DNA of 64,000 bases from contig OZ231126.1 in the NCBI GenBank assembly GCA_965153355.1, positions 46,562,001-46,626,000 on the forward strand. The letters run 5' to 3'. Below, in pieces: positions 1-64,000 of the stretch (position 1 is the first letter of the stretch; each line of letters begins with the position of its first letter). This DNA comes from Flaccisagitta enflata. Lineage: Eukaryota. Made by a program: the position numbers and the translations under genes. The notes under the pieces were generated by a model. That model was not told the origin of the DNA. It worked only from the letters and a program-made list of their open reading frames with translations, and ran no database searches.

Positions 1-800
1 AGAGAAGAAAGAAGGAAAAATAGCAAAAAAGAAAGAGGGAAAGAAGGAAAGAAGGAAAGAGGGGAATGAAGGGAAGAAAGAAGGCAATAAAGAAAGGAGA
101 GAAAGAAGGCAATAAAGAAGGAAAGAAAGAAGAAAAGAGAGAAGGATAGAAAGAAGGGGAGAAAGCAGGGAAGAAAGAAGAAAAGAAGATGAGAAAGGAG
201 GACAAAAGGGAGGACAGAAAGGAGGAAAGAAAGGAGGCAGGAGAGAAGGAAGGAAGAGAGAAAGAAAGAAACAAAGAAAGTAAGAAGAAAAGAAGGAAAG
301 AAAGAAGGATAGAAAGAAGAAAAGAAAGAAGGAAAGAAAGAAGGATAGAAAGAAGAAAAGAAAGAAGGATAGAAAGAAGAAAAGAAAGAGAAAGAAGAAA
401 AGAAAGAAAGAAAGAAGGAAAGAAAGAAGGAAAGACAGAAGGTAGGAAAGAAGGTAAGAAAGAAGGTAAGAAGGAAGATAAGAGAGAAAGAAGGAAAGAC
501 AGAAAGAGGGAATGAAGAACAGAAAGACGGAAAGAAAGTAAGAAGGAAAGAAAGAAAAAGTCCTGAGAGAAAGAAAGATAGAAAGAAGGCGAGATGCCAA
601 GAAAGATGGAAAGAAAGTATGATGGAAAGAAAGATGGAAGGAAAGATGGAAAGAAAGAAAAAGATAGAAAGAGAGAATGATGGAAAGAAAGAAAAATGGA
701 AAAAAAGGTGGAAAAAAGAAAGAAATAAGGAAGAAAAGAGAGAGAAGAGAAAATCTGGGAGAAAGAAAAGAAAAAAAAGAAACAGAAGGGGAGAAAAAAA
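1..800. repeat. purine-rich (GAAA/GGAA) low-complexity tract, intronic to the Tudor gene
   Basis: Almost pure A/G degenerate AAGA/GAAG repeats. The K/E/R-rich ORFs here are artefacts. Confidence 0.9.
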
Positions 801-829
801 ACTATTCTTAGATGAGCAGGCTCCATTAC

Positions 830-3800
830 CTTCGTTATCTCATCGTTTACATTGACCATGAGCGCCTTGTTGTCATCCGTGAGTGGTTGCACGAAGACAT
901 TCTGCCAATCTTCAATATGAGGAATCAAGGCTGGAAAACTTTTGACGCTGCTCAATTGTTCTAAGGCGAAGAGAGGGACGGACTCGGCCATAATCTTTGG
1001 TGGCGGTGCGACTTGAATGGCGGGAACTGGAGCTTGGGTCGTGGCGTGTCCAGAGGACACCAACAACTCAGCAAGAGAGACACCATCTCCTCGCTTGGCA
1101 ATGACGGAAGCGACGCCATCGGTAGATTTTCCTACGACTTGAACGGACACGGGTCCAAAAATGGGAAATTGCTCCTCCACGTAAGCCGATGATTCCGGCG
1201 CCCATTCCAAAGCGCCTTCCGGCAGCGGATACAGAGGCGGAGACGTCTCGCAGCAAATGGCGAGTGAGGGTAAATTGGAGTGCAGCGAAGTTGCCGTCAT
1301 GGGTCGTAACTGAGCGGGATTAAGCATCGCGTCTTCGCCGTAATCGAGGTATCGGATGGAGACGAGTCCCGATGAGTCGACGGGTGAAGTGACTCGAGCG
1401 CGAGACCACTGACCATCGGCGACCACCCAAGCGGCGACAAAATCGCCTGAACAGATAGAGGATTAAACGGAAAAATCATCAAAACAAGTTCATTTGTTAT
1501 TCTCTGTTTTCATTGACTAACCAGCCATATCATCATACCGACAGCAGGGGCGAAGTTTGGATTCGGTGGTGAACCGGCGTAAATACGATTCAACTCCTCG
1601 CTCACACCGGCAAATCTTCCTAAGATTTCGTCGTCTACTTTCCAAATGGAAAAGCGACCGGGCTTGGCGTGATAGACGATCGTGGCTTCGATCATGTCAC
1701 CGATTTTAACGTCATCGCCGGCGGAAGAAAGATGAAGAGGAGGTGGCGATGGTTCTTTAGGGGGCTGGTGAGCATCGACGGGTTCGGACTTGGTCGATAT
1801 CTCCGGTGGACGAATCCAATCGGCGTATCCAGCGTTGACGAAGACGGTCGCCAAATCGTCGTCGCCACATCTGATGTCGACCTGAAAGTGACGAATATTA
1901 AAGAAAAAGTGGGAATACATGAAGCTGAATTAGGAACTATGTTCTTGACGTGAAACCACTTGATATCTGATCAACTCATTTCCTCGTTATTATTTAACAA
2001 AACAGATATCAGGTTTAAAGTTACTTCGTCTCTTAATACCCGTCATTACGAGGTTCAACCGTGTTTCGTACCTTGTGTCTCGAAAAAAGAGAGTCCGCCG
2101 CTTGATTTTCTCTGACGACAATTTTCAATTCCTTGAGCAGCAATTGCTTGAACAACGCCTGAACGTCGGCGGGCCAAACCAGCGCCCCATTCTTGGGAAC
2201 AACGTTGGCCAAGGCGCAAGGAACGACTCTCGAGGGCAATTCGGCGAATTCCGCCGGCAAAGGTCGGATGTCGGACAACTGCGTCGAGGCCGAGTTGCCG
2301 TAATCGGTGAACCACAAAATCGGGTTGCCATCGACCGTTTGCGAGCCCGGTTTAATAACGATGGCGCGAGAAAACTGCTCTTCGAAAAACGCCAGCACGG
2401 CGCGACCAAGGCCACAAACGTCGTCGTCGTTACCACCTGCTGCACTGATAGCCGGCATTTGCCGTAAAGACGTCGTCAAACCGGCTAGAGTGGACTCCAT
2501 GGAAATGTAGCGCACGTCGTCGGCCGACTCGAGAACGGCGAAATCTCCCGGGCCAGTGGCGTCAAAAACGGACAGAGAAGCTGAGGAACCCACTTTCAAG
2601 GTGCGGACTTCAACACGCGGCAAAGACGTCGCGGACGTGGCAACTGACAGAGGGGAAAATGGCCGAACGGAATAAGGAATCGAATAATAATTCACAGTAA
2701 CAAGCGATATGTCGATTCAGATCTTGAGAAGAGCGATGAAAAAGATAGACATGGTGATATAGGAAGAATGTCAAAATTTTGAGAATCATACCGGGACCTT
2801 CCCTGGAATCCTTGACCGATTGGAGTTTCTTCTTTGCGCAAACGTTGCGATGAACGGGCCAATCTTCAGTTTGACAATCTCGAGAGCAGTAAGGCTCTTT
2901 GCACGATCCACACTGTTGTCCCGCTTGCTTACCACATCCGACGCAAATGCGTTGACTCCTGGGTCTCGGAGAAGCGGAACGCTACCGATGGCAAAGGGAG
3001 AGGGAAGGGAACATGACAAATTTGAGGAGATATTTCATATGTTCCAAGAATACAGTTCAAATGTTTTAAAATGGTCTGAAATGGTTAAAAATGGTCTAAA
3101 ATGGTTTAAAATGCTTTGATATGTTTTGAAATGCTTCCAAATGTTTTCAAATATTTTCTAATGTAATAAAATTTCATACGTTCCAGGAATTCTGTTCAAA
3201 TTTATCTCGAGAGACAGTAAGTCTAGTCAATTTGGGATAAATATTGTACAAAGATAAGGACAAGGAACAATTACGATAACAGATGAACAAAGCCAACACC
3301 TATAAGTTGCGTGCGGGACATAAACAACTTCAGATGACTAAAATTGACTTTAAATGACTCAATATGACTCAAGATTGACTTTAAATGACTCAAGATGACC
3401 TGAATTGACTTAGAATGACCTAAATGACTAAATTGACCTCATTGACTCAAGGGACTTAACATAACTTAATATGACTTAAAATGACTTAGAATGACTTAGA
3501 ATGACTTTGTCACTTACGACTTTGAGTCACTTACGACTTAAAATGGCATTTGGGAAGGAACTGTGAGCCCAAAAGACTCAAAAACGCCAAAAAGTAATAG
3601 TCGCAAAAGCGTTAGATGGTCAGCGGTACCCGTTGCCCCTATGTGAGTATGTGTGAGTGTGTGATGGTGAGAGGGGCAGCGGCCCCGAAGGGGCCGATGA
3701 CCTATGCTTAGTAAGTTTTGAAGTTCTAGGATTGAATTTGAGCATCAATAAGGGGATTTGAGCCTCAAGACTGATTTGAGCCTCGAGGCTGTGATTTGAG

Positions 3801-5558
3801 CCTTGAGGCTGCGGTTTGAGCCTCAAGGCTGTGATTTGAGCCTCATCCTGGGATTTGAAGCTTGAGGCTGTGATTTGAGTCTACAGGCTGTGATTTGACC
3901 AATGAAGCTGTCATTTGAGCCTCATGGCTGTGATTTGAGGCTTGAGGCTGTGATTTGAGGCTTTAGGCTGTGATTTGAGCCATGAGGCTGTGATTTGGGC
4001 CTAAAGGCTAGGATTTGGGCCTCAAGACTAAGATTTGGGCCCCAAGGCCAGGATATGAGCTTCGAAGGGGGTGGACGGAGGAGAAGGAGAAGAAGAAGAA
4101 GAAGGAAAAATTTCCCCTATGTGTGAAAGCATAGGTCATCGGCCCCTTCGGGGCTGCTGCCCAAAAAGGGGACCGACTGACCCACCAACCAACAAAGCGG
4201 GGTGTAGAGTTGCGTAGCACGCGACTAATAGTCGCAAAAGCGTTAGATGGTCAGCGGTACTCGTGCCCTGCCTAAGTAGGTTGTGGTTGAAGTTGAGGGG
4301 GGAGCAGGGCAGCGGCCCCAAAGGGGTCGATGACCTATGCTTTCACACATATGGGGGATTTTCTCCTTCTCCTCCTCCTCCATCCCTCCCCCTCTCAAAT
4401 CCCAGTCTCGAGGACCAAATTCCAGTCTCGAGGTTAGAATCCCAGTCTTGAGGCCCACATCCCAGCCTCAAGGCCCAGATCCTAGCCTCAAGGCCCAAAT
4501 CCTAGCCTGGAGGCTGAGTTTTGGGCCTCAAGGCCAGGATCCGGGCCTCTTGGCTGAGATTTTGACATCGAGGCTGAGATTTGGGCCTCAAGACTGAAAA
4601 CTGGGCCTCCAGGCTAGGATTTAGGCCTTAAGGCTAGGATTTGGGCCTTAAGGCTAGGATTTGGGCCTTGAGGCTGGGATGTGGGCCTCAAAACTGGGAT
4701 TTGAGCCTCGAGACTGGAATTTGGTCCTCGAGACTGGGATTTGAGGGGGGGGACGTAGGAGGAGAAGGAGGAGAAGGAGAAAATCCCCCATATGTGTGAA
4801 AGCATAGGTCATCGACCCCTTCGGGGCCGCTGCCCAAAAAGGAGGAAACGGGCAAAAGCAAGAATCGAGAAGAGCAATAAACAGAGATGAATGCATAAAG
4901 AGATGAAATCAATGAGTCGAGAGACCATTACAAAAACTAAGAACTACGAAACCTGAGCTTGAGACATCTCGGTCGCAAAGGCTTCTTCCTCCATCTTTTG
5001 TTGCTTCCTTTTGGCAAGCTCCTCGTCGGACAGCGCAATGGCGACTTTAATTTGATGAGCTTCGTCAATTTTGGTTCCATTGAGCGCCTCGATGGCGGCG
5101 CTGGCTTCTCGAAAACTGCCGTAAGTGACCCACAGACGGGACAGCTGTGGATTCGTCACGTCGGAACTGCGACTGATCTCATCAACTTCTCCATATTTGG
5201 CAAACATTTCTTCCAGTGAAGTTGTGGTGCATCGGCGTGGAATACCTACGGAAAGCAGAGGTGTACTCTATGTTCACCGTAACAGGACAAAATACGAAGT
5301 TGTAGCATTGAACCATCACATCACATCCGCGGCAAATATACCGGTTATGTATAGCTTGGTGATCCTCTTTTCAGCCGCGTCCCTCCGCATTATCTGCACT
5401 TGACGAGCATCGCCATTAGCGACGACGCCATTCATGCTTTGCTGCTGCGCGTGGAGATCCGCGCCGATCCCGCGTTGATACGAGTTGAAGTTGGCGTTGA
5501 CGTGGGCATCTGCACTCGGATCCCACGTGTCCAAACGGACGGAGCCACACACGGACAT
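830..5558 (-). CDS. RRM + MYND zinc finger + at least 3 extended Tudor domain protein (Vreteno/Veneno/TDRD1-like piRNA pathway factor); 3' end beyond the window
   Basis: Phase-consistent GT-AG exons 5558-5342, 5245-4953, 2981-2792, 2643-2072, 1881-1539, 1446-830 (744 codons so far). RRM: KLYITGIPR...[11 protein letters not shown]...[59 protein letters not shown]. Tudor cores: FSRAIV...WFTDYGN and WSRARV...RYLDYGE. A third eTudor begins ([13 protein letters not shown]) before the donor at 829. Confidence 0.85.
3330..3545. repeat. degenerate ~10-bp tandem repeat (ATGACTYAAA-like)
   Basis: Repeated tgact/aatgac units in the Tudor gene intron. Confidence 0.7.
3596..4840 (-). mobile_element. two tandem non-autonomous elements with subterminal inverted repeats and internal 20-21-bp tandem arrays (HINE/MITE-like)
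   Basis: Copies at ~3596-4165 and ~4227-4840. Both begin AATAGTCGCAAAAGCGTTAGATGGTCAGCGGTAC. Each carries GGGCAGCGGCCCCRAAGGGGYCGATGACCTATGCT and its reverse complement flanking GGCTRGGATTTGRGCCTYRA-type arrays. Confidence 0.7.
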
Positions 5559-5895
5559 GGCGGTGGGAGATGTGGATTAATCGCGTATGGTTGTAACGTG
5601 TAAGCGTTTCTACTTATTATGTTGATGCCCTTAAATGGGTATAGGTTAGAACTCTGCAAAGACACCAAGCCGTAAATTTATGAGGCATAGTTGTGAACGG
5701 AAAATCGTAAGTGTGCGTGTTACGAAATACTACCAGTCACGTTAACAATAACAAGCGACTGATGAATAAATATTCCAACAAAAACAAAGATAGAATTTGT
5801 AGCATGGAGCACAAAGTGATTGACAAGCAGGTATTTGGAAGAATGGCACTTGAATGAATAAGAACACCGTTACTTTAACTGATCAGTTCCACGCG

Positions 5896-6966
5896 TCATA
5901 ACATTTCCGCCAGGTCCATAATGGAACCGACGTAAAAATCAGGCAAAAGAGAACGCAACGGCATTCCGTGGTGGGTTCCACCTTCACTAGACTGACAATA
6001 CCGCATGATATCGACAGATGTGACGCCCGAGAGTACGGCGATGGACGCGATGCCATTTCTTCTGGCGAACCCCACATCTGACCTCAAACTGTCGCCGACC
6101 ATACAGGCCCTCGTTGCGTCGAAATTCGGCACATTTGCGCAAATCGCCTCCAAGATGGCGGGGCCGGGTTTCCCGACGTAGGTCGGCTGTCTATCCGAGC
6201 AAGTGGCTATGCATTGTGCCAGACTTCCGGCTATAGGTTGAACGCGTCCCGGAGAGAACTCATAACCAGTTTCCCACGAAGTAGCGAGAAAGTGACACTG
6301 CCAATCACTGACACCGTCGCGTCTCTTCAAGTAACTCGCGGCTTTTGTCAGCTTCATGAAATTAAAATGCTCGTCCTGGCCGATCACAACGACTTTGACA
6401 TCGTCAACCAGCGGAATAGCGAGAATGTCCGCCAACTCGAAAGAAGGCGGTGTGTTATCCGCGCCATTACCAAAATGATTGATTCCGTGAGTTGTGAGTT
6501 CTTCCTCCAACCCTTTGGATCCCATCAAATACACCGAGTCGTTCGGTTTCTCCAAAAGCTGTTCCAACTTAAAGCGCATGACTCGATTTACGCTGAAATT
6601 GTCGTTTGGTGAGCAAACGTAACCCGTCATCCGATGGATTTTGTCGTTGAGCGCTTGCGTCGAGGGAATGCTGTTATTGGAGGCGAACAAGATGGTTTTC
6701 CCTTTGTCTCTTAACTTGCCCAGTGCGTGCTGCACGCGATCGAACCTTTGAGCGTGATCAACGTGCCATATCACGCCGTCGCAATCCAAAATGAGGGTGT
6801 CGAAACGATCTAATATCCCCAGCGCGTTTCTTTTCGTGATTTCCACCGGCCATGAAGATGAGTGAGAGGAAAGGTTTTTGACTAGAGTCGCGGACAATGC
6901 ATTGAAGGCATATCGGAATGGCACATTCACAAGTGTCAAGTTTGGTTTTGCTAAAAAAGCTGCCAT
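5896..6966 (-). CDS. HAD-superfamily class IIA phosphatase (phosphoglycolate/pyridoxal phosphatase-like), intronless, 356 aa
   Basis: Motif I LILDCDGVIW, motif II ASNNS, GKP, motif IV MVGDSLRSDVGF, VLSGVTS, C-terminal PDFYVGSI. The N-terminal extension is basic/hydroxylated and may be a mitochondrial presequence. Confidence 0.9.
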   Translation of the reverse strand: MAAFLAKPNLTLVNVPFRYAFNALSATLVKNLSSHSSSWPVEITKRNALGILDRFDTLILDCDGVIWHVDHAQRFDRVQHALGKLRDKGKTILFASNNSIPSTQALNDKIHRMTGYVCSPNDNFSVNRVMRFKLEQLLEKPNDSVYLMGSKGLEEELTTHGINHFGNGADNTPPSFELADILAIPLVDDVKVVVIGQDEHFNFMKLTKAASYLKRRDGVSDWQCHFLATSWETGYEFSPGRVQPIAGSLAQCIATCSDRQPTYVGKPGPAILEAICANVPNFDATRACMVGDSLRSDVGFARRNGIASIAVLSGVTSVDIMRYCQSSEGGTHHGMPLRSLLPDFYVGSIMDLAEML

Positions 6967-7028
6967 TCTAAAAAAAGTGTATTTCTGGTGAGGGGAGAAA
7001 CTGGTGGTGCTTGAACATTAACAACATT

Positions 7029-7100
7029 ATTTGAAATATATCATCCGTTTGACAACGAGCTCATTTGAAAAGCCTTTCATCATCAAACATCATGCCAAAT
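7029..7100 (-). promoter_or_regulatory. eukaryotic SECIS element, type II
   Basis: Minus strand reads ATTTGGC-ATGAT-GTTTGATGATG-AAA-GGCTT-TTCAAAT-GAGCT-CGTTGTCAAAC-GGAT-GATATATTT-CAAAT. This gives an AUGA/GA kink-turn core, an 11-bp helix II fully paired with G-U wobbles, unpaired AAA, a 5-bp apical mini-helix, and helix I ATTTG/CAAAT. It lies downstream of the UGA-containing SPS2. Confidence 0.88.
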
Positions 7101-7217
7101 GAAGATGAAGTTGAATCAAGCATTCTGGTGTACATCATGAACCATTATTCCATTAACAATTTTAATCTACTGATCAACCATGATCAATATAAAAAGTTTC
7201 ATTTGAATTAAATCAAA

Positions 7218-8519
7218 AAAATCTGATCAGTATCTGGGTCCGCGACGGAAGGGGGTGAAAGATCACCAATTCCATAAGATCGCTATCACCAAAAGATCGC
7301 TAACCCTGTTAGAGTCTCCATACAAAGTTTCATGCAAATCCATTGAAAAATGGCAAAGTTATGCACGTTTCACTTTTAGGCTAGTAGGGTGGTTGGGTGG
7401 TAGGCTGGTTTGGATAAATAGTGTGCATATGTTGAGTTCTTCCATTTAGAGACTCTATATCAAGTTTCAACCAAATTGGTTGAAAAATGTCCAATTTATG
7501 CAAGTTTGTTACTTTTAAGACGGTAGGCTGTTTGGGTGGTAGGTCGGTTTGGCCGGTTAGCATACTCAAACGTAAATAAATCACGTACATATGTTGAGTC
7601 CTTCCATTTAGAGACTCCATACCAAATTTCAACCAAATTGGTTGAAAGATGCCAAGGATATGCACATTTTTCGCTTTTAGGCTGGTAGGCTGGTTGGATG
7701 GTAGGCTGGTTTGGCAGGATAAATAGTGTGCATATGTTGAGTTCTTCCATTTAGAGACTCCATATCAAGTATCAACCTAATTGGTTGAAAAATGTAAAAG
7801 TTATGCAAGTTTTTCACTTTTAAGCCAGTACGCTGGTTGGGTGGTAGGTCGGTTTGGCCGGTTAGCATGCTCAAATGCATATAAATCATATACATATGTT
7901 GAGGCCTTCCATTTAGAGATTCCATACCAAATTTCAGCCAAATCCGTTGAAAAATGCCTAAGTTATGCACGTTTTTCACTTTTAGGCCGGTAGGCTGGTT
8001 GGGTGGTAGGCTGGTTTGACAGGATAAATAGTGTGCATATGTTGAGTTCTTCCATTTAGAGACTATATACCAAGTTTCAACCAAATCAGTTGAAAAATGA
8101 CAAAGTTATGCAAGTTTTTCACTTTTAGGCCGGTTGGCTGGTTGGGTGGTAGGTCGGTTTGGCCGGTTAGCATGCTCAAATGCATATAAATCATATACAT
8201 ATGTTGAGTCCTTCCATTAAGAGACTCCATACCAAATTTCAGCCAAATGGGTTGAAAAATGCCAAAGTTATGCACGTTTTTCACTTTTAGGCCGGTAGGC
8301 TGGTTGGGCCGGTTGGGTTGGTCGGATCACAAAAATCGGATAGGATGTAAAGCGCCTAACCCTATTACAACTTCCCACCAAATATGAACCAAATCGGTCA
8401 AAGCATAAAAAAGTTATCCATTTTTTAAAATCCGTCACAACGACGACGACGACGACGACGACACCCACCCGCCTGGAATTATAGTCCGCGTCGGAATGAT
8501 ATTCCGTCGCGGACAAAAA
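7218..8519 (-). mobile_element. Helentron-associated/DINE-1-like non-autonomous element with ~305-bp internal tandem repeats, inserted between the SPS2 stop and its SECIS
   Basis: 13-bp subterminal inverted repeats GTCCGCGACGGAA (7238-7250) / TTCCGTCGCGGAC (8502-8514). Extra IR copy at 8484-8496 forms a terminal hairpin. (GTC)n microsatellite at ~8441-8462. T-run flanks on the minus strand. Repeat unit recurs at ~7412, 7717, 8022. Confidence 0.75.
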
Positions 8520-8616
8520 TTGAGACCAATAAAGTAAAATCATTCGACTAGCGGTTGGCTCATTGAACAAGAAACAGGAGCGCACAAACACTGGAAATGT
8601 GAACGTCGAAAGTCCT

Positions 8617-11090
8617 CTACCACAACTCATCTTCCCTCTCAACTGAAGGAACTTCCGTGATTCGCGGATTGTCAATGATTCGCGCAGTTCTTCCACCACA
8701 CACAACCTCGCCAACGACCCTGATAGTAATAGACAATAATGTTTCAGAAATGACTAAATCAGCAAATCATACTGTACACCGTGCATTTCTTTGATGATAA
8801 AACAGTCGCCACGATGACCCAGCTTTTCTATGAGAACCTCAAAGCTTTAAGAAATACACCAAAATCCTCACCAAGCCGGCAATCCTTCCTCCTCACGAAT
8901 GTCTTTCACAAAAGCATCCGCGGCTTCCTTAGGTATGCAGAGGAGCAGCCCTCCACTGGTCTCGGCAGAATATCCTTGCAGCAACCCAAATGCGATGCCA
9001 CAAGTTTTGGCGACTGGAACCATTTTAGCGATGATCGGAAGATTATCAATCACAAACTCAACTTCGTTTTTCTGAACCTGATATTGATGTAGTAAATAAA
9101 GAGCACAAGCCCGAGTGAGTGAGGTTCATTCTTTAATCTATATTCGCTCTTTTGTCCCTACACAAGGACGTCCCAACTGTCATAATTACATAGTAACATT
9201 CTGGTAGGCCAAAGCAAATGACACATACCTTGGCCATATTCGCGGCGTGACCGAGAATCCCATAGCCGGTGACGTCAGTCGCGCAGTGAGCGCCATGCTT
9301 TTTCATTAAACGCGCGCCGACACGATTTAACCTCGACATAGACGCGGCGGCACGTTGGAAGGCCTTGACGCAATCTTGAGGAGTAATTATGTTGGAAATA
9401 CGATCCCACCATTCGTTCTTTTGATCCATCCATTGGTGGGCGTTGACGGCTATTTGTGTACCCAGTGGCTTAGTGAGAATAAGGACATCTCCGACGCAAG
9501 CGCCATCGGGAGAGATGAATCTGAAAATTTAAAAAGATGGACTATCCACTAAATGAAGAATCAGAATCAAATTAGTCAATTTCCTAACATGAACAGTGGT
9601 TTTACAATTCAACGTGAACAAGGACAGGTTTCACATACATTTACGTATTAGTGAAAACAGAAAAAGTCAGTACTTTCTAGTGGAACAGCCAAATCTCTGT
9701 TCAATGACAAAAAAGAAAGAGAGAAAGTTTTAATGTTTTTAGGGAGACAGATTCTGGGAAAGAGATCAAACGGAAGAACAATGGAAAAGGAGAAGAGAGG
9801 TGAACTCTTTGCCCCCTCCCTCTCGGAATCCACCCACATCACGACTGGTATTTCTTCAGTCATTGAACAAAGATTTGGCTGCACAAACAGAAAGTTATGA
9901 CTTTATTGACCAACAATGTATGTGAAACCTCACTTTGATGTTTTTCTTCATCTAATTAGAATCAACATACATTAGAATCGACATACATTAGAATCGACAT
10001 ACATTTTAATGTACATTTTAATCATGTTGCCACAAAATGCCCAACTATGTCATTGCTTTTGACTAGGATAGCAAACGCTCTTGCGCAGCTCTTATGTGGC
10101 TGCGATAATGTGGAGAGGGGTAGGAGGAGAAGAGGATGATACAAAAACAGTAACTGAAAACATGACTACCGCTGTAAAACCTGGCATTCACAGCACATTT
10201 ACTTCTCATACACAGTAACTTACTCATCGTTAGAGCACACGCTGCTCGCAACGCCTCCGATCATCATCCAAGGATTGGGAGCAATTTGGCCACCCCTGAC
10301 CATGGCGCCTCCTTCCTTGGCGCAATCTCTAAATCCCTCCAGCATTTTGCCAATAACGACGTCCCGCTCTTCGTCGCTCAAGCGCGTGGGAATGCCGCAT
10401 ATGAGTTCCACGTTATCGCAGTCAGTCACGCCCATGGCGTAGAGGTCTGACAGGACGTTGGCGCAAGCGATTCTTCCTTGCATATATGGATCCTCGACCA
10501 AGGGATAGAAAAAGTCGGTCGTTTGGATAAGCGAAAGATTTCCGTGTCGTAGAGGAAGGATGCAACAATCGACGCCGATGCCGATGCGTTTTCTTTCTGG
10601 CTGATCCTGCCCGGGTACCTGAGGTGAAGTTTCGTCGATAATTTTCGTGCAATCGTCGCCATCGCAGACGGAAGTTTGGGCATTGGAAGATTGGTCGGGA
10701 TCAGCTGTGGAGCGATCGCCATTACCGTTATCCTCTTGAAGACCCTCGAGGAGTTTACTGCGGAGAAAAAAATATGTGACAAGGAGTCGCAATATCGTTG
10801 TTGACGGGTGGGCAGGGGCATCCAAACCCCAGCCCAGATGGTCCGACGGGTGGACGGATGGATGGACTCAGCCTCTTATAGAGTCGCGTGTCCGCAACTA
10901 AAAATATTTTATTTTCATGAGCGAACCTCAAACCGTCTTGTGGTTTTTAAGTAACGGGTGAAAATGACAAAACTCACAAGAGCAACTCCTGAGGGACCTT
11001 GCAGCCTCATCCTTTTAAGTCGGCAAGCTTTGTAAGACGAAATTCCGGATCCAAGCCGTGGGCCGACGGCGAGAAGGTACCTTGTTCCAT
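8617..11090 (-). CDS. SEPHS2: selenophosphate synthetase 2 (selenoprotein, Sec28), 415 aa
   Basis: Exons 11090-10978, 10757-10224, 9520-9229, 9077-8872, 8719-8617 (1248 nt, phases consistent). Sequence: [44 protein letters not shown]...IGVDCC...[32 protein letters not shown]...[21 protein letters not shown]...[13 protein letters not shown]...ETSGGLLL...[39 protein letters not shown] downstream. Confidence 0.95.
11007..11009 (-). other. in-frame UGA selenocysteine codon of SPS2
   Basis: GGA-TGA-GGC-TGC-AAG at the conserved U/C-x-x-K catalytic position of SelD/SPS2. Confidence 0.93.
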
Positions 11091-11345
11091 CTTTTTAGAG
11101 TCAATTTACCAGCAAGCTAAAGTCCCTGCAATTCGCAGAATTCAGGAATTGAATAACATGTAAACAGATTACTAAATCAAGCGAACAGTTCAGTAAGCGA
11201 CAAAAATCAGCTGATTGAGACTGGTTGATCGTCAACGCATTTTCAGACGAATCAAGGAGAAAAAGAACGTTAAAAATTATCTTTGGAAGACGCATTTGAT
11301 CAGCATCATGGTGACAAAATGTTCAGTCAGTAGCAAAACGACGTA

Positions 11346-12090
11346 TCATATTCTATCCAAAACTTCCATCGTGACGACGGAGTTCCCTCGAACGACGACT
11401 GTACCGAGTGTGGCTTTGACCCCCTGTAACGACACCTCCGAAGCACTGTCGACAACCTGGAAAGGGGTGGGGGCGAAGGGAACAGGGGGTTGTTTGATAT
11501 CATAAGACTATATTAGAGTCGACATTCATCGCATACACTTTTTCTTATAAGAACCTAGTTAATAAGAGCAAGGCTTGAAATTTCTCCAAAATTACAGGGG
11601 TGTATATAGTTGAGCGGCTTTTGATTTTATTCCCCCCTGCCTTTGATTTTCTTCCCCACGACACGTCGCGTTACAAAATCTTTGATTTTCTTCCCCATAA
11701 AGCTATAAAACAGTTTATTTTAGGTTTAAATAGTGTTAAATTGTGTTGTAGTAATTGTATTTTACCTTTTGGTATTACCAAAAGTGTTAGATCTTCAAAA
11801 AATTTCTCTTTTCTTTTTTTCAAACTTTTGATTTTCTTCCCCATCTCCAAACCCTTTGATTTTATTCCCCCCCCCCCGGGGGGGAATACTCAACTTTGTA
11901 ATATTACCAGCGTTACAGATGATATTTCCGTAACACTTCAGACAAAATACACAAGCAATCTTACCAGATTCATGAATGGATCAAAGCCTCGCAAGAGACC
12001 CTTGACTTTGCGCGTGCGACCGACTTGAATGAGAACTTTCTTGTCAAGAAGCTTTTTCAAGTCGGGGTAGTTGTTCATTCGCCCAGACAT
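11346..12090 (-). CDS. SNRPG: small nuclear ribonucleoprotein G (SmG)-like, divergent, 78 aa (absent from ORF track)
   Basis: Exons 12090-11965 and 11456-11346. Sequence: [78 protein letters not shown]. Sm1 [11 protein letters not shown] and Sm2 GxVVxRGNS are SmG-type. Confidence 0.85.
11595..11893. mobile_element. truncated hAT-type MITE in the SmG intron
   Basis: Starts CAGGGGTGTATATAGTTGAG. Near-identical, in reverse orientation, to the complete copy at 45437-45719. Confidence 0.75.
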
Positions 12091-12969
12091 TGTGTGTGAC
12101 AGATTAATCAGAGTTTGAGTATCTTTTTATTCGTCGTTATTGATCAGGGTTAAGATCAGCTGATTGGACTCGTGACTGGAAACAAGATCAATTTCAATAA
12201 AGCAATTGAAAGACTCATAATCGGGAATTGTCGATGAGATTGCCAACAAATATGTCAGAAGAAGAAAAACAGCTTGGGCGGTACGAACTTCAGTGGAATT
12301 AGGAATACAAAGGCAAATCTGCGTAGATTTCAACATGTAACTAGTAATACCGAAAGGAATACAACAAGGAACAAACAAAAACGCGCTCCGAGCGGTGATG
12401 ACCAAACATACACGTCTATGAAAAATACTGATATCCCCCCCCGTTTATCAATTACACAATACACACATTATACATCCCTATGCACAAAGTGATATTTAAC
12501 TTTCTTACAATTTACTTAAGTATTTCTTAAATTCTTGAGACCAGTCATTGCAGAATATAACCCAGCCAAATCAAACCGATAACAATCGATGATTGCAATC
12601 CAAATAAAACACAGCTTTCTTTCCCGAGGTGCGATACGTTACATTCATGAAATCACATCGTTAAAGAGTCAAGCGACCAGCGTCAAGTTAAGTATTTTCA
12701 CCAACTCTAACAATTCATATCGCCACTTCGTCAAATCTATAGGTGAATAAGACGCAAATCTCGCGACAAAGAAGCGCAATGTCCGCAATAATGAAGCCTA
12801 CACAGTGCGAAGCACGGTACTGTAGAAAAAATAATAAAAACATCAGATAAGACAGAATGTAGACACACCTCATCCGGCGAGGCGTCTGAAAAATCCGCTA
12901 ACTTACTAACTGCACATTGAACTGGAGAACCAAGCTTTTAAATTGTCTGCCCACGGGTCGAGGGGCAAA

Positions 12970-14533
12970 TCAACTGGCGCCTAGTTGCGGCTTTTCATAC
13001 GTTTCCAATGTCGTTCTTTTCAATTCCTCACGGAAAAAGGCGATGGTTCTGTTGAGACCTTCCCTCATGGAGATTTTTGGTTCCCAACCGAGAGTCTTTT
13101 TGGCCCTGTCGATGTCGGGTCGTCGTCGTCGGGGATCGTCCTCCGGCATGGGATCGTGCTTCACTTCCGAATTTCCCCCAACCAACTTTTTGATGATTTT
13201 GGCAAAGTCCAAAATGGTGTGCTCTTCGGGATTACCCAAATTCACCGGTTGAGAGTAATTCGAGTTCATCAAAGCGATTAGCCCGTCGACCAAGTCCGAC
13301 ACGTATTGAAAGCTCCTAGTTTGAGAGCCACTACCGTAAACAGTGATGGGTTTGTTTTGAAGCGCTTGTATGATGAAGTTGGATACGACGCGACCGTCGT
13401 TCAGGTGCATGCGCGGTCCGAACGTGTTAAAGATACGCGCCACACGTACTTGCACTTGTTCCTGTTTCTGGTAAGCGTAGCACATTGTCTCGGCCACGCG
13501 TTTTCCTTCGTCGTAGCACGCGCGCGGTCCGATGGGATTGACGTGGCCCCAATAGGTCTCCTTTTGCGGATGTTGGTCGGGATCACCATACACCTCGGAA
13601 GTAGAGGCGAGTAAAAGTCGAGCGTTGACGCGTTTCGCCAGTCCCAGCATATTGATGGTGCCGACGGTATTCGTTTTGATTGTCTTAATGGGATTGTACA
13701 TGTAATTCGGCGGAGACGCCGGTGACGCCAAATGGTAAATTTGGTCCACTTCAATATAAATGGAATTCACCACGTCGTGATTGATCAACTCGAAATTGGG
13801 GTGGCCGATCCAGTGCTCTACGTTTCGCTTACGTCCGGTGAAAAAGTTGTCCACGACTACCACCTTAGAATTAAGATAAAGGAGGCAAAGGAAATTGGTA
13901 GAGGAAAATAGAAAATCCAAAATTCGCAATCAGGCGGTCTTCAGTACGCGATCAGTGGGTCAATAAGGGTCAAGGCTAGATCAACATTAAGCAAATAAGT
14001 TCCAAAATCTTGTCCATGATCCAATTGTTCTACACACTTTAACCCAATCCTGGCCTTATCGCCCTGCCACTAACACTACAGTTAGATGTTAGATAAAGTT
14101 AGACGCTTTGCCAGGAAAAATCCGCTGCAACAGTGCATAGATTTACCTCGTGACCTTCCGCCATCAGTTTATCGGTCAAGTGACTTCCAACAAAGCCCGC
14201 GCCTCCCGTGATCAGGATTCGCTTTCGATCTTTAACGTTACGAAATTGGACCGTGGGATAGCTTTTCCTGGAAGCCTCTAATTCCACGATTCTTTTCTCC
14301 ATTCGTTCGATGTGCTCGGTGAGCTGCTCGATTTGCGATTGTTGCCGCCATTTATTGGCCTCACTCTTCCGCACTTCCTTCGGCGAGGGATGAGTATTCG
14401 AGACGTCGTCAAGTTCGCTCGATGTCAACTTCAAAATCATGCAAAACGTCAGTAATGCGATGGCAGAAATCATCATCAGCGTCATCTTTCTCAAACGGAG
14501 GGCGGACAAGGATCTCAAATCCCAAGGGCGCAT
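12970..14533 (-). CDS. UXS1: UDP-glucuronic acid decarboxylase 1 (UDP-xylose synthase), 426 aa
   Basis: Exons 14533-14147 and 13863-12970. N-terminal type II TM anchor, [66 protein letters not shown]. Confidence 0.96.
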
Positions 14534-15552
14534 AATAGCCGCTGTCAATTCTTCATGCGTGTCCCATTTGAATTGTTCGCGAACCGCACATCTCCTTTAA
14601 AACACGTGTCGAACGTGTTGTTACATCTGAATTGCAGTAGGATAATGTATCATTGAGGTAAAACATACTTCGTGATCAATACAAAAATACGTTGTTCTAC
14701 TACGATATTCGCCCGAACAAGATCATGCCAATTGGCTTCCTAATTTTCTTAATCGCGATGGAAAAAAATCCATCGATGCTCATTATTATCAAGTGCCTTC
14801 CTAATAAAACTCTGATAGATCTTTATAAAACGCGCGCAGAAACAACGATAAGTGCCTTTCCTCCACGACAGCGCGCCAACCACTGACTTATGCACGAGTT
14901 CATCAGTCAGATCTCATGGTAAGCGACACAATCGTAAAGGATTCTTTCGGGGGTGAAGCTGGCCCATGACCCCAAAGGCAATTGCGTAGACAGATGGGAC
15001 AGAGAAACAAAGAAAGCGGTGCTGAAGTCCTAAATCTAATCAAAGTGGAATGAGAGACCATGGTGACCATTCAACAGGTTCTTTTTTTTTCAAAATACTG
15101 CAGAAGTAAAAAAAACGCAAAGAAATCGCGATGACTGTTCACCATTTAAAAGGATTATCCTCCAAGCGCCAAAGTGATTAAGCTAGTCATAATAGATAAG
15201 AATGGGCCTGCTCGCGTCTCGCCGAGAGCCGAGACATTCAGAACTATGTATACAAGTGGATCTCGAGAAAAAGAGGAACAGTAACTACACATTTTTTTCC
15301 GTATTAACCATCACAATGTGACGAGACAAGTGAAGAAGTCTCTCCAGGGAAGCGTATGTGTACCACAAAAGTAATCACAGTTCCTTTTGTAAATCAAATA
15401 TAAATACGGTCAAATCCTATGGGTCCCCTACATTACATCGTTCTGTTCAATCAACGCAAAGTCAAAGAGAGAGAGATGGGCGTATGGACGAAACCATGGG
15501 TTACGTAATATCGTCTCATTCCATCGACCGTCCATCTCTCGTTCTTCTTAAT

Positions 15553-16020
15553 TTAGGCGTCGGAGGGTCGTTTTTCCGCGTGCTTCTTCGTAAATTCTTC
15601 GGCAGATTTGAGAAACTTTTTCTTGTCGCGCGTGAATTCTTCGGCGAGATCGGATCGAAGTGGATGATCGGGCTCTGGGTCATTGACCAGGGCCACGAGG
15701 CTTTGGATAACCTGATCGGTCTTAGTCGCCGGCTTCCAGTTCTCCGTCGAAATAATCGGCAGGCAGACTTGGCCCTTTTCATCGACGTTTGGATGGTAGA
15801 TCTTTGTTTTGAACGTAATTTTTGGCGGTTTGAAGGGGTACTCGGCCGGAAATATGATTTCGATTCGAAATGCTCCCTTGTTGTACGGCGCGTTGTCCGG
15901 AACGATAAGGCCTTGCCAACAGAGAATGTTTGACTCGTCCACGACAATATCACGGAATGACTTGAGCGCCGAACCGCGAATGTCCTGCAATTCTTTCGCC
16001 AAGCGCCGGGTGGCCGCCAT
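15553..16020 (-). CDS. UBE2L3: ubiquitin-conjugating enzyme E2 L3 (UbcH7), intronless CDS
   Basis: [11 protein letters not shown]...[52 protein letters not shown]...EPDHPLR...[13 protein letters not shown] matches UbcH7 throughout. Confidence 0.95.
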
Positions 16021-16954
16021 GCTTATCGTCGAGAAATTATCAAGTTAATAGTTTTTAATTTTTTCGCAAGTCTTTCAGACAGATTATTCAAGGAGACCCA
16101 CTGCGCTTCTGGTTATAACGAGAGCTAGTACGGCAGCGATACCGATAATTACGTGATCTCTACAAAATCTGTTATTCAAAAAAGGAACAACCAATGGAAA
16201 AAGGAGTAATCCAGAGGCGGTTTGCCAATAATTTGTAAAACAGGAAGAGTATGGCGGTTACGGCAAAAATCCTCAAAAGCGTCCTGAATAGGAATCTTAC
16301 AATTCCGTGGGGGTAAATTGGTTTACTGCAGTGATCACATAAATACTGACGCCAAGATCCAGAACTGTGCAAAGTCTATTTAGACTAGAGAACAGTCAGT
16401 GATGGCTTTTAATAATAGGAAGAAGCATGATTCGAAAGAGTATCAAATTAAGAAGCAAATCGAAAAAGCGGCATCATTGCGTGGCATAAAATGACTAAAG
16501 ATGCGCTAAGAATTGTAAAGAATATTATATGTATATGATTAGGTCCTACTACATAACGCTGTCCATGAACAACCGGCGCTTTAAAGAGAGTACAAATCCC
16601 TCCAAAAAGCTCACTTCTTCCATGAATGTCTAAATTGTCTATCTAATAGTTGGTGACTAGGTTCATTGCCAAAATACGATACAATAAATAACTAATTTCA
16701 TCGCTCGCGTCGATACAGTAGCTGCTGTTTTGACTAACACTCCCGGAACAGTTAACAGTATGAAAAAATGGATAAAATCAAGATCTTTACGAAAAAAACT
16801 TTCCCCTAAAACTCGCACGCATATCTTTTCATTGGGAGCCAGAAAAAAATACTAGATCTTGTTATCAACCACTCAGTCTTGATACAAACAGGTTTTTTTT
16901 TCAATCAAAATTAAATCACCATGCTTGGCTGAGGATCTTAAGAACTACGGTGTA

Positions 16955-17137
16955 CAGTTGAACCCCGCTCAGACAGACCCGCTACCAACAGAATTCCGCT
17001 TATAACACACTTATAACACATATTATAATCCCTTCAAATTTATTTCTTTTACTTCCTTTGTTGGTAATAACTGAAGTCCACCTATAAAAGAAAAGAAATG
17101 TTGGTCCCCTGAAATCCAATAGAGCGGGGTTTAACTG
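16955..17137. mobile_element. Tc1/mariner (Tigger/pogo-like) MITE
   Basis: TA|CAGTTGAACCCCGCTC ... GAGCGGGGTTTAACTG|TA. Confidence 0.75.
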
Positions 17138-18114
17138 TATTATCAAATCAAGATTGCATGTACTTTATCCAACCCACGCCACCTTTCTTTCTGCTGTTTT
17201 TAGTCGCATGCACCCGACTATACAACCCGCTTTGTCCGTCCGTCCGTCCGTCTGTCTGTCACACTTGACTTTTTTTTAATTTCAGTCATTTTTAATCATT
17301 TTTAGTCATTCTAAGCTATTCAAAGTCATTTTAACTCATAAGAAGTTATGTCAAGTCAGCCTAGCAGGCGACTCATACTCACTACGCAAATATCAAGGTT
17401 ATACAGTAGCTTTCGAATTGTCCCATCCCTAGCTACCCCTAAAAGCTGAATATAGGTTCATTAGGTTGCAATTGCTCATGATTTAAATACCTACCTATTA
17501 CGAATTCAATTTATCCCGATTGCCCACGTAGAAATATGCACCTAGTTTTCAATTAAAGTGTCACTACATGAAGTATGAAGTACCTGATCAGTGATCTGGG
17601 CGTTGGTAAATGCTGAGTGCAGGTGATACTTAAGTTTGTATAATAAATACGCAGGTTGCCATAATTGTCAGTACGCAAATCTGTTTACCGTGGGACAAAA
17701 TATAAATGACACCATCGATCAAACTTGTGAGTATTCTGCATTTTGAGCATACGCTTGGACCTGTGTAATACTGACCACACCTAAAATACTGACTTCAAGT
17801 CTAGTAGCGGCTACCTGTGGGAAAACCATCTAATATGGTACATTTATGCAATAAACTAGAGTATATCATTTTTTGAAATTTGACCCTAATCCCCGACCTC
17901 CCTAATCAGTGCGCTTTCCTAAAGACAATTCTTACTAATCATATCAGCTCCCAAAATAATAACGAAAGCCGAGGGCCGACGCGTCAGTCACATCATGACA
18001 TGCAGGAGAGATCCAACCAATACTGTCATAAAACGCCCTTACAATAGTGGACATGTTTAAAGACAATGAGAATTCAAAAGCTTTAGCCAACAGTTCAACA
18101 GAAATTGAGGAATA

Positions 18115-18431
18115 CCGTATTTCTTGCATTTATCGCCCCCCCTCAAATTAGCGCCCCCCCCTTTTGATGAGAGAATGACTTAATGACAAATTATCTTTTA
18201 ATGGGAAAAATCTTTTTGATTTTTTTGCAAAAACCACATGAATAGAGCCTGTAATACAGCAGAACTCAATTTTTTAGTATTCTACTGCACTGAAATATAA
18301 TAGATTTGTCAAAAAAAGTTAATTTAATGTAAAATCATGTACATATAGGTTACTAGGGGGGCGCTCAATATAGGTTAGAAATGGCATTTTAATTTGGAAA
18401 GCGCCCGGGGCGCTAATTACAAGAAATACGG
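18115..18431. mobile_element. Tc1/mariner-type MITE
   Basis: TA|CCGTATTTCTTGCATTTATCGCCCC ... GGGCGCTAATTACAAGAAATACGG|TA. Confidence 0.8.
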
Positions 18432-18505
18432 TAGGCTAGTTTCAAGAAACCGCAGTCCAACTTAAATATATTAACACACTATAACATCAATCTTATACTC
18501 ATGAT

Positions 18506-19246
18506 CAGAGGTGCAGATTCTACAAGCTGCCCCACAGCAGAAATTGGCAATCTTGGCTGCCGCACATAGATATTGCAGAGAAAACACTGATTTTTTTAAT
18601 CGCGTGCTACGTGACTCTATAAGCCACTTTTTGGTTGGTCGGTCCGTTGGTCCGTAACAAAACTTTAAAAGGCTTTTTACACAAAATGAAGACATTCTAA
18701 ATGTTTTTGAATGTTTCTAAGGCATTTATAAGCCTCTATAAGCCACTTTTTGGTTGGTCAGTCGGTCTGTCCATCTGTTTGTCTGTCTGTCACAAAGTTG
18801 TTTGAAGGGTATACAGCCAATTTAAAGACATATTAAATGTTTTTGAATGTTTTTCATTCATACACCTCTATAAGCCACTTTTTTGTCCATCTGTTTGTCT
18901 GTCCATTGGTTTGTCATGCAGTTGTCTTTAAGATTTTTTGTTGCTAGTTCCGAGGTCTTTTTAAATGTTTTATTCTGTTCATCTGTCTGTCTGCCTGACT
19001 TTTCTGAAAATGCCGATGCACGCGACTTAGGTCTAATGACCTTGTTTGCATTTGACCCTCATAACTATGATAAGCCTGTATTCATTTTTTTGCCTTCTGC
19101 ATTCTTTTTCTCGTAATCAAGTTGGTATTCCACAATTTCATGTGCTTTTGATATAATTTCACCATATTTTATCCTAGTCTGATGCCCCTGCTGCACATTT
19201 CTGCCACCCTGCTGCGTAGCATTGCTACATGCAATCTGCACCACTG
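18506..19246. mobile_element. degenerate TIR element (hAT-like) containing a HINE-like insert
   Basis: CAGAGGTGCAGATT ... AATCTGCACCACTG termini with imperfect TSD. Internal HINE-like sequence at ~18595-19045. Confidence 0.5.
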
Positions 19247-20071
19247 AAATCATGATTAACTAAATATTTTTCTTTATTTTTCTATATTCAATATTTTTTC
19301 TATAAAAAATGATATAAAAGAAAACAATAGATCTCTAATCATTCAATAAATCAATCTGTTCAGTTGGCCCGCTGTTTTCAGAAACAGCCAATACAATAAA
19401 AAAATTTATATTTATAAGTTAATCATAACTTGAAATCAAAGATGTATAATTCAGTTGTATATTTTAGTAACGCAGGGAATACCACGTGAAACATTAAATT
19501 TAGGACCTGCTGACTTGGGACTTGATCTCACCAATTCCACAAGAGAATTTTCTGTTTTTTCACCCAAAATCCGGAAATGCATGACAATGAAGCACAGTCG
19601 GTTTTTAATCAAACCTCTGATTACTCGCCATGACTGATACAATAGAGTAGAGCACCGCTGGAGCGCACCCGCTATTAAGGCATGCCCGCCTATAAGGCAT
19701 ATAATGTGCGGTCTCATGAAAGATTTTGTAGTTATTTGATTACTGGCAATAAAGCAGCTTCACTTTGGGCATAATTCTGTTCAGCTCCATGGCATGCGCT
19801 TTAGTGAAGCTCAACTGTACATCTAACACAGCCATAATTCTCAACTGACAATTTCTTGGAACTATCTTGAAGTTTTAAATTTAGTACATTGCTTCAAATT
19901 CTTGGTATCAAAATGTCCTGGAATTCGAAGTTTGGTTATTGTGACAATTTAATGTGTTAAATTAACTGTTTTAAATGAGCTGAAATTTTAGAAAATCATT
20001 ATTTCTTTCAGTAGTTTTATAAATTAAAGGTAATTTGATAAAAATTGTAGCAAATCATCTGGTATTATACA

Positions 20072-20400
20072 TAGTAGGTTGGCCTAAAGTGGGCTCATAG
20101 TCAAATTTCATGATGCCATTGGAGAAAATATGATCATTTCCCTGATACATAAAGAATCCAAGATTTGAGGGTGATTAAAAAAAGTTTACACATGACCGCC
20201 ACCCCACCCATTTCCTATTATAAGAAAAAATCTTTTCTGTACATTTTCTATAGAAAATAGGGGGGGGGGGTGGCGGTCATGAGTAAACTTTATCTGATTA
20301 CCCCCAAACTTTGGAATTCTCATTTATGATGGAGATGGTCTCATTATCTCCAATGGCAACATGAATTTTGAAAATGATCCCACTTAAAGCCACCCTACTA
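20072..20400. mobile_element. fold-back MITE with ~150-bp imperfect inverted arms
   Basis: TAGTAGGTTGGCCTAAAGTGGG ... CCCACTTAAAGCCACCCTACTA. The arms are alignable across their length. Confidence 0.75.
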
Positions 20401-21695
20401 TATGGTGAGGCATCGCTAGAGCACATATGCTTTTAGGGCATACCCTATAAGGCATAACAGATGATTCTGTAGTTATTTGCTCATTGGCAATTGAGCAGCG
20501 TAATTACAGGGCATAAATTTGCTCAATCCCTTGGCATGCGTTCTAGTGAAGCTTAACTATTCTTCTGATCAGTGATCTGGCTTCTTAGGTTTCCCCCTGT
20601 CCCAGAAATAATTTTTTTAAAGATCTTTTAAACACCTTTTTCCCTACATGGTTATTCAGAAACGGTTTCAACATTCCAATTGCAAAAATTACATCTAAAT
20701 ATCTTTAATATTAGCCCAATCCGGCATTTCCAGCTCAAACCATATAGAAATGAAAGCAAGTTAGAGAAAAAACAGCCTTGCCAGCCATCTTCAAAAAAAG
20801 CTAAATATTTTTTTTGCCATTTGTGATTAATGACCCTGTACTTCTCTTAGAATAATACTAACCAGTAACCATCCTGCGGGCTAATTTGCATAGATTCAGT
20901 CTGTCGCCTTGTTCTCGGGCTCGATTTAATTATCTCGATGGCACTATTCAGCTTAACATGCACAAATGAATATTGAAGGTTTTTCAAACTAGCACCAATA
21001 CTGGTGCGTGCGCCAAGTCAGGTTTGAAGCTGCCAGCGCGGCATACATAAAATAATGCCGGCTTTAATGACCAACGAATCAGAAAAACACTTTCATTATC
21101 ATGAGTTGGGGCTAATCAGAGAGTTAATGTACTAATTCTTCAAAATTTATAAGCACAATGGGCGCGAATTAGAGCAGACAAAAAAACGTGCGATAAATGA
21201 CAACTAGAGTCAACTATGTATAACTTACAAGGCTAAACAACTACTCTAATCAATCAAAAGCTTGCTTCGACAAACTCAATAAAAGGCAAGAGGTTCGTTA
21301 TCAGATGAAGGTATCTACTATAAAATGGATACGAGCCCTCCAGCTGTCTTTATAACGGGTTTCAATGTAAATTCAGCTTTTCTTAATACTTTGCCTACGT
21401 CAATACTGGAAGTGGGGTCCAAGGGGTGGGGCATATCGGGAATTCACAGCGTCGATAAAAGGGTAAAACAGCATGTCATACTCGTGTAAGTATTAAAACA
21501 AGTCCCAGAGGGACGCGAGAGGCTTCTCATTGATCATCGGCTCTCAACTAAGGAATAAAAGATGTTTACATATTACATAATAATTACATCATTCATGTAG
21601 TTTTTATATTATATATAGTATTTATCAGGGAAAAGGTCATTTGCAAGATTGGCAAGCACGGCTTCATAGTGCAATAGGAAAATACAGTTATTTCA

Positions 21696-24641
<2,946 letters not shown>

Positions 24642-25470
24642 TGTCGTTGTAAAGTTTTTCCACACGATGGGAGAAGAGTTTATCATGGTTGACTTAGAAT
24701 ATATGCGGAGTGAAAATATATGTGCGAACGCTTCGTATTTCAATGAACTTTCCGAGTAAATAACGCTCACCAAAGCGCAGAAAAAGCGTTGTTAATCGGT
24801 CGAGTCGTGAATCCGATCCAAGGCAAACTTGCGTCGGCATCGCTCGCCCATTTTTGCACCGACGTTGATAAACGAGTTTTAGGGCATCTGGACAAAAACG
24901 GGGGAAGGTAATATCATATTATTGATAGGAAATTTACAATAGGAACGCCGATATAAATTAGCCTAACTGGGGTGGAAAAGTGGGGGGGCTGGACTAGACA
25001 GTATTGAGGTGGGCAACGGAGAAATTGTTTTCTGTACGCGACAATGGGACCCAGGTAATCCCGGGGGCAGTCACCACCGCAGATTTCTCAGCTGTTTTTC
25101 CGCCATTCGAGTGCAAAAGCGCCGACACAACCCGGTACTCCGAAACTACTCGACAGCGGCTGCTCTTTTGTTCGGAAAGAAAGGTTTCCATGGAATCCTA
25201 GACGCACTGGTCTCTATCATGTTATACCCATAAATCGTTACGTCATGTCATGATAAACAAGAGCAACTCGGGCTGAAGGATACATCGTGAGAAGCAAATC
25301 TGGCCCAACCCCCTACTTACCATCCTGAACAAATCACACCCTGCGTTACATGACCTCAAATTACCATGCCTTAGATGACATTCTGAGGTTTTACAACTCA
25401 ATACAAGCATCAACGAAAAATCGTTCCAATGAACCAAAGAGGGGGATCCGGCAGCAACACAAACTCCAAA

Positions 25471-28400
25471 ATGCACCGAGCGTATCAACCGCTGCTGCCA
25501 ACGCACAATAAACTCCTTCAGAAGCGATGGGATGACAAATACTATAGCGAGCATAGGGATAAAGTTCGAGGAGCCAATCCCATGGTTGACACAAAACCAC
25601 CACCGACGTATATGCATCTTCATTTGAAACTCAAGAAGTTACAGCTCGAAGAGGAAAGATTAGCACAGGTAGTAAAGGACCACTAGAGGTGAATCAGACA
25701 AAATGAGGGTCAAGGAGGCGTCAGATTATGCTTACATCAAATTATTCCACAGGTGGAGAGAGACAATCGGATCCTTTTGGAGAAAATGGCCCACATCATG
25801 AGAACCAGAGGAAGGGTTGACAATATCAACTCGTATCAGTACAAAAGTCTCAACAAAGAGAAGCGACAAAGAGAACTGGTTCGAGTGACACAGGTGAGTA
25901 TGCAACGTAGCCAAGACAAGCCAAAACGTGACCAAGACAAGCCAAAACTATGATTAAGACCGACCAATAAGGATTTAAAACCAACTATTTTAAATAATCC
26001 ATTCCCTTCCTATTGAAAGCCTAGGTTTCGAATTCCATGGTAAGAGCATTTGTGCCAAACACAAAACCGACCAATAACCTACTACAATCGGTTAAAAATC
26101 AGGAAAATCAAGCGTTACTATCGAGAGTTCTCGCGAGAAAACCAGAATACTCAGTTCAACGGTATCGCAGCGAATGGAGCGACGTGATCAAATTCATGGA
26201 TAACATCGCTTGCTACCCAGTGGATTGGTACCAAGACTACCTTGCCAGAAGGCGATTACGCTCGGGTAAATAACTGAGCGGCTTCTCATGAAGAAAGAGC
26301 TTAACCATGTATAAGCCATGACAGATATTCCATGTACTTGTCAATTTTACGTATCATCTCGCTTAACTTTTCTTCCACGAGACTTCTAATCTTTTCCTAG
26401 TAACGTTTCATTGAATTTGTTCTGTTTCACCGATTCAAAGAACATGCTGCGCCCATTTCTTAAGTATAAACATTGGTTTGTCGGAGTACATCTTATCACT
26501 TCGATGAACTGAAAAATTCTAAATCTTAACGAAATATTTTAAGAGATCGATAACATGCAACGAAGGAAGCTTTAGGAGGCAGATATTGAATATAAATATG
26601 GATGTTAAACGACTAAACGCCATGATGCCGGATTGCCGGTACATGACCTGATGTAAAAAATACAAGGGCTTGACCAAATTACAGGCTTTGGTTAATTTGC
26701 GTTTTATGTAGAAATGGATGGCGACGAAGAAGAGAGGCCAGAGGAGCTGGCCCCGCTTCCTCCCAGGACGCTTTCCGCACTGCCCAAAAAGAGCCGGAGG
26801 TCAGCGGGTAGCATAAGCGCTAGGAGTCAAGACAGCGGACATATGAGCGGCCGAGGCGATAGCGATGATGAATTAGCCCCTCAAAATGGTAAGTGCTTGC
26901 ATGCAGGGAACATAGATACTAACAAATACACACGGCCCGCAGCAACGGTCTCGCGGATGGTTCAAGGACAGTAGGATCGCATACCCACGTTTTAGATGCA
27001 CTGACCGACAGATATGACCGGGCCAGCATAGCGTGATTTCATTGCATCCCAGAAACGGACAGACGGGCAGACCATTTGTTACCTGAAATTCCTCTGTTAA
27101 TCCTCTTGCGTTTTCGGGAAAACGACGAGTCCTCACGAATGTTTGGATGTTGATCATTGACCATGGAGAGACGAAGCGTCTAATTTCGAGAAATTGAGAG
27201 ACCGCCGATTGAGGATTTGAATTCACGAACAGAGTGAGCGAGGCAATGAGTAATCGAGGATCGGAGGATCGGAGGACTGTCATCGTCGTTGCTATGATCG
27301 TCGTCGCTTCGCAGTCCGCTTCATCCTCGTCGGTTCTCTGTTGCCGCGTTGCTCAGCTCCGAGCCGTGCCGCTAGGCTATGAGGAAAGATTGGGGGTGAG
27401 GGTGGGGAATTAAGAAGAGAAATGAAAGAATGGTTGGCATATATCATATGCTACAACGTTACTGCAGTTAAAAAAGTTACAAAACACGAAATAGGTTTGC
27501 TCCCAAAATTCAGAGTAGATGTGTGACGTGTTCGCCTGGAGACAGTCCGTAGACACACAGAAAAGCTCCATCCCACACGCAGCGTCGTTGAATAAATCCC
27601 ACATACTTAGGCGCTGCTGAACCAAAGATACGTGAAAGTGGGAGGAACTGAAAAGAATTTGGAGGATTACTGAATGATTTACAAGATTATAATCATTCAG
27701 AAAGATTTAAGTATAATAAAAAAATTGACAGCGAGAAGAGAAAATTTTTTTTCTGGAAGAGATAGGAGGGAAAACAAAAAATAAAACATAAGAGTTTCCT
27801 GATGTTGCACGAATAAAGATAAAATGGATAAATTATAAGAATGAATAAAAGACAGTAGAGTAGCATAACAATGAGTGAAGCACGGTATTTTAGGAAAGTT
27901 TGCTTTAAACGCCAGTATCAGTGTCACGCTCTATCAGCAGAGCAGCGTTTCCTCTTTGAAGTTCGATTGAAAGACGCTGAAGAGAAAACGTGCAAACAAA
28001 TTATTGGAGCGACAACGTTGCAAAAGACAAAAACGAAGTATCAGTAGGTTTTTTTTCAAGGAGCGAGGGGGGGGGGGATATTCAACAATAAGAAATAATG
28101 ATAAAAATAATAAAAACAATAATGAATTTTTTTCCTAATTTCCTCTAATTTTTTTTTTTTTTTTAGATAATTTTCGAGCGAAGAAGCCGGCAAAATTACT
28201 GCCTGTGGCGCTCTCGTGAGAGAGTTACTGGAAGTGGTATCTTGGGATCTCAACCCCCCCAACAAAACAAAAGGCTTTTGCTTTTTAGCTGCGCCATAGC
28301 ACCTCTATGAGAGGCTTTTTTTTTCTGAAATGGAAGTCAAGAGAGACAAAAAATGAGTATAACGGTAATACCCTAGTTACTCATTGGCATAGTTGTTAGT

Positions 28401-28533
28401 CCGTCGGTCGGTAGCTGTTGCAACCCCAAGGGGAACGCCCTTGACGTTGCCATATACAGTAGTAGCAATGTTTTTTTTGTAACGAGAACACAGAACAACA
28501 CAGAACGAAAAATAAAACGTAACGCAATGTAAC

Positions 28534-28569
<36 letters not shown>

Positions 28570-28676
28570 GGAACAGTGAAGAAAAAAAAAACGAACGGGA
28601 AAAAAGAACGAATATATACACGTGAAAGAGTGAGGGAGATGGAACAATGGAATAAAAAATAATAAAAAAAAATAAC

Positions 28677-28741
<65 letters not shown>

Positions 28742-31700
28742 TTACGTGAAGTAAGGATCATATTGTACTTAAAAAAATGTATGCGCGATTATTATGGATT
28801 GTAATGATAGAAAATGCGAGTTATGGCAATGAAGGAAAGAGCGAGAAAAAAAAATGGTATCCCGAATTGACAACGAAAAACTATCTTGTTGAATCACACG
28901 AGCGACAGTTACGGACGCGACATACAAAACTATGGTATGGCGCCAATAACTCTAATTTCGACTTCTCTTTAAAAGTTGCAATACTTCGAGATTCTTTCAA
29001 CGACGAAGAAAGAGAATTCCAGTATTTTGGGGCAATGCTTTTGATTGATCTATCATCTGAATGACAAACAAAGAAATTACTTCTTGCCCCCCTAGTAGAA
29101 TAACCATGATTTACCGAAGTTACCATAGAGGCCATAGCACCTGGTAGCATATCCTTGGAGAGCTTAAAAGAAAAAATTCTGACACTTTGGACAAACAAAT
29201 CATCTATCTCAAGAGTCGCCAATTCGGCAAAAAGTGGGTCCGCATGAGAAATTCGGCCGGCACTGCTTATTATTCTTACCAAACTTTTCTGAAGGGTCAA
29301 TAACCGATCCCTTAACCCAAGGTTACGATCTCCCTTAAAGTTCCCCCAGTTAAGCAAACAGTACTGAAGATGGGGAAGGACCATTGTGTTGTATAAAAGA
29401 AAAAGTTGGGGCCCGTTCATGAATCCCCTGGCTCTTGCAATTATCCCAACAGTCTGACTTATTTTTGACACAATCTTACCAATATGAACCCGCCAGGAGA
29501 TTCCCTTATCAATGAATACACCAAGGAACTTAGAGCTCTCGACCTCTCGTATTGGCTTACCATCCATCTTTATGTCCCACTTGGGTGCTTCGCATAGAAA
29601 AAGTTGGTTATTTTTTTTCGCCCTCTTTACCTAATGTGGAGTGACCAATTTTAGGATACTTACCATTTTTGTTTTATCAAAAATCGTTCATCTTCCGTTT
29701 TTTAGAAAATTACTTTTGAGGACCTAATTTACATAATGCAGTGAGATAAAACAATATGCAGACATTATTTGAATCAGCTTTCATAATTATCTACTCTTCA
29801 TAGAATTGCAATTCTGCATTTTTATTTGCTCTTTTATAACTTATGTTTTGATATTTTAGTTTATTTTTACATACATCATAATTTTTTAAAACAAATAATT
29901 GTCCTTTTTGTAACAAAACTACACAGGATTTTGCTGAATTCTGGGAAATCAGTGGAAACTTTAGGGCTAAAACAAAAATGGAAGATGAAGGAATTTTGAA
30001 AAAAGGAAAATGGTCATTTTCATGATTTCTGCTCCTCCACATTACCTAAGTAGGGTGAAGGGATACTCCTAACTTTTGCTATGTGAAGCACCCAAATGTC
30101 CCACCCATCCCCAACTAGGTTCTTGATTGGTTTACTGAAATCTACAAACTCAGTCTTATCATAATTCAAAGTTAATTTATTGTGAGCAAACCAATCCGAC
30201 AGCCTACCCAATTCTGAATTTATCCCCCTTAATAAAGCACCCCGGTCTTTCCCTGAAACAAAAAGGTTTGTGTCATCCGCGAAAAGGATGTACCTGAAAA
30301 AGGACGACGCCCTAGAGAGGTCGTTTATATATAAAAGAAAGAAAAGAGGACCCAGTATGCTGCCTTGAGGTACACCCACAAGGACCTCTCTGTGCGAAGA
30401 TTCAGAGGATCCAAAGACAACATACTGCATCCGGTTACAAAGATAACTCCTCATAAGTTCCAAGGGTATCCCTCTTATCCCTAGATGTTCCATCTTGGCC
30501 AAAAGGATAGAATGGTCCACTGTATCAAATGCTTTCTTAAAGTCTACAAATACCCCTAGGCAGTGTTCCCCCTCTTCCCATGCTTTTCGGACTTTTTCCA
30601 CCATATCAAGAATAGCCATATAGGTGGAATGGCCTCGCCTAAAACCATACTGACCAGCTAGAATGGAATTCTGTTTCTTCAAAAACTTCAGTAGTCTTCC
30701 CTGTATAATTCTTTCAAAAATTTTCGAAACAACAGGCAAAACTGATATTGGGCGGTAGTTTCCAAACTGAGTCGGGTCTCCTTTTTTGAAAACTGGCGTA
30801 ACCCTGGCTAATTTAAGGAAATCCGGAAAGTACCCCACCTCGAGACATCGATTAATAAATACAGAAAGTGGTCCACTGATCTCAGCGGCAACATAACAAA
30901 GAGCCGCAGGAGAAATTTCGTCATGGCCCGGACCCTTGGAGCAATCTACGCTCTTACAAAGAGATTCAATCTCAGCAGGCGAGGTGGGTGCAAAAAAGGC
31001 AGATGAGACAGATCGAGGGCCTAAAAAATCGCGGAAGGAGCCCGACGCCGGATGACTTATTCCTGAAGCTAAATGGGGACCAATGTTAGTGTAAAAGTCA
31101 CAGAACGCCTCAGAAATATCCCGATCACTAGTAATCATCCCACCATCACTAGAGAAAGTGCGGGAGGGTGGGTCCTTTGTCCGTCCAGTTTTCCCAATGA
31201 AGTCATGAAGGACCCTCCAAGCCGCCCTGGAGTTTTTGCCGGCTTCATTGAGTTTTTTTGCAAAGTAAGATTTTTTAAGGTGGAGCCTAAGGCGACCAAT
31301 TTCCACGGTCAGGGATTCAAGGTGGGCCAATTGCCGCGCTGAGAGTCCGTCAGTTGATTTAAGTTTGAGCGTGTAGAGTCTGTTCCTTTCTTTTATTTTG
31401 TCCTTTAAAGTGTCATCATTCAGCCATGGCTTCACTAAATCTATTCTGCGTATTCTAACCTTTTTTTGTGGGAACGATTTGTTGTAACCGTCTCTTAGTT
31501 CATTCCTAAACCTTACTGCACCCTCCATCACTGAAACACCCTCAAGGGAAAAACTCTTACTCCAATTTGACACGAATTCTCGAAATTTTTCCTTATTTCT
31601 TATACCATTCTCCCTTTTAATGGCAAACCGGGGACCTGTTTCCAGGCTGACCCCCACTTCACCAAAAATTGCAAAAGCCGGGAGATGGTCGCTGATTGCC

Positions 31701-34698
31701 GAAAAAATCATACCCGAGGAAATAGGTCTACAAAAATCATTAGTAAAAATGTTGTCAATCAGCGTAGCACTTGAGGGTGTAATTCTAGATGGAAGGGAAA
31801 TAAGAGGATGAAAACCCACATTATTCATATCACAAAGAAATTTTCCAGTGGCGGAGTGATGCTCACTCTTAATAAGATCCAAGTTAAAGTCCCCCATGAG
31901 GTAACACCTCTTATTCTTAACTTTGTCCAATACAGTTTCTAAATGTTGAGAAAACAATGATACATCGGAGCCTGGGGGACAATAAATAACTCCAACTATG
32001 TAGCTTCCGCTCTTGTCGTTTACCTCTACAAAAATTGACTCAAATACACTCTCTTGAAAAATGTCCAAGTCGTCCCTAGTTTTATAGGTCAGGTGGCGCC
32101 TAAGGTAGATGGCAACCCCGCCCCATCTTTTATTTTTCCTAGAGTTTGCAACTAAATTATAACCCCCTAGGGTGGCAAATTTTTCGGAGACCTCATTAAA
32201 ATGTGTCTCAGTGAATCCTAAAATGTAAAATTTAGATCTCAGGGCCTCCTGAAGCAGTTCAAAATCCTCCAACTTCCTCGACAGACCATTTATATTCAAA
32301 CAGAGCAGCGACAGCTGCCCTTTATTTTTCTTAATAAAACCCTGCCTCATCTTAAAAAATTTTTCCTCATCATAATAACTGCAGCCACCTAGTGTTCTGT
32401 CGAGGTCTACTAAGGTATCTTTAACCAAATCATCCAGGGGGTTGAATCTTAATTCTATTGCCTTATCCAGATGTCTCTGATCTATACGAAAGCCATTAAG
32501 TGCCTCTCGAAATTCTCTATCATTAACTATAGCATTAAAGGGGAATATTTCAGGGAGACATCTGTCGCAGTAATTTATATCAAGGGTGCCATCTAGATAC
32601 CGCACTTTCCTAGAGCAAAGCGCGCAACAGCCACGGGTGTAGCGACCGCGCGTGGGTGATGGTGGAGCCAACTTTGGCGAGGGTGAAAAAGACGCGGGAA
32701 GGGTTAATTCTAACATTGAGTCAACCGCCTCATTGGTAACGTCTAAGAGAGACGAGCTTCCTAATGAAGCGAGAGGAGGCGGAGGAAGGTGAAGAGGAGG
32801 AAGAGGTGGAGGAAGGTGAAGAGGAGGAAGAGGGGGAGGGAGGTGAAGAGGAGGAAGAGGCGGAGGAAGATGAAGAGGAAAAGAAACCACAGAATTAGGT
32901 GACAAAATACTTTCTGTAGAAACATCAATGAACTCGACTGTGTAATGGCATGAAATTCGCACTCCTCGTGTCACGACGCCGGAAGAAGAGAGGATTGCTG
33001 AGTGCAGTGTCTCGAAACGATCCTAGAGGCGGGAAGTTGCGTAAGTCATTTGGCGGTGGGATTGGCGTAGGCAACAGTCCGACTCCTCTCGGTCTATGTC
33101 TGTCGGTCGGTCGGTCGGTCGGTCGGTCACGTAACGCTCGAGTTGAAAATCTCGAAAAGAAGCGAAAATCACTGGAAATGATTCAGAAATATGCTGGAAT
33201 GATTGTTAGATGCGCCATAGCATCTCTATAGGAAAGTCTGTCCGTCCATCCGTCGGTCACGCTCGAATGAAAAATCGCTAGAAATGTTTGAAATCAATAG
33301 AAAACTCATTTCGTTCATCATAAATGATACTTATATATCATAAATGATACTAATATATCATAAATGATATCATATATATCATATCATATATATATCATAT
33401 ATATCATCATATATATCATCATACATATCATCATATATATCATCATATATATCATATATATCATATATATCATATATATATCATATATCATATCATTTAT
33501 CATGTATCATATCATACATATATATCATATTTCATATCATGTATCATATCATATATCATATCATATCATATCATATATCATATCATATATCAAATCATAT
33601 ATCATATCATATATCATATCATATATCATATCATATATCATATCATATATCATATCATATATCATATCATATATCATATATCATATCATATATCATATCA
33701 TATATCATATCATATATAATATCATATATCATATCATATATCATATCATATTATATATCATATCATATATCATATCATAAATCATATTATATATCATATC
33801 ATATATCATATCATATGTCATATCATATATCATATATCATATCATATCATATATCATATCATATCATATATCGTATCATATCATATATCATATCATATAT
33901 CATATCATATATCATATCATATATTATATCATATCATATCATATCATATATCATATCATATATCATGTCATATATATCATATATATCATATCATATATCA
34001 TATCATATATATCATATATATCATATATATCACATATATCATAAATGATACTAATATAATCAGCTACGGTCTTATAGAGCTGGGGATAGGTCGGATAGGT
34101 CTGGTGATAGGTCGGATAGGTCTTAGGATAGGTCTGATAGAGCTAGGGATAGGTCTGATAGAGCTGGTGATAGGTCTGATAGAGCTTGGGAAAGGTCTGA
34201 TAGAGCTCGGGAGAGGCCTGATAGAGCTCGGGATAGGTCTTATAAAGCTAGGAATGGTCTGATAGAGCTAGGGATAGGTCTGATGGAGCTAGGGATAGCT
34301 ATGGATTAATAATGCCCGGCGGGATAGGTCTGGTAGAGCTAGGAATGGTCTGATAGAGCTAGGGATAGGTCTGATAGAGCTAGGGATAGCTATGAATAAA
34401 TGACGCTCGGCGCACCGTCTTGGCCCGTGTATCCGGCCTTGTTTATATACGTCCGCGTCCTCGCATCTCTATACGAGGTCATGCCCGCGCCCGTCGGTCT
34501 GTTGGTCTGTCTATCTATCAGTCATGCTAACCTTAATAACCTAAAAATCGCAATATCTTTAATAGAAAAGTGCTTCTAACCCAGTAGTAGTACATAGCAT
34601 AAATTGAATAAATTGATCATCACATCATTCCTTCATTATAATAACATTTTTTTCATAAAATAATTCACTTAAAGAGGACGCAGAGAGTGAGAGGGAGA

Positions 34699-34737
<39 letters not shown>

Positions 34738-34860
34738 AGATCGTTAGGGGCGGAGAAAATGACAAATATTGATCTAAAAAATGGAATTAGGGCGGAGCAT
34801 GGGTGAATTTTTGAGGACCATGCGTATGAGCATAAAAGCATAGAAGTAATCACTGGAGAG

Positions 34861-34949
<89 letters not shown>

Positions 34950-35041
34950 TAAATAGAGAACAATCACTATGTAGTGTGTGTCACTACTGTGTGGTGTAAA
35001 CCTGGCAGCTTGACGTACGTTTTTGATTAATGATGCAAACG

Positions 35042-35074
<33 letters not shown>

Positions 35075-38000
35075 CGGAGGTAGAGAAATGAATAGGAAAT
35101 CTTCGTTGAAACAGGGTGAATGGAAGATGGGATCGACCAAAAGTCGGGACTCAATGTGAGTTGTTTCCCTCCGAATTTTGCTCTGGTCCGTCCCTCGACC
35201 TAGCAGTAGTTGACTCTCATCATCATGAATTGTGTGAACTAAAGGATCTAGATAAAGAAGACTTTTCCGAGCCTCCAGCTATTCATTGAGATGGGATTGA
35301 GTTCCGTCTAATCCTACCACCGGAGTGGTCGATGTGTATCGAAATTGGCCGGAAAACAATTTTCTCACCTTGCGATGATTGTTAGGGAAACCGGAATTGG
35401 CAATCCTGGATTCTTCTTCGATAAAGATGAAATGATCTCGGATCTTGCAAACTACCGTGGGAATTATATTACCGTCTTACAGTACCATAGGAGCAATGAG
35501 AACCTCAGCTTTAGGTTCTTCCTTTAAACATTGAGAATATAGAGGGCCCTCTTTCTACTATACTGCTCTTATTGCTCCCATCGTACTGTATGTGTCAGAG
35601 CATTTCACAAAAAGGCCGTGTCGACGTAAGTTCAGACTTCGATTTGAGTTGCGATGCCTCGATTTCAATCTCAACGAGAAATTCCTAGTTGCGAATATTT
35701 TTTTATTTTTTGGTATGCCCATGAAGTAGACTAGATATTGCTGTAATTAGGCAGTTGGGGCGGTAGTCTCGTCCAGATTATTCATTTTTATTTGCATATT
35801 TGCTTGACAATTAATCTATTTATTTCTAGCTTACAAATTGTAATGTAAACTGACAACTTACGTTCTTATTCTTTGGTGTACACTTTTTTTTTTATAAGCA
35901 CGCACCTTTTTCGGCTGAGGCTGGACGTGCTTAGCAAAATCTCATTATCGAGGCTAAAATGTGTTTAAATGCGTGCTTATTATTTATTGGTAAATCATAA
36001 TTATCCTATTCAGTATAGTACACAGTAGGGAATAAAAAAACAGTAGAGCATAAAGTACTGTATATTATAGAATGAAATATAGTATAAAATAGGGTAATGA
36101 ATGTATCTTTAACTGACGTTGTCCTGATTTCATATAAACCATGGGATAAGATTAGTACCTTGATATATCATGAACTTTTTTTTAGATTTGTAGTGTTATT
36201 TGATATCATGATATATTCGGGTGTGTCAATATGCAAAAGGTCTTTTGATCAGCTCATCATCATCAGGGAGTATGTAGACATAAATTACAAGACACTTACC
36301 GTTTTTATTTTTTTCAATTTCAATCATCATCCGTTTTTTTAGCACACATAAAGATTGTCAAAAATATATATACTTTTAGCGACTGCACCCAGTTTTGTTG
36401 AAAATAAGACTAATAACTCATTTTAAAAATTATGTTTTTTCTATTACTAAATCATCTTGTATAAAAGCAGAATATTTAGACGAATTTTTTATAGTATAAA
36501 GAATAAAAGAACCAATGTGTTTTGATTCTTTTCCTTGTCATCAATAATCCAGGTGCAAAACCAGCTGCACTACAATATACAAATTAGGGGCTAAATGGGG
36601 ATTTAGAAAAAAACGGAAGATGAATGAAATTTGGAAAAAGAAAAACGTCAAGTATCTTAGAATTAATGTCCCAACAATCCCTGATGATGACCATCTGATC
36701 AAAAAACCTTTTGCATATTGACACACCCGAATGATATATTATTCTTTTTTAGTGGTCCTCAATATTATGTGGAAGAAATGTCCGAGACGATACTGATCTT
36801 TTGTTTTTATCGGGTTTCCCCGTTTGGGCGAAGCTTTAATTCGAGTAGATTCGAGTTGAAATGGGTTTAACCCAGCTCTCACCTTGCCCCCAACGCTAGT
36901 CCTGACCCTAACCCTAACCCTAAAACCACCCCGAGCCCTAACCCTAACTCTAACCCTACCCCTAACCCTAAATAAAAACCCGCTTAGAAAGTTAGTAAAA
37001 CAAAAGACATCATCAAGTTGGACATCAGTACCTATTAGGTTACATTAATAAATTCTTAGCAACAATAGGATTCAAGCAATAACATTCTCAAATATTATAA
37101 GAAATTTTATTTTTTTATCAGTATCAAAATCCTAAATATACTGATAGATTGATATTATAGTTAATTTTAAATTCTATCAAAGTTTCCTTTGGTTTCTGTA
37201 AAATTTCAACTAAAAATGTCTTAAAATAGGCATATTTTTTGGAAATTCATCAAAAAAAAATTTTTGAATCAGAAATCTCAGTCTGGAGCGTGCTTAGCAA
37301 TGTGCTTAAAATTTTCCAATATCTGAGACTGGGCGTGCTTATAAACGAGGTGCTTATATAAAAGAAAAAGTGTATGTGAGGTAGTGTCTGTGGGTGGGTG
37401 GGCACTCGGTACAATTGGGTTGAGTAGTGGTGATTGACAGATTTATGCGTAAACAAACTTCCGTGGTTTAATAGTAGTAGTACCTACTACTGGTACCTAC
37501 TACTGGTACCACTGGTACCTACTACTGGTCTATTTCGACCTAAATCATCCAATTCATTCTCATTTTCTGCTTTTCTATCGGCGTTTTCATTCATTGCAAT
37601 GTTTAAAAGCCTGTCCTTTTCTTCGCTCTTTGTTGGTTGGTGCATCAACTTCATGCAGCGAACCTTTACAACTAAACAAATAAAAATCATCGAGGGGGCT
37701 CCCATTAGTTACAACTTGACCAGGATGTCATATTTGCGTAACCTAATGCGTCTCACGCTGTGCTTCAAGGGGAGTCTGAGCTTTCCCAATCTCTATCTTT
37801 CAATGGCAAAGAGAGGAAATAAGGGCATACCATTCAAAACCGAGCGTACCAACTCTGTTCTATGCACCTTTTATCGGGCTTGACATGACTAAGGTAATAC
37901 AACTCCCTTTTTTTTTAAGAATAAGGTATTTGCTGAAGCTCAATGTTCTGATTCTAATCTTTATTTGAGGCCCAATTAGTAGCTAACATGATATCATTTT

Positions 38001-41000
38001 TTTCCAACTTTATCATTCAAAATATTTCATCTCATTGACTATAAAATTTACATATTTAAGAAAATCAATACTGTTTCAATGGTTTTTTTTGAAAAAAAAA
38101 CGTCAAAAACTTCCTCCTTTCTGAAAGCATAAGGCCCTATGAAAAGGGCAGCGGTTTACAACTCCACGTTCAGTTCCATCGAGTTAGGTGACGTGACATA
38201 GGATTATGAAGAATATACTGATCATGAAATTGCACATCTCAAATCTCAATGAACGAGATCACCATGCTTATGTGCAGGCCTTTTTTTAGGGCGAGCCCGC
38301 GAGCCCGTGGCTCTCTATTTTGCTGTCGGGCTCTCATGTTTTGCTAGCTCTGAGCCCGTTGGGCTCTCTCAATTTTGATGAATTTGACTAAATTGATAAA
38401 TTTTTTGGATCAGTCAAAGTACATGCTGAAGACTGAAATACCTTTAAAATAACGCCTGGCCAGAAATTATGGGGCGTTACAACGTAGACTTGCCCATTTT
38501 CCCAACCTTCTAATTCTAGTGGATTTAGTCCTCACCCTGCCTGCCATTAACAATGGCTGATTGCGAGAAACTTGTAGAAACTGAACATCACGCTTCGCTA
38601 CTTCCCTCTGCTTCAGATGACCTTTGATGGTTTACTTGAACTCTCCAGCCATCAAAGTCTTTCCTTTGAACTGCAATCCTGTGGATGGTTGTGAATAAAA
38701 CCATGCACAATTTTCAAGTAGATAGTGACTCAAGTGAATAGAAGTCAGATATTGAATGCATTGCCTCAACGCATTTTATTGCCAAATATGAGTTGATTTA
38801 TGAGTGAAGTATTTTTTTTTTTTTTTTTTGCTTTCAATTACCATGTATTTTCGTTTGTTGTTGATAGGAAAAAAAAGTTTGCTTGAAATACTCTAGAATC
38901 AAATTTTCATAGTTACATTAGTGCTAAACTTAAGCAAGGGGGGGGGGCACCTAGAGTGAAAATCACACATTGGTGGTATTTGCCGGGCTCGCTGTTTTTC
39001 TTTCGGGCTCTCTAAAATTTTGAGGTGAGAGCCCGACTGGCTCGCTCCAAAAAATCAATAAAAAAAGGCCTGCTTATGTGTATTAAAAAGTACACACCAG
39101 CTTAAAAAAACAAAGGGTTGTGAAAACCCAGTGGACTTTCGCCTTTTTGTCACCTGACATTCCAGATTAATAATTCAGATGTTTTTAGTTCCAAATTTTT
39201 GCAAGCTTTTGAAATATCAATTTTACCTGATTTAACAACACCTGATATGACAGCCAAACCTGAGTAAAAGTCGCTGTTTCCAGGTACCTTGTAATTTTTT
39301 CTCCTGATTTAGTGACATTGATATTTTATCCTTGTTGTGTGATTGTTTTTACTTCAATTTTTTATTCAAGCTTTGATATATTTTAAAGTTGATGAAAAAT
39401 ATTTGATCATAAGCTAAGACTTTTAACAGAAAAGTGAATAAGATATCAGCTTATTTTCTAAGTAATGTTTTATATCTTACAAATGATTTAGGGAGCTGCT
39501 GATTGAGTCTCTGCACGATTTTGTTTTTCTTTCAGAATCCACCGCCAGAGCGAATTAAATTCGAATAGCTTCGGGTCGTAATACATAAAACCCAGCCAAC
39601 CCTTAGCCCTAAAGCAAACCTCGTCCCTAACCCTAACCCTAAAACTATCCCCAACCCTAACCCTAACCCTAAACCCACCCCTAACCCTAATTTTAAAAAA
39701 ACGCTTAAAAAGTCTTAAAAACAAAAGATCGACAGATGCTTGTACAAGTGTACCATGATGTAGGATATCTTGAATTTATTCTCTTACATGACATTGTCTG
39801 CCTGTCTTTCTGTCTTTCTTCTGTATGTCTGTCTTTCTGTCTGTCTTCTGTATGTTTTTTTCAGTTGTCTGTATTTCTGTCTCTCTGTCTGTCTTCTGTA
39901 TGTTTTTTACAGTTGTCTGTCTGTCTGTCTTTCTGTCTATCTTCAGTATGTCTGTCTTTCTGTCTGTCCTCTGTATGTCTTTTTTCAGTTCTCTGTCTGT
40001 CTGTCTTTCTGTCTATCTTCTGTAAGTCTTTATCTTTATGTTATTTTTTATCTTTATTCTTTCATATGTCACTGTCTGTGTCTTTCTTAATGTCATTCTT
40101 TTACATGACATTGTCCTTTGGTCTTTCTGTCTTCTGTGCATTTTTCTGTATTTCTGTCTGTCTGTATGTCTTTTTTCAGTTGTTTGTCTTTTTATAAGTC
40201 TTCTGTGTGTCTTTTTTCAGTTTGTCTGAAGTTTTGTTTGTCATTTTATTTGTATGTCTGTTGGCTATTTGCACAAATGCTTGAATAATGAACATGACAA
40301 TCGATTGGACACTGATGAAGCCATTTAGATCAATTAAAAAAGATATAGAAATTCAACAACATTCGGATTTAACAACCAAAAATCCCCAGCCCCCAGGGTC
40401 GTTAATCAGGGTTTCCACTGTATTTCGATCACCGCCTAATCTTATATATAAACCGACGGGCCGACCAAGCCTGTATACGAGTCTATCATTCTCATCAATG
40501 GAATGGCTGGATAACTCAGCAAGTTCCCATCTTTCCTCTGATCGAAATGGTGTCTAGGTGTGTTTGAATCTTCCCCTACAACTTGTTCGAACCGTCGATT
40601 TCCTAGGTCATCGTGTTCTTTTTATTGGTGCGAATTCGCGTCATGTGGCTTGTTGTACAGTAACACCTCGCTATAACGGATCCAAGAGGGACGGAAATTT
40701 GCCCCTTATTTAATTTTTACATTATTGTTTTACAGTGCGGCGCAAAAAAAATTTAGGAACTAATAGATCTTATTTTATAGCATTAGATAGTAATTTGTTA
40801 CTATTTTTTTTTGTTATCCAAAGTTTGGATTACAAAACTTGACAGAAGCATACACAGTTTAACTACACAGTGACAAATGGAGCAGTATTGAAAAAAAGCT
40901 AAAAGGATATATTAGGTTTTATCACAATCACCTTAAAGCTTTAACATCTATTGAATTTTATTATGATTATCAAAAACTTCAATCTTGTCCTCGTTCTTAT

Positions 41001-42602
41001 AAGATTCTGGGGTTGTTGGGATGTATAGTATCGCTTGACGAGTCCTGAATATATCATAAATGACTATTTTGTAGCTAAATTTAAAAAGTATCTATAATCA
41101 AATGGGCATCAAAAAACCGTCAGAATAAGGCTAAGTAGGCCAATAAAGTGCGAACTGTAGATCGTAAAACGAATGCGTTACAGACAGACCGAACCACTGA
41201 CCAACGGACACAGACAGTTATAGAGGTGCATTGTTGTACCTAAAAACTAGCTTTCTCCCAGCTGATTTTTAAGATATCATTTTTAAGACACTAACTTCTT
41301 TAACTTTTTAAATGTTTGACTGACATGATGGCGCTTAATAACAAATGCTTTATTTTTCAAAATTCTTCAATTCTGTCATGAATTTTTCTATGATTTATCA
41401 AAAGAGATATAACATGGAATAGAGACCTATAACTTCTTTCTGTGCCGCACAGTACTGGCAATGAAAGAAATCTGCTTCCTGTGATAACAAATACAACTTG
41501 TTAGTCCCTTCACACCCATTTCTGCTGGAATCAAAATATAGCAGTAGTTTTTGAGGAATCCTTCCTGTTAATCGCTGCTTCGGAATGCTTGCTTTTTTTG
41601 TGTGCATCGCTTATCAGAAATGGGAACTGCCTCAAAAGACATTCAAGAGATATTAGGATACTTCTTTGTTTTCGACATTCGTTCACTGGGATTAACATGT
41701 GTATGTCGACTTCATATCACTCACGCAATTGAGTGCACAAAATACAGGAAAGCAGAGCCTTCTAAGGGCAACAAACTAACTTAAAACCCGATAGAAAAGA
41801 CAAAAACAACGGTAATTCAATGATGTTTACAAGAGTGTTACCTAAAGACGGACGGACTAACTGACCGACTGACACAGCAGGGTGTTGAGTCGTGTGTACA
41901 TGTGTCCGCTACTAAAAACAATTTCACCTAATTGCCGATTTGGTGCACATATGTATGAAAGTTGGACAACATTACTACTAAGTCCAAAAAACTATTGTAG
42001 CATTATAGCAAAACAACACCACCATCAAAGTTTCATTCCAACCCGTCTGATCTTACAACCCCCTACCCCCCTTTTCTATCTTCCTGACGGAAAATCCATT
42101 AGGAACGTGTAAAAAGCAAATGTTTTGTTTTTGGAACGAAGGAACTCGACTCTTTGTCTTCATCACTCTTTAAAAACTCATCTCTTAACACGATTCATTA
42201 TTATGATTTACAACAGAATCGGATCCTCGCGAGGATAATGAAAACATCAAGGGTGAATCCTCGACGAGGGAGACGACCCCATCGGACAAGGAACCAACAG
42301 CGGACGGAAAGGAGGAGGAGGAGGAGGCGGGAAATGGAGAGGAAGAAGGGAAGGAAGGGGGAAGTGGAGAAATTGAATACGATGATGATCAAGAGGAGGA
42401 AGAAGAAGAAGACGATGAAAAATACGATTACAGCGACGATGATGACGATGTGACGTTGACCTCGACGAAAGACGAGAACCCGACGGCGACGACGACGACG
42501 ACGACGACTAGTGACACGGCGAGGACGTCGGATACCGACGCTTCCGGCCTGGGAAAAAGCGAAGCCACCGACTTGGATGCCACACCTAGATCAATTACGT
42601 AA
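25471..42602 (+). CDS. CFAP97D2: CFAP97 domain-containing (KIAA1430/Hemingway family) protein, CFAP97D2-like, ~354 aa with acidic tail
   Basis: Exons 25471-25668, 25753-25893, 26103-26265, 26712-26888, and probable terminal exon 42217-42602 (phase 1 throughout the join). Motifs HRDKV...VDTKPP...HLHLKLKKLQLEEERL...ERDNRILLEKM...KSLNKEKRQRELVRVTQENQALL. The first three exons are secure; the last two are less so. Confidence 0.75.
28316..33085 (-). mobile_element. non-LTR retrotransposon (CR1/L2-group LINE) with APE endonuclease and reverse transcriptase
   Basis: ORFs 30020-32974 and 28881-29567. APE motifs: LNINGL, GFTETH, GGVAIY, MGDFN, TLIDNIF, SDHLP. RT motifs: YRPISVLP, QYGFR, DFKKAFDTVDH, GVPQGSILGP, FADDT, KFLGV. 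A-tail at 28316-28324. The 5' boundary is approximate. Confidence 0.92.
29581..30095. mobile_element. Mutator/MULE-type MITE inserted in the LINE ORF
   Basis: TIRs TTGGGTGCTTCGCATAGAAAAAGTT / AACTTTTGCTATGTGAAGCACCCAA. 9-bp TSD ATGTCCCAC at 29572-29580 and 30096-30104. Confidence 0.88.
33360..34045. repeat. (ATATC/ATATATC)n satellite
   Basis: Direct reading. The Y/I/S/H ORFs are artefacts. Confidence 0.92.
34075..34395. repeat. ~21-bp minisatellite (GGGATAGGTCTGATAGAGCTA)
   Basis: More than ten degenerate tandem copies. Confidence 0.85.
35881..37372. mobile_element. non-autonomous TA-target TIR element
   Basis: TA|CACTTTTTTTTTTATAAGCAC ... GTGCTTATATAAAAGAAAAAGTG|TA with internal AAGCAC/GAGGCT subterminal repeats. 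Confidence 0.65.
36903..36972. repeat. degenerate (CCCTAA)n telomere-like array; second copy at ~39600-39692
   Basis: CCCTAACCCTAACCCTAA units. Both arrays are followed by similar AAA(C)CGCTTA..AAAGT..AAAACAAAAGA sequence. Confidence 0.75.
38275..39072. mobile_element. hAT-type MITE
   Basis: CAGGCCTTTTTTT ... AAAAAAAGGCCTG. Perfect 8-bp TSD CTTATGTG (38267-38274, 39073-39080). GAGCCC subterminal repeats. Confidence 0.88.
39795..40262. repeat. (TCTG/TGTC)-rich low-complexity tandem repeat
   Basis: Direct reading. Confidence 0.8.
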
Positions 42603-43177
42603 ACCGCGGTGGTTCATCGCAGCGCTCGATGATAGATGAGGGAAACCACATTAAGAATTTTTAGTCGCGTGCTACGCGACTCTATAGACCACTTTTCTGT
42701 TCGTCGGTCGGTCGGTCGGTCGGTCACAAAGTTGTTTAAAAGGTGTTTTAAACATTTTTAAGATATTTTAAGAATTGTAATGCATCAATAAGCTTTTGTT
42801 GGTTGGTTGGTCAGTCTGTTAGTCAGTCTGTCTGTCAGTCTGTTGGTCAGTCGGTCTGTCACAAGGTTGTTTTAAAGGCTTTCTATCGCGTTTTTATATC
42901 TCTGAATATTGAAAAGAAACCGAGAGGTGTTAACAAGCATTTCAGAGTTGTTCTTGAAAAAGAAAATGTCTATCCGTCTGTCTGCCTGACATTTTTTGTA
43001 AGTGCCGACGCACGCGACTTAGGTCTAATGACCTTGTTTTTTTCGATGCGGTTTTATCGATTCCTCTTTCTGAGTGCCGAATTTTTTTAAAAATTGCATC
43101 AACTAATCATTTTCTAGGAGGCCTTGCTTCAATATATGAATACATGCAGTATGACGCGTTATGTACATTCAGAGATA

Positions 43178-43751
43178 CAGTAGATGTCGTCTAGACTTGG
43201 AATTACGGGGGAATTCATTACAGGAAGACAAATAAAGTTAAGAGAGTGATATTTGGAATATAAACTAATAAAAGGATGCTTTATTGTCCATGGGTGTTGG
43301 TTGCCATGGAAACACATTTCCATGTATTTACGCTAAAGTATCAATTTTTTGAGAAATTTTTTGAGGGAACATTGTTTGAAATAAAATTTGCTATAACTTT
43401 CCCACAGTATGTTCAGTAAGAATATTGCTGGTTTGGTGGTTGCTAGGGAGCATCACAGGGCTGTCACACATAGTTACACTCCCTAGCAACGGCTAAACGG
43501 GCAATATTCTTACAGAACATACTGTGGGAAAGTTGTGGCAAATTTTATTTTAAACAATGTTCCCTAAAAAAATTTCTCAAAATATTGATACTTTAGCGTG
43601 AATACATGAAAATGTGTTTCCATAGCAACCAACACCCATGGGCAACAAAGCATCCTTTTATTAATCTATATTCCAAATATCAGTCTCTTAAGTAAATTTG
43701 TCTTCTTGTAATGAATTCCCCCGTATTTCCAAGTCTAGACGACATCTACTG
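43178..43751. mobile_element. Tc1/mariner-type fold-back MITE with ~270-bp inverted arms
   Basis: TA|CAGTAGATGTCGTCTAGACTTGGAATTACGGGGGAATTCATTACA ... TGTAATGAATTCCCCCGTATTTCCAAGTCTAGACGACATCTACTG|TA. Short central spacer at ~43452-43478. Confidence 0.9.
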
Positions 43752-44960
43752 TACATGATGCAATGTGCATTGTACAATGTCATATGAACCACCAAAATAT
43801 TGGGCTCCGTTACGTGACCAATCCGTCGACGTCATAAACATTTCGCCCGCAGTGGACCGCATATTTTCTGATCAGCTATGTAGACTCACCATTAGTTTTA
43901 CATTGCTAATTCATTTACTTTTTATCATCAACAACTTATCCATGACAACTGTGTTTATCATTGAATACCGATGCCTTTAACCTAATCATTTTTTACAACT
44001 GAGCTTCATTTGCTTGATGGCATGAGAATATTGATTGCGTTTCATGTCATTTTGCACGTTTATGCACACTATCTTTTTTGCACCTACAGTTTACTGCGGT
44101 TTTCAGCAAACCCCACGGCCTGTAAATAGATCCACCTGTAGACCGTTTGCGCACCATAATATCAACGCGCCTCTTTCGCACGCAACTTTCATGATTGTAA
44201 TTTAGTAAATCGGTTAGTCAAATTTTCCTAGTGTCTTTAAACTGTTGAATTAGTTTGCATTGCTGCTTTTTCTCTCCCACCTTGCCTATTGTGCTAATGT
44301 AGCACAGATGGAATAGCCTCATATGGACGGTATCTGTTGGTCATCAAACCGGAACATACAAGAAATGACAAACGGAAACAACAATCTTTTCAAAGATTTT
44401 CACCATTCTTTTGGCCGAGACGATTCGTATCATTTGGATGGTCCCTCTGTTGATCTTTTCTGAAGAAATATATTTGTGTTCTATGTTCATCAATAATATA
44501 CAACGAAGTTGAACGAACTATACTGCTATTGTAAATAAAACACCATCTGTGATATGATTCCGTTTCGTTTTAAGCTGATTTCAGTTTAAGGTATATAAAC
44601 AAGTAACAATTTTCCTCTGGAGATCCAAAGCTAAGGAGAATGGTACTTTTTGTTTAATGCACATTATCAACTCGACTTAAATTCACGCAGGTGTATAAAA
44701 AAGTCGCGACACAAGCAGTAGGCAGGCACAAGAGAAGTAATTTAAATTCTTTGCTTCGCTTAATTACTCTAATCTTAATCTTTAGTCAGACTTATGAAAC
44801 TTAAGGCTGTTATATTCGAGCCTGTTGCCACTCTTAGAAGTGGAAATTTCCAAAACTTTCGTACATACATCCGTCGGTCGGTCGGTCGGTCGCGGTACTT
44901 GTGTAACATATCGTACGGTACATGTATACGACATACCTTAAGGCTTAACCGGCAAAACTA

Positions 44961-45937
44961 CACTCATATGTTTGACTAAGAACCTTGTTTATAAGAACAT
45001 TGAGGCTCAGATGAGGAAAAAAATAAGAACAATCGTAAGAACATCGTCAGCCTCATATGTGGGGGAATCTAAGAACATCTGAACCTCATTCGTCGCCGCT
45101 AAGAACAATCCCTTCTATGATAGGTGGATCAATATCCCTCACTATACTCAAACTGAAATACACTATTTTGAGTAAGGACAAAGTTTATAAGGACGTTGAG
45201 GCTGAGATTTAGCCAAAAATTAAGGACATTTTAAGGACAAGTCTCAGCCTCAGATAAGACCTCAGCAAAAATCTTCTCTCAGGTGAGATTCTCAAATTCG
45301 GCCTCGGCAAAAATTTTCTCTCAAGCAGAAGGGTCAAGCTGTTCTTTTGTTTTGGTTGCAAGACTTTAGTTACCCAACAGAGTCATAAGAACCTGCTTTA
45401 TATTGAATTATTCATATGTGTTTTTAGTTTGAAAAGCAGGCCTGTATATAGTTGAGCATTCCCCCCTCCGGCGGGGGGGGGGGGGAATAAAATCAAAGGG
45501 TTTGGAGATGGGGAAAAAAATCAAAAACTTGAAAAAAAGAAAAAAGAAAATTTTTGAAGATTCAACACTTATGGTAGTACCAAAAGGTAAAATTTGATTA
45601 CTACAACACATTTTGATACCATATAAACTTATAATATACTGTTTTATTGCTTTGTAGGGCAGAAAATCAAAGGCAGGGGGGGAAATAAAATCAAAAGCCA
45701 CTCAATTATATACACCCTGTTGAAAAGTTTATTTTCTTTCAAAACCAATTTGTCATATCTATTTTATTTTTTATTTTATTTAGTTAGGTATAGTTACATT
45801 TGACAATAGTTAGATACTTGCTTTGCGAAGAAAAAATTAAGGACATTTTAAGAACATTTCAGCCTCAAATTTTTGATAATTTAAGGACATCCGAGGCTCA
45901 AAAAAAATTTACTGGTCCTTAAAAAAAATAAAGAGTG
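44961..45937. mobile_element. TA-target TIR element with AAGAAC/AAGGAC-GAGGCT subrepeats
   Basis: TA|CACTC ... GAGTG|TA. Related ends at ~11534 and ~46160-46252. Confidence 0.6.
45437..45719. mobile_element. hAT-type MITE nested in the previous element
   Basis: CAGGCCTGTATATAGTTGAG ... CTCAATTATATACACCCTG. 8-bp TSD TTGAAAAG (45429-45436, 45720-45727). Confidence 0.88.
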
Positions 45938-46425
45938 TAGATGGAAAAGGGCCTGGTGAACCCTCACTGACTAGTTAATACGCGCACCACTCCTAGTTGT
46001 CTATAAAACACAATCTGAAAAACATTCCATCTAATCTAGGCCAAAAGCAAGCTGCTTACCATAAGTAATAATGGGCTATGCTTAATTAACCATACTTCAA
46101 CAAATCACCCAAGGGTATGACATTTTTGCTCTGGCTGGCGATTTGAAAAATAAAAACACCGTAAGAACAATCTGAGCCTCAAATTGACCTAAGAATAAGA
46201 ACAATGAGCCTCAGAAAAAAATTATATGTTCTTATAAAAACAAATGAGTGTAATATTGAGAATAACCTAGCTGCTTTGAACATTCAAATCAATGCTCGTG
46301 TCAAGGTCGTCATACCATCAAGAAACAAAAAACTTAATGAACGAAAGGGAATGGAGTTGATTCTGATCGAGAAATTTGAAAGAGAGATCATAAATCTCAG
46401 ATCGGATTTTGTTGATCGTTTCAAG

Positions 46426-46857
<432 letters not shown>

Positions 46858-47364
46858 GAAGTTGAAGGACAAGTTTTAGGTTTACCTGTTTTTCTTTATC
46901 AGGCTGTTACGGCAGAGGCGGCCCTGACGAGCTTATGAAATGCTCGATTACCTGAACTTACCTTTCTTCATTGTCTCCTGGGGGTATGTCGCCAAAATTG
47001 AGTCATGCGACGTTATTTTCAAAATTTTAATTCCGGTTCTGGAGCGTGCGGTCCTGTCTGTTGATTGTTCTTTGCAAAGAGGTGACTCCACGGACTCCGC
47101 CCTAGCTCTGCTATATGCACCAAACGTGTGCAAATCGAGGTCAACAGAGAGGTAGCTTGCCGATGGAACTTTACGTTGAAGACTTCAATGAAACCAAGCC
47201 TATTCGACTGTTTTTAATGCGCCATGACAAGAATGTGTAAAGCATTTCGATAATCTAGTGAGAGGAACAAAACCCCCTGAGCTAACGACGAGACACCTAC
47301 GAATGACGTTTTGCAACCCTTTCGAGATACATTAACTATAAGCTGCAACAAAACGACTTTCAAA

Positions 47365-49043
47365 ATGCTCTCTCATTGCCAACATGGCCTTTTGAGCCTC
47401 GTCCTTTCTATCCACGCCATTCTCCTGCCCCTTTTTCTCACTCCACTACCATCAAACGGACAAAAGACTTTCGACGTTTGTCAAGAAAAAATCAATCCAT
47501 CTGTGGATGACTACCACGACGGCGTCATTCTAAGTATTGCAACCGGAAACGTCGAAGCTTTAGAGACCGGGACGCTTTTTCCGAAATGTTCGGCCGGTCT
47601 GACGTTTGTTGTCAGTCACAATGAGCGAACGGAACTAAGTTTTTACAAGGCGCCAGAAACAGAAGCCGTCGGTAGGTGGACGGCACAGTGCATCAACTGG
47701 AACTATATATTTACAGGTGGATCAAAGGTCAGTGGAGCCATAGCCTGCAATTCTACGTCGCCATCGACGAAAATTGTCGAAACGTGGGAAAAGTTGGAAA
47801 CTCTTTCCATCGACGTTTATAAACAAACCTTGGATATCAAGCCACTTTTAAACTTTAAGATTTTCATTCAAAATGTCGACCAGACAGTGGAACAGGTCTT
47901 CATCTACACGACGAGTGTCCTCAGGTTCGAGTGCACTCATCCGAATCCCTTTCTCACGCCGAACGTGCGAAAGGGCGGCGTTGATGTCGACCCTCAACGG
48001 CTCAACGGTCGCGTCTTCGAGCTCACCTATGGACCGACAGATGACATCCCGGTCGAAGCCGTCGGGAAGTACGAATGTTCGTGGGAGCAGCCGGGAGATA
48101 CTCCGGTGAGGCCGACCAAAACCGTAGACGCCGTTTTATACTCGCCGAAAGTCATCTGCGAGGTGTTTGAGAAGGTCGTTGACGAAGAGGATCCTATGGC
48201 GCCGGAAACTTTCCAACCCGTCGGCAACGCCACCGACGACAACGAGGTTCATCTGACGGTATTCGAGGGCACGTATCTCAACAATTACAAGATGCGGTGC
48301 TCTCTAACGTTTGCCGGCGACGAAGAGCTGGGAAAAAACGTGCTGTTGGATTGGGATGACCCTGTTTGGGACCCGGCTGCAACTGAAAACGGACAGCCGA
48401 TTTTCTCACAGGGTACGGAACAAGAACCCGGTCTCAAGAAGCGTGACTTAACGCACGATGCTCGACTGAATTCATCGATCAGATACACCTGCCGTATCAG
48501 CGGAGATAGAGTCGCCGATTTTGCCAACGGGGCGGCGCCTAAGGAGTGCAAAATACGATTTGCCACGAAGGAGTAAGTTGTCGTAATGTCTAAAGATGCA
48601 GTTGTGAAAGAAAGGACGAGATTGAAAAACCAGGCTAAGTAGGCCAATACATGTGGCCGGGCCAACAGGCCAACACACAAGATGCGCTCTGTGGATTGCA
48701 CGTGCATGACCGACCAAACAACCAACTGACCGACCAACCAGCCAACCGAAAAACGGACGAACACAACAGGGTAGAGAGTTGTGTGGGCGGATTTAAAAAG
48801 TGAATGAGTAATGAAACAACGACAACAACAACAACAATAACAACAACAACAACCAAAACAACAACAATAACAACAACAACAACAACATTGACATTTGACA
48901 ACATCATCAACAACAACAAAACACCGAAAAAAAATAACAACAACAACGACAACAACAACAACATTAAAAACAGCAGCAACAACAATAACATGATTACAAA
49001 CGACATGAAGGACGATCTCACCATTAGAACAACAACAACAACG

Positions 49044-49127
<84 letters not shown>

Positions 49128-49894
49128 TGGTTTTTTTGGCTTTTCTTTTGATCTCTTCATCTCTATTTACCCCCACCCCCATTTCCATCTTTCTCTCAAT
49201 AATTCACCCCGTCAGATTCATCATCAAAGAGAACGGCGCCAGCTTGGCGGGTCCGTGGTGGATCGCGCTGATAGCTCTCGGCGCCCTCATCTTGCTCATC
49301 CTCATCATCGTCTTGGTGCTGTGGAAGCGACGTTCGGGTCCGTTTGCTAAAGAAACGCGTTCGGAAGTGACGCTTCCGGTAGACGGCAAGTCGGAGCTCT
49401 CCGCTGTCGGCGGCGTCGACAACGACACGGCATCCATTGACACTCGCGAGCAAGACTTGACCATCGACCCTAATGACAACAACGAACTCAACACCGGCAA
49501 TGGACTCCATAACGGCGAGAAACCGCTGGCGCCGATGATGGGAGCCGTTCCCACCGCCATCGTCGTTGTGGAAACAAAACCAGAAACGAACGGCGTTTCG
49601 CCGCCAACGCCTCCTCCGTCGGCGCCGAAACCGATCAACGGGTTTGTCATTCCTAAAGAGGCGGATGTGATACCTCCGCCTCCGGCGCCGAAACCGAAAA
49701 GCGGATTCGTTATTCCGAAGGAGGCGGACGTGATCCCGCCGGAATTGCAGGTGCCGGAACCGGAATTTCCGCCTCCGCCGGAAATCGTCTACGCCAACGC
49801 CGGGACCGAATCGAAGACTGACGACACGAGTCGAGTCATCGGCGAAAGAGAGGAAAATCCTTACGCCGACGTGCTGTTAGAGGCTACCGTTTAA
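47365..49894 (+). CDS. type I membrane protein, signal peptide + CUB-like + two Ig-like domains + TM + Pro/Tyr-motif tail, ~628 aa
   Basis: Exons 47365-48572 and 49216-49894 (phase 2, GA|A). Signal LLSLVLSIHAILLPLFL. Ig-type cysteine pairs LRFEC...VGKYECSW and MRCSL...LLDW...IRYTCRI. TM PWWIALIALGALILLILIIVLVLW-KRR. C-terminus EATV. Domain names are pattern-based. Confidence 0.8.
48810..49126. repeat. (AAC)n microsatellite in the intron
   Basis: Direct reading. Confidence 0.9.
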
Positions 49895-52401
49895 CCTTTT
49901 ATTATTTTAATGCTCTTTTATATTGAAATGAGATGGGGATGGCAACTCGGTTTGGTGACATTCACACACGATCATGGCGTTTGTTGCATATTAGATAATA
50001 GGCTCGTCTGAGCAGCTTTTCTAGAAAGCGGAATGACACGGCTAAAATTTAAGGATAGCACAAGTGACAGAAAAATGAACATTTGACAATCAATGTCAGT
50101 CATGTAATTACATAAACAGACTGTGGGACGACATGAAACATTGGCCGAATACATTACCAGTATTTGTCGCGTACATTTAGGCAGGGGCAGTAATGTTGTA
50201 ACTTTTTTGGCCGATTTAACATCATCAAAAATATCGCATTACTATGGCCGGATATACCTTCAGACCTACAAACATTGATTTCAGTCAAATGTTATACCAC
50301 ATCACACATCACGCTTCTCAATTTGGTTTTTTTTTTTGGAAATAGAATAAAGTTTGAGCAAAACTCCATTAATGCGGATGTGTTTTGATGTTATTTGGTT
50401 GTTTTTTGGTTAAAAGTTCATTCTTTGAGTGAAATTTATCTCTGAGAGCCTTTTCATAGAGAAAACGTAATGAAATGGTGCTGCATCTTTAAGGTCGCAT
50501 GGCCTACAGGAATCTAGCGTTTGATTGAAATCAAGTTCTATGCAAAACCCAATTTAGCTTTCAAATTCAATCTCGCAACTTTTTAGGAAGTTTTATTTTC
50601 CAATGGTTGGTCACTACATTGGTCCGTCTGTCTGTTGGTGCCTCCATACGTTGCACCCGCTCTCAAATGCTACTCTTGATGTTGTGATAGAAAACTAAGA
50701 CTGAAATTCATGAAACACTGATTTGACCCTATGGCCCAAAATTAACATCTGCATTTGTGGAATTGCCTTACAAACTCCATTGTATTTCCACCTATAATCG
50801 AGGGTGACATCAAAGAGTATGCCTGAGTTTTTTTTTCTTTTTTTTTACTTTTCAGTATCATGATATTTTCGGCTTGTCGATCTGTCTGTTCCCGCCACGC
50901 TCACATAACTCTTCAGTGAGGGTTCACAAGGCCCTCTTCCATTTATTTTAGTTTGGGTTTAGTGAGGGATATTGTTCCACCAATCATAAAGAAAAGTTTG
51001 CGCATCTTTTCGCTCAATTAAAAGCGCAGGTGTTGGAATTAATTCATTGTCACCCTCAGTCTTCACCACTAAGCCTCACGTCCAACCTCAAGACCGACGC
51101 AGAAGTGTGCATGATAAATGATTGAGCACGCTTTGGTGAAAATTATGTTATCTGCAAAATGAAATCAAAATTGTCTTGGTATTATCGCATTGTATACATC
51201 CATATGATTTCCCTTAAAAATGGTTTCGAAGTAATTGACCCCATGTTTGATTTCCCCCATCATCAAGTATCAATAAAATTCTTGTCCAAACTCATCGCAA
51301 CGACTATCATTGCCTCAAAATCACAACGAATTGATCATCTGTGGTAAATCAATTTTTGTACTATTGTACTATGTTAGTCTATGTAGTTTGTACTTTGTCT
51401 TGTCGCGCTCAACGTGTGATTAGAGGCTTGGATCGCAGTATTCTCGAGTTTTCTCGGTGAAATATAAATATATATAAGTATATTTTTAAGAATGAAGAAA
51501 TGAATGGGTAATCCTGGTTATTTCTTGCAAATGATTTTGCCATCATGACTGAGTGAAAATTAAATGTCCGATAGGACATGCAATCTATCTAGCTAACTGC
51601 GGTGACCAAACGAGTTTCTTTTTTAAATCATTTTCAGCAACACCGCGCTGTCATTCAATGACGTCAATTGCAACTTCGCATTTAATCTTAAGATTTTGAC
51701 CGTCCGTTCTGTCCGTTATGCTTTAGTTTTAACCTCATCGACCTTAGATTGCTATGGTAGAGCATATTGATGTCATCATGTCAGGTACCATTAACTGATT
51801 GCCTCTAAACAATCTGAGTGTCTATCATCATTCCAAACACAAAACACAGACAGCCATCCAGGTAACAACAATTTATTTTTTAGGAAACTCACGATAAGTA
51901 ACACCAATACTCTGGGGAGAGAGTACTTTCAAGATGGAAATCGTTTGGGTCGTTGAATTTTTAGAATTTTTATCTGGAGAGGACTATGAAAAGTCGTGAT
52001 TTGAAATTAGAAAAACAATTTTTGATTTCGTGCTTTTTATTTTACTGACCATTTTTCATTTTCCATCAAGATAGTTTATTCAGATATGAGGGAAGGAGTA
52101 AAAATTCATGTCACAATGACGAACAATAACAGTACATTTAAGTACATAGTTGGAACACTGAGAACAATTGCTGTCTACTCGGCCAGGAAAGTCCCCATGA
52201 CGCCTACATATCGATTTTCAAATATTCTTTATAGGAATGGCATTTATTTCAACATCAAAAATAAAAATGAAATTATAATTTTCTTAAAACATGAATGACG
52301 AAAGACCACTTCTTCAATCACAATGACACACACACGCACTCCAACATTAGCTGATAAAGAACTGGAGAGCATTGTTAAGGGAAACGAACTGTTTAAGCTC
52401 G

Positions 52402-52522
<121 letters not shown>

Positions 52523-52655
52523 TACACACACATAAACGAGCAAAAATAACATTCAAACAAAACAAAGGAAACAAACAAAAGAAACAAGTAGATACAAGCC
52601 ATGTCGCATACGCAGAAAGTTGCACACACAACTGTAGAGGGTGACCACCTCTGAT

Positions 52656-52946
52656 TTACGCTTCGATCTCGTTGATAACAACACCCTCCAACTCGACATC
52701 CGCTCCCAACACCACTCCCTCGTCGCCTTCCTCCGTCTCTTTCAATTGTTTCGAACTCACGCTCCTCTTCCTCCTCATCCTCCCGCTGCTTCCCCTCCTC
52801 GAAATATCTCCGTTTCTTTCTTCATCCTCAAAACCATCGCCCGTAATCAACTGTTCGTCCAGGAGGTTTTTCGATGGTGATTTTTTCATCGGCATCATCG
52901 TCGTCAGCGATGATGATGACGATGAAGAGGAAGAAGAACGGCGACG

Positions 52947-52995
<49 letters not shown>

Positions 52996-53021
52996 GGTTG
53001 TGGTTGTGGTTGTGGTTGTGG

Positions 53022-53062
<41 letters not shown>

Positions 53063-53334
53063 CCTCAAAACAACCATAATCTCGATGATTGTTGTTCAAC
53101 CCCACCGAACATGTTTCCGCTCTATTGTTGGTAGTGGTGGTGGTGGTCGCAGTATTGGTGGCGGTGATAACGATAGTGGTCACTCGGATGTCATTGACAA
53201 CTTTGTCCACGGCACTCGGCCCACCCAAATAAACGTCACCGGATGCAGCTTGAAGATCGCCGATCGTCTTCGACGCTTTGCTGTAGTTGTTGCAAGGATT
53301 TTTCATGGGGATTTCCGACGATTGCGGTGGTTTC

Positions 53335-53412
<78 letters not shown>

Positions 53413-53732
53413 AATCTTCCTCTGTTGATTTCTGATTGGACGTACTTTCGTTCGTCGCTGCCAGTGTTACTAGCATTATTGTTGTTCTTGTTGTTTTTGT
53501 TGCTGTTTTTGTTTTCAACGCGCATCTTTTCCTCGCAGTAAGAAGTGCAAAACAGTTTGAGGAAACTTTCGCGGAATTGGTTGAAGAAAAGCAAATAAAT
53601 GGGCAGGTTCGTTGCAGAGTTGATTACAAGGAGAAGATCCGTAAATTCGCGGACGGTTCTCAAGCCCCACGAACCCTCAACGTATTCCGGACCTGTTGAG
53701 GATATGGGATAAATAACGTTATTCATCACCAC
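52656..53732 (-). CDS. terminal exon of a class A (rhodopsin-like) peptide GPCR: ECL3, TM7, helix 8 and a long polyQ C-tail
   Basis: VREFTDLLLVINSATNLPIYLLFFNQFRESFLKLFC resembles the TM7/H8 signature of FMRFamide/myosuppressin-type invertebrate receptors. Upstream exons were not identified in the window. Confidence 0.7.
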
Positions 53733-53744
53733 TTGCTTTTGTTG

Positions 53745-54125
<381 letters not shown>

Positions 54126-56122
54126 CTGATAACTTTCAACAAATTGGAGAAAAAACATCACCAAATGTGTGAATTACTGTCTATCAATACCACATGATAA
54201 ATAATTAGGCGGAAAAACATAACTCTTGTCTAGCCTAGCATGATGAAACCAGGGACATGATTTTCATGCGAGTTCAGCACATGTTATGACGGGTTATTGA
54301 CAGATTTTTATGTTTGCCAGCCACTCTGTTTCAACTCCCACCTCTGACATTGTAAGCTGAGACCTTTCTCGTCGACATGAAGGAAGAAAGGCAACTAAGA
54401 AAAGGATTGGATTCTGCTGTTTCAGTCAACACAATTAAGATTAGTTATCAATCCAAAGAAGAAAAAAGGATTGCCATTTCCTTGTCGACTTAGAAGAGAC
54501 AAGAAAGGTATTAAAATTACGCCCTTTTTTCTCATTCTTTTTAGTTGCGGACACGCAACTCTATAAGAGGCTTTGTCCGTCCGTCCGTTGGTTGGTCCGT
54601 CCGTAACCATCGAGTCGAAAAGTGAGTAAACGCGCATTTCCGCCCCTGCCCACCCGTCCGCAACTGATGGCCGTGTATCCGGCCTTGTTTTTTCAATCAT
54701 CGCCATACTCAGGGTTTATAGGAATTATGAGTAGAAAAAAGATTTTGAAGAGAGAAATTCCATTTATCATTGATATCATTATATCTATAATCAGATTTGC
54801 TAAGTTTTCAGGCGACAACATTTTTTTACTGTTTTTGCTTTGTGTCCCTACCCACCCTTCCGCGACAATATTGTAACCCCGCATTACTGGTCAGTCGGAA
54901 AGATGTAGCTCTTTCAGCTTAAGATTAAGCGAAAACAGTAACTAAGCTAACAAAATACGTGATGAGAAAGAACAAAATGCATATTCTTAGTCTTTTCTTG
55001 GTCACAAAGAGAACTAAAATTAGAACAAGAGGGCGTTCGCTTGTTAGAATGAGAATAAATCTGAATGGTCAACTGGTTTGGGAGACGACATTTGACGTTA
55101 ATCCCATTCGGTTGGAAGACGAGAGACAGAGAAAATGATGGCTTAGCTCCTTGGCAAAGTCTCAAATGAATATTATCAACGTGCGTGTGCGCAAACGCGC
55201 GTGCGCGTGCGAGTGCCCGTGCCCTTGCGCGTCCCTGGGCCGGGTCATCAACTACCTTCGGCCGTTTCCATCTAAAAATGTTTGGAATGACCCATCGAAA
55301 ATGAGATATGAACGACGGTATTTACCCCAAGATCGACAGACAGACCGATGCGGACAGACCGACGTGGACAGACCGATGTGGTCCTCATGAATAATTATGG
55401 CACGTCACCAAAGCGAGGAAAGAAAAAAATTGAGCATGAAGGATGATCAGAGCAGAGAACAACGACGTCATCTTATGTCATTTAAGTTGATTAGTTTTTC
55501 TAGTCGCGTGCATGCGACTCGATACACTATAACCTACTCAGTCGATTGGTCTATCAGTTGTTTGGTCGGTCAGTCGCACATAGTTTTTTTGTGGTTTGAA
55601 AGTGGTTCTTGCATCACTGCCCCTACCAAGATATTTGTTTATCCTATTTCATCATTGCCCCTGCCCGCCCGCACGCGACTTGGGTAGCCGTGTATCCGGC
55701 CTTGTTTCTTTTCCCCTGGCCTCTTGCTCATTCGTTTTCTTTTGCCGGCCAATATGCTTCTGTCCTCCTTGATCCTTTTAACAATTGGTTCTCCTAGTTT
55801 TAATTTGAGACCTCGCATCTCTTCCAAAGGGGTTTCTGTCAGCTTGCCCATTTATTCCTTTCCTAGCAATTGTTGAAAAACAGTTAAAGCCCACTCCAAC
55901 ATACCCGCTTTTAACGGGATTCTACCTAGATAAAAGATGCTAATTTTTTTACCCTTCAGCTCCATATTGGCCCTAACAGAATCCGCCTATAACAGATGAA
56001 ATTTTTAAGATACTTGAAATCTGTTGGAGTTGGTGCTTGTGTTTTTTGGTTTAGTCTTTTTCCCTGCAATGGCGAGGAAATTAGTGTGCGGTCTCATATA
56101 TTTCATTCTGACTCTAGTGACG

Positions 56123-56195
<73 letters not shown>

Positions 56196-57502
56196 TCTCG
56201 CTCTCTCTCTCTCTCTCTCTCTGGTTCTCGCACAAGTAGATTAGTTTGACTTCATTGGCAGTAAAGATGGCAGTAAAACTGCCAAAGAGTAAGTCGGTCT
56301 TCAATTAGTCCTCCTTATGAGTAGAATACAGATGCCCTTTGTGGTAGATATAACCCATCTGAGTCCAATCAGGCTCCTAGCCCCCATATCAGAGGTGAAA
56401 TAACAACTTTGGCCTGTTGACTAGCTGTTTGACACAAAAAAATTGAGTATTTAACAAAACCCAGGTAGCACTAGTCAGTTAAAGTCAAGGCCTAAATGCA
56501 GCAAAATGACTTGAAAATTGTATACTATAAACATAGGCCGTTTTCAACCGAGGGGTGAAAAGAGATGAAAAAATAGATTTAAAAAATTGAATGAATCAGT
56601 GCTAAATCCTTAAAACCTCACAAAATAAGAATTTATCATTGGATAATTGTATTCTATGACAGCCACAGCAAATTTATATAAGACAAATCCTACGCCTATG
56701 ACCTGGTGACCTCAAATATGGCCACCTGCACGCGACTTTGGTAGCCGTGTATCCAGCCTTGTTTTTATACATCTTACTTTGCGAATAAAACTGGCAAATG
56801 CACAAAATGTGGTAAACAACTTGGTCAAAGTGCTGATTCTAAACCATATAAAGGTCAATTGCACAGGTCTAGATATTGGTGTGTGGATGCGTTGGTGGGT
56901 CAAGCTGCCACTAACATTGATTTTGCCAGAGGATTGTATCTGGGCCCTTAAGTGGCGGTGGTACATCAAAATATTGATCTTTTTTTTCTTTTATTGTAGA
57001 TCCCCACCCAAAAACTTTTGAATTAGCATGTGGAACTATCTATCCGACAGTCCTTTGGTCTGTTACCCTTTCATTGGATAGTGTTGATTTTTAACTTGCG
57101 TTTAAGTCAATTAAGATTATGCAGTTGAGTGTTTAGGTTGGGGGTAGGCGAGGTTCTATGACATAGCCCTGTTACCTGCATTGCTTGTCTACCCATTAAG
57201 GCCAAAAATGTTTAAGATGGGTCCTGAATGAAGCAATACTATCTTCACAAATAAAATCTTTCCACTGCAAAAATAAGCGCGTTTATTGACTAGTTAAGGA
57301 AAACCAGTTGATCGCAAGTCAATAAATATTAAGTATGTGCATCTCTTGACTGAATCACAGCCGCCATTTTTTCAGTTAGCGATTCTTGGAGCTTCTTGAG
57401 GTACTCTTGAGTGATGGAATCCCAAACCATTTACACCATTTTCTTGATGTGCTCTTTCTCTACGTTTAGACTTATAGCTCTAAAGAGACTCAACGAATCA
57501 TG

Positions 57503-57760
57503 GAAAAATAGGTGACATAAATGAAGCCTTTCGAATTTGCAAGCAGGCTACGCAAACCACATCTGTCTTGCTCAATTTGTTTAGAAGTAATTCAAAAAAG
57601 TGTGAAGTGATATCGGTTGAAGATTGTGTGGAATGGCAAAAGCGAAATTGAAATATTTCATTCAAAGTTGAATAACTCTTGAAGGCATTGAGTTAGAAAA
57701 TGCGGTTTGCGCAGACTGCTTGCAAATTTGAAGAGCTGTAATTTTGTCACCAATTTTTTA
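57503..57760. mobile_element. degenerate fold-back element
   Basis: GGTGACA...AATTTGCAAGCAGGCTACGCAAACC versus GGTTTGCGCAGACTGCTTGCAAATTT...TGTCACC. Confidence 0.55.
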
Positions 57761-59833
57761 GGATTTGTCAAATATAACCAGAGATAAATGTTAAAATGTG
57801 CGAAAAGATTTTATTTGTGAAGATAGTATATATATAAATATACCTGGAGTACCTGCACCCAGTTTTGTTGGATATGAAGCCTATGCTATGAACTCTCACT
57901 GAAAATATCTTTTTCTTAGTTTTCCTGACTTCTATAAAAGAAAAGCAAGGCCAGATACGCGGCAGGACAGTCATGGATGGTCAGGCAGGGACAGTAATGC
58001 AGAATCTGTTTGCAATTAATATTTTGGACAGACTGACCGGCCAATCAACACGTCAAGGTAAAGTCGTGTTTTCACGACTGAAAAGTTAACCTGCACTTAC
58101 AATTTGCATTATAATATCTATATCAACCCATAGTTGGTTACTCTGAAATCTTATCAACAACACAGCAATATAAAGATTAAGGGCTAAAAGAGGTTTGGAA
58201 AAAATGGTAGATGAATGAAATTCAAAAAACTACAAATAATGAAGGTCTTACAATTGACATGATTTCTTCTTTGTTATGATGTTGATGGCTTGATCAAAAC
58301 CCCTTCTCTATATTGACAAAAAAAAAAACTCAGAGAACCTCCTCCACCTTTAATGATGCGTTTTTACCCAAACAAGTGACAGGGGGTCATAATATCTTAG
58401 CAGACAGGTGGGCAGGGGCATCGAACCTCCATCCACACCCCTACCTTGACCCACACACACAAACATACACAAACAAGTATCAAGAACGCTCGTTTTCCCA
58501 CTTTTTGACTTGATCATTACGGACAAACGAACCAACAGACGGATGGACAGATGGACAAAGCCTCTTATAGGGTTGCATGTCAGCAACTACAAAGGCCAAG
58601 TATGCTCCATCAGGGCTCTGGATGAAGCAGTAAACTATCAAAATTTTGTTTGAGGCATTTTAGGTTTCAGAATTGATTTCTGCTGCTCCCAAAGAGGTAA
58701 AATAACTTAGAACTGCCATTACTGCAACACTAAGTCTTTTTCACCAAAAAAAGGCATTAAAATTCTCAGTAAGGGCCCAGTAAAGCTAAGCATGATGGTT
58801 TTTGATCAAGATGTTGATCTTGGACCATTTTTGAATAATGATATAGATTCCTCATCTCAAAATTGATAAGATTACCAATAAAATTGCGACAACAACCTCA
58901 TTTAATGACTTTTTTTTACCAAAATATGGCCAAAAAAAACTCAATTGAGGCCATGAGTGCGACAGTAAATTTTCAAAATATTCATCTTTGACCATTCTTG
59001 ACTAAAGAACTAGTTCCCCTTCTTCAAAATTACTCAAATAGCACATAGAACCACCACTATTACCTTTCTTAATGTTTTTTTATGCAAAAAGTGCTAAAAA
59101 TGCTCAATCAGGGCCCTAAGAATGGCGATTTTGAGCAAAATATTGATCTTAGGTAATCTTTTATGGCAGATTCGAATTCCTCACCCCAAAATTAGTAAAA
59201 TTGACCATTTATGTGCTACTGCTGCTTCACAAAGTGGTATTTTTATCCAAAATAGGCCAAAATTGCCTCAGTCAAATTGACAATGAAAATTCGGGTAATA
59301 CCCCTCACACAAATAGTGTCAGTGCTCCCTGGTATCAAACGAATATGCACCTTTTTTGCAATAAACATTCAGTCAAAACACCAATGATGCTATTTTGCCC
59401 CTGAAATGGGTGCTACAACCTGAATGGGTGGAGGCTATTTGTGGGCCCCGAAGAAGCCATGCTTTCACAAGAACCGATTTTTTTTCGTTCTGTTCCTTCT
59501 TCTTTTTAGTTGCGGACACGCGACTCTACACCTTGCAATTCCGAGCGGTTTTCGCATTTGTTGGAAAATAAGGCATTCTCAAGCAAAGAATTTTTTGGAC
59601 CAAATGACAAAAATTGCTGTTTATGCCAAGCATGATTTTTGGCTCACTACATATTTTCTGAAAATATCCTGGGCATCAATCATCATAAAATGCCAAACCA
59701 TTTCCTAAAAGAGACTTTTTTTTCAGAATTAGATTATCTCGATTGATTTTTGAGCAATGCTTTCAAGAAATGTTAGTCGAGATGGATCAAACTGTATTTG
59801 CATGTTCACACACGCTTCAGTATAGTTCATTAT

Positions 59834-60862
59834 CAGGCCTGAAAATAGAGCGTGCCCGCGTGCCCGGTGCACACAGTTTTGCTGTCGGGCATGCAGCTTT
59901 TGCTAGCTGCGTGCCCGGCATGCACGCTCTTGTTTCTCTTTTATTTTTTTGATCTCTCATGCTTTCAAAAAAAGGGGAAAAAATGTGCAAAATGAGCACT
60001 TTCAGCTTTCTTTTCACCTTCTCGCTTTCAATCCCTCAACCAATCACTTATTCATTTATTCATTCATCAATCCATTCATTTAATCATTCATTCATTCATT
60101 CATTTATTCATTCATTCATTCAGTCAATCTTTCTTAGATCGCAAGGCACAAGTATTGGCGTGAACTCGGCCTTTTTCTTCATCTTTTCCTTTGTGCGTTT
60201 AAATGTGACACTGGAATTTCACCCTTATTTGTTGGATCAATGTTACTCTTTTCAACTGAGAAAAAAGGCCGATATGTGTGCCTGGCTGACTAAGAATGTA
60301 TGAATGAACGTTTTTGATGAATGAACATTTTTAATGAATGCTTGTATGAATGGTTGAAAATTGAAGGGAATGAAGGTGAATAAAAGTGAATGAAAGTGAA
60401 TGAAAGTGAATGAAAGTGAATGAAAGTGAATGAAAGTGAATAAAAGTGAATGAAAGTGGATGAAATTGAATGAAAGTGGGAAGGTTAAAAGAATAAAGAT
60501 TGACGTCAGGATCGGAGGTCTTGTGTGGTTTTGACATTTGCGCGATAGACTGACAGTACAGCCGACCAACCGACTGAGGGACAGGCATGACTTCTTATAC
60601 ACACATGAAAATAAAGTCAAATTAAGCTTAACCTAACCTAGTTTTTTAACAATGCATCAAAACGCTCGTTAATTAAGAACATTATTGTTATTGGTGTGTG
60701 GCTATCTCTATCTCTTTTGAGAGCTTCAGAAAAACATGTGTGGTTAGAAATATGGTAAAACTACCTTTGTTACCGGGCACGCTCTTTTCCTGTCGGGCAC
60801 GCTCAAATTTTGGGGGGCGTGCCCGGCGTGCACGCTCAGGAGAAATACTAATTTCAGGCCTG
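59834..60862. mobile_element. hAT-type MITE with nested HINE-like/ATTC and GAAAGTGAAT repeats
   Basis: CAGGCCTGAAA ... TTTCAGGCCTG. 8-bp TSD TTCATTAT (59826-59833, 60863-60870). CGTGCCCG subrepeats. Confidence 0.85.
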
Positions 60863-62352
60863 TTCATTATTGATCCAACTTGAAATCGAAAAAAATTCAA
60901 TAAAAAAAAAGGAAAAAAGAAAAGATTTAAAAAAAAAATCAAAATTAAAAAAATATTTGTCATAGAGCATTCTGCTTGGTGCCAATGGAAATAGAATTAT
61001 AAAAATTACTTACCCTATCAATTTCATTTGAGGCCACATTAGCTCAACTGAGTTTCTCAACATTCGCATGTAAGGAAATAAAAACCATGTTTCTCTTGAA
61101 TATGTCAAAAATTTGAAGACTTACTTCGACCTTTTTCCCGATGACTTTAGTGTGGTTTACAGCTCATGATTTGCTTAGAGGATCAAATTACTTTTGAAAT
61201 CTGCTTGAAATTGTCAACAATAAAAGGCAAAACCATTATTTTTTTTTCTTTTTAGTCGCTTGCTAAGCGACTCTATAAGAGGGTGTGTCCCTTAGTCCGT
61301 AGGAAGGAAGGTCGGTAACGCGAAAACCTAAATGACTCGAAATCGGCTGGAATAGTATTTTCTGAGCATTACTGTCCCTGCCACATAACGGCCCCGCCCC
61401 CTATATTCTGCCCCTGCCCACCTGCATAACTGCCCCTGCTTGTTGTTCCTTGGTTACGACGTCATGAGATGTTACAAACGGAATGAAACGCTGGTGTGTT
61501 CAGGAATTGCAAAAAATGCTAAAAACGCCTGTGCCAAAAGTTTGGGTACGGTACATGGTGTATATAATGAGGGGGAACCATCGGTGGGACTTTTTGTCTA
61601 ACCATATTAGTGCTCGGATAAGTTTTAGTTGGCCAAAAATGGCCTAAAATGGCCAAATTTGACAATGGACCCTATTACTTGCAAAATGGCAAAAACAGTC
61701 AAATTTTCACCACCCAACATACTTTTTTGGCTTAATGGAGTCAGAATACACTAATGTAGGTGGTAGAGTGGATGGGTGGGAGGGGTCACCCATGGGGTGG
61801 GGGTAAGGGGGCCAAATTGGCCAAAATTCACCTCCTGATGGAGGTGGTTGTAAAAAAAGACAAAAATCAAAAGAGTTGATTTTTTTGGCAAGAATAGGTG
61901 TTAACTAGTGCGTTTCAGCAAAAAAATTGGAATCATTTTGGAAAATAAACAAAAAGTGATCAAATCAAAGTGTTGATGGTTGTTGGTAATTTTGGGATAT
62001 GAACCATTCAACTTCAATTGCTTATAACTTTTTTATGCGGAGGAGAAAAAAAATATGGTTGATCTCATCTGAAAGATCTTTCGAAACTCTTTCAGAATCT
62101 CATGGATTTCAACTCATTTGGTTAAAAAATGGCGGTAAAGTGATCTCGTAAAGTACAGTAAATATTGTGTTTTTTTTTTATGATGGAACCATTGAACTTT
62201 GACTGTTAGTAATTTTGTTGATCTTATCTGAAAGATCTTTCAAAACCCTTTCAGAATTTCATGGTTCCAAAAATGGTGGTGATCTCTCAAGGTACAGTAA
62301 ATATCCATCCAAAAAAATATTGTTACTGCTTTCTTACTATTTTGTATTCATT

Positions 62353-62437
<85 letters not shown>

Positions 62438-63046
62438 AAATAATCGCGAGATGTAAACAAAGATTCAAAAAATCATAACTCAATAAATAATTGTTGTAGA
62501 AGTCAATGTCTCTAACATAGTTGTAGGTTGCCTCTTAGCATGCTGTCGTTTTTGGAACAAATCAGCAGCAACTCATGAATCATGAGGTTCTGTGAGGTTT
62601 ACAATATCTACTGTACTTTGGAAGATCAGTGTGCCGCTATTTTTAAACCAAATGGTTGAAATGGTTTAAATTCATAAGATTGCAGAGAGTTTTGAAAGAT
62701 CTATCAAATGAGACTAACTGCTTTTGTTTGCATCAATTAGCTAAAAAGTTATAAGCAATCAAAGTTGAATGGTTGCGGTGATTTCCGGTCTCAGGCTCTG
62801 GGGGTCAATTTTCATGGTAAACAAGTTGTTCTTGGGCAGATACTCATCGAAACATGGTAAAATTATCATATTTTTTTCAATCCTACATAGTAGAAGAATG
62901 TATCAGGGAGATTTACCAGGCAAGAATGGTTTCAGGCGATATTGTTAAAAATCTTATTGATTTTTTATCATATATTGAACCTTTTTTTCTTTGTAATGTA
63001 TGTGTAACAGGCGCTTATTCACACTTTTATGAAGTTTGAATTCATT

Positions 63047-63431
63047 CAGGGCCCGACAAAATTTTCAGCTGCCTACAAGCTAGATTTTCTTACCAGCTCC
63101 TGCCTACAAAATACTTTCATGACTCTGTGCGTACTGTTATCCGAAACATATTGGAAAATAGTATAAAAGACAATTTTTTGTAGTACCATTATAATAAATT
63201 GTTTCAATTCATCATTGCATATAGATTGTAAACATTACTAAAAGATATGGCAAAATAAATGAAAACATTTGTAGAATTTTGATTTTTTTTTACAAATCTT
63301 TTTATTGATTTTGTAAAATTTTTCTTTATTTTTCTTTTTCATTTTCTTTTTTTTTCTAGTCTCCTTGCTTACAAATTCTGTTAGCTGCCTACAAGCAATG
63401 CTTGCGTGCTTGGGTACTTTGTCGTACCCTG
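63047..63431. mobile_element. hAT-type MITE
   Basis: CAGGGCCCGACAAA ... TTTGTCGTACCCTG. 8-bp TSD AATTCATT (63039-63046, 63432-63439). Confidence 0.85.
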
Positions 63432-64000
63432 AATTCATTATCTGGCTCTGCAATCATGCAGAATGTCATTATAAACCATTTGCCTTCTTTTCAAATCATT
63501 CAAGCAGTGAAAAAAAATTTTCGTTTAATCGGTTGGCCCTTCGATACACAAAAGGGGAAAAATGACAAAAATTAGCGTAAATCATATAGGATGACCATGA
63601 CATTGAAATTTTCCAAGGATGAATACAAGGAGTAGTGCAATGAACATGTTTTTTTGACCACTGTAACATGAGGTAAAAGATAGGCGTCAATAATAAACTT
63701 TTGACTAACCTTTACTGGTTTTACAGGGAACAATTGAGTTTCAGACATTCTAATTATTGTACATTTTCAATTGTCCCAACCGCGTCCGACTTGACTTATC
63801 AACTCTTTGAATACCCCAAAGACCCTCATTATGAAGATTTTCCCTCCTAATCTTTCTTTAAGTAGTGGGGCAGTGATGAAATGAAAGAAATCATCACCTT
63901 TCGCCTATTTTAGTAAGCCAGAGGGGCAAAAATTGAGTTTCGGACATTCAAATTATTGTACATTTTGCACAAAAAATGAAAAATTGACTAAATGCTTTGC

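Follow-up and report, generated by a model that had tools for sequence, protein, structure and literature searches.

A probable spliced-leader-resolved operon without intercistronic DNA in a planktonic chaetognath

Results

Six genes in tandem on the minus strand

The window analysed is a 64-kb stretch of genomic DNA, and all positions refer to it. Between 830 and 16168 it carries six genes in tandem on the minus strand, with no plus-strand gene among them. Six consecutive minus-strand genes had been claimed by a first-pass annotation made from the sequence, and all were recovered by Pfam domains and PDB names. In gene order these are UBE2L3 (UQ_con, 15553-16044; best PDB name UBE2L3, 2.3e-84), UXS1 (Epimerase/GDP_Man_Dehyd, 14099-14596 and 12970-13929; best PDB name UXS1, 1.3e-159), SmG (LSM, 11938-12126), SPS2 (AIRS/AIRS_C, 10220-10867 and 9133-9528; best PDB name selenide water dikinase 1, 3.4e-50), a HAD gene (HAD, 5896-7017; best PDB name glycerol-3-phosphate/pyridoxal phosphatase, 8.4e-35) and a Tudor gene (RRM_1, 4944-5267; zf-MYND, 2610-2981; TUDOR, 2033-2716 and 830-1462), for the product of which the best PDB names were TDRKH/TDRD1, at about 2e-5. 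Stop-to-ATG distances, measured on spliced models and by sequence reading, come to about 1019, 879, 255, 1650 and 337 nt in the order from UBE2L3, in agreement with earlier estimates of ~1020, ~880, ~255, ~1650 and ~340 nt.

The UBE2L3 mRNA (14627-16168) is a single exon with its CDS at 16020-15553 and a 3'UTR of 926 nt. The UXS1 mRNA (12176-14626) is built from exons 14626-14145 and 13861-12176, with the ATG at 14533 and the stop at 12970; RNA contigs showed the joint 13861/14145, with GT..AG borders on the minus strand, and the 3'UTR of 794 nt is predicted to extend to the SmG acceptor. SmG, an SNRPG-like LSM gene (mRNA 11126-12175, ATG 12090), has exons 12175-11963 and 11454-11126, and its joint 11454/11963 was likewise present in contigs. 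Beyond SPS2 lie a single-exon, PGP/PDXP-like HAD phosphatase gene (5655-6967, CDS 6966-5896), the 3'UTR of which is predicted from the sequence to extend to 5655, and the RRM-MYND-Tudor gene (830-5653, ATG 5558), which runs on past a GT at about 830 toward the window edge. The acceptor AGs predicted for these two genes, at 6969-6968 and 5655-5654, are both present in the sequence.

The SPS2 gene and its 3' region

The SPS2-type selenophosphate synthetase gene (6969-11125) has its ATG at 11090 and its stop at about 8617. Its exon ends lie near 10978/10757, 10224/9520, 9227/9075 and 8871/8718, and four joints were found in contigs. The model contains a single internal in-frame TGA (Sec) at 11009-11007, in the motif ...DLKG*GCKVPQ, which we take to be the active-site position. 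The 3'UTR is predicted to reach the HAD acceptor. A candidate SECIS at 7029-7100, on the minus strand, was the sole SECIS match in 6900-8720; it aligned to the full model RF00031 (1-64) with 25 bits against a gathering score of 35 (E 0.048), and its fold was unexceptional (z -1.2). This sub-threshold candidate precedes the HAD acceptor by 60 nt and so supports abutment of SPS2 and HAD.

The transposon previously proposed for the SPS2-HAD gap proved real. It is a non-autonomous DNA transposon of 1.28 kb (7238-8514) within the SPS2 3'UTR, with perfect 13-nt terminal inverted repeats (7238-7250 and 8502-8514) and an internal array of 3.3 copies of 305 bp. In the present assembly it parts SPS2 from HAD, an observation that counts against a single unit. 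It was missing from one environmental contig (X5, 8515-8718), in which 28 of the 30 letters given from a loose end of 78 mapped to 7187-7214.

Published chaetognath leaders on three mRNAs

RNA evidence came from Logan contigs of three marine metatranscriptome runs from two studies. These contigs, 95-99% alike to the window, derive from environmental relatives other than the sequenced individual, and were compared over 8330-18300; the pieces listed number 24 of 477, and the loose ends listed 21 of 63. A raw-read run (X18) gave 14 partial reads, all on repeats and none over genes. Loose ends were compared, as reverse complements, with the 3' ends of the leaders in Table 3 of PMC2481426.

Non-genomic 5' leaders were found on the UBE2L3, SmG and SPS2 mRNAs, that is, on three of the four genes covered by RNA (four contigs, three acceptors). 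At 16168 the UBE2L3 leader (run X3) matched the end of SL2.0 in 20/20 letters, and at 11125 the SPS2 leader (run X1) matched it in 25/25. SmG carried two forms at 12175, SL3.1/3.2 in run X1 (22/22 letters) and SL1 in run X3 (25/26 letters, one mismatch). No leader was seen on UXS1 among the 21 loose ends listed. The genomic letters upstream of each acceptor AG were unlike the leader, and a search of the 64-kb window for the 20-nt SL2.0 end, allowing up to three mismatches, gave no match; the leader is thus not templated at the locus but added in trans. The source is a planktonic chaetognath, and its mRNAs bear the chaetognath-specific leaders SL2.0, SL3.1/3.2 and SL1, bearing out the proposal of SL trans-splicing, which had named chaetognaths among the candidate taxa. 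According to PMC2481426, these leaders have no likeness to the SLs of other phyla; the SL3 form is reported there only from Flaccisagitta enflata.

The contigs corrected two of the four acceptor positions that they cover. The AGs ending at 14627 and 12176 had been placed exactly. The UBE2L3 acceptor, put at ~16160, is the AG at 16170-16169, and the SPS2 acceptor, put at 11091, is the AG at 11127-11126.

Poly(A) sites coincide with downstream acceptors at three junctions

Loose ends of 21 T, which correspond to poly(A) on the minus strand, occurred at 16168 (X1), 14626 (X3) and 11126 (X1). Poly(A) therefore lies on or next to the downstream acceptor at three of the four covered junctions: upstream RNA/UBE2L3, UBE2L3/UXS1 and SmG/SPS2. 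The SmG tail follows G 11126, so that templated sequence ends, without ambiguity, on the G of the acceptor AG. The UBE2L3 tail starts at the AG 14628-14627, with contigs covering 14628-16125 and 14930-16168. At both 16168 and 14626 the next genomic base is A, and these ends are compatible with the same AG position, with one ambiguous base. Since the poly(A) site adjoins the acceptor at these three junctions, there is no room for a promoter between those cistrons. On this pattern each apparent spacer would consist of a long 3'UTR belonging to the upstream gene, followed by the short 5'UTR of its downstream neighbour.

At the UXS1/SmG junction no poly(A) end at 12176 was found among the 21 loose ends listed. 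UXS1 was covered by low-depth contigs (14240-14610, 12623-13129 and 12217-12414), and those extending as far as 12217, which leaves 41 nt to the SmG acceptor, had a depth of about 4-5, like that of the UXS1 CDS and unlike that of SmG. Summed contig depths, a poor measure, were about 3-7 for UXS1, 40-137 for UBE2L3 and 57-125 for SmG; the resulting 20-40 fold differences between neighbours also fit separate promoters and speak against a single unit.

AATAAA was reported earlier to be absent from the three shortest spacers. In a script-based scan of six 3' stretches it was found in none, and ATTAAA occurred once, at 7166 in the SPS2 stretch, whose end lies 198 nt away. The remaining five stretches lacked both hexamers, and neither lay near an observed 3' end.

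A polyadenylated RNA upstream of UBE2L3

The 21-T end before 16168 in X1 belongs to the 3' part of a further minus-strand RNA (16169-16989), the tail of which starts at the AG 16170-16169; low-depth contigs cover 16257-16461, 16289-16607 and 16694-16989. None of 54 minus-strand ORFs of at least 28 aa in 16169-21700 gave a Pfam match at or above the gathering score, and the RNA is apparently non-coding. As an RNA that stops at 16169 carries poly(A), the unit may begin further upstream.

Discussion

A probable operon of abutting cistrons

We consider it likely that the locus is an SL-resolved operon without intercistronic DNA. RNA polymerase II would transcribe through all the co-oriented genes; each downstream cistron would receive a leader of roughly 36 nt at its AG, with SL1, SL2 or SL3 forms all usable; and the upstream mRNA would stop and be polyadenylated at the very AG that serves as downstream acceptor. 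Leaders on UBE2L3, SmG and SPS2 and abutting poly(A) sites and acceptors at three junctions uphold the polycistronic unit proposed earlier, while its six-gene extent is shown in part and is uncontradicted. We also infer the UXS1 3' end at the SmG acceptor, the extension into the HAD and Tudor genes and a single promoter. On this reading the operon has at least four genes and probably six or more. No contig bridging two cistrons, as sought for a polycistronic precursor, was present among the 24 of 477 pieces listed, which counts against the operon model; contigs, even bridging ones, can neither prove nor exclude a single transcript.

The row might instead comprise several shorter operons, each with its own promoter, such as upstream RNA-UBE2L3-UXS1, SmG-SPS2 and HAD-Tudor, with breaks at UXS1/SmG, at SPS2/HAD, where the transposon sits, or at HAD/Tudor. 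Such an arrangement, which we judge possible but somewhat unlikely, would fit the lack of a listed poly(A) end at 12176, the excess of SmG depth over UXS1 and the transposon in the SPS2/HAD gap. It would also fit the short operons that prevail in Paraspadella gotoi, where 3,565 genes are spread over 1,470 validated operons, about 2.4 to an operon (PMC12460157). Contigs at UXS1 depth nevertheless extend to 41 nt before the SmG acceptor, the SECIS candidate would bring the SPS2 3'UTR to at most 60 nt from the HAD acceptor, the transposon is missing from an environmental contig, and nine-gene operons are known in the phylum (PMC12460157).

Fully independent, monocistronic trans-spliced genes would each need a promoter inside the 3'UTR of the upstream neighbour, and the coincidence of poly(A) site and acceptor would be fortuitous. 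About half of chaetognath genes are described as trans-spliced outside operons (PMC12460157), and both the unequal depths of neighbours and the failure to find a precursor among the listed pieces agree with this reading. Poly(A) on the acceptor AG at all three junctions with a listed poly(A) end would be hard to obtain by chance, however, and the same argument was made for Ciona, where either end needs transcription across the boundary (PMC1488885); we regard independent genes as improbable. That leaders and poly(T) are chimeric ends of metatranscriptome contigs is more improbable by far: one contig stands behind each loose end and the data are Logan contigs rather than reads, yet three SL forms published for chaetognaths are matched by four leader ends, which come from two runs and are placed exactly after an AG, and the poly(T) ends lie at identical coordinates across runs, with SL in X3 and poly(T) in X1 at 16168.

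Comparison with known operons

In its reading as an SL-resolved operon, the locus resembles those described in other chaetognaths. According to Marletaz et al. 2008 (PMC2481426), RPS14-PCNA of Spadella cephaloptera is an SL-resolved pair with three bases between poly(A) site and acceptor; in P. gotoi, 18% of genes are in operons, the longest of nine genes (Piovani et al. 2025, PMC12460157). Taken together, these two sources also describe enrichment for housekeeping and germline genes and no position-specific SL. The present unit shares the use of SL1, SL2.0 and SL3 without position specificity, several forms on a single gene (SL3 and SL1 on SmG), poly(A) practically at the downstream acceptor, housekeeping and germline content, and a gene number within the known range of up to nine. 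It differs from the Spadella and Paraspadella cases in species, here planktonic, and in gene set, and its poly(A) site and acceptor are separated by 0 nt, against the 3 nt of RPS14-PCNA. CDS-to-CDS gaps here reach about 1 kb and consist of 3'UTR, so that the rule of '<250 bp between genes' applied in P. gotoi (PMC12460157) would find the present unit only with UTR annotation.

The locus also resembles Ciona intestinalis, for which Satou et al. 2006 (PMC1488885) describe operons lacking intercistronic DNA, with no AATAAA near the 3' ends in 16/18 operons. In both, ...AG plus poly(A) terminates the upstream mRNA precisely at the trans-splice acceptor of the gene downstream, the 3' end has no AATAAA nearby, and one SL population serves monocistronic and operonic genes. 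Phylum and SL are unrelated, and Ciona operons are mostly dicistronic whereas at least four, probably six or more, cistrons are found here. By the same account, a polycistronic unit resolved by SL trans-splicing is shared with standard C. elegans SL2 and Oikopleura operons; intercistronic regions like theirs, of about 100 nt in C. elegans and 23-30 nt in Oikopleura, were not seen here, nor was an operon-specific leader like the SL2 of C. elegans. The three fully characterized C. elegans SL1-type operons keep a canonical AATAAA in the upstream cistron (PMC1488885), unlike the present locus.

Origin of the upstream 3' ends

A 3' end made by trans-splicing was raised for Ciona in 2006 and, in the available text, left open there (PMC1488885). 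It is conceivable, if rather doubtful, that 3' ends in the operon may arise without the cleavage/polyadenylation machinery, by tailing of the 3'-OH that trans-splicing leaves at the acceptor AG. Poly(A) at the AG in all three observed ends, with no AAUAAA or AUUAAA nearby, is compatible with such tailing, as is an ORF-less polyadenylated RNA that stops at the UBE2L3 acceptor. If the ends did arise in this way, the RNA upstream of UBE2L3 would be a polyadenylated outron and not a seventh gene, and a stable outron bearing a tail would give the first direct hint of 3' ends made by trans-splicing.

SL-resolved operons are already known in chaetognaths, and the locus adds an example that will not surprise a specialist; a guess from sequence has here gained RNA support with base-exact processing sites. 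Since a gap can consist entirely of 3'UTR, chaetognath genes whose CDSs lie about 1 kb apart can nonetheless meet at a zero-distance operon junction, and such units would escape operon counts that use short intergenic distances and lack UTR annotation. The coincidence of poly(A) site and acceptor AG without AAUAAA makes this a convenient test locus for operons without intercistronic DNA, and for the old question of whether cleavage or trans-splicing produces the upstream 3' ends, and whether both neighbouring mRNAs can come from a single precursor.

Six successive genes on the minus strand

Stop-to-stop reading frames, Pfam matches and spliced models bore out six successive minus-strand genes from 830 to ~16170, and the reading frames are complete in the spliced models. 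The stop-to-ATG gaps of ~1019, 879, 255, 1650 and 337 nt were as stated in the first-pass annotation, which had proposed a six-gene operon resolved by spliced leader (SL) trans-splicing. The most upstream gene encodes an E2 enzyme (CDS 16020–15553; top PDB name UBE2L3, E = 2.3e-84). It is followed by UXS1 (two exons; PDB match, E = 1.3e-159), an LSM protein of SmG size (two exons), selenophosphate synthetase (SPS2; five exons; top PDB name selenide water dikinase 1, 3.4e-50), a HAD phosphatase of the PGP/PDXP group (5896–6966; PDB match, 8.4e-35) and a Tudor gene with two or more Tudor domains besides an RRM and a zf-MYND (TDRKH and TDRD1 are weak PDB matches, ~2e-5). The genes are poor in introns: those for UBE2L3 and the HAD phosphatase have none and UXS1 has one (14533–16020, 5896–6966). 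The Tudor gene extends toward the window edge; beyond a GT at ~830 lies a 750-bp purine-rich low-complexity array (5–752; AAGAAAGAAGGA-like, ~62 copies), presumably an intron of this gene running off the window.

In marine metatranscriptomes, a search of sequencing runs recovered the stretch in 17 rows from seven studies, with a top share of 0.38 of sampled words. The region 8330–18300 was aligned with contigs of the sets X1 and X3 (study P1) and X5 (study P2), and with reads of one raw run, X18. The contigs were 95–99% alike to the window and therefore come from environmental relatives, not from the sequenced individual. They confirmed GT..AG introns on the minus strand with joints at 8718/8871, 9075/9227, 9520/10224, ~10757/10980, 11454/11963 and 13861/14145. 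In X18 (poly(A) RNA-seq of ‘organism A’; ~6% of the run), just 14 reads fitted, all partly and all on repeats at 8431–8497 and 17231–17260, the sole parts touched, so that this run, whose source is probably a different species or too distant in sequence, is uninformative for or against an operon. Searching metagenome contigs with the HAD protein gave 71 loci, with identities of 35% at best and no chaetognath orthologue among them.

Several repeats were seen in the same window. Short repeats at 10661–10993, in SPS2 intron 1, and at 16988–17320 had very high summed contig depth (to ~2000 in X1) and look like a widespread transcribed family common to the relatives. The SmG intron (11560–11900; contig depth to ~500 at 11631) and 45408–45701 encode similar translated strings (…FDFLP.KAIKQ…) flanked by G/C runs, which points to a dispersed repeat family with at least two copies in the window. 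A minus-strand LINE-type retrotransposon frame, open for >1000 aa, occupies 28881–33022 (Exo_endo_phos endonuclease, 7.9e-12; RVT_1 reverse transcriptase, 5.8e-34).

Published leaders at the acceptor sites

Contigs ending at 16168, 12175 and 11125 ran on with 20–26 non-genomic letters, as expected of a common leader joined at the acceptor AGs. Three of four leader fragments occur 20, 12 and 3 times in a chaetognath transcriptome paper (PMC2481426). Compared with Table 3 of that paper, the letters at 16168 and 11125 are the final 20 and 25 nt of SL2.0, respectively. Two leaders were found at 12175: one is the final 22 nt of SL3.1/3.2, forms known, according to the same source, from Flaccisagitta enflata only, and the other equals SL1 at 25 of 26 positions. 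A leader 20-mer had no match in the 64-kb window with up to three mismatches allowed. Because the leaders match published chaetognath SLs and the 20-mer is absent from the window, UBE2L3, SmG and SPS2 are SL trans-spliced, and the window can be assigned to a planktonic chaetognath. The presence of two leaders on SmG, and of SL2.0 on an early as well as a late gene, agrees with the non-position-specific usage described in the parts of PMC2481426 and PMC12460157 that treat leader usage.

The acceptors used on the minus strand are AG 16170–16169 (UBE2L3), AG 12177–12176 (SmG) and AG 11127–11126 (SPS2); that of UXS1, AG 14628–14627, was deduced from a poly(A) end. Two of these four sites coincide with those picked from sequence in the first-pass annotation, and those of UBE2L3 and SPS2 lie 9 and 35 nt, respectively, upstream of the positions it had chosen. 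For UXS1, no leader was present among the 21 of 63 loose contig ends listed; its contigs extend no further than 14610, which leaves 16 nt to the predicted mRNA start.

Upstream RNAs end where downstream mRNAs start

Contigs beginning at 16168, 14626 and 11126 were preceded by 21 T, a minus-strand poly(A) tail. At 11126 the tail is joined to the G of the acceptor AG, the last base templated by the genome; the genome continues with another G, which makes the position unambiguous. At 14626 and 16168 the genome continues with A, and the tail may therefore start directly after the AG. At three junctions, the end of the upstream RNA is thus the start of the downstream mRNA, and there is no intercistronic DNA. 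The apparent spacers consist of 3′UTRs of 926 nt (UBE2L3), 794 nt (UXS1, predicted) and 220 nt (SmG), together with 5′UTRs of 148, 93, 85 and 35 nt. AATAAA and ATTAAA were absent from all of these UTRs; in ~4 kb one such motif was observed against ~4 expected by a rough estimate from base composition, a depletion that is not significant alone. At the UXS1/SmG junction, no poly(A) end at 12176 was found among the 21 of 63 loose ends listed, and contigs at UXS1-like depth (~4–5) extend to 12217, 41 nt from the SmG acceptor. No piece bridging two cistrons occurred among 24 of 477 contig records listed.

The poly(A) tail at 16168 indicates that some RNA from above 16169 terminates at the UBE2L3 acceptor, and low-depth contigs (~4–7) cross 16257–16989. 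No seventh coding gene was recognized upstream: none of 54 minus-strand frames of at least 28 aa in 16169–21700 reached the Pfam gathering score, three giving weak sub-threshold matches (E = 0.03–0.08). The next recognizable minus-strand gene, at 21696–24791, lies 5.5 kb upstream of the operon; it has two exons, encodes a basic, Q-rich tail besides an Fz (frizzled cysteine-rich) domain spread across both frames (Pfam 2e-09 and 1.4e-12), and by eye resembles a secreted frizzled-related protein. The RNA above UBE2L3 could represent a first ‘cistron’ that is non-coding, an extremely long 3′UTR or a polyadenylated outron of UBE2L3. The outron reading, the AG-terminal tails and the missing AAUAAA keep alive an idea raised in the passages on Ciona operons in PMC1488885, that the upstream 3′ end is a product of trans-splicing itself, which we consider unlikely here.

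The SPS2/HAD and HAD/Tudor junctions

In the spliced model, SPS2 has an in-frame TGA at 11009–11007, within …DLKG*GCKVPQ…. Judged by this frame, SPS2 is probably a true selenoprotein gene and would therefore require a SECIS, for which a sub-threshold candidate was found. Rfam at gathering threshold gave nothing across the whole window; a permissive search of 6900–8720 gave a sole candidate, at 7029–7100 on the minus strand (25 bits versus a gathering score of 35, E = 0.048), with a fold no better than shuffles (z = −1.2). It lies ~1.5 kb downstream of the SPS2 stop in the assembly and 60 nt before AG 6969–6968, which one base separates from the HAD ATG. This position would lend indirect support to an SPS2/HAD junction.

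Between the SPS2 stop and this candidate, the predicted 3′UTR of SPS2 holds a 1.28-kb non-autonomous element (7238–8514) with perfect 13-nt TIRs (GTCCGCGACGGAA) and an internal 305-bp × 3.3 tandem array. One X5 contig covers 8718–8515 and then passes into letters matching 7214–7187, so the insertion is absent from that environmental transcript, and is therefore probably polymorphic or recent. This contig upholds the earlier estimate of a native SPS2–HAD gap of ~350 nt. At the HAD/Tudor junction, a good acceptor AG is present at 5655–5654. It is plausible that the operon extends to its last two genes, HAD and Tudor.

A probable SL-resolved operon in a known class

For four genes and three junctions, the interpretation of the locus as an SL-resolved operon is directly supported by RNA. 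Contig depths of neighbours differ 20–40 fold, a weak measure but the main observation that internal promoters could explain as well. The three junctions have the same structure as those of Ciona operons, in which, in the passages of PMC1488885 that describe them, upstream mRNAs terminate in …AG + poly(A) at the acceptor of the next gene, AATAAA is missing in 16 of 18 cases and, according to its authors, both ends require transcription across the boundary. For the RPS14–PCNA operon of Spadella, the relevant passage of PMC2481426 gives a distance of three bases from poly(A) site to acceptor.

In Paraspadella gotoi, the portions of PMC12460157 that concern operons report trans-splicing of 10 197 of 21 072 genes and 18% of genes in operons, the longest with nine genes; operonic genes there are housekeeping genes and are enriched among germline markers. 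The present locus fits this pattern, with functions in ubiquitin conjugation, nucleotide-sugar metabolism and selenium metabolism, an Sm protein, a phosphatase and a germline-type Tudor protein. As chaetognath operons of such type have been known from the literature since 2008, with a genome-wide catalogue following in 2025 (operon passages of PMC2481426 and PMC12460157), the probable SL-resolved operon described here adds to a known class. It is of value for its junctions, which are exact to the base, and as an indication that gaps of kilobase scale between coding sequences can conceal operon junctions of zero distance.
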